DNA from: Candidatus Thorarchaeota archaeon
Lineage (GTDB): Archaea; Asgardarchaeota; Thorarchaeia; Thorarchaeales; Thorarchaeaceae
Reading direction: 5' to 3'
Length of the DNA stretch: 46,379 nt
NCBI GenBank assembly: GCA_048884965.1
Contig: JBHLQH010000027.1
Coordinates: forward strand, 1-46,379
Below, piece by piece: positions 1-46,379 of this stretch; the stretch's first letter is position 1; each line of letters begins with the position of its first letter. Both the position numbers and the translations under genes were made by a program. The notes beneath the pieces are model-generated. The model worked only from the letters and a program-made list of their open reading frames with translations. It was not told the DNA's origin and made no database searches.

Positions 1-461
1 ATGAATAACGCCACAGTCACCGCACTGACGTCCTTTCTTGAACCAGGATCAGCAGCGACCTTGACACCAGTCCAGATTCCAAGAATGATAGACACGATAG
101 AGGAGGTACCCATCAACAGAAGAGTGTTGGGTAGTCTCGCCATCAGCTCATCCATTACTGGCTTCTGACTGACGAAGGAGATGCCGAAATTACCTGTGAA
201 CATATTCACGACATATCGCCAGAACATGTAGATCCAGTCAAATATGTCTGGATCAGGCACGAGCCCGAATCGCTCGTATAATTGTTCAAGCGCATCTCGT
301 GTGAGGTTCCTTCGAAGTTCCTCACTGATCATCAGGTCTACTGGACTAACGTCCAATACAAGTGTGGGAAGTCTGAAGAGAAAGAAGTTGAAACACACTA
401 CTGCTACAACGAGTAGAAACATGTAGATGCTTCTTCGAATTACATATTCTCTAAGTCCCAT
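1..461 (-). CDS. dppB: Peptide/nickel ABC transporter permease DppB/OppB (N-terminal part; continues beyond window start)
   Basis: Not in the ORF track. My manual translation from ATG at 461 gives MGLREYVIRRSIYMFLLVVAVVCFNFFLFRLP...FTGNFGISFVSQKPVMDELMARLPNTLLL, the typical DppB N-terminus and GxFGxS...PV...RLPxTL motif. Confidence 0.9.
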   Translation of the reverse strand, partial: MGLREYVIRRSIYMFLLVVAVVCFNFFLFRLPTLVLDVSPVDLMISEELRRNLTRDALEQLYERFGLVPDPDIFDWIYMFWRYVVNMFTGNFGISFVSQKPVMDELMARLPNTLLLMGTSSIVSIILGIWTGVKVAADPGSRKDVSAVTVALF

Positions 462-589
462 AATCAGACTCTCCATTTAATACCTAGTGACACTAAGTAC
501 TGTGAGCCAACATAGATTTGTTCTAATCCCCATATAAGCATAGTGCTCAAGGTAGACATAAATGATTTCTTTGAAAACACGCAAATTCT

Positions 590-632
590 AAAAAAAGAAG
601 AAAGGATGGAGCCCTTGAAGGGCTCTTCATCC
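590..632 (-). terminator. Putative hairpin + U-tract terminator downstream of dppC
   Basis: Inverted repeat GAGCCCTT-g-AAGGGCTC (609-625) inside a longer imperfect GGATG...CATCC stem. On the minus strand it is followed by TTTCTTCTTTTTTT, just after the dppC stop at 643. Confidence 0.6.
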
Positions 633-642
633 AAGATGTAGA

Positions 643-2214
643 TTATCTCTCGCGTAGACGCGGATTCAATACTTGGTCCAGCGTATGGCCAACGAACGTA
701 AAGGCCAATGACAGGATAGTAATCATCATACCAGGAAATACGACAACCCACCAGGCACCTGCACTGAAGCCTCCAGTGCTTTGTGCATCAGCAAGCATCC
801 TTCCCCAGCTTGGTTTACTAGGATCTGTCAGACCAAGGAATGAGAGTCCTGACTCTGAAAGAATCGCACCAACAACACCAAGGGTGATGTTAGCAAACAG
901 AATAGGAGTCACATTAGGTAGAACATGTCTGAAGATAATGTATGTGTCAGAAGCTCCAATAGCTCTAGCTGATTCCACGTAGGCCTTGTTCTTCTCAGCC
1001 ATGACTTGAGATCGAATCAGACGTGATGTCCCCGTCCAACCTAATATCGCAATTACCACGATGATGTTCTCAATGGTTGGACCGAGGAATGCCGCAAGGA
1101 CCATCATCAGTGGTAAGCTCGGTATCACTAGCAGAAAGTCTACAAATCTCATCAATACTTCATCCACTTTACCACCAAAGTAACCTGCTACTAGACCGAC
1201 TATCACACCTACTGCAGTTGATAGGGCAGTTGCAAGGATACCGATGGTGAGTGAAACCTGTGATCCGTAGACAAGCTGGCTCCATGCATCTCCGCCTTTA
1301 TCTGTTGAACCAAGAAGGCCAAAATAGTCACCATAGACAAGCATGCTGACACGTTTGAAGGTGACAGTCACAGAACCGTCGTATTCGTTCTCAGGATCTG
1401 CTCCGAGGTAGTTATCGAAATTATCTGTTGGAGCTAAGCCAACAGCAACTGTGAGAACATCAGTAGGATCTACCTGATCTCCGTTCTCATCCTCAATCAT
1501 TCCTCGCCAACCAGCTGCAATATCGAAGTAATTGAGATCAATCCTACGACTCTGGAAAATTTCATTATAGGGTGGGAATGAACGGTAAATCTGTTGCCAG
1601 TCACCGGATGAGTCAATGAGCCACATGTATACCTTGAACATCAGACCACCTTCCGGATGAGCTGCAAAGTCCCCTGTCATTGTGACAGAGAGCTCAAGTG
1701 TCATATTGACATCGCTTGGAAGGCTGTTGAAGTCCCACTGAATTTCTTGGGTGAAGTAGATGAAGCTATATGAATCAGGCATCATCCCAGAGGGGTCTAA
1801 AAGTCTCCAATCCATTGCACCAGGGGAGTGATCCCATGTGAGGTTCACATATCCATCCCCATCAGCTCCTGTATATCTTTCACCTGAAAATTCATCATCA
1901 TGTGCCCCTTGCACAGTGATTGCATTTGTTTCATCACTAAGCAAGTATTGATCAGGCATGTATTCTCCGGTCGTCACACCAGTTGGGTCAAAGACTGACA
2001 TCCAATTGGGCGCAAGGAAGCTAGGCGCTACCTTTGCATTAGGAGATGGATCATGTGTAGCTAGTGCGGGGGCACCTATTGCCATCCCGACATAGAATAC
2101 TAGCACAACGAGACCCAAAATCCCAATTTTGTGTTTCCGGTACTCTCTCCAAAATCCGCTAAAGTTTACGTACCAGTTGCTATCTTTCCATCCGCCTTTG
2201 TGATCATCAGACAC
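643..2214 (-). CDS. dppC: Peptide ABC transporter permease DppC/OppC with a large extracytoplasmic insertion
   Basis: LLGSTDKGGDAWSQLVYG, EAA-loop YVESARAIGASDTYIIFRHVLPN, and LSFLGL...PSWGRML. Start moved to GTG 2214 because GGAGG (2227-2223) lies 8 nt upstream. Confidence 0.9.
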   Translation of the reverse strand: MSDDHKGGWKDSNWYVNFSGFWREYRKHKIGILGLVVLVFYVGMAIGAPALATHDPSPNAKVAPSFLAPNWMSVFDPTGVTTGEYMPDQYLLSDETNAITVQGAHDDEFSGERYTGADGDGYVNLTWDHSPGAMDWRLLDPSGMMPDSYSFIYFTQEIQWDFNSLPSDVNMTLELSVTMTGDFAAHPEGGLMFKVYMWLIDSSGDWQQIYRSFPPYNEIFQSRRIDLNYFDIAAGWRGMIEDENGDQVDPTDVLTVAVGLAPTDNFDNYLGADPENEYDGSVTVTFKRVSMLVYGDYFGLLGSTDKGGDAWSQLVYGSQVSLTIGILATALSTAVGVIVGLVAGYFGGKVDEVLMRFVDFLLVIPSLPLMMVLAAFLGPTIENIIVVIAILGWTGTSRLIRSQVMAEKNKAYVESARAIGASDTYIIFRHVLPNVTPILFANITLGVVGAILSESGLSFLGLTDPSKPSWGRMLADAQSTGGFSAGAWWVVVFPGMMITILSLAFTFVGHTLDQVLNPRLRER

Positions 2215-2462
2215 GATAAAGGCCTCCGTGTGTATGAACGACCGGTGCATTGAGTCCTGTCGCTCATTTCACTTGTTCTTCTAGTGTATTTCCCAGAATT
2301 TTCTACTAAAAAAAGTGTCTGTCAAGGCGGGGAATCCGAAAAATTGGAAAAATGGACGAGGCAAAGAAAGATTTATGATTTTGCCGCAGCTGTGATTCTA
2401 ATTTTTACTAAAACCATTCGTAAAATCGAAGGCAGAAATTACATATTCATAGAGTGATTTGT

Positions 2463-2795
2463 CTATGAACTGCCTGAATCTTCAAGGGTGTCTAAGAAAG
2501 GATCGGATTCGTCATAGTCCTTTTTCTCTTCCTCACCAAGCTCCTCTATACGTTTTTCGCGGGCCTTGATTATGTCCTTTGTACGCCGTGAAGCCGCCCA
2601 GAGATCTGCGAAAACCATTCCAACAAGAAAGACCGTGAGCACTCCAGCTAGCGATATGATAGCTCCGATGAACCTGAGTGTTTCGTGAAGCAGCATCAGA
2701 CCCAGACCGCCAAAGATCATCACTGGGGGTATCACTAGAATTCGCTTTCGAGGTTCTTTTCGCGTTTCTGGAAATGCTCTAACCTTCATGGACAT
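2463..2795 (-). CDS. Small hypothetical membrane protein (2 TM helices, acidic C-tail)
   Basis: 110-aa ORF with two hydrophobic segments followed by a charged tail; fills the gap between dpp genes. Confidence 0.65.
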   Translation of the reverse strand: MSMKVRAFPETRKEPRKRILVIPPVMIFGGLGLMLLHETLRFIGAIISLAGVLTVFLVGMVFADLWAASRRTKDIIKAREKRIEELGEEEKKDYDESDPFLDTLEDSGSS

Positions 2796-3112
2796 TTTTA
2801 TTCAATGCATTCCCTGTGTGGTACCCTTTTACTATTTTCGAATCGTGCTAGTCCCATGTGAATTTTCTCATAGTAGTACGAATTTTCTTGTAATACCACT
2901 GAATCTCCTCTTTTTTGACGCTCTACCTACAATTATGAGTATATTTGCTGCTTCTGACAGACTTAAATTCAAGAGTAAACGCTTCCGGCAGCTTAGAGTA
3001 CAAAATGTTGCGTGCTCGTGCAGAAACGTATTTAAGAATCGTATCGACAGCGGGAGCCGTTACGGGTGTGATGGAAACCCCATACATGTACTCATTTGGA
3101 GTGTACGGAAGC

Positions 3113-4102
3113 ATGAATCTCCTAGACATCAGAAACTTGCGGATGTTTTACCAGACACAGAAGGGTCTCGTAAAGGCCGTTGACAACGTTTCTCTAGAGC
3201 TAGATGTCGGTGAATCCATTGGTCTTGCAGGAGAAAGCGGTTGTGGTAAGAGCTCCCTCGCATATTCTATAATGCAACTTTTACCTCCCGCAGCCAACAT
3301 CGTTGGTGGTAATATCTACTTCAAGGGCGATGACTTACTGCGCAAATCAGCTAGAGAAATGCGTGACATTAGATGGAAGAATGTTGCTATTGTCTTCCAG
3401 GGTGCAATGAATGCTCTCAATCCCGTTTTTGAGATTGGTGAGCAAATTGCTGAAGCTATCCTTATGCACGAGAACGTGACAGAAGAGGAAGCTCTTGACC
3501 GATGTGCCAAGCTCTTTGAGATGGTTGGTCTCGATCCCGGAAGAATTCATAATTATCCACATGAGTTTTCAGGTGGTATGCGCCAGCGTGCAATGATTGC
3601 CATGGCTCTTGCTTGCAATCCGGACTTGGTAATTGCAGACGAGCCAACAACAGCGCTTGACGTTACTATCCAAGCTCAGATTCTAAAACTCATGCAGAAG
3701 CTACAGAAGGACCTTGGTCTATCTTTGATCCTGATAACACACGACCTTTCAGTTATTGCAGAAACGTGTGATAAGACGGCAATCATGTATGCAGGTCGAA
3801 TTGCAGAACTTGCCGATGTCGTATCAGTCTTCAAGGAGCCAATCCACCCGTACGCTACTGGTTTGGTTGGTGCTATTCCAAGCATGATCAAAGCAGAGAA
3901 GAAGAAACTAACCTCTATCCCAGGTTCACCTCCGGATCTCATTGATCCTCCAACAGGATGCAGGTTCCATCCACGATGTCCATATGCTGAGGACGTCTGT
4001 GTAAGGGAAGAACCATCCTTTGATGAAGTAGAGCCTGGTCGTTACGTGTCGTGTCACTTCCACGAACGCCTGAGGGGAGAACTAACAGTAGATCTTGATT
4101 AA
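3113..4102 (+). CDS. dppD: Peptide ABC transporter ATP-binding protein DppD/OppD
   Basis: Walker A GESGCGKS, signature FSGGMRQR, Walker [12 protein letters not shown]-terminal GCRFHPRC Fe-S motif. Start set at MNLLDIRNL (ATG 3113) with GGAG upstream. Confidence 0.95.
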
Positions 4103-4116
4103 GGAGGCCCAAAAAG

Positions 4117-5178
4117 ATGACAATTGATGATTCAAGAGTGCTTGAGCAATCAACACATATCCGGGAAGGTGAACCACTCATCAAGGTCCGCGAGATGCGG
4201 AAATGGTTCCCAGTCAATACGGGCTTTCTATCCTCCCTATTATACAAACAGGAGTTGTTTGTGAAAGCCGTTGACGGTGTTACATTTGATATCATAAAAG
4301 GTGAAGTACTAGTACTTGCAGGCGAATCCGGTTGTGGAAAAACTACGACTGGTAGATGTGTCCTTAACTTGGAAACCCCAACCGACGGACATGTTGTATA
4401 TGCTGGTCAAGACCTCACTACACTTGATAGGAATGAAATGAAGGAGCTACGGAAGAGGATGCAGATTACATTCCAAGATCCGTACGAATCCCTCAATCCA
4501 AAGCAGAGCATTGCCAGCATCGTTGAAGAGCCACTCACAGTACACAAGATTCCTTTGACTCCGAGTCAAAGGAGAGAGCGAGTGCTTGAGGCTCTTGAGA
4601 GTGTCGCACTGACCCCAGCAGAGGATTACATCGACAGATATCCACATGAACTATCAGGTGGTCAAAGACAGAGAATATCGGTAGCACGTGCACTCATTCT
4701 TCACCCAGAGTTTATGGTTGCAGATGAGCCAGTATCTATGCTGGATGTGTCAATTCGTGCAGAGATTCTGAACTTGCTCCTTCAACTGAGAAAAGAGCTT
4801 GGTCTTACGTATCTCTTCATCACCCATGACTTGGCTGTTGCTACCTATATTGCAGACAGAATTGGAATTATGTATCTTGGAAAAATCATGGAAATTGGTC
4901 CCGCTCATGAGGTCGCGTTCAATTCACAGCATCCGTACACTCGTGCGTTGATTTCTGCTGTACCATCAGGGGATCCAACCGTGAAGCGTCGTGTAGAATC
5001 CCTTAAGGGAGAACCACCGAGTCCAATCAATGTACCAAGTGGCTGCCGATTCCATCCACGATGTCCATATGCTCAGGAAATATGCGTGAGGGAGATTCCT
5101 GATGATAGAGACATGGGTAGCGGACACTATGTTGCATGTCACTTCGCTGGAGAGCTTGGTGACGCTGCCAACTACTAA
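4117..5178 (+). CDS. dppF: Peptide ABC transporter ATP-binding protein DppF/OppF
   Basis: [34 protein letters not shown]; GGAGG RBS 9 nt upstream. Confidence 0.95.
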
Positions 5179-5190
5179 TAGATTATTCAT

Positions 5191-5228
5191 GGGGCAGAAC
5201 ACATCTGCCCCGTACTGCTTCTTTTTCT
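5191..5228 (+). terminator. Putative hairpin terminator after dppF
   Basis: Perfect stem GGGGCAGA-acaca-TCTGCCCC (5191-5211) followed by a T-rich stretch (CTTCTTTTTCT). Confidence 0.65.
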
Positions 5229-5252
5229 GTAATATTGAATGGGGATAGCTTC

Positions 5253-5690
5253 ATGAGTGAGATAACCGATAGGCCACGGGTGATAGGCGCAATTAAGACA
5301 TGTTTATCTAAAGCATTCGATAGTGTTCAGGACGCAATGGATGCGTTAGATGCGATTGCAGATGGTTCAGTTGGAACAGGGATGACACCACTAATCGGTG
5401 GTTATGCGATGCCTGATCCTAAGGAAAAGTATAGGTCTGCTTTGATTGACATAGATTCAACTGAGAAGGCATTGAAACCTCTCGTAAAACGGGTCAGTGA
5501 TGGTCGTGTAAATAAATCCCATTTTCAAAGCGATGAAGCAATGATTATTCTAAAGGATATCGCTGAATTTGAATATGATATCCTACTTGCCAAACTTCAA
5601 GAGAAGACAGGTAGAGAGAGCGTTTGGTACAGGCTTCGCGAATTGTCCGAAAAGATTGAGAGAGTCTATAAGTTAGTTTCAAAAGAGTAA
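5253..5690 (+). CDS. Hypothetical helical protein
   Basis: Uninterrupted ORF with protein-like composition; probable start MSEITD at ATG 5253 (the track starts at TTG 5235). Confidence 0.65.
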   Translation: MSEITDRPRVIGAIKTCLSKAFDSVQDAMDALDAIADGSVGTGMTPLIGGYAMPDPKEKYRSALIDIDSTEKALKPLVKRVSDGRVNKSHFQSDEAMIILKDIAEFEYDILLAKLQEKTGRESVWYRLRELSEKIERVYKLVSKE

Positions 5691-5758
5691 GCTCCACTAA
5701 GTAACTAATGCTTTGGCAAAAGGTAATAACCTATCAATAGTGATTTCTTACTGAGGTC

Positions 5759-6448
5759 ATGAGGAAAGGGTGGTATCTGTCTTTGAGTCTACAATCATCT
5801 GAACGAATCGAAAAGCAATTGCAAAGAGCCAAGAACATTCTCATTCAGACAGAAGATACAATTGGGAGGATTAAGACATCACTTCAACCCACTGAGCAAT
5901 CGCTAATGTTGAAGGAGTTTAAGACAAGAACTGTTCTTGATCCTGGCGAATCAAAGGTTGTTCTGTGTTTGGAGGAAGAACTAGCGATATCAAAAGCGTT
6001 TAGCAAAGCTCTCTCGAAGATGGATGGCAAGAAACCCACACTTGTAAAGATACCTGAAGAAAGCAACTCCAGGCTTACAAACCTCACTGTAGCACGTATG
6101 ATACCTTCAGAGGTTCTTGCAAAAGAAGACGGTCAGGTTATAGTAGTAAATGTTCAGAAAGAAAGGATGTTGAAACATCTAGAGAATTCGAGAACAGTTA
6201 TCATTGGAGATCGTTACTCTCTACAATACAAAGATACAGTTCAGCGGTTGAGTAAAGCTTTACAGAAATTGGAAATCTCTGTGATAACAGACATAGGGTT
6301 ACATGGAGGAGGCTCATTGACATTCGAGCTTGTGAGAACCCTTGGAATGAGGCCCAAATCCACAGTTCTTGAAATGACACTAAGCTGTTCGGTGGCAGAC
6401 AATTCGGAGTCGCTTCGTCGGATAATTGAGGCACTTCTTTCGCTGTAG
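5759..6448 (+). CDS. Hypothetical protein; C-terminal half resembles a degenerate N-formylglutamate amidohydrolase (Zn-exopeptidase) fold
   Basis: TVIIGDRYS...RLSKALQKLEISV...HGGGSLT...VLEMTLS parallels the FGase pattern DIxxGtRxg...L..aL...gy.V...pf.GGyit...aiQiEi, but the metal-ligand His/Glu are missing. The stop directly abuts the next ORF. True start may be TTG 5783. Confidence 0.5.
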   Translation: MRKGWYLSLSLQSSERIEKQLQRAKNILIQTEDTIGRIKTSLQPTEQSLMLKEFKTRTVLDPGESKVVLCLEEELAISKAFSKALSKMDGKKPTLVKIPEESNSRLTNLTVARMIPSEVLAKEDGQVIVVNVQKERMLKHLENSRTVIIGDRYSLQYKDTVQRLSKALQKLEISVITDIGLHGGGSLTFELVRTLGMRPKSTVLEMTLSCSVADNSESLRRIIEALLSL

Positions 6449-6457
6449 GTGAATCTA

Positions 6458-9400
6458 GTGAGTGAGAAACCAACAACAATGAAAGAGATGCAGTTGCCTT
6501 TTCCACACGGCATGGAAGTTGAACTACAAGTCATTAAGAGAGATGGCTCATGGATAAAGGGAGAAGAGGTCCTAGAGGTCTTTGACAGACTTGTAGCAAA
6601 TGCAATATCATTACTTGAGAAGAGAATTCGTGTATCACCAGTTCCGTCTGTCAAAAAGAAGTACCGTAGATCAACTCAGACGGAGGAAGGAGAACGAGGT
6701 TCTAGGGTTGTTTCATCGTATGAGGACCCGCATGGAGAAGTCAAGGAGTTCACTCTTGTGGGGCATGACCCCAATGTTACCAGTCTGACCTGGATTCTAG
6801 AAATCGCAACACCTCCATGCACCACTCTTGAGGAACTAGCATGGTGGGTTCAATCCTTGATTGCGATATCCTATGAATCCATTCCGAAGGATGCTAATAT
6901 TACTCTTATCTCAACAGGACTCAATCCAGCACAAGAATATCTGAAGAATCTCTCATTCGGTGAACATCATCATTTCTTGGGTCCTGATACTTCTGAGAAG
7001 GTAAGAATTGGTGTCTACAATATGGTACGGAACTTTGTGCCACACATCATTGCATTGACTGTCAATTCACCTTTTGAGAACAAGAGAACGACAGATGAGG
7101 TATGGGTTGACGATGATGGAAAGACACGAGCACCGAAGTGCAAAAGATCCATTCGTTTAGTCAACAACACTACTCAACTAGGACCGACCAATGAGTTCGA
7201 GTTTATTCCATATCTCGAGAAGCCTGATGAAGAGGGCTTCGCTCGCCATGTTAACCGAAGTTATGCAAGAATGGTCGACCTCTATCCATTCACTCGTTTG
7301 CAGACCATTGAACTAAGAGTGAGTGATACACAGCTTTCAATCCCTCGAAGAATAGCAATCGCTCTCCTCCTACAAACATTATCATTGAAAGCCAAGAGGA
7401 TGATTGAGAGTGGTCAAGAAATTCCGGATGTTGGTGCCAGTTCCCTAGCTGCAAACAGAGAATCAGCTGTTGAAGCAGGTCTTTGGGGACCTTTTAGACC
7501 AGCAAAGGAGAATCCGGATTCTGAATTCATTAAAATCTACAACAGGCAAATCAATGATGATGGAAGCATCAATGAGAAGAAGCGAAATCGGTTTATGGGA
7601 GATGCCATTAACTCAATGCTCTACATCATACGTGAAGAACTGGAAGAGCTCGATTTAATTGATAATCCTTTCATGCAACCGATACTAGTATCAATATATG
7701 GTAGCGAGTTCTTTGATGCAAAAACCACTGGAGCAGATTTCCAGCTTGATGTCTATGCAAAATCTGAACTGAATCTGGTTGTTCTTCTCAGAAAACTATC
7801 TGAGATAACGAGAGAATGCTGTATCAATTGGCTATATGATCCACTTGAAGGAACACCACAACTGCCCACTTGGTTGTGTTGGTGGAAAGGCATCGAACCT
7901 GAGATTGTTACAGACAAAGAGAGAATATTCGCGGGTCAACGGGCTCATGTGTCTATCTCGATTCGAAATGCTCTTGATAAAGCAGTAGAAGATTTGACCT
8001 TGACTTGCACCATAGAAGATTCTGACAGACATGTCGTTGAACGCAAACTGATTCCTATTACCAGAATAGAATCGGGAGAGATATTCATCGAACATCTCGA
8101 ATTTGATACTTCTAAAGGCATTCCTGCTTACAACATCCTGGCTGCTGTTAGCTTAGCAGGACAGGAAGTTCATGTTTCAGGATCCATCCAGACCTTTTGG
8201 ACAAAGGCAGCTATACGACCTACTACAACAACGATATTCGCAGATGGTGCTACTCAAATTCCGTTCTCCGGAGAGATAGAAACAAGCTACCCAGAAAGCG
8301 AATTTCTGGCTGTCAAAGTCAGCGTACTATCGCCTAGTAGGGAAAAGATTCTTGCAGAAGTAGAGCAGCCACTTTCTGTTGAAGCTGGCGGAGTAATCTC
8401 CTTCAAGAATAAAGACTTTCCACCTCTTGTTGTACCAGACGACCTTTCAGAAGGTGTAGAACGTTGTGTTTTGAAAATCAGTCTTACTGATTCAGACGGA
8501 GAGGAAGTAACAGCCAATACTTCTAAACCGTTCTATATTGGGTTTGTTAGAAAGGGACCAAAGATAATTCTCGAGGCAAATATCAAGGAAAACTATAAGC
8601 CAGGAGAAACAATTGTTGGGAAAATCGAATTGAAGGCCAAGGGTGAATCCATAGCCAAGGATGCATCGGCATCAATCATCTTCCTAGCAGATTCTGGAAG
8701 GAGACATTCGATTACAACTCTACCTGTCAAAGACCTTGCAAAGGGAGCGATTGAATTCGAGTGGAGGATACCACCTATACACTCTGAGAATACAGCAGAA
8801 CGTACAGGAGTAATCAGAGTTGAACTACTGGATGGAATCGAAGTTATCAGTTCGACGCAATCGGAGAGATTCAAATTAGAGCATGTTGGTGTGCGGATAA
8901 GTATCGATTCACTTCGGATTCCATCTGCAACTGAGGTCGGAGCTAAGATCACCGGATGGCTGCGAGTCCGTCGAAATACAGAATCAGGTGAAAAGGCGAC
9001 TCTTGATTTGACATTCAGGTATCCTGATGGGACAGAAATTCATGCTCTATCGCAACCCATTAGGCAAAGTAGAAACCTATCGGTAGCCTTTGGACCAATA
9101 GAGGTTCCTAGCTCAGAATCAGGTGAGCGTTTCGACCAAGTAGATTTGGAAGCAAAGATATCCTATGGCGGAATAGTCATCGACTCCCGAGTCGAAACAT
9201 TGCGCCTAGATGGAGTCGAAGAGCCACATCTTGTCCGAATATCATTTTCTGGAGTACCTAGCTTTGTTACACCAGATGAAACCTTGCATTCGACTATTCA
9301 CGTTTCGAACCTCTCCAGTGAGGAGGTCCCCTGTATGCTTGCAGCCCAGCTTGACACAATAAAGGGAGCTATTCCAATCTGGCAAAAGGAAATCACGTTG

Positions 9401-9907
9401 AAACCAAAGCAAACTGGGCTCTACGCAATAAGCATCGATATTCCACTATCAATCGAGATGAGTACAGCATATCTAATGGCAAAGGCGACAACCACAAAGG
9501 GAGTAACTCGAGGATCAAAGCGTCTCAAGATCAAAGCTGTTGAGGAAGCGCATTTCCATTTCAGATATATGATAAAGGATCTGAATGGAGTAGAGATCCC
9601 AGGCTTAGTGCCAAGAGTGACTCCAATCAAATTGATTGTCATCGGAAAAGCAACAACAAAGGCACTTGATGAAGTAAAGATTCTTCTACGAGTAATGTCT
9701 CGAAGAAAGGTCATCAAGCTCTTCGAGATTAACTCGATGTCTATCAAGAAAAGAAAGGATAGCGAGTTCGAAGTAGAGATCCCATGGACAACTCCCTCCG
9801 TCGATATGGTTACTGGCTATTACTTAGAAGCGCTTGTAGAACAGGGAGGCCAGATTCTACCGGATAGGGCGGTAGAACAAACATCAAAGCAGTTCACAGT
9901 GTACTGA
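6458..9907 (+). CDS. Glutamate-cysteine ligase family 2 (GCS2/YbdK-like carboxylate-amine ligase) fused to ~6 C-terminal beta-sandwich repeats
   Basis: GMEVELQV, LEIATPPC, GEHHHF, ALTVNSPF and TIELRVSDTQ match GCS2 motifs (GxExEl, EixTp, hHvH, AlsaNSPF, tiEvRxxD). The remaining ~670 aa is beta-rich. Start GTG 6458 follows an AGGTGA SD. Confidence 0.85.
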   Translation: MSEKPTTMKEMQLPFPHGMEVELQVIKRDGSWIKGEEVLEVFDRLVANAISLLEKRIRVSPVPSVKKKYRRSTQTEEGERGSRVVSSYEDPHGEVKEFTLVGHDPNVTSLTWILEIATPPCTTLEELAWWVQSLIAISYESIPKDANITLISTGLNPAQEYLKNLSFGEHHHFLGPDTSEKVRIGVYNMVRNFVPHIIALTVNSPFENKRTTDEVWVDDDGKTRAPKCKRSIRLVNNTTQLGPTNEFEFIPYLEKPDEEGFARHVNRSYARMVDLYPFTRLQTIELRVSDTQLSIPRRIAIALLLQTLSLKAKRMIESGQEIPDVGASSLAANRESAVEAGLWGPFRPAKENPDSEFIKIYNRQINDDGSINEKKRNRFMGDAINSMLYIIREELEELDLIDNPFMQPILVSIYGSEFFDAKTTGADFQLDVYAKSELNLVVLLRKLSEITRECCINWLYDPLEGTPQLPTWLCWWKGIEPEIVTDKERIFAGQRAHVSISIRNALDKAVEDLTLTCTIEDSDRHVVERKLIPITRIESGEIFIEHLEFDTSKGIPAYNILAAVSLAGQEVHVSGSIQTFWTKAAIRPTTTTIFADGATQIPFSGEIETSYPESEFLAVKVSVLSPSREKILAEVEQPLSVEAGGVISFKNKDFPPLVVPDDLSEGVERCVLKISLTDSDGEEVTANTSKPFYIGFVRKGPKIILEANIKENYKPGETIVGKIELKAKGESIAKDASASIIFLADSGRRHSITTLPVKDLAKGAIEFEWRIPPIHSENTAERTGVIRVELLDGIEVISSTQSERFKLEHVGVRISIDSLRIPSATEVGAKITGWLRVRRNTESGEKATLDLTFRYPDGTEIHALSQPIRQSRNLSVAFGPIEVPSSESGERFDQVDLEAKISYGGIVIDSRVETLRLDGVEEPHLVRISFSGVPSFVTPDETLHSTIHVSNLSSEEVPCMLAAQLDTIKGAIPIWQKEITLKPKQTGLYAISIDIPLSIEMSTAYLMAKATTTKGVTRGSKRLKIKAVEEAHFHFRYMIKDLNGVEIPGLVPRVTPIKLIVIGKATTKALDEVKILLRVMSRRKVIKLFEINSMSIKKRKDSEFEVEIPWTTPSVDMVTGYYLEALVEQGGQILPDRAVEQTSKQFTVY

Positions 9908-10181
9908 TAGTTTATATCTGAAGAATATTTTACGGTTGTATAACACTCCGTTTTGGTAATAGTAAGCCCAAATACGCGCGATTTGGAGAAAAAAGTATCA
10001 AATTAGGCGATGTATAATTCGACGATATATACAGTCAAGACCAAAGGTATAATAGGGGCAAAAAGAGCCCTTTGTATTAATCGGAGCAACCAACCAACTC
10101 CTGATTTACAATCATAGAATAATCGATGATACCCCATATTTGACAGCCATAATATAGTATTGAGAGACGGAAGTGAGAATT

Positions 10182-11114
10182 ATGTTGGAGTTGCTAACAA
10201 ATAGCGTAGTTTCAGGACTAATCGTAATGTCCATCCTCGGAGCCCTATCGTATAAGCTCCACTTTGTAGATGTATCTGGCTTAATCAGTGCATATGTTGT
10301 TGGAGTAACGGTATGGTATACCGGAGGAGTGGCAGCATTTACGATCCTTTTATTCTTCTTCCTAGCTTCAGGAGTTGCAACGAAATTCAAGTACAAAGCA
10401 AAAGCTAAACAGAATCTTGCTCAAGAGGGAAAGGGAAAGAGATCTTGGAGGAATGTCTTCGGTAGCGGAGTCATTCCAATGTTCTTCTCAATAGGCATTT
10501 TCATCTTTAGTCCGACAGGACCATTCAACTTGACCACAGATCCATTCTTCTCATTTGCTATGTTTGGAGGCTTTGTAGGATCTGTTGCTACAACTACAGC
10601 AGATACATTGGCAAGTGAGATTGGAGTTTTCAGTAAGAGCAAACCCCGCTTGATCACCAATCTTCGTCGTAAGGTTCCAAGAGGAACAATTGGAGCAGTT
10701 TCTCTTCTTGGTGAAGGGGTTGCAGTATTTGCTGGTATAATGATTGGCGTACTAGCTCTCATCTTTGCGTTCGCAGCACCAAGTATGATTCCTGTCTATA
10801 ACATCGAACAACTCTTCATCATCTTCCCGTTGTCAGTTCTTACAGCTTTCATCGGATGCAATCTAGACAGCTTATTCGGTGCGGTACTTCAGAATAGATT
10901 TGTTTGTGAGATATGTGGTGCTGTCACAGACAAAGAATTCCATTGTGACTATGAAACCAAGTATGTTGGTGGTTTCAGAAGCTTCACAAATACCTACGTG
11001 AACTTCGGTTCCTCAGGCATGGGAGCGACATTAGGAGTCGTCCTTGGGGCGGGACTATTTGTGTGGATTCTAGGAGGACTATTCTTCTGGATTCTTGCCT
11101 CATCTAGCAACTAG
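10182..11114 (+). CDS. DUF92/TMEM19 (VTE6-like) integral membrane protein
   Basis: LFFFLASGVATKFK, RSWRNVFGSG, ADTLASEIG, VPRGTIGAVSLLG, DSLFGAVLQ and C-terminal CxxCG...HC are DUF92 hallmarks. Confidence 0.9.
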   Translation: MLELLTNSVVSGLIVMSILGALSYKLHFVDVSGLISAYVVGVTVWYTGGVAAFTILLFFFLASGVATKFKYKAKAKQNLAQEGKGKRSWRNVFGSGVIPMFFSIGIFIFSPTGPFNLTTDPFFSFAMFGGFVGSVATTTADTLASEIGVFSKSKPRLITNLRRKVPRGTIGAVSLLGEGVAVFAGIMIGVLALIFAFAAPSMIPVYNIEQLFIIFPLSVLTAFIGCNLDSLFGAVLQNRFVCEICGAVTDKEFHCDYETKYVGGFRSFTNTYVNFGSSGMGATLGVVLGAGLFVWILGGLFFWILASSSN

Positions 11115-12430
11115 ATCTTTGCTCCTTTGCTGGTGCATACGAGATATGCATCCTCAAGATTGTGTGAAGCACTGAACGAGGATATCAGATTCGAAATGAA
11201 GAGGGACTCTAGATCTTCAGACGAACTGCGATTCTTGACTACTTTCATTGTGTCTGAGTCTTTTAGAAGCAAGCCATATTGATTTCGATCTATCTTGATG
11301 AGAACCTGTGCATTCGTATGCTTCCTCAAGGCAGCAACGGGTTCCCCTTTCAAAACCTCTCGTGCTACCTCCCATTCCTGCGGCGAGATTAGTAGCAAAT
11401 CAATCTGAGATAATAGAGGGGTAATTCGAGATAATCCAAGTTTCCAATAATGCTGAGAGCAGCGAAATATGGTGGGAATTCCATTGGCGTAGCAATAGGA
11501 TGCAATCGCTAGAGCGATTTCTAGAAATACCTCTCCAATGTAAACAGCTTTGCTCCTTCGGACAATATCCCATGGGATTTGGGAGGGGGAAGTCAGAGAG
11601 AGAGAGAACCTTTCATCAATCCCTACTAATCGTTTAGGGCTTTTTCCATCATCGATTATTATGGTTTCATTCGTCCGCTTTTCTGATTCTATGGTAAAAT
11701 GCCGCACATCAATCCCCCTAGATATGAGTGATGTCAGAACCTTCCACCCATTTAGGTCATCGCCAATCGAAGATACGAGAACGACTTTGTGATTCTGGTC
11801 AGCAAGAGCCATTGCTAGCTCAAGACTTGGCCCTCCTGGATAGCGATGTGGCATCTTACAAGTCACTTCAGTTCCATCTTTAGAGAAAGGTTCGCTCTGG
11901 ATTTCTGTGAATAGGGAAGAAGCACCTGTTATGACAAAATCAGGAGTTTCATAACTGGTGGATCCTTCCACCATGCTCTTCGCTCTCACACGTGTTAGTA
12001 TCTCAAAAAACACTGATTCCTCCAGACTATGCTCTCGATAGAATTGCAGCAAGCTAGTAAGATAGTCTTCTAGTAGAGATTCTGTCAATTCACTCACATC
12101 AGCAGGTAGTCCCTCTGTGAAGAAGCGAACCAGACCCCATCCTCTCTTTGTCAATTCGTGGAAAACGACGCGCTTTCCACGGTCTATCTTTGACCCTGTT
12201 TCAATGAGACCATATGAGCGTAGAACGTCCAGATAACGAAGTATACTCTTGTTCGAATGAGAAAGATCGCTGACCAAATCCCTTTGCAATACCGTGCCGT
12301 TTTCTTCGAAACGCGGGAGAACACTCGATGCAATACGGGATGCCAGTACATCCTTGATGAATGAAACACGTACCTCATACTCTGATGGCATCAATAGAAT
12401 ATACGGCCAGAAGTTATCGAATTCTGTCAT
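11111..12430 (-). CDS. Winged-HTH transcription regulator fused to a degenerate PfkB/ribokinase domain
   Basis: N-terminal wHTH (QRDLVSDLSHSNKSILRYLDVLRSYGLIE...FHELTKRG). PfkB N-motif YPGGPSLELAMALA...SSIGDDLNG is present, but the catalytic DTxGAGD is replaced by SSEDLES. GGAGG 8 nt upstream. Confidence 0.75.
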   Translation of the reverse strand: MTEFDNFWPYILLMPSEYEVRVSFIKDVLASRIASSVLPRFEENGTVLQRDLVSDLSHSNKSILRYLDVLRSYGLIETGSKIDRGKRVVFHELTKRGWGLVRFFTEGLPADVSELTESLLEDYLTSLLQFYREHSLEESVFFEILTRVRAKSMVEGSTSYETPDFVITGASSLFTEIQSEPFSKDGTEVTCKMPHRYPGGPSLELAMALADQNHKVVLVSSIGDDLNGWKVLTSLISRGIDVRHFTIESEKRTNETIIIDDGKSPKRLVGIDERFSLSLTSPSQIPWDIVRRSKAVYIGEVFLEIALAIASYCYANGIPTIFRCSQHYWKLGLSRITPLLSQIDLLLISPQEWEVAREVLKGEPVAALRKHTNAQVLIKIDRNQYGLLLKDSDTMKVVKNRSSSEDLESLFISNLISSFSASHNLEDAYLVCTSKGAKI

Positions 12431-12459
12431 CTATCAGGCCTCCATGAAGTTAAAATATG

Positions 12460-12513
12460 GGTTTGTCTATCGCCTTAATGTACAAACCTACCTATGTAGT
12501 TTACTGAACTACA
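12460..12513. promoter_or_regulatory. Candidate operator palindromes in the divergent promoter
   Basis: TGTAGTT-tactg-AACTACA (12495-12513) is a perfect 7-5-7 inverted repeat. GGTTTGT-N15-ACAAACC (12460-12488) flanks a TATA-like CTTAATGT. Confidence 0.55.
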
Positions 12514-12527
12514 CAAGAGGGATTCTA

Positions 12528-13301
12528 ATGGGTGAATACTTCAAAGCAGGAGCCTATCCTTGGGCGTTAACAGGAATATTCGCAGCACTTCATCTCGTTA
12601 TTACGCTAATACCTTTCAGTCTAAGCGTGAGTGGGACTGGAGCAATATCGTTTGGTATGATTTCAGCAGCTATCGTCGGTTATTTGCTGGGACCATTCTA
12701 TGGTACTCTCTCAGTATTGATAGGTTCATACATTGGCATTTTCATTAATCCTGAAATTGCAGTTATTGGACTAACAACTCCCATAGCTACCGCAGCAGGC
12801 GCGCTTGCTGCTGGCCTAATTAGAATAAAGAAGGCTGAGTTCGTCGTTGGTATCTATATAGTTGCAATGGTGGCATATCTGGTAGGACCAATCGGAATAC
12901 TAGTGCCAGAAGCTTTATGGTTCCATGTAATTGTATTCCTCTTCTCACTTCTTCTAGTGCTTCCATTTACAAAGAAAAGACTCAACAATGAGATAGGTCT
13001 TTCGAAATCTACTTCGACACGCGCTCTATTTCTTGTTGTATTGATTGCGGTATGCGTTGACCAAGCAGTAGGCTCAGCTATTGGGTCTTTCTACTTGATA
13101 TATGTCGCAGGTCTTGATATAGCACTTGTATCCACATTTTGGGTTGCAGTCGTATTTGTCTATCCTGTTGAACGAATAATTGGAGCATTGATAGCAACTT
13201 TCATTCTAGCTACGCTAATCGAAAGCATCTCCTCAGGATACTTCAGGTTACCAGGCACACCAGCAGAAGAAGATCTGAATCAAGAACTCGAAATCGAATG
13301 A
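12528..13301 (+). CDS. ECF transporter S-component-like membrane protein
   Basis: ALTGIFAALHLVITLIPF...IVGYLLGPFYGTLSVLIG has the AxxxA and GxxxGPxxG S-component pattern, with 6+ TM segments. Start ATG 12528 (the track extension overlaps the opposite gene). Confidence 0.75.
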   Translation: MGEYFKAGAYPWALTGIFAALHLVITLIPFSLSVSGTGAISFGMISAAIVGYLLGPFYGTLSVLIGSYIGIFINPEIAVIGLTTPIATAAGALAAGLIRIKKAEFVVGIYIVAMVAYLVGPIGILVPEALWFHVIVFLFSLLLVLPFTKKRLNNEIGLSKSTSTRALFLVVLIAVCVDQAVGSAIGSFYLIYVAGLDIALVSTFWVAVVFVYPVERIIGALIATFILATLIESISSGYFRLPGTPAEEDLNQELEIE

Positions 13302-13450
13302 ATTGAGAATATGTGTACAGAGTTGCGAATTGCTTAGCAGAAGAACGAAGCTTCTTAAGATTTCATGTTAGAGGTTAGTATGGAACGGGAGTTTCAAGTC
13401 CGTTCAGTGACTACCTACGAAATAATAGATTTCAGGAGAAGTAAAAGATA

Positions 13451-14281
13451 ATGCAGTTGGATATCTGGTTTGGTGTATGGTTCCTATTTATCGTTCTTGC
13501 ATTCTTCGTTTTGATGTTCGTTGCAAGTGGTATCAAGATTTTGAAGGAATGGGAGCGAGTGGCCATTTTGCGCCTTGGTAAGTTCAAGCATATTCGGGGT
13601 CCAGGTATAATCTGGGTGACGCCAATGCTTGATAAGATCGCTATGAGGGTGTCACTGAGGTTGCAGACATATGCATTCAAGACAGAAAGATCATTGACAA
13701 AGGATAACGTACCTGTCGTCGTTGACGCAGTCATGTACTTCAGAGTTATCGATGTGGAGAAAGCAATTCTAAGTGTAGAAAGATATACCATTGCTGTTGA
13801 GCTTGCTGCACAGACAACTTTGAGAGAGACAACTGGTAAAGTCACCTTGGATCAGCTTCTTTCAGACCGTGATAGCATCGCCGCTCATTTGCAGGAGCTA
13901 ATTGACGAGAAGACAGAACACTGGGGTGTCAAAGTTACAGCAGTTGAGATTCGTGACGTTGTAATCCCAACTCAGTTGCAGGATGCTATGAGTAGAGAAG
14001 CACAGGCTGAAAGAGAGAGGCGTGCAAGAATCACCCTTGCTACTGCTGAACTAGAGGCATCAGAAGCAATGCTGAAAGCAGCACAGACCTATGAAAAGTC
14101 ACCAGCAGGTATGACACTACGTACGTGGAACATCATGCAGGAAATCAGCAAGAATGCCAATCTGATCATCATGGTTCCAACTAACATCCCTGAGGTTGGC
14201 ACTACAGTCGGAATGGCAGCTGCAATGTCAGCTGGAACGAGTGGAATAAAAGTTCCAAAGAACAAAGGAACTGATGAGTAA
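13451..14281 (+). CDS. SPFH/stomatin (band 7, slipin) protein
   Basis: EWERVAILRLGK...GPG, LTKDNVPVVVDAV, AQTTLRE, WGVKVTAVEIRDV, QAERERRA. Confidence 0.95.
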   Translation: MQLDIWFGVWFLFIVLAFFVLMFVASGIKILKEWERVAILRLGKFKHIRGPGIIWVTPMLDKIAMRVSLRLQTYAFKTERSLTKDNVPVVVDAVMYFRVIDVEKAILSVERYTIAVELAAQTTLRETTGKVTLDQLLSDRDSIAAHLQELIDEKTEHWGVKVTAVEIRDVVIPTQLQDAMSREAQAERERRARITLATAELEASEAMLKAAQTYEKSPAGMTLRTWNIMQEISKNANLIIMVPTNIPEVGTTVGMAAAMSAGTSGIKVPKNKGTDE

Positions 14282-14317
14282 CTTTATTGTTTCAGATGAA
14301 ATAGGAAGGAAGAAGAA

Positions 14318-15016
14318 ATGGATGCCTGGATAAAAATCCTAGTCGTCATGATTTTGATTTCAGCCCTTAGCATGGTTCTAGGAGTACTCATATTCAATCC
14401 ATTCTATGGTTTGATAGCAATTGGTGTCATTCTTACATTGCTAGTTCTGACAGTGGATCCCGCAACAGGAAAAGCAATGGCACAAGTGACGGTACCAATC
14501 GTCATAATACTCTTCGTATTCCAGATTTTCCTCTTAGGCACAAGCATAATCTTTGAGCCATGGAATATCTTCATCATAGCTGCAGTGCTCTATCTCCTCT
14601 TCGCCTTATTCTCAGGGGGTGGAGGGCTCGTTGAGGGAGGTTTCATAGATGCGCAAGTTTCTTTGAAGCTGTTCCCAGTCTACGGAGGAGCAATTATCAT
14701 TGCATGGTTCTTAGATGATACCGGACATCTACCGGTGTATATAATGGTAGGAACCGTATTCAGCTTGATGTTGCTCTATATGGTCTTTCTAAGGGACTAT
14801 GACAAATGGCCTCAGTACCAATACAGTAAGATGAGAGACATCATTGCTCTTACGGACATCAATCCCAAGGGCAAGGTAAAGACCGGTGCTGAGATCTGGT
14901 GGGCGAAGACCACTGGACCACCTATCATGGCAGGGGAAAGAGTCAGTGCACTAGGCATTTCTGGAATGACTATGATAGTCGCAAAGGAAAGTCTGAGTGA
15001 CTCTCAATACGAATAG
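14318..15016 (+). CDS. NfeD-like stomatin operon partner (multi-TM + C-terminal OB fold)
   Basis: C-terminal ALTDINPKGKVKTGAEIWWAKT...GERVSALGISGMTMIV matches the NfeD OB domain; directly downstream of stomatin. Confidence 0.8.
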   Translation: MDAWIKILVVMILISALSMVLGVLIFNPFYGLIAIGVILTLLVLTVDPATGKAMAQVTVPIVIILFVFQIFLLGTSIIFEPWNIFIIAAVLYLLFALFSGGGGLVEGGFIDAQVSLKLFPVYGGAIIIAWFLDDTGHLPVYIMVGTVFSLMLLYMVFLRDYDKWPQYQYSKMRDIIALTDINPKGKVKTGAEIWWAKTTGPPIMAGERVSALGISGMTMIVAKESLSDSQYE

Positions 15017-15029
15017 TTGACATAAACTA

Positions 15030-15056
15030 AATGGGCAGGAGCTATTCCTACCCATT
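15030..15056. terminator. Hairpin between convergent genes
   Basis: AATGGGCAGGA-gctat-TCCTACCCATT, an 11-bp stem with one mismatch (G-U on the minus strand), between two stops. Confidence 0.55.
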
Positions 15057-15060
15057 ATCT

Positions 15061-15921
15061 CTATTTTTTCCTTTTAGTTGGATTGAGCAGTATCCAGATT
15101 ATCGATAGACCGAATAAGAAACCTGCTATTGTCGTGACACCCCATTCAATTTGGTAGATTTCTGGCATTAGTACGGGGTCTCTTGGGAAGGTTGGGAATA
15201 GAAGGTAGGCGATCATATTCCACATGAAATGAAATGCTATCGGAACCCAGAGTTTGTTCCCAGACCAATAGTAGGCATACGATAGAACAATGCCGCCCAA
15301 TGTCAGATTGAGGGTGAACAGTAGAATCAGATGAATCGGAACGGTACCAAGTGGAGTCCACCAACCAAAATGGAGAAGGCCAAAAAAGAGGGAGCTTATG
15401 ATAATGCCACGCCCCTTCCCGATGATGTCTACCAAGCGTGTTGTGAGATATCCTCTGTAGGCTAGTTCCTCAAAGAGAGCTGTTGGAACAGTAATGATGA
15501 TTTCCCCTGCAATCAAATCCGGGGTTATTGCAGAGGTGGGTCTTAATGTCCCGCCAAACAAGAAAGCAATGACAACAACCAGTATGGCTGCCACTGAGCC
15601 AGCTATCGCACCGATAGCAAGATGGGGAAAGAATTCATCATCCTCGAGATCAATTCCAAGCTCGGAAATGGAAGAACCACCTTCCCACCTGATGAATCCC
15701 AGAACTATGAAGTAGATCAACCCAAATGTAAGGAAAAATAGACCCGTTACAACAAGTTCATACAGATCGGTCCCATAGAAAACACCTGAGATGATCGGGT
15801 TCATTTCAATTACAAGCAGCATCAAAGCAGCAAAGAAGACAACTCGTAGAAGTCGGTCATCATTCTCCGAGGGGGATTTCTCATTCTTAGTCATTTTCGG
15901 AACCGATTCACTCAAGAACAT
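15061..15921 (-). CDS. CPBP (CAAX prenyl protease 2/Abi) family intramembrane metalloprotease
   Basis: EELAYRG, FGLLH and HFMWN motifs; polytopic. Confidence 0.92.
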   Translation of the reverse strand: MFLSESVPKMTKNEKSPSENDDRLLRVVFFAALMLLVIEMNPIISGVFYGTDLYELVVTGLFFLTFGLIYFIVLGFIRWEGGSSISELGIDLEDDEFFPHLAIGAIAGSVAAILVVVIAFLFGGTLRPTSAITPDLIAGEIIITVPTALFEELAYRGYLTTRLVDIIGKGRGIIISSLFFGLLHFGWWTPLGTVPIHLILLFTLNLTLGGIVLSYAYYWSGNKLWVPIAFHFMWNMIAYLLFPTFPRDPVLMPEIYQIEWGVTTIAGFLFGLSIIWILLNPTKRKK

Positions 15922-16134
15922 TCACCGTTAAATGTTGTCCGATGTATTTGCACACGATTTGATTATCAAGCAATGATACATAATTGGTCCTGAGTAATAC
16001 CCTGAATATACAGTAAGAGGGGAATACATAGAGCCAACTGATTTAAGTACTCGATGCAAATCGAGCATTAACATCTAGCTCATACAATGTATGAAAAGCC
16101 GATGAAATATTGAATTCAATAGGAGCGTACATTT

Positions 16135-17355
16135 TTGTCAGAAACTCGAAGAATGTTGCTGGACTTCGAAACTGATGAAGTCGGACAAAAGGCACGTAAT
16201 GATTCCAAAGTACGAAAAGCTCTAATTAAGGCTCTCACTGATACTTCTGATATTGTAAGGGAACGCGCTCTTATTGCAACTATTGAATTGGGAGACCCTA
16301 CAATCGTCACCGACGTCGCAAAAGCATTGAAGGATGACGATGATGAAGTACGAATCGCAGCTGCAGAGTCTTTGGCATACTATCAGCAACCTTCTACAAT
16401 ACCTACCCTCCTTGAAGGTCTAAAGGATTCCAATACATGGGTAAGATCACACTGTGCAAATGGCCTATCCAAATTAGTTAGCGGTCCAATTTGGGCTCGA
16501 GTCAAGGAGGAAGACGTAGATAGAATCTTGGCGGATTTTCCAGAGATGGATGAAGAACAGATTAGATTGTTCTTAACTAATCTCAAAATCAGGCAGAATT
16601 CTCTTGACAAATTCATGCGGTGGAGAAAAGCCAACTTCGAAGTTGACATAGATACTTCATCTCTTGAGGAGATGGAATCGAAACCTCTCATTCTTGAAGG
16701 TGTTGAACTAGAACCACCAGTGAAATCGAAACCAGCGACTGGAATTTCAGATGATGTTGAACGAATCTTGTCGGAGTTGCCAGCCGACCTTAGAGAAACA
16801 TTACCTGAGGAGGATCTTCGCAGACTGACACCAGCGACAGCAAGAGAACTCGTTGATTCACTACTGGCTTCCTTTACAGATGTTGGAAGAGAAGATTTGG
16901 AGAAAGAGGAACCTGCCAAGAAGAAGAAGGTAAAGGTAACGAAAGTAAAGAAGGTCAAGAAGAAAACAGGACCAACCAAAGAAGAACTGCTTGACCAGAT
17001 TCCTGACGAAGTCAAATCACAAGTTCCACCAGAAGTACTAGCGGACCTTTCACTTGAAGATTTGGAGGCTCTAATATCATCAGGAAGCGATAGCGCAGAT
17101 CTATTACCTGATATCACAGATGAGGAAGTCGTTGAAGAAGAGCCTAAGCCAGAGAAGAAAGAAGTAGAGAAAAAGAAGAAGGTTGTCAGTGGAGATGATC
17201 GCCTTCAAATCCTTATTGATAAGTTTGGAGAAGAAAAGGCAGAGATACTTCGAAACGTTCCTGAAGAGATGCTAGCAGGGATTCCTGATGACCAAATCGA
17301 AGAAATGGACATAGACGCTCTAAAGGACCTTGCTGATGCATTGGAGCCAAGGTAA
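16135..17355 (+). CDS. HEAT/PBS-lyase repeat protein with acidic and Lys-rich C-terminal helical repeats
   Basis: ALTDTSDIVRERAL, ALKDDDDEVRIAAAESL and GLKDSNTWVRSHCANGL are HEAT repeats; TTG start with GGAG upstream. Confidence 0.85.
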   Translation: MSETRRMLLDFETDEVGQKARNDSKVRKALIKALTDTSDIVRERALIATIELGDPTIVTDVAKALKDDDDEVRIAAAESLAYYQQPSTIPTLLEGLKDSNTWVRSHCANGLSKLVSGPIWARVKEEDVDRILADFPEMDEEQIRLFLTNLKIRQNSLDKFMRWRKANFEVDIDTSSLEEMESKPLILEGVELEPPVKSKPATGISDDVERILSELPADLRETLPEEDLRRLTPATARELVDSLLASFTDVGREDLEKEEPAKKKKVKVTKVKKVKKKTGPTKEELLDQIPDEVKSQVPPEVLADLSLEDLEALISSGSDSADLLPDITDEEVVEEEPKPEKKEVEKKKKVVSGDDRLQILIDKFGEEKAEILRNVPEEMLAGIPDDQIEEMDIDALKDLADALEPR

Positions 17356-17361
17356 CGAGTA

Positions 17362-18651
17362 TCACTCGCTACCTCGTATCACAATCGCGAATTCGCTTGC
17401 TAGTCGTCCATACCATTCAAGTAGATCTCGCATGTTGTCTACGTGTCGATAGGTTCCATTGCCATATTGAGAAAGTGCCAGCATCAATTCCTCATCCAAT
17501 TCGCTCCTTTCACCAAGTCCGATGGTATACATAACGAAGCGATTTCTATCTGGAAAACGTTCTTTCATAATCTTGAGAGGAGGGGGACCAGCTGTTGTCA
17601 TTCCATCTGTCAATAGGATTAGCATCGTTGGCTTACTAGGGTCTCCGAAGGCTTCTAAGACTTCACCGGCCTTAGCCAAAGCATTTCCCATATTCGTCAG
17701 AGTCCCTCCCTCTTCAACCTTATCAACTACATGAGTGCTAATAATTTGTAGACCAAGAGCCTTCTCACGTCCGGTACATTCAACAAATGGTTGAACCTCA
17801 CCTGTATCAGCGTTGAGAAATGTCATCTCAGCAACTTCCTTCTCGAACGTAATGACTCCTACCTTCTCACCATATCCACGACCAACCTTCTCAGCTAGGT
17901 AAAGCAATACAGCCATAGCTGCTGCTTCAGCTCTACTTACATTTCTTCCCTCGTCGAAACGATCTAAGAAGGCTTGCACTTCAGGATTATCTCCTGCAAG
18001 ATCCTTTAGACCCTCACGTGCATGAGCAATATCCTGAACAGGAACATCAGTTGTTTTCATGGAGCCACTAGTATCGATGCACAGGATTGCATTGAATGGA
18101 GTGGCAATACCAATTGTCTTGAACTGGTAGCCGGTCTTTTCTTTTAGAGCTTCGAACGCCAGCTTGGCAAAACTCTTTCCAGTGAGATTAGGACGAGTGT
18201 TCATAATTTCGACCTTTGCATCCAACTCGGGCCAATTGAAGGACATGCCAGGATATACAAGGCGACCACCAATTAGCTCTTCCAAGGAAGCGACTCTCTC
18301 AGCCGCCTTAGTAACCAAGTCCTCAGTATTAGCATCCTCTGACAGTGGTTTTAGACCAAACTCGACGTATTCCAGTGCAATCATGTCGCGTTCATAGAGT
18401 GTGACTTCGACAGTATCACCTTCCATAAGTAGTGATGCTTCCAGAACCAATGTATCAACGTAGATTTGGTCTTTCGGGACATCGTCACTCTTACGAATCT
18501 CTGCAGCTCCCCAAAAGCTACTCTCAGGATCTTCAAAGATCACAATTGAACCAATCTCTGCATCAAGAGATTCTGCAGTCTTTGGATTCATAGTGGCATA
18601 GCCTCGAAGATCGCCTCCATCCACGATCTCTAGATTTACTCTTCCGACGAT
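17362..18651 (-). CDS. CDC48/VAT N-domain-like + VWA domain protein (intact MIDAS)
   Basis: DLRGYATMNPKTAESLDAEIGSIV...QIYVDTLVLEASLLMEGDTVEV resembles the CDC48 double-psi barrel. VWA motifs ILCIDTSGSM, TNMGNAL, LILLTDG, YTIGLG. The track start is GTG 18624; I infer ATC 18651. Confidence 0.8.
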   Translation of the reverse strand: MVGRVNLEIVDGGDLRGYATMNPKTAESLDAEIGSIVIFEDPESSFWGAAEIRKSDDVPKDQIYVDTLVLEASLLMEGDTVEVTLYERDMIALEYVEFGLKPLSEDANTEDLVTKAAERVASLEELIGGRLVYPGMSFNWPELDAKVEIMNTRPNLTGKSFAKLAFEALKEKTGYQFKTIGIATPFNAILCIDTSGSMKTTDVPVQDIAHAREGLKDLAGDNPEVQAFLDRFDEGRNVSRAEAAAMAVLLYLAEKVGRGYGEKVGVITFEKEVAEMTFLNADTGEVQPFVECTGREKALGLQIISTHVVDKVEEGGTLTNMGNALAKAGEVLEAFGDPSKPTMLILLTDGMTTAGPPPLKIMKERFPDRNRFVMYTIGLGERSELDEELMLALSQYGNGTYRHVDNMRDLLEWYGRLASEFAIVIRGSE

Positions 18652-18722
18652 TGTAATTGCCTCCGTTGCTCCTTATTTTATTCTGCTCGTATATAGATAT
18701 AAAGAATCGTACATCCTCCTTC

Positions 18723-20228
18723 TTATCCGAATAGCTTAGGAACATTATCCAGTAATGCTTCAAGGTCCTTTTCATACCTTGTATTTTTCGATAGTTCTTC
18801 AATGACCGATTCGCCAACCCTATGTGTGGCGTAATTCGTCGTTCGTAGAGCATTTTCACCGCTGGTCCTCACAGATGCAATAGTGAGGATATCTCCAGGA
18901 TTCTCTCTAACCCAAAGGTGAATTTCATAGTTTGCTTCCTTATTTTTCATTGTAAGGATATATGAATCAAGATGGACTCCGTTATATCCTCCTTCTTGAA
19001 CAGTGCGAATACGCGGCCATGTATGTCGAGGGGGTATCATTAGGTCAAGTGAGGATAGATCCCATTCCTTCTCATGCATTGTTTTGATCAAAGCATCTTC
19101 AAGTGCTTTTCTTGAGCTGCCATTGTTATTGGGACAGGCTAATTGCTTTGACGACCTCTTGCTTTCTAGACTAGAATTGTATGGCTTTTGCACTAATGAG
19201 AGTGTGTTGCCACCAAGAATACGTTGTACATCTGAAAGATCCCCTGGGAATGCTCGAGAAAGTGATGCAATAATGAGTTCAGCGGCTTGAACGGATAGAA
19301 AGCTGTAATCAGTAGCAAAAAGAAGGCTCTCAGACCATCTCTTTGTGGATTGGATTCTTTCTGAAGCCATCTCGAACAAGAGCGGGATATCCTGACCATG
19401 CAACGTAGATGTGTCAGCAGAGAAGATAGGATCGTTGAGAATGTCATATAATTTTGGAGAACCGGGGCTCATGCCGGCGTGAGCAAGGATAATGCGAAGG
19501 TTTCCAATTGCCTGAGAGTACTGTGGTTCCTCTCTCATGATTTTCACTAGATGTCTAATTCTTGTGACTGTGCGTATGTTTCGAGTGTCGAATAATACTG
19601 GAATCCTTAGTTGAGCTGCTCTATACACAACTCGACGGACAAGATCATCCTCTAATTCATCTATGAATAACTGTGCCAATGGATGTAGCTTTAGCCCTCG
19701 GAGTCCAAGATCAAGGATAGCCCTATCAAGCTCTCTGACAGCAAGATTGGCATCACCATTCCGACCATCCATGGGGTCAACCCGCGCAAATCCGATGAGT
19801 CTGGAAGAATGAGGAGCTCGAGTCGTCCATCCCGCTATTTTATCGTTTGATATTTTGAATGAAGGTGATCCTTCAGGACCTTGCTTGGCATAATCGTCAG
19901 AGTAAGGAAAAACAATAGTTCTGTCCACTAGCCAGCCATGTTTCATTCTCTCCCAGCTATCTCGACTTGAAAACAGATTTGAAACAAAGGGAGTTGGAAT
20001 TATCTGTATCGGCTCGAATAACAGTTCATCATTACCTATGGCTTTCTCAGCAATACGTTTCATTTCGAACCATAGAAGCTGATAGAAGTCATATGCACCT
20101 CCAGGTGTATTCCTATGGCTCTTCTCGCGCCCCATATGATGATGTGCGTCTACCAAATAAAGATGAAAGAGATCATCCTTTTTGATAGATTGTTCTGGGA
20201 TATCTTCAATGGCTCGCACCACGAGCAT
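18723..20228 (-). CDS. Amidohydrolase (Amidohydro_2-like TIM barrel) with C-terminal extra domain
   Basis: VDAHHHMG, GLRGLKLHP, ILAHAG, LLFATDY, RILGGN. Confidence 0.85.
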   Translation of the reverse strand: MLVVRAIEDIPEQSIKKDDLFHLYLVDAHHHMGREKSHRNTPGGAYDFYQLLWFEMKRIAEKAIGNDELLFEPIQIIPTPFVSNLFSSRDSWERMKHGWLVDRTIVFPYSDDYAKQGPEGSPSFKISNDKIAGWTTRAPHSSRLIGFARVDPMDGRNGDANLAVRELDRAILDLGLRGLKLHPLAQLFIDELEDDLVRRVVYRAAQLRIPVLFDTRNIRTVTRIRHLVKIMREEPQYSQAIGNLRIILAHAGMSPGSPKLYDILNDPIFSADTSTLHGQDIPLLFEMASERIQSTKRWSESLLFATDYSFLSVQAAELIIASLSRAFPGDLSDVQRILGGNTLSLVQKPYNSSLESKRSSKQLACPNNNGSSRKALEDALIKTMHEKEWDLSSLDLMIPPRHTWPRIRTVQEGGYNGVHLDSYILTMKNKEANYEIHLWVRENPGDILTIASVRTSGENALRTTNYATHRVGESVIEELSKNTRYEKDLEALLDNVPKLFG

Positions 20229-20373
20229 GGATTCATTGCACCTCTATCGCATCGAAGGGAAAAGACAGGTGATAAACTATTGCACTATTGCATCTTACTG
20301 GAGATAAGGGATGCAGTAGGCATAAATTACTTCATACCATTTCCAAAATGCTGAGAGTAGGAAGATACCGATA

Positions 20374-22995
20374 ATGATTGTTGCTGAGGATCGAATTACA
20401 AATGAAGTAGTAAGATTCCTAGTCATCGATGCCTATGCCAAATTGGGTGTTGTTCAATACGGCTCGGATATTCAGACCTTCGATTCACAGCGAATGCTTA
20501 GATATTACGCACTCGTCGAGAACCAGCTTTTCGACTATGCTAGTCGTTATCCAGAATCATTTCAATATCTTCCAAGAAGAGCCTATTCGTATCTGTCAAA
20601 GCCACCTTTACTAGGAGATCTCTCAACTAGCTTGGCGACAACCAGCGAAACAAGGTGGTTCTCGGATCAATTCGTAATACATCCCTTGACGGAAATATCT
20701 GCAAAACCACTTCCACGCTATCAGCAGAAAACAAACATTGAATCATGCTTTAGATGGACAACGCAATCTGAAGACGCAATAAGAATGTATAATGTCCTTG
20801 ATCTTGATGTAGAAACGTCTGAAAGAATAAGATGGGCTGTGTCAATTGATGCAAGGAATCTCTCAAGAAGTGTGAAAGGAGGCGTGCGAAAGGCTCTCCT
20901 AGACGCAGTCACTGAACGACTACCAATCTTCATTCGCCTTGAAGATAAGGATGAGATTTCCTCCTTATTGGAATGGCTTGTCCTCATTAAGGAGTCAGGT
21001 CACTCTAGACCTTCGATACTGCTCTCAGTAAAGGAACAAAGAGGATGGGAGAACGAAATACTGAAGCTCCTACAAATGCCAGGAGTACACTTGCTCACAT
21101 CAGGTGCGTCAATTGTTTCCCTTTCAACGATTATAGGTGGATTGAAAGGCCAACTCGAATCAGAGCTTTGGTCAGAAAAGCTGGTCTTTGCGAGCTCATA
21201 TCCAGAAACCCAGATGGGCGATAGCATCACTGAGATTCTGAGTTTCCTGTTGAGTAAGAACCTCGGAGCGGGGCGAGATGAGATTCAGAATATCTTGGCT
21301 GGCAATTTGATTAGAATATTGTCCCCGATCTCGAAACAGCTTCGAATGGAGTATAGTGAATCTTCACTCTTTGCGGAAGGGATTTTTGGAAAAATTGCTT
21401 TACGTGAATTCCTTCGACTCATAAGATTGCTCAATGCACAGATGCAGATTCAGATTATCTCAGCAGATATCATTCCAGATAGTGCTGAAGGGCAAATTGA
21501 GCTCAACTCAGTCATTCTTACAACTCGTAATCTGAAATCCAAGTTTGATAGGAGGTTCATCCTTCAAAAAGAAAGAGACGAATCCTTGAGAATAGTAGGA
21601 TGGAAGAAGATGTTTGACGATCTCTATTCATCGAAGAATTGGATAGCTCTTAGAACCCAGATACGAGCTTCTGATAGAGGGCCATCCTTGGACGCTCCAA
21701 GTCATATTTCTACATTCAATAGGAGAGTTTTGGATATCCTTGGCATAAGAGATGCTACATCTGTCATCTCATCGTTACATTACCAAATCCAAGAGAACTC
21801 ACTTGAGGTTGGAAAGATTTCTCTTTGCCAAGAGGATATCAGAGCGATTGGCGTAAAAGAAGGAGAGGTTGTAACTGTATTAGATGCTGAATCTGATCAT
21901 TATTGGGGAGCGATGGTTGTTCAGACATCTGAATGCCCTACAAGAACGGTTGGCCTCCCTAGTGCGGAACTCCGAGTCTATGGCCTAAGTAATGCATCTC
22001 AGATAGATTTGGTGAAGTATAATGATGAAATCATAGATAGTAAGAGTATACTCCTTACTTATCGGAATACTCCGGGGTATACGGATTCGGAGATATCTGC
22101 TTATTTGCATATGGCAAAGGGAGAGATTGAGTCGTCAATCCAGAGCAAAATAATAGGGATTGGAACTCGTTTTGTTACAGCGAATGGACTCGAACTAGAA
22201 GTGAAGAGAATAGATCCGAATGTTCGCAAGGGTCAGCTAGTTTGTGCCAGAGATTCAGATGTTGAGATTCTCCCAATAGAATTTCTGAATGAACTGAATC
22301 TGATTTTGGTCGCTGCCAACGGAAACCAAATGATGGTCCGAGATGCCAGCGTTCGAAACCCGAGGGCAATTCAAAAAACCTTGGAAACACTCTCCAACGA
22401 CTTACCAGAGATTGCCACTTTCCTCTATGGCATACGAGGAACTCTATCCAGGTGGAATGTTGCTGCAACGATTATCCTTGAGATGGTCAATAGCTTCAAG
22501 CACAATAAATCAGAGGGGAAATTCGGACTCGTTTTTGTAGATCGACTCCCACATAAATTTACAATACAGAAGAACCTAGAAACTCAGGAATACATTAAAT
22601 TCAATTCAGATATGCAGAATGATGAGATATTCAAATCACTTGTTTATTCCGTCATCGACGCAGGAGAAATATCTGATGAGCCAACTGACTCGAAAGCACT
22701 TTTCAGGTCTGCTGCTGAATTAACTGAGGATTTTGGAGTAGAAAGACCCACACTAATGCTTCTGATGCTTTCCGAAATGGATGATATCGATGATATAGCT
22801 CCTTACTTACAGGTGCTTAACTCGACAAGAAATCTCAAACTTCTCATTATTGGCATTGGAAACCAGTTTGGAAATCTACACCGTCAAAAAATCAAGAAGA
22901 TGCTAGATATCGATGTCCAATTCATCAAGGAGTATTCTTTATTCGATCTTCGGGGTCTTCTCATATCCAAAATACGGGAACTTTGCCATTCTTAG
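20374..22995 (+). CDS. Fusion of degenerate amidohydrolase + CDC48-N-like + degenerate VWA domains
   Basis: IDAYAKLG, LVFASSYP and QNILAGN are degenerate amidohydrolase motifs. ISLCQEDIRAIGVKEGEVVTV...YWGA is CDC48-N-like. NLILVAANGNQM...PTLMLLML...LLIIGIG is a VWA without MIDAS. Confidence 0.75.
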   Translation: MIVAEDRITNEVVRFLVIDAYAKLGVVQYGSDIQTFDSQRMLRYYALVENQLFDYASRYPESFQYLPRRAYSYLSKPPLLGDLSTSLATTSETRWFSDQFVIHPLTEISAKPLPRYQQKTNIESCFRWTTQSEDAIRMYNVLDLDVETSERIRWAVSIDARNLSRSVKGGVRKALLDAVTERLPIFIRLEDKDEISSLLEWLVLIKESGHSRPSILLSVKEQRGWENEILKLLQMPGVHLLTSGASIVSLSTIIGGLKGQLESELWSEKLVFASSYPETQMGDSITEILSFLLSKNLGAGRDEIQNILAGNLIRILSPISKQLRMEYSESSLFAEGIFGKIALREFLRLIRLLNAQMQIQIISADIIPDSAEGQIELNSVILTTRNLKSKFDRRFILQKERDESLRIVGWKKMFDDLYSSKNWIALRTQIRASDRGPSLDAPSHISTFNRRVLDILGIRDATSVISSLHYQIQENSLEVGKISLCQEDIRAIGVKEGEVVTVLDAESDHYWGAMVVQTSECPTRTVGLPSAELRVYGLSNASQIDLVKYNDEIIDSKSILLTYRNTPGYTDSEISAYLHMAKGEIESSIQSKIIGIGTRFVTANGLELEVKRIDPNVRKGQLVCARDSDVEILPIEFLNELNLILVAANGNQMMVRDASVRNPRAIQKTLETLSNDLPEIATFLYGIRGTLSRWNVAATIILEMVNSFKHNKSEGKFGLVFVDRLPHKFTIQKNLETQEYIKFNSDMQNDEIFKSLVYSVIDAGEISDEPTDSKALFRSAAELTEDFGVERPTLMLLMLSEMDDIDDIAPYLQVLNSTRNLKLLIIGIGNQFGNLHRQKIKKMLDIDVQFIKEYSLFDLRGLLISKIRELCHS

Positions 22996-23246
22996 TGCTT
23001 GGAAAGTCGTTCAATGGCAGACAGTTGTACATCTAGCTCATTTGCTCGAATCTCAACATCATCTATGAGCATCTGGATCTCATCAAGTAGTTTCACAATC
23101 CTCGCATTCGTATCGTCTTCAAGGGTTTCCCGTTCCTTGCTCATTTCGAGAATAACTCCTTCAATCTTTCGAATTCTTTTGTTCACATCTATAAGATTCT
23201 CCAACGACTCAAGGAAGAACGCGATATCCGTTTCCAAAGTACTCAC
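22992..23246 (-). CDS. Small coiled-coil protein
   Basis: 84-aa heptad-rich ORF; its GTG start overlaps the upstream TGA stop (GTGA coupling). Confidence 0.7.
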   Translation of the reverse strand: MSTLETDIAFFLESLENLIDVNKRIRKIEGVILEMSKERETLEDDTNARIVKLLDEIQMLIDDVEIRANELDVQLSAIERLSKH

Positions 23247-24424
23247 CCGATTTCTTCACAGATTTTTGCAATTCTCTTCTCAAGAAGGCTTAGACGTTCA
23301 TGCAAAGCCTCTAGCCGGTCAACTGTTTCTTTGACTTTGGTTTCAATATGATTTGCCTTACCCTGAGGCTCCTCTTCCTTCTTAGTACTTAGGCGTTCGA
23401 GTTCACCCAAAATGGCCTCAGCCCTCTCTATTCGCCTCATTGTATCATTTACGTCAACATCTCGAAGAATCCATTCCACCTTCTGAAGCAATTTTCTATC
23501 CTTCGAAGAGATCTTCTTTTGGTCATCATCCTTAATGGGGAGGAATTCTTCTTGTACTATGACCTCTTTGGTTTTGCTTCCTGGAACTACTATCTCTTCA
23601 GATTTTGCCCATAATGGGACGAGAACTTGGGTAGCAAATGTCTCAAGTTGCAGTCCCTCAGAAATTAGAGAAGTCATTAGATCCCTAGGACCATCCCAAA
23701 GGAAGGTTTCAATCACCGCATTTCGCAGGAGAAAACAAGCAGCAACAGGGTCTCGAACTAGGAGATTCTCAATCATTTCCAGTACCCAGCTACTAAAGAG
23801 AAGTGAGAGAGCAACGCTTTCTTGAAGAGCACCTTGTTTGAATAGAAGGATTTCGTCATCATTTGCATTAAGCAGGTCGGGAATCCAAGCCCGAGGGTTT
23901 GCCCAATTCGCAGGCATTCGAAGTGTAAATCCATGAAAGATGTCTCTATCGGCACTTTGCTCTATGATGTGCTCTATATAATCAAATTGTGGCTCGCTGA
24001 ATTCTCCATCAAGCTCTATTCCTAAATCGTACTTCAGCACCAGCCGAAGGATATCATGAGGAGAATAGCCTGCGACTCTGAAAGCTATAAAATCCCTGAC
24101 AACAGCATCGTTCTCCTTACTGACCTTGAAAGCGACTACGAACTTCTCCTCAAACAATCCACACTCACCGTAGATGATGATACCTGAATCGCCACTATCA
24201 GATAATCCCCTATCAATTACTGAACGTATTGTTGAACTCAATGGAATGATGTAATCAACCTGATTTGGCTTGGAGCGTAGAGAGCCACTCAAACCTTTTG
24301 ACACAATCCCTGTTTCTAGCCATCCGGGCTTCAGTTGATTGCCAATGATTCGTACAGCAAGATATCCCTTTACTTCATTGTTCGAATACATTGATTGAAG
24401 GCGCGTAGTGAAGTTTTCTGACAG
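23243..24424 (-). CDS. Hypothetical protein, alpha/beta N-terminus and C-terminal coiled coil
   Basis: Long ORF in an operon with VWA genes. The track start is ATG 24391; an in-frame CTG at 24424 lies 8 nt after GGAGG. Confidence 0.7.
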   Translation of the reverse strand: MSENFTTRLQSMYSNNEVKGYLAVRIIGNQLKPGWLETGIVSKGLSGSLRSKPNQVDYIIPLSSTIRSVIDRGLSDSGDSGIIIYGECGLFEEKFVVAFKVSKENDAVVRDFIAFRVAGYSPHDILRLVLKYDLGIELDGEFSEPQFDYIEHIIEQSADRDIFHGFTLRMPANWANPRAWIPDLLNANDDEILLFKQGALQESVALSLLFSSWVLEMIENLLVRDPVAACFLLRNAVIETFLWDGPRDLMTSLISEGLQLETFATQVLVPLWAKSEEIVVPGSKTKEVIVQEEFLPIKDDDQKKISSKDRKLLQKVEWILRDVDVNDTMRRIERAEAILGELERLSTKKEEEPQGKANHIETKVKETVDRLEALHERLSLLEKRIAKICEEIG

Positions 24425-24427
24425 ACT

Positions 24428-25543
24428 TTATACCTCCGATTTTATCCAATTATCAAGTTGATTTTTCGCGTGATCAAGTTGAGCAACTCGATCAATCGTT
24501 ATTAGTATCCCGTTTCCGTTTGCAGCAATTGCTTGGAGGAGGGAATCATCAATTCTAGATCCTATACCAACACATGCAAGATATATCCCTTCAGTTTCAG
24601 ATAATAAGTTTCTGACAATTGGAACTGGATTGATACCATGTGAATATGAGCCACTGGAAAATAAAATGATGAAGGTTGGTACAGGATTTCGCTCATAGGA
24701 TCTCTTTGCTATTGCGACTCCAGTTTCTAAAGCCAGTGTCAAATCAGATGCATTCCCCTTATGATCATCTACACAGTGCAAAACCCATTTCTCGTATTGC
24801 TCAATTACATCATCAGTCAACATGATTGTATCATCTTCTGAGAAGTCTGATACATTTGTAGAAAACGCAAGAGGCGCGAAAATAACATTCTTGCCAGTGT
24901 ATTCTCGAGCCAACGCAATTACTAAACTCTGAGAGATTTCATACCTAGCTGATGGACCAGAGTCATTACTTTCCAATGAGATGTCCCTTTTTTGTGATGA
25001 TGCACCGATCTCCATGAGTGTACACAGATTGAAGTTATCTGCAGATCGTGCTGCGCGAAGATAGATTTTCATGACCTTTCTCCATGCAACTCTTGCTGCG
25101 TTGAGGTCATTTGACAAGGGGACCATCGCAGAAGGTGTGACTGCAACTCCAAGCTCTTCAAGGTAGAACGTCTTGTCTGTTTCCAGAATGAGCCCATCAA
25201 TATAAGCTTCCAAATCCTCGATCTTTTGAGAGAGAGCTTCAACAATTCGACTTGCATCAAGTGCCCTCTTGGAGGAAATGGATAGCACCAATTCCGTGCA
25301 TATTGGAATATCATCCTTGACTCTTTCGATAGCGATCAGATCATCTGATTTCAGATCTAGAAAATCAAAGTGACGCTTGTCAAGAATGATTTGCTCCTCA
25401 AGGACACGATCGTTCTTCTTTAGAGTTGCGAAAACAGATGCTTTCTCAGCTATCAGCTTGACTGTCCCAGTTGGCATATCAAGGTTGTCTGACACATAAG
25501 AGATGCCTCTCTGATTTCGACCTCTTATGGCCTGAAGCTTCAT
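24428..25543 (-). CDS. CDC48-N-like + degenerate VWA protein (paralog of 17362-18651)
   Basis: QIILDKRHFDFLDLKSDDLIAIE and LEAYIDGLILETDKTFYLEELG align with the paralog. VWA FNLCTLMEIGAS, FIILFSSG, LACVGIG...LLQAIAANGNG has lost the MIDAS residues. Confidence 0.75.
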   Translation of the reverse strand: MKLQAIRGRNQRGISYVSDNLDMPTGTVKLIAEKASVFATLKKNDRVLEEQIILDKRHFDFLDLKSDDLIAIERVKDDIPICTELVLSISSKRALDASRIVEALSQKIEDLEAYIDGLILETDKTFYLEELGVAVTPSAMVPLSNDLNAARVAWRKVMKIYLRAARSADNFNLCTLMEIGASSQKRDISLESNDSGPSARYEISQSLVIALAREYTGKNVIFAPLAFSTNVSDFSEDDTIMLTDDVIEQYEKWVLHCVDDHKGNASDLTLALETGVAIAKRSYERNPVPTFIILFSSGSYSHGINPVPIVRNLLSETEGIYLACVGIGSRIDDSLLQAIAANGNGILITIDRVAQLDHAKNQLDNWIKSEV

Positions 25544-25556
25544 TTGATATTACCGC

Positions 25557-26684
25557 CTAGTACACACGAGTTGTGTATATTTTGCTAGCAACTGCCTTTG
25601 ACCCGTAGTAGACCTCTACTTTGAGGCTTGCTTTCTCCTTCGATTCTGTCATTGGAACAAGATTTAGCTCTAACTGTCGGTCATCTTTCGGACCTATCTC
25701 ATGCTGCTCGTTTGTTATCTCGGATACACCATCTTCTGTAGCTAGGGTTACTATCACACGGATTCCTATCACACTAGAACTTGGATTCTTCACACGTAGC
25801 CGATAGTTGAAAGCCCTTCCAGCAATTAGTGCATCAGGCACATCTCCCAAAGAAACCGCAATGCCGATCTTATCTGCAGTGAGCGGTCGTCCTCTTGGCC
25901 ATCGTGGAATTCTCTCAAGTTCAAGCAATCTTGAAAGAGAGATCTTCATCTCTCGAAGTTCCATTCCGAGCTGAGAAGCAGCAGTACCAATATCAAAGGA
26001 GCCATCATTTGACTCATAATAGTCCAGCACTCTGCGGTCGGATTCAATCAAGTCGCTCATGCCTTCTAATATCTTTAGAATGGCTTCTGGAAGTTGATGG
26101 GCTTGTGATAATGAGAAATAATTCCCATTCTCGATGGACTCAGCTATTCTTCTGAAGGATTTTTCCACAAGGGGATTGCATCCTATGATAAAAGCAAAAA
26201 CGGTAGAACCAAAGTCAGTAACTAGATTCTGTACTTCCTTGCAAGGATCATATCCCTTTGGGCATCCATCTGGAAAGTAATCGTCACTCAAAGAATTATA
26301 TTGTCGCCCGTGGGGAGGTGCATCACCAACCAGGAGTAGTACTTTGTATGCGTCCTTATCCCATGAGAGCTTCGTTCTAGCATCATATAACCCATCTGCA
26401 ACAGCTTCTGGTGTGTCACCACCTTCAGATGGTCTCAGTCGAGATATCTCATCATGTACTTCCTTAATTCGCCCAGAGAAGTCGAATACTCGAGTCACGT
26501 ATGTCCTGTCCTGCGGAGGATGATCTCTATAAGATACAATACCAAAACGAATTGTAAGACCTTCAGTCTTCGTTACAATCTTGTCAACAATATCGAACAA
26601 TGAGTCTTTCACTGCACGTATATCATCTTTCATTGATCCAGTGGTATCGACCACAAATGCTACGTCTATCTTAGCTGTGTGAAT
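25557..26684 (-). CDS. VWA domain (DTTGSM/GGDxPE/GDAPPH type) + HTH + C-terminal Ig-like domain protein
   Basis: IDVAFVVDTTGSM, YRDHPPQD, GGDTPEAV, LLVGDAPPHG, HTH-like IGTAASQLGMELREMKISLSRLLE, and a beta-sandwich tail. The conserved first strand lies upstream of the track GTG (26654), so I infer an ATT start at 26684. Confidence 0.85.
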   Translation of the reverse strand: MHTAKIDVAFVVDTTGSMKDDIRAVKDSLFDIVDKIVTKTEGLTIRFGIVSYRDHPPQDRTYVTRVFDFSGRIKEVHDEISRLRPSEGGDTPEAVADGLYDARTKLSWDKDAYKVLLLVGDAPPHGRQYNSLSDDYFPDGCPKGYDPCKEVQNLVTDFGSTVFAFIIGCNPLVEKSFRRIAESIENGNYFSLSQAHQLPEAILKILEGMSDLIESDRRVLDYYESNDGSFDIGTAASQLGMELREMKISLSRLLELERIPRWPRGRPLTADKIGIAVSLGDVPDALIAGRAFNYRLRVKNPSSSVIGIRVIVTLATEDGVSEITNEQHEIGPKDDRQLELNLVPMTESKEKASLKVEVYYGSKAVASKIYTTRVY

Positions 26685-26792
26685 CCCTATCCACCCCGTG
26701 TCTGTCTAATCCTATGAGCAATTAAGCCTTTTCAGAGTAAAGAACAAAGGACATTTTAAAGGGACCGCTGAACAAAGAAATGCGTGATTCCT

Positions 26793-27173
26793 ATGAGTGA
26801 GAGCGATATACCGATTATAATCGAGTTCGAAGGAAACCTTAGACTCAAAGCGGTGCTTGACAGGGTCAAAGCACCTCTGATTATTGAGGAGATCAAATCA
26901 ATGCTCCCAGTGGAAGGAAAAGCTGCTTTCTTACGGGGCGAAATGAAAATCACTCTGGGAATAAATAAAGGAAATCTGAAGCCAACAAAGAATGTGAAGA
27001 GAGGAGAGATTGCCTACATGCCTCTTGGTGATACGCTCTGTATCTATCTTCAAGATATGTCCACATTCAGTCAGGTCAATGTCATAGGTCATGTGACCTC
27101 AGATGAATCATTGCTAGATAGCTTGACAGGTGTAAGAAGAGGTAGCCAAGCCAAGATTTCACTGGATGCGTAA
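26793..27173 (+). CDS. Cyclophilin-like fold protein (DUF369/TM1367-like)
   Basis: APLIIEEIKSMLP...GEMKI...VKRGEIAYMPLGDTLCIYL...VNVIGHV. Confidence 0.8.
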   Translation: MSESDIPIIIEFEGNLRLKAVLDRVKAPLIIEEIKSMLPVEGKAAFLRGEMKITLGINKGNLKPTKNVKRGEIAYMPLGDTLCIYLQDMSTFSQVNVIGHVTSDESLLDSLTGVRRGSQAKISLDA

Positions 27174-27180
27174 GATGATA

Positions 27181-27732
27181 TTACAGCCTCTGTAAGCTCT
27201 TCAGAAGAGCCTCATTCTCATCCGCCTCAATCTCTGAGGGATCGACTACCATCCCAGACTCATATGTTTCAATGATGACTTCTAATCCAGAATCAGCGAC
27301 TCGCTTGAATCCTTTACTGGAGAGAGACCTTATGCGTAGCTGAGTTGTATTGAACTCTGTCTTCTCTGCGCTGATAGTAGGCTGAACATCAAGACGAAGC
27401 TTTGATTTTGTCCTTCGCAGATTCTCTTTCGTTTCAGCCAACTGCGTTTGAAGTTCCTTTCGCTCGCATCTTTCATTTTCAAGTTGCATCTTGATATCTT
27501 CATACTCGCTTCGCTGAACATAGTTCTTTGTCCTATCTAGCCAGACAACCGTTGTTCCATTGAATCTTCGATTTGTTGTAACCTGACTTAGCGCTTTAAG
27601 AACAGCAACAACATCATAGACTCTTCTCTTTGGAACCCCCAATATTTCAGCAAGCTCGTCGCTCCGAATCCCCTCTTCCCCGGCTTCTTTCAGGTATGAT
27701 ACGGATTTTCGAGCAAGTTCAACAAGTTTCAC
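27181..27732 (-). CDS. E2F/DP-like winged-helix transcription factor with coiled coil
   Basis: LAEILGVPKRRVYDVVAVLKAL...VVWL matches the E2F/DP RRxYD recognition helix and downstream Trp, followed by heptad repeats. Start GTG 27732 after a GGGGTG SD. Confidence 0.7.
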   Translation of the reverse strand: MKLVELARKSVSYLKEAGEEGIRSDELAEILGVPKRRVYDVVAVLKALSQVTTNRRFNGTTVVWLDRTKNYVQRSEYEDIKMQLENERCERKELQTQLAETKENLRRTKSKLRLDVQPTISAEKTEFNTTQLRIRSLSSKGFKRVADSGLEVIIETYESGMVVDPSEIEADENEALLKSLQRL

Positions 27733-27828
27733 TAGTGCACCCCACACAGATTCCGATGATAGACTCCTCTATGCAATCTTCTAATCATTTCTCAGAGGTA
27801 CTATTTAATGATTTGTGTTATCTGCCTA

Positions 27829-27911
27829 TTTTCGTCGTCGATTTTTCGAAATGAACCATAACGTCGAAAAACAGAAGCTGCTATTATTGATAGGTTTGTA
27901 CGAAAAATCGA
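27829..27911. promoter_or_regulatory. Inverted repeat and TTTTCG half-site cluster in the divergent intergenic region
   Basis: TCGATTTTTCG (27838-27848) and CGAAAAATCGA (27901-27911) form a perfect 11-bp inverted repeat; extra copies are TTTTCG at 27829 and CGAAAAA at 27865. Confidence 0.5.
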
Positions 27912-28036
27912 GATGTACTCTATAAATATGGTCTGCATGTCGGAAGTATGGTGGATAATGTGTACACCGACAATTTCTTAACATGGCTTAAGTTCGCGGA
28001 GAACAGATTTGACTTTGTAATCACAGGGTGGATTCA

Positions 28037-29368
28037 ATGAGCCGTAAGAAAGTCATAATTATGGGAGCTGCAGGTCGTGACTTCCATAATTTCAATGTGT
28101 TTTTCAGGGATAATGAAGATTATGAAATCGTTGCTTTTACCGCGGAACAAATTCCGGGTATTGAGGATAGAACATATCCTCCAGAGCTATCAGGAAACCT
28201 GTATCCAAAGGGTATCAAGATATATCCTGAACATCAATTACCAGAACTAATCGAGAAGTTTGGTGTGGAACAATGCATTCTTGCATATTCTGATTTATCC
28301 TATGAAACAGTAGGTCATAAAATAGCATGGGTGAACTCACTTGGAGCGGATATCCGCCTCATGGGGACTTCCACCACCATGATTAAGAGCAAGAAGCCAG
28401 TCGTTGCTGTTTGTGCAGTAAGAACAGGTTGTGGAAAGAGCCAGACCTCACGACGAGTGAATGAAATCCTTGTTAAGATGGGGCTCAAACCTGTGAATAT
28501 CAGACATCCAATGCCCTATGATCAGGATCTCACTACACAGATTGCCCAAAGATATGAGAAACTTGAAGATATGGACAAATACAATTGTACCATCGAAGAG
28601 AGAGAAGAATATGAACCAATGATAAACATGGGAGTTATTCTTTATGCGGGTGTGGATTATGGAAGAATCTTGGAACAAGCTGAACAAGAAGCTGATGTGA
28701 TCACATGGGATGGAGGTAACAATGACTTTCCATTCTACAAACCAGACCTTCTCATTGTGATAACAGATCCTCACAGACCGGGCCATGAGATAAGCTACTA
28801 TCCAGGTGAAACAAACCTCAGAATGGCTGATGTCGTCATCATAAACAAGATCGATACCGCAGACTATGAAAACGTGGAATTCGTTCGCGAGAGCATCATG
28901 TGGGCGAACCCAACAGCTGTCATCATTGATGGTGCGTCTCCCGTTGGTATTCAAGATTCAAGTATCATCAAAGGAAAGAGAGTAATCGTCGTTGAAGATG
29001 GTCCTACCGTGACTCATGGTGGTATGCCCTACGGAGCAGGATATATCGCCGCAAGAAAGGCAGGTGCGATAATTGTAGACCCCAGACCATATGCTGTAGG
29101 TAGCATCGAAGATACTTTTGAGAAGTACGATCATCTTGAAGATGTCTTGCCGGCAATGGGATATGGGAAGAAGCAAATGGCAGAGCTTGAAAAGACCATC
29201 AACGCAGCCGATGTGGATGCTATTGTCATTGGTACACCAATTGACCTTGCAAAGTTGATAAAGATAAACAAACCATCAACAAGAATACGCTATGATCTTC
29301 AGGAGATTGGAAAGCCCGATCTTGATGATGTACTTGCTGATTTTGCCAAGAAACACAATCTGAAATAA
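28037..29368 (+). CDS. arcE: COG2403 P-loop enzyme (cDPG-synthetase-like 'GTPase'); probable arginine synthetase ArcE type
   Basis: IMGAAGRDFHNFNVFFRDN, AVRTGCGKSQTSR, RHPMPY, TIEEREEYE, WDGGNND, VEDGPTVTHGGM and PAMGY match my recollection of the Thermococcales ArcE-type subfamily; not verified by search. Confidence 0.7.
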   Translation: MSRKKVIIMGAAGRDFHNFNVFFRDNEDYEIVAFTAEQIPGIEDRTYPPELSGNLYPKGIKIYPEHQLPELIEKFGVEQCILAYSDLSYETVGHKIAWVNSLGADIRLMGTSTTMIKSKKPVVAVCAVRTGCGKSQTSRRVNEILVKMGLKPVNIRHPMPYDQDLTTQIAQRYEKLEDMDKYNCTIEEREEYEPMINMGVILYAGVDYGRILEQAEQEADVITWDGGNNDFPFYKPDLLIVITDPHRPGHEISYYPGETNLRMADVVIINKIDTADYENVEFVRESIMWANPTAVIIDGASPVGIQDSSIIKGKRVIVVEDGPTVTHGGMPYGAGYIAARKAGAIIVDPRPYAVGSIEDTFEKYDHLEDVLPAMGYGKKQMAELEKTINAADVDAIVIGTPIDLAKLIKINKPSTRIRYDLQEIGKPDLDDVLADFAKKHNLK

Positions 29369-29376
29369 GAAGACAC

Positions 29377-29409
29377 GTCCGGGATTTTTCCCGGACATCA
29401 TCTATTTTT
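29377..29409. terminator. Hairpin terminator between convergent genes
   Basis: GTCCGGGA-tttt-TCCCGGAC perfect stem (29377-29396), followed by TCTATTTTT. Confidence 0.65.
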
Positions 29410-29424
29410 CCGCTATTACTGAAT

Positions 29425-30324
29425 CTACATGCCAGATCGTGATATCAAATCGATGTACACTATCGTGTAGAAGATGTAGATTATTGGAGCCAATAGGAGA
29501 TTGTTCACTATAGTCACTGCAAGTACTGTAAGGTCGTTCCCTAGCAGAAAACCGAAGATAGAGAAGAAGTATGAGATCATGAAATCAATGATGAAAGTCA
29601 CAACAAGTACAAGAATCCATCCAATAGCAATGTGCAGGGTTTGTCCACGGGTTAGTTCAAATGAGCTGTTCAAGCTTTCAAAAGGACTCTGATCGCGAAC
29701 TACCAGAATGACTGGAGCAGCAATGATTCGAACGATAATGATCAAAGAGACTACACCCAGCACGATGAAGATTGAGATTCCGTTTATTATCATCTCAAAG
29801 TTACTCGTTACTAAGCCATATGCCATAAATGCTTGACCAGGAGCCAGAAGGATGCCAGTTATCAGGCCAATGATAATTTGAAGGATGAGCATAGGAACAA
29901 GTTTACTAAACCCAACGGACATACTGGCTCCTACATCAGGTTTTGCTGTTGTCGCATCGTCCAATGCGAATCTTATGGCACTACCAGTTACTATCGCAGT
30001 AACGACCAAACCCAGAAGGACAAAGATCACTGAGATGCCTAGATTGAGTAAGTAGAACTCACCAGCAATCTCAGGAAACATAGTTCCATTGATGATTAGA
30101 GTCAGAAAGACACCGATATCATCTGCAAAGATTGTCAGATCAAATTGCCCATAGAGAAAATATGCAATCGCAGCTTGCACGATGGTGAATAGAGCTAGCA
30201 CCATACCTACAATAATAATGTAGGATCTAAGATTTCGAGTCCAGAGAGCAAGTGTCTTTGTCAATAACTCAACGGTTGAGAAACCCTTACTCATCATAGA
30301 ATCTGGATTGTTTCCTCTTGCCAT
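29425..30324 (-). CDS. Hypothetical polytopic membrane protein (GDPD-membrane-domain-like)
   Basis: About 6 TM segments; the pattern PVILVVRDQSPFESLNSSFELTRG...YTIVYIDL is typical of this broad family. Confidence 0.65.
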   Translation of the reverse strand: MARGNNPDSMMSKGFSTVELLTKTLALWTRNLRSYIIIVGMVLALFTIVQAAIAYFLYGQFDLTIFADDIGVFLTLIINGTMFPEIAGEFYLLNLGISVIFVLLGLVVTAIVTGSAIRFALDDATTAKPDVGASMSVGFSKLVPMLILQIIIGLITGILLAPGQAFMAYGLVTSNFEMIINGISIFIVLGVVSLIIIVRIIAAPVILVVRDQSPFESLNSSFELTRGQTLHIAIGWILVLVVTFIIDFMISYFFSIFGFLLGNDLTVLAVTIVNNLLLAPIIYIFYTIVYIDLISRSGM

Positions 30325-30399
30325 TGCTAATCATCAATTCCTGTCGCTCTGAAGAGCTTATAATATCTCCTAGGAAAGAGGTAACTAACCTACTTTCCA

Positions 30400-31992
30400 T
30401 CAGGCGGGTTTAGGACGGATATCTGAAATCTCCATAAACTTCATGCCGCCAGCTTTCTCCAGGAGCTCCTCGAAGGCAATCATAGTAACAGAGGGTGTGA
30501 CTTCAGTACTGTGCTTTGTAAGTTTCTTGACCTCTGCTATCAGCGAGGTATAGTCAGCATTTAATGGTCCCTTTGGAGCTATATAGAGATTGAGGACGTC
30601 CATACTATATGGATCGGCCATATTCTCTTTCGCCACCTCAATTTGTAGCTCCTCGATCTCCGCTAGTGCAAGAAGATCAGATCTGAGTGCGGTAAGATTC
30701 ACTGTAGCACCTTTGATTTTCTTCTCACTTAGACCCATTATCTCAATCTGCGCCTCAGCATCATTTGTACGCCCGATATCCCAGAAGAATGGACCATCTA
30801 GGCCGCAAATCGGACATTTTCCACGTTCCTGATGAGATGCGACATCTCCTAAGAGGAATCCCTCAAAAATGGTTCCTGTGCTGTCTAAGTGGAACAGCGT
30901 CATATGTCCTGATTCGTCATCCCCCACAAAATCATAGGTGCCATCGTCATTGAACTTTACCAATTCAAAGGCTAGCATGAGTGGTGAAACATTATGATAC
31001 GGACCGTGACGATCACATTGAGCTGCAAATGAAATTTTGCTCTCTGAGGATGCGTACCCGCCTATAATACGAACTTCTTTTGCACCCTTGTCTTGAAGAG
31101 TATTCACGATATCATCTGCGACTGGTTCGTAAATCTTTTCTCCAGCAAGTAGGACAACAACCTTCTCAGGAGCTTTGTAATCTGATTCAGCCATCGCTTT
31201 GAAAAATCGATTACGGAGATAACTAGGCATACCCGCAAAACCATTGGCCTTGAATGACCCTGCGATTTCAACTAACTTATCACTGGGGATTGCTCCTCCA
31301 GCACTGGTAGCAACATAGAACTTGGACATCTGACCTAAGCCCGTATTGACAGCATGCCATCCGAGATGGGGTGCATACGGAAAGAGGTTCATACTTATCA
31401 TTTCCCAGCCTTCAGCTACCCATGGATCAACAGCCAATTGACCAGCTTTTACGCAATTCTTGTAGAGTAATTCATTGTCATATCGTGTCAGAAATACAGG
31501 TGCCGGAAGCCCAGATGCACGACCGGAACTGAGCCAGAACTGAAGTGGAGCAAATTGATAGGTCAATCTCTCCTGAAGGCGCTTCATTGCAGCAGCACTT
31601 CCAATCTTGGTCTTCACTCGGATCCCATTGTTCCGTATGAATTTGTAGAGGTCACCCTTTCCTGAGTCCTTGGCATAGGTCATTAGATTCTTGACGATTT
31701 CTGGAGCAGGTCTGTTGGCACCATCCACTTGCGAAGGATTGAGAACGAATTGTGTCATGTTGTCTTTGTAATCCAGCTTTTTCACTAAGGGTATCTTGTA
31801 TTTTGCCCAATCTTCGATGCATGTGATATTGAAGGGGTCGATATTATTCGCCTTGAACAGTTTTCTGTAGTACGGATGATTAGGCCATACCTGATATCGA
31901 ATAAACGCACGGAACTTTTGGTCCTGCATTTCTTTTATTTCTACATGATTCGTTTTCTTTAATTCTTCGAACGTGAATGTGGTTTTGACCAT
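30400..31992 (-). CDS. Phenylacetate-CoA ligase (PaaK)-like adenylate-forming enzyme
   Basis: HPYYRKLF...IPLVKK, P-loop SSGRASGLP, GMPSY, LAGEK, GYASSE, LLGD, IGR, KIKGATVN. Start MVKTT at ATG 31992. Confidence 0.8.
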   Translation of the reverse strand: MVKTTFTFEELKKTNHVEIKEMQDQKFRAFIRYQVWPNHPYYRKLFKANNIDPFNITCIEDWAKYKIPLVKKLDYKDNMTQFVLNPSQVDGANRPAPEIVKNLMTYAKDSGKGDLYKFIRNNGIRVKTKIGSAAAMKRLQERLTYQFAPLQFWLSSGRASGLPAPVFLTRYDNELLYKNCVKAGQLAVDPWVAEGWEMISMNLFPYAPHLGWHAVNTGLGQMSKFYVATSAGGAIPSDKLVEIAGSFKANGFAGMPSYLRNRFFKAMAESDYKAPEKVVVLLAGEKIYEPVADDIVNTLQDKGAKEVRIIGGYASSESKISFAAQCDRHGPYHNVSPLMLAFELVKFNDDGTYDFVGDDESGHMTLFHLDSTGTIFEGFLLGDVASHQERGKCPICGLDGPFFWDIGRTNDAEAQIEIMGLSEKKIKGATVNLTALRSDLLALAEIEELQIEVAKENMADPYSMDVLNLYIAPKGPLNADYTSLIAEVKKLTKHSTEVTPSVTMIAFEELLEKAGGMKFMEISDIRPKPA

Positions 31993-32173
31993 TCTTAGCA
32001 CCCTACACATATTGACCGTAGCAGAGGATGTATTCGACAATAGCCGAATAATAAACATTACGAGATTCCATAAAAGAGGGGCTGGACTAGAGCGGCATTA
32101 CCTAGCTTCATATAGTAGAAACTCATAATAGCACTATAGGCGTTTTACAACACTACTCAAAGCACTAGGGAGC

Positions 32174-32614
32174 ATGAAACCATTGTCCGAAACTGACGAG
32201 AAACTTCAGAAGGGAATAATTGAACTTGAAAAAGGCAATGACAAGAAAGCATTCGGACTATTCAAGGATGTCTTTATGGATCGCCAAGAGAGACTGCTAA
32301 AGAAGGTACAAGACAATCCTAAGTCACCAACTCTAATGCTGGATGCACTATATATGATTCATGCCTTGGTATGGCTTAGAGTTGCTGAAGCAGGGAAAGA
32401 TAAAGACCGTGGACTCGAGCTAATGGGACAGGCCGTAGGAACAGTTGAAGCAGCTCGCACAGCCTTAGGACCACTTGTAACGGGTTTAGCTCAATGGGCT
32501 CAAGAGAAGAACATCAAACAGGTCTATAACAAAGCGCGAGGGCTTCTGGCGGCTACTACAGATTTGGAAGATATGGCAAAGAAGGCTCTTGAAGCGCAAA
32601 GGAAAATGAAATAG
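32174..32614 (+). CDS. Hypothetical all-helical protein
   Basis: 146-aa ORF with GGAG RBS and a helical pattern. Confidence 0.7.
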   Translation: MKPLSETDEKLQKGIIELEKGNDKKAFGLFKDVFMDRQERLLKKVQDNPKSPTLMLDALYMIHALVWLRVAEAGKDKDRGLELMGQAVGTVEAARTALGPLVTGLAQWAQEKNIKQVYNKARGLLAATTDLEDMAKKALEAQRKMK

Positions 32615-32618
32615 GAAA

Positions 32619-32957
32619 CTACTTCCCTTTCATGTATTCTTTCCATTCAGAAGCTGGAAATCTCTCTTCCATAATTTCTAACTCTTTCAGAACAGCTGAT
32701 TCCAAATCGATGCCAAAATGATTGGCTAGTTGCACAAAGAGCGAGAAGGATTGAGCAAATTCTCTTGAGAGACCTTCTTTGGTTGGTGCATTGTGACCAA
32801 TCCCATCTGGTTTATAGCCCTCCTCAGCAGAGATATGCCTTGATATCTCCCCAAGCTCCTCTATGAGATGAACAAATACTTGAGAGGCGTGAAACTTATC
32901 CCAGCCCCGGGATCTTTCGAATTCAGCTTTCTTAGCCTGAATCTCCTTCAAGTGCAT
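32619..32957 (-). CDS. MazG-like nucleotide pyrophosphohydrolase
   Basis: RGWDKFH...LIEELGEI...EFAQ...LANHFGIDLESAV. Confidence 0.85.
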   Translation of the reverse strand: MHLKEIQAKKAEFERSRGWDKFHASQVFVHLIEELGEISRHISAEEGYKPDGIGHNAPTKEGLSREFAQSFSLFVQLANHFGIDLESAVLKELEIMEERFPASEWKEYMKGK

Positions 32958-32958
32958 C

Positions 32959-33654
32959 TTAGGTCATCCTCTTCGTTATGTGCAATACTTGAGCGCGTGC
33001 TTGATCCAACGCAGAACTAGGGGGATTAGTCAAAGGACCCAATGGAGTGTCATCAGGAAGAGGTGTTCCTCCAAGGAACATCGCTTCACTTAGAACATTC
33101 ATCATCTCTACTGGAGGGAGAACCGCACATGCAAGCTTCGTTCCTTCTTTGATGCCAGAGATGTTTGTGATAATCTTCCAGATTCGTATTCCATCAGTAC
33201 ATCGACATTCTGTGAGATTGGTCGAATCCTTTACTGGTGCTAACTGACTTACCTCCACTGCCAGGATATCTACAGCAAAAGCTGGTTCTTCGTCAAAGTT
33301 CCTAAGCTTCTTTTGAAAGGATTCTACCACCCGGAGTGAGTATACAACCTCAGCTTGCGCGACCTGCTCCTTTACAGTACTTGGTTTGTACCCAGAGGTT
33401 AACGCAGTTCGATACAATTGTGCGAAATCTGCGATGGAGGAAACTAGCTTCTCTGTCGCTTCTAGAGATGCGAGAGATTTGGAGTCCTGATATGCATACT
33501 TCACCTCATAAAGGAAACTACCTGCCTTCTTGAGGATTTCATTCAGCTTCCCATATTCAATATGCATCTTTAGTTTCCTATTTCCAACAATCTCGTTGAG
33601 TCGTCTTAGTGCGTCTTCAAGCACAAGTACTCTAGCATCCTTCGCTGTGTCCAT
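32959..33654 (-). CDS. Archaeal tRNA-binding protein with C-terminal EMAP/Trbp OB fold
   Basis: MDTAKDARVLV...VKYAY and AVDI...IITN...LPPVEMMNVLSEAMFLG; ATG after AGGTGA. Confidence 0.85.
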   Translation of the reverse strand: MDTAKDARVLVLEDALRRLNEIVGNRKLKMHIEYGKLNEILKKAGSFLYEVKYAYQDSKSLASLEATEKLVSSIADFAQLYRTALTSGYKPSTVKEQVAQAEVVYSLRVVESFQKKLRNFDEEPAFAVDILAVEVSQLAPVKDSTNLTECRCTDGIRIWKIITNISGIKEGTKLACAVLPPVEMMNVLSEAMFLGGTPLPDDTPLGPLTNPPSSALDQARAQVLHITKRMT

Positions 33655-33780
33655 ATTTATCACCTAAATTGTCACAATATCCGCTTGATAAAATCGTCGA
33701 TGCGCGGTTGAGTATGACACGAGAAGTGATATAAAGATAGAAATGCTAGAAATTCATAATTCCAAGTGGAGAGACGTAGG

Positions 33781-34395
33781 TTGATACAAGCGCTCTATAT
33801 ACTGGTTGCTGATAGCGGCCTTTGTGTACTTGATAGAAAGTACGGAGAGGCAGAGATGGATCCAAATCTTATCAGTGGCTTTCTTACAGCTCTGATATCA
33901 TTTGGCCAAGAGCTAAGTTCTGGCAACCGCGTGCATGTTATCGATTTTGGTGCTTTTGATATATGTCTCTCATTGAAGAACAACATCATCGTTGCTGCAA
34001 CTGTTGACAAAACTGATGATGGAAATGCAGCAATGGCAGTATTAGCAGATGTGAATAATCAGTTTGTCAAGAAATACTCTGGCGTTCTGCAGAACTGGGA
34101 TGGCAATCTTGAACCTTTTGAGTCGTTCATACCTATTGTCGATAACATTACAAAGAATGGAAGAGCATCCGAAATGAAGATTCTTGTACCTATTCTAAAG
34201 GGAAAAGTTTCTCCGATGCTCGTGCGCCTTGGTCAGATCTCACAGGATGTCTTCGATGTAGGACAGAAATGCCAAGGCAAATTGACAGTTAGGGATATTG
34301 CAGATCAGCTTGGAAAACCAGTAAAAGACGTTCAAAAGGCCCTTCATAATCTTGAAGATATGAAAATGCTTGAATGGAAAGAGATAGGACAATAG
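33781..34395 (+). CDS. Longin-domain protein with C-terminal winged HTH
   Basis: IQALYILVADSGLCV...DPNLISGFLTALISFGQEL...QFVKKY...WDGNLEPFESF is Asgard longin-like; LTVRDIADQLGKPVKDVQKALHNLEDMKML is an HTH. Start TTG 33781. Confidence 0.8.
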   Translation: MIQALYILVADSGLCVLDRKYGEAEMDPNLISGFLTALISFGQELSSGNRVHVIDFGAFDICLSLKNNIIVAATVDKTDDGNAAMAVLADVNNQFVKKYSGVLQNWDGNLEPFESFIPIVDNITKNGRASEMKILVPILKGKVSPMLVRLGQISQDVFDVGQKCQGKLTVRDIADQLGKPVKDVQKALHNLEDMKMLEWKEIGQ

Positions 34396-34422
34396 GTCCT
34401 AATCTCTCGCACACAGACTATT

Positions 34423-35130
34423 CTATTGTGCAGAACCCCACTCATTTCCAGCAGTGATGAGAATAAGGCCAATCACGATCAAACCTGGAGCCATAACACC
34501 ACTTGCGCCGTATAGTAGTATTCCAGTTGAATCTAATGCAAAACGCGCAGAGTGAATTACTCTCCCAGCAAATAGGATAAGGAATCCCAGACCAAGGATG
34601 AAATTCGATTTTCTTAGGACGCCACCAGAAACCCATGCAAGATACCAGAAGAGCAAGGGAATGAAAAGAGCATAGGCAATGCCACCAATCCCGACGATTA
34701 ATGCGGTAGCCTCTCCGGGGAATACAACCAGAAGCAAACCAATTAATATTGCAGGTATTGAAAAGGCGATCTCTGCCCACCTTTTACCAATTATTAGGAA
34801 ACCTGCAGTTGCCGCTAACGCAGCTAGAGCCATCCATTGGAAGAAACCTCCAGCTCTTATCCACACATCCGAGCTACCCAAGTATGGAACAAGGTCTACG
34901 ATGGAACTAGGAAGTGAACGTACATCTGCATAGAAATCCCCTACGAAGTAGAAGACTCTACCAACAGCTAATAACAGGAAGAAAGTAGCCATCGCCAGAG
35001 AGAATGGGTTTCTTGTCTTTCGCCATCGGAATAGTAGAAGAATGACGAATATCAGGAAATAGTAACCCACAACAAGGAACCATAGTCCAATGTGAACTTC
35101 ACGAATAATCATATCGAACGTCTGTAGCAT
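34423..35130 (-). CDS. Hypothetical 7-TM membrane protein
   Basis: Seven hydrophobic segments with no cytoplasmic catalytic domain. Confidence 0.7.
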   Translation of the reverse strand: MLQTFDMIIREVHIGLWFLVVGYYFLIFVILLLFRWRKTRNPFSLAMATFFLLLAVGRVFYFVGDFYADVRSLPSSIVDLVPYLGSSDVWIRAGGFFQWMALAALAATAGFLIIGKRWAEIAFSIPAILIGLLLVVFPGEATALIVGIGGIAYALFIPLLFWYLAWVSGGVLRKSNFILGLGFLILFAGRVIHSARFALDSTGILLYGASGVMAPGLIVIGLILITAGNEWGSAQ

Positions 35131-35270
35131 AATGGTCTCTTCCTATTACGCGCTGATACAAACCATGAGTGCGAACTGACAAATAAAACTATGCTGCACT
35201 TTTAGATTGAAGTAATACACCTAAGGAATCTCTATATTTCAAAACTAGATGAATATGACTCGGTGTTAGA

Positions 35271-35681
35271 GTGAATTTTAGAGGTTTCTGGAAGCTACGA
35301 TTGGAAAATGGCGAAACAGAGGAATTTATCGATATCAGAAGAAAGATAGGAAATAGGATAATTAGGGCATACTTATTGGACCCCATATTGGAGGCCAAGA
35401 AGATAGATACTGTGAAAGCATCTCTTCGAGGACCAAAAGATGAATTCCAGGATTTTGATAGATTTATCATTTTGAACGCATCGTCAAACGAATTGAAATT
35501 TAGAATCCTCGCTGAAACAGGAGTATATGAGAACATTCGAGTAGTTGGAACAGATAACAAGGAAATCGCTGAAAAATCCCCAGATGATCTCGAAAAGCAA
35601 TTCACTGATGCTTTACAAAACCACACGAAATGGAATGCCTCTGTCACGATTAGTATTTGTAGCAAGATCAAATCCAAGTAG
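35271..35681 (+). CDS. Hypothetical protein
   Basis: 136-aa ORF with protein-like composition, co-oriented with the downstream small gene. Confidence 0.65.
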   Translation: MNFRGFWKLRLENGETEEFIDIRRKIGNRIIRAYLLDPILEAKKIDTVKASLRGPKDEFQDFDRFIILNASSNELKFRILAETGVYENIRVVGTDNKEIAEKSPDDLEKQFTDALQNHTKWNASVTISICSKIKSK

Positions 35682-35697
35682 AATGAGATGAAATATC

Positions 35698-35892
35698 ATG
35701 GTTCTAGAACGGTTTGCGAAATGTCCTGTATGCGAGAAAAAAACTGTACTAAAGGTTCCTGAGGGCATTCTGGAGAAGGCAAAACGGTTTCCCTTTATGA
35801 TTAAGGTTCGACATAATGACCATTATTTTTACATCAATATTGATAGTCAAGCATGGATTACAGACATTCTTAGTCCAGATATGGTTGAATAG
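35698..35892 (+). CDS. Small Zn-ribbon-like protein (CPVC...H..H)
   Basis: CPVC, RFPF, HNDHYFYINID; this pattern is common among Asgard small proteins. Confidence 0.65.
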   Translation: MVLERFAKCPVCEKKTVLKVPEGILEKAKRFPFMIKVRHNDHYFYINIDSQAWITDILSPDMVE

Positions 35893-35895
35893 AAA

Positions 35896-36687
35896 TCAAC
35901 CAATATAGCTATCAGGAGGGCTATCTCCATCTTCAGCAAATCCTGCCCTCTGCTCAATTTCCTTCTTTGCCCACTCAATGAAATCAGCAACTCTGGATGC
36001 CTGTTCGTCAAGCAAGTCAAGATTGGACTTTAATCCTAGCAATTCTGCAATCTTCTGCATAATCTCTCTTGAAGCGCGAAAGTCAGCCTTGATGACACCC
36101 ATGGTTTCTCCCAAGATACATGCTCCATCAGCACCGTATCTTTTCGCTGCCCAAGAGGGGATAAAACCGTTGGCTCCAGATATGACTCCTTCCCGTGTCA
36201 GAATTGTGCCATCCAATGCCGCTATCTTCTCAAGAAGAAGCTGAGAACTCGCTGAGATGAACACTCGGGGCGGAGATGGATATACTTTGAAGAACTCCTC
36301 ATAGCTTTGCTCATAAGCTGCTAGAGCAAAAACCTCTCTGATATTCATATCATTGAAAATCCCAGCTACATAATCAGCATAATCAAAGACTCCTTTCCCA
36401 GAAGAAGGTTGATGATCAGCAGTTAGTAGGAGCAAATCATGAGGTTCATCAGGTGCAGCTCGGTATAGATGGATCGTAGATTTGGGAAATTCAGATATCC
36501 CGTCTCGGACGATAATCCGCGGAGGAAAGTCCTCGCTGTAGAATTCAAGAAGAGGCGGCGCATCCAAAGCTTGGATCAATGCATCAACAGCTATACGTCC
36601 AACATTTCCAATTCCGGGTAAGCCAAGGATAGCAACAGGACTCTTTAGACTTGATACATCAATATCCATAAAGCGAAGCTCACGCAT
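35896..36687 (-). CDS. Proteasome assembly chaperone PAC2 family protein
   Basis: ILGLPGIGNVG, YSEDFPP, GVISGANG, CILGET. Confidence 0.9.
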   Translation of the reverse strand: MRELRFMDIDVSSLKSPVAILGLPGIGNVGRIAVDALIQALDAPPLLEFYSEDFPPRIIVRDGISEFPKSTIHLYRAAPDEPHDLLLLTADHQPSSGKGVFDYADYVAGIFNDMNIREVFALAAYEQSYEEFFKVYPSPPRVFISASSQLLLEKIAALDGTILTREGVISGANGFIPSWAAKRYGADGACILGETMGVIKADFRASREIMQKIAELLGLKSNLDLLDEQASRVADFIEWAKKEIEQRAGFAEDGDSPPDSYIG

Positions 36688-36732
36688 TTTGAATCATTCC
36701 AGATGATGAGTTTCTCGATTACCCTTTTGCTA

Positions 36733-37503
36733 TTATCGGTCATGGAATGAAATATTGTAGTAACGGAGAGCATTGGAGGTTGTTGTGCTTGCAACATCCT
36801 CTTCTGGGAGATTGAGCAAGTTTGCTAGAGAACTACACCCAAAGGAAACATTTGATGGTTCATTCCTTCGGTCGTCTGTGGGGGAGAGATAAGGAGCATC
36901 GGTTTCCAGCATGATCTGTTCAAGCGGCAAGATAGATGCAGCTTGAACTCGATTCTTGGACCTCTGGAAATTAGCAGGAAGAGTGATAGACCATCCATTA
37001 TCAGCTATTCGCTTTGCAATTTCAGGAGTGCCATCAAAACAATGCATGAGCACAGATCCTGAGAATGCCTGTTCGAGAATCTCAGTCGCCTCTGCTTCCG
37101 CTTTTCTAGAATGAATGACAAGTGGCAGATCCAACTCAGTCGCAAGCTCAATGAAATCCCTGAATAATGGTTCTTGAGCCTTTCTTCCTTGAGAATCTTT
37201 TATCCAGTGGTAGTCGAGACCTACCTCTCCGATAGCAACGATTTCAGAACTATACTTTTGGATTAGAGAGATTATTGAATCAGCCTCATTCCGTGTGAGC
37301 TGAGAAACGGAGCATCCTGCTGAATGATGAACATATCCACGGTGTTTCTGTATGATTCCGAGAGTTCTACGAAAGGAACCAGTGCCAATAGAACTGGTCA
37401 CCATCCCAATGAGACCCTGTTTCTGGGCTCTAGCAATCACTTTCTCTATATCATTCTGGAAATGCTTCATATCGATGTGTGTGTGAGCGTCGAAGAGTTT
37501 CAT
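36733..37503 (-). CDS. tatD: TatD family deoxyribonuclease
   Basis: DAHTH, AIGEVGLDY, LPLVIHSR, MHCFDG, LETDAPYL, RNEP. Start ATG 37503. Confidence 0.95.
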   Translation of the reverse strand: MKLFDAHTHIDMKHFQNDIEKVIARAQKQGLIGMVTSSIGTGSFRRTLGIIQKHRGYVHHSAGCSVSQLTRNEADSIISLIQKYSSEIVAIGEVGLDYHWIKDSQGRKAQEPLFRDFIELATELDLPLVIHSRKAEAEATEILEQAFSGSVLMHCFDGTPEIAKRIADNGWSITLPANFQRSKNRVQAASILPLEQIMLETDAPYLSPTDDRRNEPSNVSFGCSSLANLLNLPEEDVASTTTSNALRYYNISFHDR

Positions 37504-37582
37504 GGATACCACTCGTTGATGAATAGGAGTACCTAAGAGATTCACTTTAATTCTATTGGATGCGACACATATCTGATTAAGA

Positions 37583-38479
37583 ATGTCAGATCCCAACGAG
37601 CGACTTCGCGAGAAAACCATGCAGGTTACGCAATTGAACCAACGTTTAGAGTCGATGCAGGCACAACTAAGTGGAGCCCAGCGAAGAGCTTCTGAGTTGC
37701 ATACTCAAGTTCAAACGCTTGAGACGCAGCTGGCAAGTAAGGATTCAGAGATGCAAGCACTGCAAGCAGAATTGTCAAAGACAAAAGCAGCACTAGATGC
37801 TGTCGGACGAGAGATGCAAGGTATTCGATCGCAGAAGACGGAAGAGTTCGCAAGACAGAAACCAAGAGAGGATAACACAACAAAAGAAGAACTCAAGAAA
37901 GCAGACTTGAAGATAGTACGCCTAAAGGATGACATCAAGAAGTTGTCCGAAGCTGCTACGGGAGTGCTTCTTGGGCAGGAAGGTGCCCTAGATAACCTTG
38001 GGGAGGTTGTCAAGTCCGTTGGAGATATTCAACACCGAATATTCAATCTAATCCTGGAAAGACGCCATCTGAAGATAGATGAGATCGCCTCTCTTCTTCT
38101 CATCGAAACTGCAGAAGTACTCGATGCTGTTGATAGTCTGCAGGCATTGGGAGAAGTAGAGATGAAGGATTCCAACACTGTCGTCCCAGCAAAGAAATAT
38201 CGAGAAGTGGCAATCCCCCATGAAAAATGGAAGGATATGCGCCCCGCTGAAATATTCGATTCCCTTGAGGAGATTGTAGAGAAGGCTGAAGGGAAGGAAA
38301 CTATTGTTGAAGCGCTTGAGAAGGCAGTTGATATACTTGAACAGAAGCTTGCTCGTGGAGGGGCGTTGATATTCCAGATGCGAAGAACAGCGGGAGACTG
38401 GAACAAACAGGAAGGGAATGCAGAGGAATTACGCTATACAATTAGAGATTGGCGTTCGAGAGCGATTAGCCTCCAGTAG
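37583..38479 (+). CDS. Coiled-coil + winged-helix + helical C-terminal protein, hypothetical
   Basis: About 125 aa of heptads, then IFNLILERRHLKIDEIASLLLIETAEVLDAVDSLQALGEVE (wHTH-like). Confidence 0.75.
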   Translation: MSDPNERLREKTMQVTQLNQRLESMQAQLSGAQRRASELHTQVQTLETQLASKDSEMQALQAELSKTKAALDAVGREMQGIRSQKTEEFARQKPREDNTTKEELKKADLKIVRLKDDIKKLSEAATGVLLGQEGALDNLGEVVKSVGDIQHRIFNLILERRHLKIDEIASLLLIETAEVLDAVDSLQALGEVEMKDSNTVVPAKKYREVAIPHEKWKDMRPAEIFDSLEEIVEKAEGKETIVEALEKAVDILEQKLARGGALIFQMRRTAGDWNKQEGNAEELRYTIRDWRSRAISLQ

Positions 38480-38480
38480 C

Positions 38481-38876
38481 TCATTCGTTACCATTCTTCT
38501 TGAGTGCTTCTCTGACATAGGCTCCAAAGTCGGAGGTTTCGCCGTCCCTTTGAACACGAATCTTGGGTTCTTCACCTTTCACTTGGCGTTCGATATAGCG
38601 AATATCGATTTGAGAGAAAGTCTGTCGGATACCACGGTATGTTACCAAATAGAGAATGATGTCCCTTATTCGAGATGCAACAGGCGGTTCTACCTGATTG
38701 AGCTTCTCTAGGTACTCCATTGCATCGGGTTCAAGGAAACGCTTGAGAAGCTTGCCTCGTTCGACTTCTACTTTCTCTTGCTTCTCCTTTGTTTGTTGGA
38801 GTTGCTTTTCCCGGGCTATAAGTTGAGCCATTTTCTTTCGTCTCAGCATCTCAAGCTCTGAATCATCATCACTCAA
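38481..38876 (-). CDS. PDCD5/TFAR19 family dsDNA-binding protein
   Basis: DSELEMLRRKKMAQL...LKRFLEPDAMEYLEKLNQVEPPVASRI. Confidence 0.85.
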   Translation of the reverse strand: MSDDDSELEMLRRKKMAQLIAREKQLQQTKEKQEKVEVERGKLLKRFLEPDAMEYLEKLNQVEPPVASRIRDIILYLVTYRGIRQTFSQIDIRYIERQVKGEEPKIRVQRDGETSDFGAYVREALKKNGNE

Positions 38877-38979
38877 TGGCAGTTCCTCAAGCTTCAGTTC
38901 TATACCTACTGTACTTAAGATTCTCGATGCGACGAGAAGTCCTTTTTAGTGCTAATAGTTAACTCAATAACAGGATTAC

Positions 38980-39948
38980 TTGACAGTATTCATTGCCCTA
39001 GAGATGAGCAGCATGGAAGAAACGAGTTGCGATTGGCTAGTGAAGGTTGATGCGGGATACTACTGTAAACTTAGAAACCAAAACCTGCCTATTCCTGAAG
39101 TTACGCAGAAATGCCTCCAAACCGACCTAGCAGTCATGTGTGTTGATGCTTATAGCTCTCTCTCACGAGGCAAGGAAAGCTTGAATGAAAGGAGTACAGA
39201 TGCCTTTCCTTGGTTGATGGATGCAGCAAGCCAATTCGAAAATCTGGGCGAACTGGATAATTCCATAAACGCAATATCAATCGGAGTTGATTTCGCGTTA
39301 AAGAACAACTTGGTAGATAAAGCATACTCCTTCTTCAGCTACGGGAGAACGATCTATGAAACAGGGGCCATAGAGGGAGACCCTTCAGTGAGTAATCCTG
39401 CGATAAAGAAGCATCTCATATCACTGGGAAAAAGAATCCTCAATACTTCACAAGATCCAATTGAAACCTCACCTCTATCTGCGGTTCAAGCAGAGCTGAA
39501 AGCATCCATTCTAGGCGGAGTCAGTCTAAAGAAGGCCGAAGTTGCAGAGGAAGATAGAGACCTTGTTATCTCGCATGGAAGAGCACTTTATGAGAGAAAG
39601 GCCATAGAATACCGTGAAGGAGCTCAGAAGTATTTCGATTCAGGAATCCCAGGAAATGGAGTTGTCTTCGCGTGCATGGCAGCACTTTCAGACCTTATGC
39701 TTGGAAAGACCAAGGAAGGCATGTCATATCTTGTGAAAACAGCTGCGAATCCAGAGGTTAAGGATGATTTTCAAGGACACCCATGCTTTAGGTGGACTCG
39801 TTTAGTCTTTAAGTCATTAGTAGACAGGAGTAAGGAAACCATAGTCACTGCACAGAAGATGTTTCTCCAAATCCCATGGAGCTATAAAGATGACAAGGAA
39901 TTCGCTAGAAGAGTCATGGAGTCGATTGAACGTCGCCTTAATGCTTGA
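38980..39948 (+). CDS. Hypothetical protein, Cys-containing N-terminus and TPR-like helical repeats
   Basis: CDW...YYC...C...C followed by helical pairs (DAASQFENLGELDNSI; EGAQKYFDSG). Start uncertain (38980/39004/39013). Confidence 0.65.
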   Translation: MTVFIALEMSSMEETSCDWLVKVDAGYYCKLRNQNLPIPEVTQKCLQTDLAVMCVDAYSSLSRGKESLNERSTDAFPWLMDAASQFENLGELDNSINAISIGVDFALKNNLVDKAYSFFSYGRTIYETGAIEGDPSVSNPAIKKHLISLGKRILNTSQDPIETSPLSAVQAELKASILGGVSLKKAEVAEEDRDLVISHGRALYERKAIEYREGAQKYFDSGIPGNGVVFACMAALSDLMLGKTKEGMSYLVKTAANPEVKDDFQGHPCFRWTRLVFKSLVDRSKETIVTAQKMFLQIPWSYKDDKEFARRVMESIERRLNA

Positions 39949-41278
39949 TTCTCATCTTTGCAATAAAGAATCCATCAGTATTATCTGAATGAGGAAATAA
40001 TCTACGCACCTTCTTCGTACAATCAAAATCGGGATATCCAGCTCGCTCAATTCCAGGTATATCCAATAGCTCAACGTCGTACTTGTTCAGAATCGTATCA
40101 ATTTGGTTCTCTCCTTCATGCGGTAGAATCGAGCAGGTCGCATATACAATTTCAGTTCCGGGATGGAGCGAGTATCTGGATATTATGCCTTCTAGTATTT
40201 TATTCTGGATGGCCATGATTGAGAAAAGATATCTCTTATTCAGTCTCCATTTGTAGGAAGGGTGGGTCCTCAGCATTCCGGTTGAGCTGCAAGGTGCGTC
40301 GATCAGAATTTTGTTTGCTCCAGTAATGGGACATTGCGATGCATCACCTTGCATCCATTCCACAGTGTTGGTGCCTAAAGCATGAGAACGCTCTTTTGCG
40401 ATATTCAATCGTTTCGTGTTGAGTTCAGTTGCTATTAGTTTTCCTTTCTGTTGCATCATTTCCCAAATCAACTGTGTCTTCATCCCAGGAGCAGCACAGG
40501 CATCCCAAGTTATTTCCTCGGGCTGAGGTGAAAGTGCGTGAACCGTCAACACACTTGCTTTATCTTGAATCAAAACCTCGCTATTAAGAAAAGGTCCAGA
40601 TTGCACCAACAAATCCATTCCAGATAGAACATGAAATAAACCAGGAACGGTCCGATCTTGTTCTAGATTCACACCAATCGATGATATCTCATCTATAGGA
40701 TCCACCGCTGTTGTGCGAAGTCTGTTACGTCGTAAATAGGCAGTACCTTGAGAATTGTTAGAATCCATCAAAGATAGAGCCTCCGACTCACTCATGTTCG
40801 AAAATAGAGTGTCTACAATGAAGCTTGGATGCGAGAGTTTCAAGCTGGTCCTTTCATTTCTAGGCAATCGAACGATTAGCTGATCGAGATCTTTTGAGAT
40901 GGCCTCTTTTAGGATGGATTGCATCTGACTGTTTTCATCTGCGAACAAGTCGATGAGACGTTCCGGGGAAATCTGTTGCCATCGTGATTGAAAAAGAGCG
41001 ATTCGGAGCATAGCGCGAAAACGTGGAGAAATATCGCCAAAAGAACCTCTTCTGGTGGAACGACTAAGGATGAAATCAATTGTATTCAGGTGCTGTATTA
41101 TGCCCATGGAGATGTATTGAATCTCTGAATAGATCTCCAACGTATATGAGGTTTCAAGACGAAACGTACGTAGAATAGAACGCAATGAAGCTCGTTCTTT
41201 GTCATATTTGAGAAGTATACCTAATACCGCATCTTGTACAATGCGACTCTTGTCCTCTTCATCATTCGAACGATTCAT
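39938..41278 (-). CDS. RsmB/NOP2 family RNA (cytosine-C5) methyltransferase with NusB-like N-domain
   Basis: IQDKAS, WDACAAPGMKT, ILIDAPCSSTG, VYATCS, DGFFIAK. Confidence 0.93.
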   Translation of the reverse strand: MNRSNDEEDKSRIVQDAVLGILLKYDKERASLRSILRTFRLETSYTLEIYSEIQYISMGIIQHLNTIDFILSRSTRRGSFGDISPRFRAMLRIALFQSRWQQISPERLIDLFADENSQMQSILKEAISKDLDQLIVRLPRNERTSLKLSHPSFIVDTLFSNMSESEALSLMDSNNSQGTAYLRRNRLRTTAVDPIDEISSIGVNLEQDRTVPGLFHVLSGMDLLVQSGPFLNSEVLIQDKASVLTVHALSPQPEEITWDACAAPGMKTQLIWEMMQQKGKLIATELNTKRLNIAKERSHALGTNTVEWMQGDASQCPITGANKILIDAPCSSTGMLRTHPSYKWRLNKRYLFSIMAIQNKILEGIISRYSLHPGTEIVYATCSILPHEGENQIDTILNKYDVELLDIPGIERAGYPDFDCTKKVRRLFPHSDNTDGFFIAKMRIKH

Positions 41279-41290
41279 TCTTCTCGCCAG

Positions 41291-42964
41291 TTACGTAAAC
41301 TCAATATCTGGTCCTATATGTACATACTTCATCCTCGTTAGCATCTCTGGAAAGAACTTCCCACCGATTATCCCTGAATCCTTGTAGCCTCCTAGATGGG
41401 GCATATGAGGGTCGAAATAGAGATGATCTTGACCTACATTCACGCCAGCAGACTCAATGCCTTTCACCCATTGCATACGTACCTTTGAGTCATCCGTGAA
41501 TATTGACGAACGAAGTCCAAACCTAGAAGAGTTTGCGATAGCAAGAGCCTGCTCAACACTACTAACCTTGAGGACGGGTAAGGCAGGTGCAAAAACCTCC
41601 TCGGTCATCAGACGCATATCAGGCGTGATATCTGTGAGGACCGTGGGCTTGTAGAATAGACCAGCAGGATCTTCCTCTCCGAGGAAATTCATTCGATATC
41701 CTCCAGTCTGAACCTTTGCACCCTTCGCCAGAGCGTCTTCCATTTGATCCACTAGGAGATACAACGCAGTCATTCCTACAGGAGGCAACGTGACTTGCGG
41801 GTCCGATGGTAATCCAACCTTCAACTTCTCTGCCTCTTCGATTACCAGCTTCAGGAGATCATTATGTAGCGAGTCCTGAACTAAAAGGCGTTTGACTGCC
41901 ATGCATGCCTGTCCACTTCCCAAATATCTGCCCTTGACAATCATCTTCGCAGCAAAATCAAGATCGACATCACTCCCCCATACAAGGCTGGCATCACTTC
42001 CAGCCAATTCTGGAGCCATCTGTATCCGATGTGACATGGCAGATGACCATAGCTCGAGGCCTCTGTCACTATCTCCATACCATACAATGGTTCCTACTCG
42101 AGGGTCTCTCATAAACCGGTCCATCAAACCTTTTCCACTACCCGTTATTGCTTGAATCATAGCGGGAGGCAAGTCGAGCTCTAAGAATTTCTCCATGAAT
42201 ATTCGACCGAGAAGGATTGTGCTCAGAGGTACTTTTGCTGGAGGTTTGAGGATCGTGGAATTTCCAGCCAGAATGGAAGAAGTTATACTTAGAATGCCTA
42301 AAGCCAATGGAGAGTTATAGGGAGTGAATAGACAAGAAACACCATAGGGTTCTCTAAATCGATAGTTCTTCCCTCCATCACTTCCTGGAGCTTCTATGAT
42401 GTCAAGACTTTGACCCCATAGCTCGAAAGTTTCACGCTCCAGGTACTCTGTGAACATTTTCCATGTCCAGTTGAAAGTACCAATGGGCACTCCCTCCTTA
42501 ACAGAAACGTCACGTACTTCCTCAAATCTATCTTTGACTGCCAAACCAGCTTGGTAAAGTGCATCCACTCGATCGTCTAGTGTCGCGCCTAGTCCCATCG
42601 TTCTGAATGGGTTGAACAGCTTTTGATGGTCACGTACTCCAGCGTCTAAGGCTTGATTGATGTCCGAATCTCTAGCAATCGAAACGTGTGCGTAGACGAT
42701 GTCATCAATCTCATCCTTTGAGTATTTGGGAACTCCATGTGTCCTTACATAGTCCTTCAAGTATCTAGTTTCGGGAGAACTTTCAGGTATCATACCGGGT
42801 GCTCTTGTAATCATCATCTTCTGCATTGAAGATGCGCTTTGAAGCTGCAGTGCAATAGCCAGACCAGGGTCAGCAATTACCCGATCCATATCAGGAAATG
42901 GCACATACTTTCCAGTGTCAACTTCTTTTCCATCAACCAATATTGGATAGATATCCATAGGCAT
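41291..42964 (-). CDS. Aldehyde dehydrogenase family protein
   Basis: REPYGV...TPYNSP, AGNSTILKP, ELAG, catalytic GQACMA, EEVFAP, ANSSRFGL, GGYKDSG. Start approximate. Confidence 0.9.
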   Translation of the reverse strand: MPMDIYPILVDGKEVDTGKYVPFPDMDRVIADPGLAIALQLQSASSMQKMMITRAPGMIPESSPETRYLKDYVRTHGVPKYSKDEIDDIVYAHVSIARDSDINQALDAGVRDHQKLFNPFRTMGLGATLDDRVDALYQAGLAVKDRFEEVRDVSVKEGVPIGTFNWTWKMFTEYLERETFELWGQSLDIIEAPGSDGGKNYRFREPYGVSCLFTPYNSPLALGILSITSSILAGNSTILKPPAKVPLSTILLGRIFMEKFLELDLPPAMIQAITGSGKGLMDRFMRDPRVGTIVWYGDSDRGLELWSSAMSHRIQMAPELAGSDASLVWGSDVDLDFAAKMIVKGRYLGSGQACMAVKRLLVQDSLHNDLLKLVIEEAEKLKVGLPSDPQVTLPPVGMTALYLLVDQMEDALAKGAKVQTGGYRMNFLGEEDPAGLFYKPTVLTDITPDMRLMTEEVFAPALPVLKVSSVEQALAIANSSRFGLRSSIFTDDSKVRMQWVKGIESAGVNVGQDHLYFDPHMPHLGGYKDSGIIGGKFFPEMLTRMKYVHIGPDIEFT

Positions 42965-43042
42965 TACCTCAGGCTGTGTGAGCAAAGCTGGTCATCTCAT
43001 AGCATCTATGAGTCTTTCGCTTGATGACTAATCCTGTCTATG

Positions 43043-45937
43043 CTAGAGATTTCGTAGTAGAGCGGTCGGATCTGTGTCTAAGGCTCGTCGAGTAGGAATG
43101 AAACACGCGCCTAGCAAGAGAACGAGCTCAATCAATACTAAGATTGAGAGCTGTAGAAGAGGGACATAGGGAAGATAGATGCTACTGACCCATAGAGGAG
43201 AAATGCCCAATGAGAGAGTGGTCAATGTTATGCCCAGTGTAATACCTACTACCAGACTGATCAGCATTGCAGTCAACACTGCACCAGCAAACTCTTGGAA
43301 GATTAACGAGGTGATTTGTTGCCTTCTGGCTCCAACTGCTCGTAGGATGGCGTATTCCTTTGCTCTAGAGTTCACTGCAGCTGATAATAAAGTAAGGATA
43401 CTAAACATACCCATTACTCCAAGAAGAAGTACAGAAATTGCGGTGAGACTCTCGAAGCCGCTCAAGAATAGATCAACTTCCCGTGATATTTCTCTAGGGG
43501 CGGATGTTTCTGGAGAATAGGCATCAAGATCGTAATTCGATTCAAGTGATGAAACTAAAGCGGTCATATCCTGTGTTGAGAGGACACTTGCCAAAATTAG
43601 TTCTGTATTTGTAATGCCTGTAGCTGCTTGAATAAAATCAAAGTTGACTAACGCGAATCCACCCCGCCCTATCTGAAATCCGAAACCAGTCGACACTGAA
43701 CCAGAGGACCTGTCCTGAGTGGATGCCAGACCAAATCCTGGAGCGCTTCTCACTAATCCTACTATCTTGAGTGCAATCTGGGATACTTGCGGTCTAAAGT
43801 AGGAAACTGTAAGATTATCCCCAACAGTCTTATTCCAAAGAGTGGAATATGTTTCACTAAGAATGATACCACGAGGTGTATTTGCTAATACTCCAAGCAC
43901 TGCTTCCGTGGAGTTCGAGATAAAGCTGTCAGTATGGAAATGTCCAATTCGAAGATACTTCTCCGGGTCTATGGCTTCGAGATAGAAGGAATGGTCTCCT
44001 ACTTGGGCATCCAATTCAATCACTGGCATCGTTTCGAGTATACCTGGATAATGTCGTAAGGTTTCGTTGAGATATATCGATGCATTAGTAGATTCAAGTC
44101 GAAGGTCAGCTCCTATAGCGTAGTCAATTTCTAGTTGGAGATGATGGTTGAAACCTTCCATTTGTACATACATCATATTTGAAGTCGAAAGAATTATTGT
44201 TAGAATAACAAGAAGAGGGATTAGTCTACCCTTCCTCTTTCTGAGACTCCTTGTCATATAGAGACTCTTCTCCCCCAAAAGGAAAACCAGACTCTCACTT
44301 ATGGATGAGAGCACTTGCCTGGCAAAACGAGCTCCGTATTGTGCCATTATATACAACAATATCGTAATCAAGAGAATCTGTAAGATGCCTCCCAGCCCAA
44401 ATGGTGATATTATGTAGGGCATGAGCGTTATACCACCGAGAATAGCGATTAGTAATACGCCCAACTTGCCAACGTTCTCCTTCATTTGAATTGATTCTTG
44501 AAGATTCTCAGAATGCAAAACTAGCTCTTCCACCTCGATGAAACGACCGATTTGTAGGAGGTAAGTAATAGGTAGCGCGAGAGCAATTATTACTGCCATT
44601 ATTATTCCAAGATAATTAGGAACTAGATTATCCCAAAATAATATCAAATCGGCTTGGTTATACTGGAGTACTCCTTCACTTGCACCCATCAGGACGCTGA
44701 AGAAGATTGATAATAGCAGACTCAAAGAAACCGAAATTGCAAACAGAATGATTGATTCCCATATATAGCTTGTAAGGATCTGATTATATGATGCTCCTTT
44801 CACTCTGAGAAGAGAAGCTTCACCCTTTCTTCGAAGTACAGCACTCTCAGAAGCATTGATCATGATAATAATTGCAATGAACAATGAAGGGAACGCCAGT
44901 AGTATGATGATTCTACTCTGTTGGTATGTTTGTATGTGGCTTCTAAGATTCTCAACCTCTTGAATCCCCCACACATCAAGACCTCTCGGTTCCCCAATTA
45001 TATCCATCAAACTCATCAGTTTCTCAGGGATAAGGGATTCTCCTGTTGTCAGAAGCTCGTCGGCATCTGCTTGAATAAGACTTGAAACAGAAAAGAAGCT
45101 CCTAGTAGAAACCTCCTCAATAACTTCGGGGGGAATAGTTTCAGTACTGACAATTACTGAATCAAAGACCCCTAGAACAGGTTCAGGGAAGGCAAAGGGA
45201 TCCACAAGTTTTCTAGTCATTGAGATGAAAGCATTACCGAATACGCTCGTACCCGCTGCAAGATCAAAAATGCCAACAACCGTCAGATTCATCATCGTGT
45301 GACGTCTATTTCCCTCCATTGTAGGAAATCTGCCATGTGCACCTAGTACAATATCGAGGTTTATCGAATCGCCGATCTGAATCCTGCGTCCAGTAGCTAG
45401 CTCCAAGTAATCAACAAAGAAAGAACCAACAATTATTTCATTAGAGCTAATTCGAAACTCTCCTGAGTAATCAAAGAGTGGCTTCCAACGTTGAAGGGTG
45501 GACTCATTGGCAAGGATTATGCGAGCATCCTTGTAGCCCTGAACGTAATAGAGATCTTGATTCAGCGGGTAGCTATCGGTATTTTGCATATGTCCATCAA
45601 CGATACAGATTGTTGACATCATTCTGTCAATGCTCTTGACCCAAGGATGGCTCGAAAAGACCTCCTCGGCTTGAAGAAGTTCATCGTATCCCCCTTCAGC
45701 CTCATAATCGATTGGCTTCATGCCAACTTGATAGACTGTATCATCAACAAAGGCATTTGTTTCAATTCTGATACCAGTTGATGTCCAATTCATAACGGCA
45801 GGAATAAGTGAAACACCAAGTGCGAGGATAATTGCGATGCCAGCATTATGGAGTCCATTGCTACGTAGTGACTGAACCGCATATGCAATAGGCCATAATC
45901 GGCTATCCTGACGAGATGCTCTTCTATACGCTGCCAT
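43043..45937 (-). CDS. FtsX/MacB-like ABC transporter permease (duplicated)
   Basis: RRKGEASLLRVKGAS and RAKEYAILRAVGARRQQI...PTRRALDTDPTALLR are FtsX motifs; two extracellular domains. Confidence 0.9.
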   Translation of the reverse strand: MAAYRRASRQDSRLWPIAYAVQSLRSNGLHNAGIAIILALGVSLIPAVMNWTSTGIRIETNAFVDDTVYQVGMKPIDYEAEGGYDELLQAEEVFSSHPWVKSIDRMMSTICIVDGHMQNTDSYPLNQDLYYVQGYKDARIILANESTLQRWKPLFDYSGEFRISSNEIIVGSFFVDYLELATGRRIQIGDSINLDIVLGAHGRFPTMEGNRRHTMMNLTVVGIFDLAAGTSVFGNAFISMTRKLVDPFAFPEPVLGVFDSVIVSTETIPPEVIEEVSTRSFFSVSSLIQADADELLTTGESLIPEKLMSLMDIIGEPRGLDVWGIQEVENLRSHIQTYQQSRIIILLAFPSLFIAIIIMINASESAVLRRKGEASLLRVKGASYNQILTSYIWESIILFAISVSLSLLLSIFFSVLMGASEGVLQYNQADLILFWDNLVPNYLGIIMAVIIALALPITYLLQIGRFIEVEELVLHSENLQESIQMKENVGKLGVLLIAILGGITLMPYIISPFGLGGILQILLITILLYIMAQYGARFARQVLSSISESLVFLLGEKSLYMTRSLRKRKGRLIPLLVILTIILSTSNMMYVQMEGFNHHLQLEIDYAIGADLRLESTNASIYLNETLRHYPGILETMPVIELDAQVGDHSFYLEAIDPEKYLRIGHFHTDSFISNSTEAVLGVLANTPRGIILSETYSTLWNKTVGDNLTVSYFRPQVSQIALKIVGLVRSAPGFGLASTQDRSSGSVSTGFGFQIGRGGFALVNFDFIQAATGITNTELILASVLSTQDMTALVSSLESNYDLDAYSPETSAPREISREVDLFLSGFESLTAISVLLLGVMGMFSILTLLSAAVNSRAKEYAILRAVGARRQQITSLIFQEFAGAVLTAMLISLVVGITLGITLTTLSLGISPLWVSSIYLPYVPLLQLSILVLIELVLLLGACFIPTRRALDTDPTALLRNL

Positions 45938-45995
45938 TTTGTAGAAAAGGAAGGAAACTGCAAATCAATTAAGTAAGTCGCTTTCAGCAAAGAAA

Positions 45996-46379
45996 TTACT
46001 CATCAACGAGAGGACGTTCATACATCTGAACAAGCATGCCAGGATATTGCTCGTAAGGGTCGCCCCATGGACGAAAACCAAATCGTTTCATTAGTTTTTC
46101 ACTGACTTCTTGACCTACCAAGATATTACAATAGTTTCGTACGCAGCCATGGTCTTTCCCAAATTCAGCGAATTGCATGTACATAGCTGATGCGAGACCA
46201 CTTCCGCGACAGACCGTACTAACGGTTTGATGCTCACCAAAGAGACCTTTCTCTGTTATGATAGCTTTGTACAAGCCCACAATCCTTCCTTCAAGCCGAG
46301 CTCCAAAATAGTGGTAACCAGATCTCATGTCTTCAATAATCTGTTCAGGTGTGTACATGCGTTTCTTACGCCAATCCTC
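45996..46379 (-). CDS. GNAT family N-acetyltransferase (N-terminus probably beyond the window)
   Basis: VSTVCRGSGLASAM acetyl-CoA motif and LMKRFGF; the frame stays open to the window edge (EDWRKKRM...). Confidence 0.8.
   Translation of the reverse strand, partial: EDWRKKRMYTPEQIIEDMRSGYHYFGARLEGRIVGLYKAIITEKGLFGEHQTVSTVCRGSGLASAMYMQFAEFGKDHGCVRNYCNILVGQEVSEKLMKRFGFRPWGDPYEQYPGMLVQMYERPLVDE

Follow-up and report, generated by a model that had tools for sequence, protein, structure and literature searches.

This locus raises the question of what a carboxylate-amine ligase of the YbdK/GCS2 type acts on when its catalytic domain is followed, in the same polypeptide, by about 670 further residues. 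The gene lies in a 46,379-nucleotide stretch of DNA from a Candidatus Thorarchaeota archaeon (contig JBHLQH010000027.1 of assembly GCA_048884965.1), which was analysed as a whole and is called the window here. Databases annotate its product as 'glutamate-cysteine ligase family'. The gene and its parts are as follows.

6458-9907, forward strand: ligase gene, a single intact open reading frame of 1149 aa plus stop
6485-7867, forward strand: YbdK/GCS2-type carboxylate-amine ligase domain, with its motifs retained, aa ~10-470
7892-8227, forward strand: beta-sandwich domain D1, aa 479-590
8228-8554, forward strand: beta-sandwich domain D2, aa 591-699, with a weak Mannosidase_ig match
8555-8887, forward strand: beta-sandwich domain D3, aa 700-810, with a weak MG2 Pfam match
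8888-9223, forward strand: beta-sandwich domain D4, aa 811-922, with a conserved GWLRxRRN strand
9224-9544, forward strand: beta-sandwich domain D5, aa 923-1029
9545-9904, forward strand: beta-sandwich domain D6, aa 1030-1149

Translation could start at GTG 6449, GTG 6458 or ATG 6479, an uncertainty of at most 10 codons. The opposite strand contains stop codons throughout, the GC content of the region (42-45%) is ordinary for the window, and an Rfam search of the window found no RNA elements. Sequence prediction found no transmembrane segment or signal peptide in the ligase protein, as an earlier sequence-only reading of the locus had stated, and the protein is cytoplasmic.

The ligase domain is YbdK-type, not PafA-type. 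Its motifs comprise E20 and E22 (EVELQ), E115 (LEIAT), H170 and H172 (GEHHH), NSPF at 203-206, and E285, R287 and D290 (ELRVSD); among 38-46 homologues, E20, E22, E115, H170, H172, N203-F206, E285, R287 and D290 are each invariant or at least 90% conserved. Going by gamma-glutamylcysteine synthetase structures, we take these residues to be the Mg, ATP and acyl-phosphate ligands. The ExE, LE, GxHxH and ExR elements expected at the metal-, ATP- and phosphate-binding positions of the catalytic site are all present. Scores against family models are low: PF04107 gives 20.7 bits on the ligase protein against a cut-off of 21, and passes it (26.2 bits) once neighbouring frame segments are summed in a genome search, while TIGR02050 matches with an E value of 3e-13 and 49.8 bits against a cut-off of 176.4. 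A PDB sequence search with the whole ligase protein gave no meaningful match, and E. coli YbdK (1r8g) was reached only through a profile of 45 family members, which matched it at an E value of 5.5e-16 and aligned the blocks PFxxGiExE, LE, FGxHxH, PHxIALsxxSPf and gTiExRvxD. The AlphaFold2 model of residues 1-480 (pLDDT 93.4, pTM 0.94) has a YbdK-type fold, and the structures nearest to the domain, namely YbdK, plant GCL and GshF, are all small-molecule ligases. The motifs, the profile match to YbdK and the model thus bear out the claim that an intact GCS2-like catalytic domain occupies approximately aa 1-480, and judging by these residues the enzyme is apparently an active ATP-dependent carboxylate-amine (amide-bond) ligase. 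The architecture is not the single domain of ~370 aa, since a catalytic domain of 460-470 aa is joined to six beta domains in a protein of 1149 aa.

The sequence-only reading had also proposed a tail of ~670 aa made of about six beta-sandwiches, and the full-length model (pLDDT 85, pTM 0.52) agrees, with six all-beta domains across residues 479-1148. The six recurring strings on which that proposal was built, at residues 490, 593, 713, 825, 937 and 1051, lie at the first long strands of D1-D6. In profile-profile comparison D3, D4 and D5 are mutually homologous (76-93% probability), and the other domain pairs are not significant. Foldseek matched the tail to the MG arrays of alpha2-macroglobulin, complement and TEP proteins at E values of ~1e-21, yet with TM scores of 0.1-0.2. 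Membership of the alpha2-macroglobulin/MG-domain group was considered and rejected: the MG2 Pfam score of 23.2 bits is below its cut-off of 32.8, and the thioester motif CGEQ is absent from the ligase protein. One relative of the protein has a weak Transglut_C match. Arrestin, adaptin and TRAPP were not among the top structure matches listed, in searches that used multi-domain models. Among distant Thorarchaeota the tail domains are 32-45% identical, compared with 69% for the ligase domain; the tail evolves faster than the catalytic core.

The ligase is not an orphan, but the Thorarchaeota member of an Asgard-specific family. There are at least 145 full-length orthologues (about 1141-1153 aa, 49-90% identity), and those that carry names are nearly all from Candidatus Thorarchaeota. 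In an exhaustive search of representatives, the ligase domain (~470 aa) turned up in about 90 more clusters whose architectures differ, and family representatives are named from Thor-, Odin-, Jord-, Sigyn-, Loki-, Heimdall-, Hel- and Hodarchaea. The six-domain tail recurs in proteins of ~30% identity, the named ones coming from Odinarchaeota and 'Asgardarchaeia'. Other long tails are found in ligases of Jord-, Sigyn- and Loki-/Promethearchaeota, tail-less ligases of 466-590 aa in Heimdall and Hel lineages, and giant coiled-coil proteins of 2200-3900 aa carry the ligase at their C-terminal end. There is also a natural vWA-ligase fusion (P0168), and the N-terminally extended ligases include zinc-ribbon forms. 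In a tree of the catalytic domain, built by a quick method and midpoint-rooted for drawing only, the six-tail ligases all lie on one side of a branch with SH-aLRT support of 94. Such a topology fits the six-domain tail having been gained once, in a clade that would span Thor, Odin and two other lineages.

The main result concerns two genes with which the ligase is co-inherited, both of which lie in the window.

17362-18624, reverse strand: Cdc48_N-vWA protein, its MIDAS (DxSxS...T...D) complete
18723-20228, reverse strand: Amidohydro_2 enzyme (TIM-barrel metal hydrolase fold) that retains the metal residues HxH, H, H and D

With the MIDAS and the hydrolase metal residues intact, both partners look functional, and they are orthologues of the partners in other lineages (35-40% identity for the vWA protein and 34% for the hydrolase). 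We searched the same 121 Asgard genomes, from 26 families, with each of the three queries. The ligase was found in 41 genomes and each of its two partners in 42, and all three are confined to the same 7 of the 26 families; no ligase match was found in the other 19. The complete set is present in 40 genomes and none of the three in 77, which leaves 4 discordant; put differently, 40 of the 44 genomes with any of the genes hold all of them. Since genomes that are related do not count as independent observations, the nominal Fisher p-value is too favourable to this co-occurrence. Joint duplication and joint loss of the three genes are nevertheless clear. In two families the copy number is 2 for the ligase, 3 for the vWA protein and 2 for the hydrolase. 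Of 17 genomes sampled from the family to which the window belongs, 6, all of them 91-99% complete, have no match for any of the three.

The genes are physically linked as well. A partner is found within 15 kb of 38 of the 49 ligase matches, and most of the remaining matches are on short contigs. In Thorarchaeota the partners are not in one operon with the ligase, but their spacing is conserved, at ~9.4 kb from the ligase domain and ~7.5 kb downstream of the end of the gene. Elsewhere the arrangement is tighter: a Jordarchaeales locus has the ligase, then the Cdc48_N-vWA gene, then the Amidohydro_2 gene; an Odin locus has the ligase followed by the vWA gene; a Heimdall locus has vWA, a 399-aa gene, ligase and Amidohydro_2 on one strand; in Sigyn the Cdc48_N-vWA gene is just upstream of the ligase; and at a giant-form locus two vWA genes and an Amidohydro_2 gene flank the ligase. 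Ligase, vWA protein and Amidohydro_2 enzyme therefore co-occur and are linked as a module.

The sequence-only reading had taken an Ig/arrestin-like arm as a pointer to a macromolecular substrate, but the tail reveals little about the substrate: tail-less orthologues keep the same partners, so the tail cannot set the chemistry or the substrate class. We infer that it is better read as a clade-specific docking or spacing scaffold.

Two further genes lie upstream of the ligase.

5235-5690, upstream of the ligase: 151-aa gene, 59% identical in a second Thorarchaeota locus
5759-6448, forward strand: ~225-aa protein (229-aa open reading frame), stop TAG at 6446-6448, 0-30 nt 5' of the ligase start

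The ~225-aa family is present in 18 of the 121 Asgard genomes, and in 17 of these 18 its gene is directly 5' of, and co-oriented with, a ligase gene of ~1150-1200 aa. In most of the six-tail clade the ligase is preceded by this coupled gene, a fourth and subtype-specific member of the gene set; none was found in 15 sampled genomes of a family with the short, Heimdall-type ligases. The Thorarchaeota protein could not be related to the proteins of 229-235 aa that take its place at the Odin and L006 loci, either by BLAST or by hhalign (2% probability). The ~225-aa family has no convincing assignment, and weak DRTGG matches occur in 5 of 11 members. A relationship to N-formylglutamate amidohydrolases was considered and dropped, as Pfam, NCBIfam and PDB sequence searches gave no FGase match. 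The 151-aa product has no family match, and no BLAST match at the other-lineage ligase loci compared. Neither upstream protein has Glu or Gln as its C-terminal residue. An Opp/Dpp-type peptide ABC transporter adjoins the ligase in both Thorarchaeota loci compared, and was not seen beside the ligase in the other lineages that were examined.

The reading that we prefer, and which we consider about equally apt to be right or wrong, is that the ligase belongs to a three-gene amide-ligation module whose target is of protein or peptide type, is recruited by the vWA protein and is processed by the hydrolase. In such a module the ligase would convert a carboxylate into an acyl-phosphate and then join it to an amine; the carboxylate would most probably be that of free Glu or of a glutamate-type side chain. 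The target would be a protein, a peptide or something protein-bound, brought in by the vWA/Cdc48N protein; the hydrolase-fold enzyme would process or remove the product; and the sandwich tail would dock or space the components without determining the chemistry. vWA-MIDAS and Cdc48_N are protein-binding modules. The constancy of these partners, and the fusion of the ligase to very large proteins that are not enzymes, tilt the balance somewhat towards a target linked to protein or peptide and away from a free metabolite. Against a protein-directed role, the YbdK-type enzymes of known activity act, to our knowledge, on small molecules (gamma-Glu-Cys), and ligase-plus-hydrolase pairs are also typical of the transient gamma-glutamylation of small amines. 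The distance between the ligase and its partner genes in Thorarchaeota likewise speaks against the preferred reading. A bolder version of this proposal, which we regard as rather doubtful, is that the module constitutes a third prokaryotic protein-conjugation chemistry, apart from ubiquitin-like systems and pupylation. The ligase would write a glutamyl/isopeptide-type mark on proteins, the MIDAS of the Cdc48N-vWA protein would serve to read this mark or to present the target, the TIM-barrel hydrolase would erase it, and in Thor and Odin the six-sandwich arm and the ~225-aa subunit would position the substrate. The role of 'eraser' is conjecture, because the nearest solved relatives of the window's hydrolase by sequence are ACMSD and LigW, and characterised members of Amidohydro_2 are mostly decarboxylases and similar enzymes, not amide hydrolases.

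There is a different explanation, which we treat as a real if minority possibility: the ligase could gamma-glutamylate or otherwise amide-link a small amine (a thiol amino acid, a polyamine or another metabolite), with the Amidohydro_2 enzyme acting later in the route, in a pathway resembling transient gamma-glutamylation of Puu or ergothioneine type, and with the tail and the vWA protein merely assembling or localising the enzymes. The small-molecule ligases among its closest structures and the retained Glu/ATP/metal motifs fit this explanation, as does the pairing of a ligase with a hydrolase-fold enzyme, which is common in metabolism. The adjoining peptide transporter would fit too, although among the loci examined it is confined to the two from Thorarchaeota. 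It accounts less well for the fact that the linkage of the ligase to the protein-binding vWA-MIDAS/Cdc48_N modules is no looser than its linkage to the hydrolase, and for ligases at the C-terminal end of 2200-3900-aa proteins or fused to vWA domains or zinc ribbons, which is unusual among metabolic ligases. The more specific proposal that the enzyme is an ordinary gamma-glutamylcysteine synthetase, making a low-molecular-weight thiol like the GCS2-type GshA of haloarchaea and carrying the tail as an irrelevant decoration, agrees with the database annotation, and with the ligase being the only PF04107 match in a genome in which no GshA-type (PF04262) gene was found. However, its distribution among Asgard archaea and its low scores against the family models make it unlikely. 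The TIGR02050 score is far below equivalog/subfamily cut-offs, 19 of 26 Asgard families and 6 of 17 sampled genomes of the same family have no match, those six being near-complete and also without vWA protein and hydrolase, and the proposal leaves ~110 aa of conserved insertions and a conserved 670-aa tail unexplained. GSH-S_ATP matches in the genome are generic ATP-grasp matches; the control search finds them in glutathione-lacking archaea too, and they are silent on glutathione.

PafA-like protein tagging, the strongest form of the sequence-only reading, would have the ligase conjugate a small protein tag through its C-terminal glutamate to lysines of targets held on the Ig-like arm. PafA does share the superfamily fold, but in its strict form this suggestion fails and we consider it decidedly improbable. 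The fold is much nearer to YbdK than to PafA, which is not the nearest structural relative; PF03136 has no match anywhere in the genome, the ligase frame included, while a control genome was positive; no Pup gene (PF05639) was matched in this 95.7% complete genome; and no conserved small tag gene was identified, the two upstream proteins lacking a terminal Glu or Gln. Finally, the protein might not be a ligase at all, but a Dop-like hydrolase with ATP as cofactor, or a structural or regulatory subunit without turnover. This we think very improbable, given that strong purifying selection has preserved every metal and phosphate residue of the ligase type and that the ligase domain is so much better conserved than the tail domains among distant Thorarchaeota.

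We found no paper describing this ligase architecture or the three-gene module; a review mentions that some GshA InterPro matches fall in Asgard archaea (PMC7278568). If the target of the amide-ligation module is a protein, the module would amount to a new way of modifying proteins reversibly, and if it is a metabolite, the module would point to an Asgard-specific compound not yet known. It is well defined, and under either reading can be approached experimentally with recombinant proteins. No known prokaryotes are closer to eukaryotes than the Asgard archaea, so conserved gene sets that occur only in this group may represent early regulatory machinery. In the present case large multidomain proteins have been built around a ligase fold familiar from small-molecule chemistry, and this ligase is tied to the protein-interaction modules vWA-MIDAS and Cdc48_N and to a hydrolase-fold enzyme.

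Compared with known systems, the tail resembles the C-terminal beta-barrels of transglutaminase and factor XIII and the MG arrays of alpha2-macroglobulin and complement only at TM scores of 0.1-0.2 and rmsd of 6-9 Å or more, values within the generic range for tandem sandwiches that do not support homology; in contrast to alpha2-macroglobulin and complement, it has no thioester motif, TED or CUB domains. With PafA and Dop the likeness lies in the GS/GCS superfamily fold and, conceptually, in an amide ligase that works with recognition and removal factors. The nearest known systems are the YbdK/GCS2 ligases (PF04107, TIGR02050), such as YbdK (1r8g), its Salmonella counterpart (1tt4), haloarchaeal GshA and mycobacterial EgtA. 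Relative to YbdK, the Asgard catalytic domain is ~110 aa longer through insertions that are conserved family-wide, at about aa 28-110 and 205-283, the latter with an RSIRLxxNxxQxGP block. Unlike the YbdK/GCS2 enzymes in general, the Asgard ligase scores under the trusted cut-offs of the family, adds a 670-aa tail of six sandwiches, occurs in only some Asgard archaea, and is linked in the genome with genes for vWA and Amidohydro_2 proteins.

Two genes adjoin the ligase in the window, and further genes surround its hydrolase/vWA partner pair (the Amidohydro_2 and Cdc48N-vWA genes):

5759-6448, + strand, gene for a protein of ~225 aa, coupled to the ligase start
10173-11114, + strand, DUF92 integral membrane gene, 3′ of the ligase
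20374-22995, + strand, 873-aa ORF facing the hydrolase/vWA pair
16135-17355 (+ strand) and 23243-26654 (- strand), HEAT-repeat protein, two further vWA proteins and a 382-aa ORF

Among the 18 Asgard genomes that possess the ~225-aa family, 17 encode it directly 5′ of a ~1150-1200-aa ligase gene. Sequence searches lent no support to an FGase-like identity, returning no FGase match and only weak DRTGG matches. In the two Thorarchaeota loci compared, and in a distant lineage (L007), the ligase is followed by a DUF92 gene, an adjacency that may reflect conserved synteny or a functional link.

The HEAT-repeat protein, the two extra vWA proteins and the 382-aa ORF flank the hydrolase/vWA pair, the whole making up a larger vWA-rich cluster. 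The 873-aa ORF is weakly similar to both a Jord Amidohydro_2 protein (E 2e-4) and the vWA protein (E 1e-3), which is consistent with its being a fused copy of the pair. Proteins of 833-851 aa near the ligase in Odin and at L006 are also weakly similar to it.

In Odin and two further lineages, a gene two positions 5′ of the six-tail ligase encodes a protein of 770-805 aa whose C-terminal domain is an EAP30 domain of the ESCRT-II Vps22/36 type; the window's own genome encodes an orthologue (782 aa, 30% identity), on a different contig from the ligase:

L003, 2944-5286
L006, 4931-7240
L007, 4892-7309
G000:C5:46017-48329, Thorarchaeota orthologue

The natural vWA-ligase fusion P0168 is encoded at 8001-10889 of a JGI metagenome contig (L013). 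Its neighbours there include TIR, SLATT, QueC/QueF/TGT-like, Mom and several DNA methyltransferase genes. These surroundings look like a defence island, which sets this locus apart from the others. In G055, from the window genome's own family, the only match to the three genes was a weaker one to the ligase (G055:C27:82691-84103; E 1.6e-82, open frame of 708 aa), with neither vWA nor hydrolase matched; the frame may be what is left of a decaying ligase-vWA-Amidohydro_2 module.

A profile of the Cdc48N-vWA proteins, whose member in the window lies at 17362-18624 (- strand), matches the N domains of Cdc48/VAT and vWA structures from archaea, and weakly the N-terminal region of DEPDC5 (GATOR1; E 0.007).

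Follow-up and report, generated by a model that had tools for sequence, protein, structure and literature searches.

The window analysed here, a 46,379 nt stretch of DNA from a Candidatus Thorarchaeota archaeon, includes between positions 16135 and 26684 a cluster of seven genes, one fewer than the eight counted in a preliminary description. A HEAT-repeat protein is encoded on the forward strand at 16135–17355 (Pfam HEAT_2, E 4e-29). It is followed on the reverse strand by the gene for a 429 aa protein (P0001, 17362–18651), referred to here as N-VWA, that combines a CDC48-N-like region with a vWA domain (a match to VWA_2 and a sub-threshold match to CDC48_N) and whose start codon is uncertain, and by the gene for an Amidohydro_2 hydrolase (P0005, 18723–20228; Pfam E 1e-8). 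The HEAT-repeat protein and the amidohydrolase had both been recognized earlier, and the Pfam matches agree. A forward-strand gene at 20374–22995 encodes an 873 aa fusion, the amidohydrolase-like and N-VWA-like halves of which were identified by BLAST to P0005 and P0001, respectively. The remaining three genes, all on the reverse strand, encode a 382 aa protein with a heptad-rich, coiled-coil C-terminal tail (23243–24391), a second N-VWA paralogue lacking the MIDAS (P0003, 371 aa, 24428–25543; Pfam VWA) and a further vWA protein (P0004, 375 aa, 25557–26684; Pfam VWA_4 E 5e-12, VWA 5e-10). Two coiled-coil proteins had been expected and one is evident. An ORF at 22999–23334 was considered as the eighth gene and rejected; it is a Ser-rich frame with no family match that runs, with its 3′ part, into the 3′ end of the opposite-strand gene at 23243–24391. 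A gene outside this range, on the forward strand at 6449–9907, encodes a YbdK/GCS2-fold ligase that forms the third core component alongside N-VWA and the hydrolase. Peptide ABC-transporter genes lie upstream of the ligase gene.

The N-VWA protein and its degenerate copies

The AF2 model of P0001 (pLDDT 90.2) consists of a p97-type two-lobed N domain, made up of a double-psi barrel and a second lobe (approximately residues 1–180), joined to a vWA domain. When the model was searched with Foldseek, isolated p97/CDC48A N domains were matched over 171–189 columns (5epp_A, E 5.7e-10, TMt 0.72, 189 columns; 5x4l_B, TMt 0.73; 9uw1_B, TMt 0.70), which points to a complete two-lobed N domain and is consistent with the Cdc48-like N domain that had been predicted. 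A profile of the family searched against the PDB recovered designed double-psi barrels (5e-6), yeast Cdc48 (E 1.5e-4) and VAT (1.5e-3). CDC48_N (PF02359) was matched in 17 of 43 members of the N-VWA family, with a best value of 1.7e-6, and P0001 itself scored 17–21 bits, under the Pfam cut-off of 35.1. The double-psi barrel and second lobe are features shared with the N domains of Cdc48, p97, VAT and NSF. However, Cdc48, p97 and VAT have AAA+ D1/D2 rings after the N domain, whereas P0001 has a vWA domain in their place and ends after it at 429 aa, with no D1/D2 ring. As modelled, the N domain of N-VWA is of the Cdc48/p97 type and is detached from any AAA ring.

The MIDAS, a carboxylate-binding metal site, is complete in P0001 (D193-x-S-x-S, T319 and D349). 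Among 43 family members there is no variation at D193, S195 or D349, and S197 and T319 recur in 90% or more; the vWA domain also carries a conserved loop (K255/R258/G259/G261/E262). The vWA protein ArnB has as its partner ArnA, an FHA/zinc-ribbon protein, whereas the partners of N-VWA are enzymes. The ArnB vWA domain, seen in the ArnA/ArnB complex (PDB 5a8j and 8s05), also differs from N-VWA in being without a Cdc48-type N domain.

The three CDC48-N-like plus vWA modules of the cluster are paralogues, as had been proposed. P0001 matched the C-terminal half of the 873 aa protein (BLAST E 3e-5) and P0003 (E 2e-7 in the vWA domain and 1e-3 in the N domain), and relatives gave values down to 4e-23 over both domains. 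The alignments suggest that the fusion and P0003 also include N domains. The earlier observation that P0001 alone keeps the MIDAS was upheld; the corresponding positions are A/G/Q..T..S in the fusion and E/G/S..S..S in P0003, where the conserved loop is also lost.

The fusion gene is divergent from the active pair, and its product comprises an amidohydrolase-like half (approximately residues 1–340; BLAST E 8e-4 to P0005) and an N-VWA-like half (approximately 460–873; BLAST E 3e-5 to P0001), with relatives giving 1e-11 to 4e-23. Judged from the substitutions in the hydrolase half (H29 to Y, H31 to K, H250 to V and D307 to S) and at the MIDAS, both halves appear to be inactive, the one catalytically dead and the other MIDAS-less. 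Intact fusion frames of 850–895 aa were nevertheless found in families f1, f2, f7 and f19, and one of 776 aa in f24. This supports retention by selection, in several lineages, of a hydrolase/N-VWA fusion in which neither half is active, and fits a stable complex between the two. The fused pseudoenzyme also provides a Rosetta-stone link between the hydrolase and N-VWA.

The other proteins of the cluster have a narrower distribution. P0003 was found, with intact frames, in 31 of 60 other Thor-family genomes, representing 8 of 16 genera, and shares just 34–37% identity within the genus. The 382 aa coiled-coil protein had no match in Pfam, NCBIfam or the PDB; eight homologues with 49–71% identity were found (a count that excludes a 246 aa fragment of the window's own protein), identity falls to 24% at the related locus L034, and the gene is absent from L001. 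These two proteins are fast-evolving add-ons, seen in the Thor family only. The HEAT protein, with repeats at approximately residues 20–140 and a long, charged, low-complexity C-terminal half, has identically placed homologues in L001, L031 and L034, whereas the loci of other Asgard families yielded none. Homologues of P0004 were likewise confined to L001, L031 and L034, making both proteins accessories found in the Thor order only. The preliminary description was right to place P0004 in a different vWA subtype (VWA_4/VWA, with D-x-T-x-S at the MIDAS position), but the HTH and Ig domains also ascribed to it have no sequence support, the sole hint being a match to ASH at E 0.06; its C-terminal half is an uncharacterised region of about 170 aa. 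A VWA_4-type domain was found fused to an N-VWA elsewhere (P0166).

The hydrolase, the ligase and a predicted complex

P0005 scored 35.7 bits against Amidohydro_2 (PF04909), above the cut-off of 26.4, and its catalytic set (D27, H29, H31, K180, H182, H250 and D307) is invariant in 27 sequences. It shares with Amidohydro_2 enzymes the TIM-barrel metal hydrolase signature, namely the H-x-H plus His and Asp ligands, and is predicted on this basis to be an active metal-dependent TIM-barrel hydrolase. It differs from other Amidohydro_2 enzymes in having a C-terminal extension of about 130 aa that belongs to no known family, a vWA protein as predicted partner, and a fused dead copy. The P0005 gene is directly upstream of the N-VWA gene and in the same direction.

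Complex modelling predicted that the hydrolase and N-VWA form a heterodimer, with ipSAE values of 0.74, 0.74 and 0.73 compared with 0.00 for the best control. Among solved complexes, 58 of 80 attained the ipSAE mark used, against 2 of 110 mismatched pairs. The calibration applies only roughly here, since ipSAE reports how confident the model itself is and the input alignments were our own. At least 76% of contacts were common to the runs and the pLDDT of the partners was at least 78. On the hydrolase side, the predicted interface involves residues 33–34, 184, 253–256 and 310–314, beside H29/H31, H182, H250 and D307, and on the N-VWA side residues 67–76, 101–108 and 256–261. This arrangement would place the lobes of the N domain and the conserved GRGxGEK loop of N-VWA close to the TIM-barrel metal ligands; the list of predicted contacts contains no residue of the MIDAS.

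The ligase consists of a YbdK/GCS2-fold domain (approximately residues 1–500) followed by about 650 aa of beta-sandwich repeats. It matched the NCBIfam YbdK family at E 3e-13, far below the equivalog cut-offs, and Pfam GCS2 (PF04107) at 20.7 bits, against a cut-off of 21 and 31–35 bits in its relatives. E23, E25 and D293 are invariant and E118, H173, H175 and R290 nearly so. Since YbdK-type ligases are not known to have been characterised on anything but small molecules, with weak gamma-glutamylcysteine ligase activity, a role on a metabolite is as compatible with the data as is protein modification. With the AF2 model (pLDDT 91.4), the leading Foldseek matches were 1tt4/1r8g (E 1.5e-13, TMt 0.78), then gamma-GCS and then Dop/PafA at about 1e-6. 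The product is predicted to be an ATP-dependent carboxylate-amine ligase. The fold and the conserved acidic metal ligands are those of the YbdK/GCS2 ligases (PDB 1r8g and 1tt4), but the Asgard domain, at about 500 aa, has inserts and in most lineages is extended by the roughly 650 aa of repeats.

A three-gene set in Asgard archaea

N-VWA, the hydrolase and the ligase were found in 103, 99 and 100 of 201 Asgard genomes, respectively, and all three are confined to the same 9 of 27 families (f1, f2, f6, f7, f9, f19, f22, f24 and f27), with none in the other 18. Within f1, genera g2, g4 and g7 lack all three genes. Copy numbers rise jointly in f7 and f19, to four N-VWA, two or three hydrolases and two ligases. 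As the sampled genomes are related, these co-occurrence counts overstate independence.

The hydrolase gene is adjacent to that for N-VWA in f1, f2, f6, f7 and f19. The ligase gene adjoins N-VWA convergently in f6, f7 and f19, as well as in f22 at locus L027, giving the order hydrolase→N-VWA←ligase, while it is a few kb away in f24 and f27 and is adjacent to the hydrolase gene (ligase→hydrolase) in f9. Thor genomes and f9 do not have all three genes side by side, and the ligase and N-VWA genes are 7.5 kb apart in the window. In f9 and f24, the N-VWA gene has Roadblock/LC7 and gelsolin-like genes as neighbours, a pair that is on another contig in the genome studied here.

These data support the conclusion that N-VWA, hydrolase and ligase have been gained, lost and duplicated together, often as neighbours, and roughly half of the Asgard genomes sampled retain the three-gene set. 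Linkage in other Asgard genomes holds for these three genes and not for the eight-gene system that had been put forward as a unit; the HEAT protein and P0004 are found only in the Thor order, and even within Thor some genomes lack the coiled-coil protein and P0003. The Thorarchaeota cluster is a lineage-specific elaboration of the three-gene Asgard set. The module is real and Asgard-specific, no published description of it was found in the literature and, as far as we could find, it is undescribed.

Possible functions and the likeness to DEPDC5/Iml1

The hydrolase and ligase keep their catalytic residues and N-VWA keeps its MIDAS. The reading we favour, with confidence that is evenly balanced, is that the cluster represents, in Thorarchaeota, a three-component module found Asgard-wide, and that this module is a reversible amide-mark system with a writer, an eraser and a docking component. 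As writer, the ligase would activate a carboxylate with ATP and join it to an amine, and the metal hydrolase, as eraser, would take the amide off. N-VWA would hold the hydrolase, with its MIDAS and Cdc48-type N domain docking a protein or peptide substrate, and the Thor add-ons (the 873 aa fusion, the 371 aa copy, the second vWA protein, the HEAT protein and the coiled-coil protein) may be non-catalytic scaffold or regulators. The pairing of a ligase with a hydrolase recalls the writer/eraser logic of PafA/Dop pupylation. However, the pupylation eraser Dop is itself a ligase homologue, whereas the Asgard eraser candidate is a TIM-barrel amidohydrolase; there is one ligase-fold gene per module, with no Dop-type second copy, and the genes of the cluster are closely packed, with no evident Pup-like tag gene or small conserved ORF among them. 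The analysis identified neither a substrate nor a tag gene or modification for an amide-mark system.

A role in small-molecule metabolism is somewhat unlikely. Here, the ligase would make and the hydrolase degrade a metabolite such as a gamma-glutamyl-type amide or a dipeptide, and N-VWA would regulate the hydrolase, cap it as an inhibitor or help to assemble its metal centre, as vWA proteins do for other metalloenzymes. Among solved structures the ligase is closest to YbdK and the glutamate-cysteine ligases rather than to PafA, the hydrolase keeps the H-x-H/K/H/H/D set typical of metal-dependent amidohydrolases, N-VWA is predicted to lie close to its metal ligands, and peptide ABC-transporter genes are present upstream of the ligase. 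Yet a simple pathway would need neither a Cdc48-type N domain nor about 650 aa of ligase beta-sandwich repeats, nor would it need retained dead fusion copies. Also against it, the predicted contacts include no MIDAS residue and there is no linked MoxR-type partner. The preliminary description had instead cast the N-VWA proteins as a multi-subunit adaptor delivering substrates to a Cdc48, PAN or MoxR AAA+ ATPase encoded elsewhere, which now seems very unlikely. The N domain is genuinely of the Cdc48/p97 type, vWA proteins are established AAA+ partners, as in MoxR systems and Rpn10, and the genome holds two canonical Cdc48 genes and several MoxR-like genes, all on other contigs (the MoxR-like genes on C9, C10 and C57). 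However, the window has no AAA ATPase gene, as had been noted, and hence no MoxR-class gene linked to a vWA gene; of 17 related loci examined over 17–21 kb each, one has an AAA gene nearby. The conserved, co-occurring and linked partners are instead two enzymes, the Amidohydro_2 hydrolase and the YbdK/GCS2-fold ligase. In addition, the N domain of an AAA protein binds cofactors and does not by itself dock onto a ring, and co-occurrence cannot support the link because Cdc48 is present in all four archaeal control genomes.

The remaining reading arises from the fold of the whole N-VWA protein. DEPDC5/Iml1 chains made up 10 of the first 11 Foldseek matches of P0001 (E 5e-14 to 1.4e-10, about 430 columns), and the NTD and SABA half of DEPDC5/Iml1 (Sea1), from GATOR1/SEACIT (PDB 9v0j, 9xzy, 9o5a, 7t3a and 8adl), has the same domain order, in which an alpha/beta vWA-like domain comes after a Cdc48-type N domain and there is no ATPase. 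The front half of DEPDC5/Iml1 is the best whole-protein match for the N-VWA model, a likeness of predicted fold from which common descent does not follow. These matches have low TM-scores (TMq 0.34–0.41, rmsd about 10 Å), p97/NSF N-D1 chains are nearly as good (p97 N-D1, 5e-11), and DEPDC5 was not among the best 50 matches listed when P0001 was aligned rigidly. N-VWA, at 429 aa, is without the SHEN, DEP and C-terminal domains of DEPDC5/Iml1, and its vWA domain, with a full MIDAS, is closer to ordinary vWAs than to SABA. That N-VWA corresponds in function to the NTD-SABA scaffold, organising longin/Roadblock proteins and small GTPases in a forerunner of GATOR1, is very doubtful. The lead of DEPDC5/Iml1 in the Foldseek list and the Roadblock/LC7 and gelsolin-like neighbours in f9 and f24 favour it, as do NPRL2-like longin proteins reported in Thor MAGs (bioRxiv 10.1101/2020.10.19.343400). 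Besides the low TM-scores, it is countered by the match of the N-domain profile to a single DEPDC5 chain at E 0.16, by the location of the gelsolin-like/Roadblock pair on another contig here, and by the universal partners, which are the hydrolase and ligase rather than NPRL2/NPRL3. A whole-genome search with Pfam IML1 (PF12257) at E ≤ 10 gave no match in the cluster, an hmmscan of the 43 N-VWA family members gave none either, and Pfam NPR2 found nothing in this 96%-complete genome.

A distinctly unlikely extension is that the NTD-SABA half of DEPDC5/Iml1 has its archaeal ancestor in the Asgard Cdc48N-vWA family, so that the GATOR1/SEACIT scaffold would derive from the docking subunit of a ligase-hydrolase machine handling amino-acid-derived amide bonds. 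If this were true, a scaffold that serves amino-acid sensing in eukaryotes would be of Asgard descent, and the Roadblock/gelsolin-like neighbourhood of certain lineages would mark a first step toward GTPase regulation.

Gene content of the cluster and its surroundings

The window is contig C27 in a 96%-complete assembly of a Thorarchaeota (Asgard) genome, 4.09 Mb in size, and the closest homologues of the central protein all carry Thorarchaeota names. The cluster at 16135–26684 is real but contains seven credible genes, not the eight listed in the preliminary description. A gene for a HEAT-repeat protein (16135–17355, + strand) is followed by that of a 429 aa protein, here N-VWA (17362–18651, −), with a sub-threshold match to CDC48_N and a match to VWA_2, and by that of the hydrolase, an Amidohydro_2 enzyme (18723–20228, −). 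An 873 aa fusion protein (20374–22995, +), a 382 aa protein with a coiled-coil tail (23243–24391, −), a 371 aa vWA protein (24428–25543, −) and a fourth vWA protein of 375 aa, matching VWA/VWA_4 (25557–26684, −), complete the cluster. The ORF at 22999–23334 was discounted as spurious; its product is Ser-rich with no family match, and its 3′ part lies over the 3′ end of the adjacent, oppositely oriented gene. In NCBIfam there was no curated family for the vWA proteins, the hydrolase or the coiled-coil protein, and matches to the HEAT protein and to the ligase (6449–9907) were far below the cut-off. The start assigned to N-VWA is tentative. Where a 93% identical homologue (MEAITIV...) has its ATG, the window has ACG (18666–18664, −), and the start proposed earlier, at 18651 (−), reads ATC. 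A canonical start codon first occurs as GTG at 18624 (−), use of which would drop the first beta-strand of the barrel.

BLAST and an alignment of the family confirmed that the three N domain plus vWA modules are paralogous. Within the window, N-VWA matched the C-terminal half of the fusion (E 3e-5) and the 371 aa protein (E 2e-7 for the vWA domain and 1e-3 for the N domain). When relatives from other genomes were used, the links covered both domains, the fusion reaching E-values of 2e-17 to 4e-23 and the 371 aa paralogue 1e-10 to 5e-12. The N-terminal half of the fusion duplicates the amidohydrolase (E 8e-4 in the window; 1e-11 to 2e-15 for relatives). When the sequences were aligned on an anchor of 30 family members, the MIDAS residues (D-x-S-x-S, Thr and Asp) were retained only by N-VWA and lost in both paralogues, and the hydrolase half of the fusion had lost H29, H31, H250 and D307. 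The preliminary description was therefore correct on paralogy and on MIDAS loss. The fourth vWA protein has D-x-T-x-S; the HTH and Ig domains attributed to it found no support in its sequence.

Comparison of all ORFs in 17 related loci (16 from eight of the nine Asgard families with N-VWA, plus L001, in the complete genome CP070761.1) revealed that the accessory genes are restricted. HEAT and VWA_4-type genes turned up solely in f1 (the Thor family) and f2, within the Thor order, and the coiled-coil gene had only eight detectable homologues. Neither PDB nor Pfam gave a Roadblock or longin match to a profile built from these eight. The 371 aa paralogue was present in 31 of 60 other f1 genomes, and L001 lacked both it and the coiled-coil gene. 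Thus, what had been described as an eight-gene system is a conserved core with lineage-specific additions. The 371 aa paralogue is only 34–37% identical within the genus, compared with 90–93% for N-VWA, a pattern that would fit diversifying pressure on a subunit acting as a decoy or in specificity. Despite this very fast evolution its reading frames are intact. A metagenomic protein of 693 aa (P0166) is a natural fusion of N-VWA with a second vWA domain of the VWA_4 type, which ties the VWA_4-type protein of the Thor order (25557–26684) to the module in another lineage.

Next to the cluster are a cyclophilin-like gene (26784–27173, +) and an E2F/DP-type winged-helix gene (27181–27747, −; Pfam E2F_TDP, E 6e-9, above the cut-off), and both also adjoin it in three Thor-order genomes (L001, L031 and L034). 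On the other side, PfkB, ECF S-component, Band7/NfeD and Rce1-like genes separate the cluster from the ligase, in an order that is conserved in L001 and L034. The PfkB domain is in the C-terminal half of a 439 aa protein whose gene overlaps the start of the ECF-type S-component gene on the opposite strand (11111–13301). A 229 aa gene (5759–6448, +) with only a weak DRTGG match abuts the ligase gene, its stop falling at the ligase start. PAC2-family (proteasome assembly chaperone-like) and TatD genes (35896–37620, −) are unlinked to the cluster.

The N domain of N-VWA and its resemblance to DEPDC5

The AlphaFold2 model of N-VWA, made from an alignment of 43 diverse family members, had a mean pLDDT of 90.2 and a pTM of 0.82. 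In Foldseek searches, residues ~1–185 aligned with isolated p97/CDC48A N domains over both lobes. One match was 5epp_A (E 5.7e-10, TMt 0.72, rmsd 4.0, 189 columns), and others were 5x4l_B (TMt 0.73) and 9uw1_B (0.70). A profile restricted to the N domain matched designed double-psi barrels (5e-6), yeast Cdc48 (1.5e-4) and VAT (1.5e-3) in PDB, and 17 of the 43 family members matched Pfam CDC48_N (best 1.7e-6). These results together support a Cdc48-type N domain, as had been proposed, and N-VWA therefore passes the modelling test. In families f9 and f24, N-VWA is extended at its N terminus by a further barrel-like segment and has a long Pro-rich linker (L019:7061–10889, L028:7158–11128, L032 and L033). 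In f9 this extension, judged by eye only, looks like a further double-psi-barrel segment, and the N-terminal extensions of fused family members matched no Pfam domain.

When the whole model was used, 10 of the first 11 Foldseek matches were DEPDC5 or yeast Iml1/Sea1 in GATOR1/SEACIT structures (E 5e-14 to 1.4e-10, ~430 aligned columns). In DEPDC5 a Cdc48-N-like N-terminal domain comes first and is followed by SABA, which is vWA/Sec23-trunk-like; this order in the front half of DEPDC5/Iml1 appears to be that of N-VWA. The match is architectural, with TM-scores of 0.34–0.41 and p97 and NSF N-D1 chains close behind. Rigid alignment of the two-domain model (VIA-align) placed the vWA domain with generic vWAs and included no DEPDC5 among the 50 matches listed, a result that is dominated by the vWA domain and gives no DEPDC5 ranking. 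An apparent sequence match to DEPDC5 (9xzy; E 3e-4 with the full-length profile and 2e-5 with the N-domain profile) was set aside as inflated by a tandem-dimer chain, as it consists of two 12.5-bit matches on that chain and single DEPDC5 chains gave E 0.16.

There was no match to Pfam IML1 or NPR2 in the genome. Longin/NPRL2-like proteins, but no DEPDC5 relative, are reported in two papers discussing GATOR1 and Asgard archaea, and our literature search found no report of an archaeal relative of DEPDC5/Iml1. Descent of DEPDC5 from the Asgard N-VWA family is, in our estimation, improbable. In f9 and f24, N-VWA adjoins a Roadblock/LC7 gene and a two-domain gelsolin-like gene; the genome studied here has a gelsolin-like/Roadblock pair on another contig (C26:34295–35653).

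Distribution of the triad and the predicted complex

The N-VWA family comprised 165 representatives (E ≤ 1e-3) among 1.84 billion. Named members were from Thor, Odin-labelled/'Asgardarchaeia', Hermod, Hel and Promethearchaeota MAGs and one Korarchaeota-labelled MAG, and between most sampled Thorarchaeota genera N-VWA is ~80% identical. Among 201 Asgard genomes, which are related and hence not independent in such counts, N-VWA was found in 103, the ligase domain in 100 and the amidohydrolase in 99. N-VWA was confined to nine of 27 families, and the ligase and hydrolase were found in exactly the same nine, the other 18 having none. Within f1, three genera (g2, g4 and g7) lacked all three genes, and in f7 and f19 the copy numbers increase jointly. 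About half of the sampled Asgard genomes have the three genes, whose conservation is all-or-none.

The arrangement of the three genes varies. The amidohydrolase gene is directly upstream of N-VWA and co-directional in f1, f2, f6, f7 and f19, and 3–7 kb away in f22, f24 and f27. The ligase gene (Pfam GCS2), present in eight of the related loci and mostly encoding ~1000–1400 aa (586 aa in f24), is convergent with and touches N-VWA in f6, f7, f19 and f22 (L027). It is a few kb away in f24 and f27, and 7.5 kb away in the window. In f9 a ligase of ~570 aa lacking the repeats adjoins the hydrolase, with N-VWA 10–57 kb distant on the same contig. Because joint absence recurs within one family and the pairwise adjacencies shift, these data argue for a functional triad.

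Prediction of a complex of the hydrolase and N-VWA gave ipSAE values of 0.74, 0.74 and 0.73; none of three controls exceeded 0.00. The ipSAE mark is reached by 58 of 80 solved complexes versus 2 of 110 mismatched pairs, a calibration that is approximate only since the run used our own alignments. At least 76% of contacts were common to the runs and the pLDDT of the partners was at least 78. The predicted interface involves both lobes of the N domain (67–76, 101–108 and 135–146) and the conserved GRGxGEK loop (256–261) of N-VWA, and residues 33–34, 184, 253–256 and 310–314 of the hydrolase, which flank the metal ligands; the contact list includes no MIDAS residue. The model supports, but does not show, binding of the hydrolase to N-VWA. 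The fusion, a dead copy of both that persists as an intact frame (850–895 aa in f1, f2, f7 and f19; 776 aa in f24), provides independent evidence that hydrolase and N-VWA work as one body.

Possible roles of the module

The preliminary description was largely correct in what it observed, and its view of an undescribed Asgard system built on a Cdc48 N domain with no motor stands. It further proposed that the cluster is an adaptor for an AAA+ ATPase encoded elsewhere. The genome does include two canonical Cdc48 genes (contigs C8 and C96) and several MoxR-like genes (C9, C10 and C57), none near the cluster, and there is no AAA+ gene anywhere in the 46 kb window. When the Cdc48 of this genome was used in BLAST searches of the ORFs of the window and the 17 related loci, an AAA gene was found in only one locus (L026) and none in the window. 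Nothing points to such an ATPase as the partner, and the proposed mechanism is probably wrong.

The best-supported account is a ligase-hydrolase-docking module with the hydrolase and N-VWA in complex. In 27 hydrolase sequences D27, H29, H31, K180, H182, H250 and D307 are invariant. The model of the ligase domain (pLDDT 91.4) matched YbdK-family structures (1tt4/1r8g; Foldseek E 1.5e-13, TMt 0.78), followed by glutamate-cysteine ligases and then Dop/PafA (~1e-6), and its acidic metal ligands are conserved. The module may reversibly modify a protein or peptide through an amide linkage, a proposal to which we give an even chance. A metabolite pathway with a regulatory subunit is less favoured and seems rather unlikely.

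Searches of the literature (Asgard with DEPDC5/GATOR1/Iml1; COOH-NH2 ligase with vWA and amidohydrolase) found no description of the module. Pupylation likewise uses a GS-fold ligase; if the writer/eraser reading is true, the Asgard module differs in that its eraser is unrelated and its reader is a Cdc48N-vWA protein. For biochemistry, concrete constructs are available in the predicted heterodimer and in the dead fusion copy that has been retained. The two-domain layout that N-VWA appears to share with the front half of DEPDC5/Iml1, a eukaryotic nutrient-signalling scaffold, makes the origin of that protein testable. Should the module write, erase and provide docking for an amide-linked mark, it would count as a new modification system of prokaryotes, and one found among the archaea most closely related to eukaryotes.
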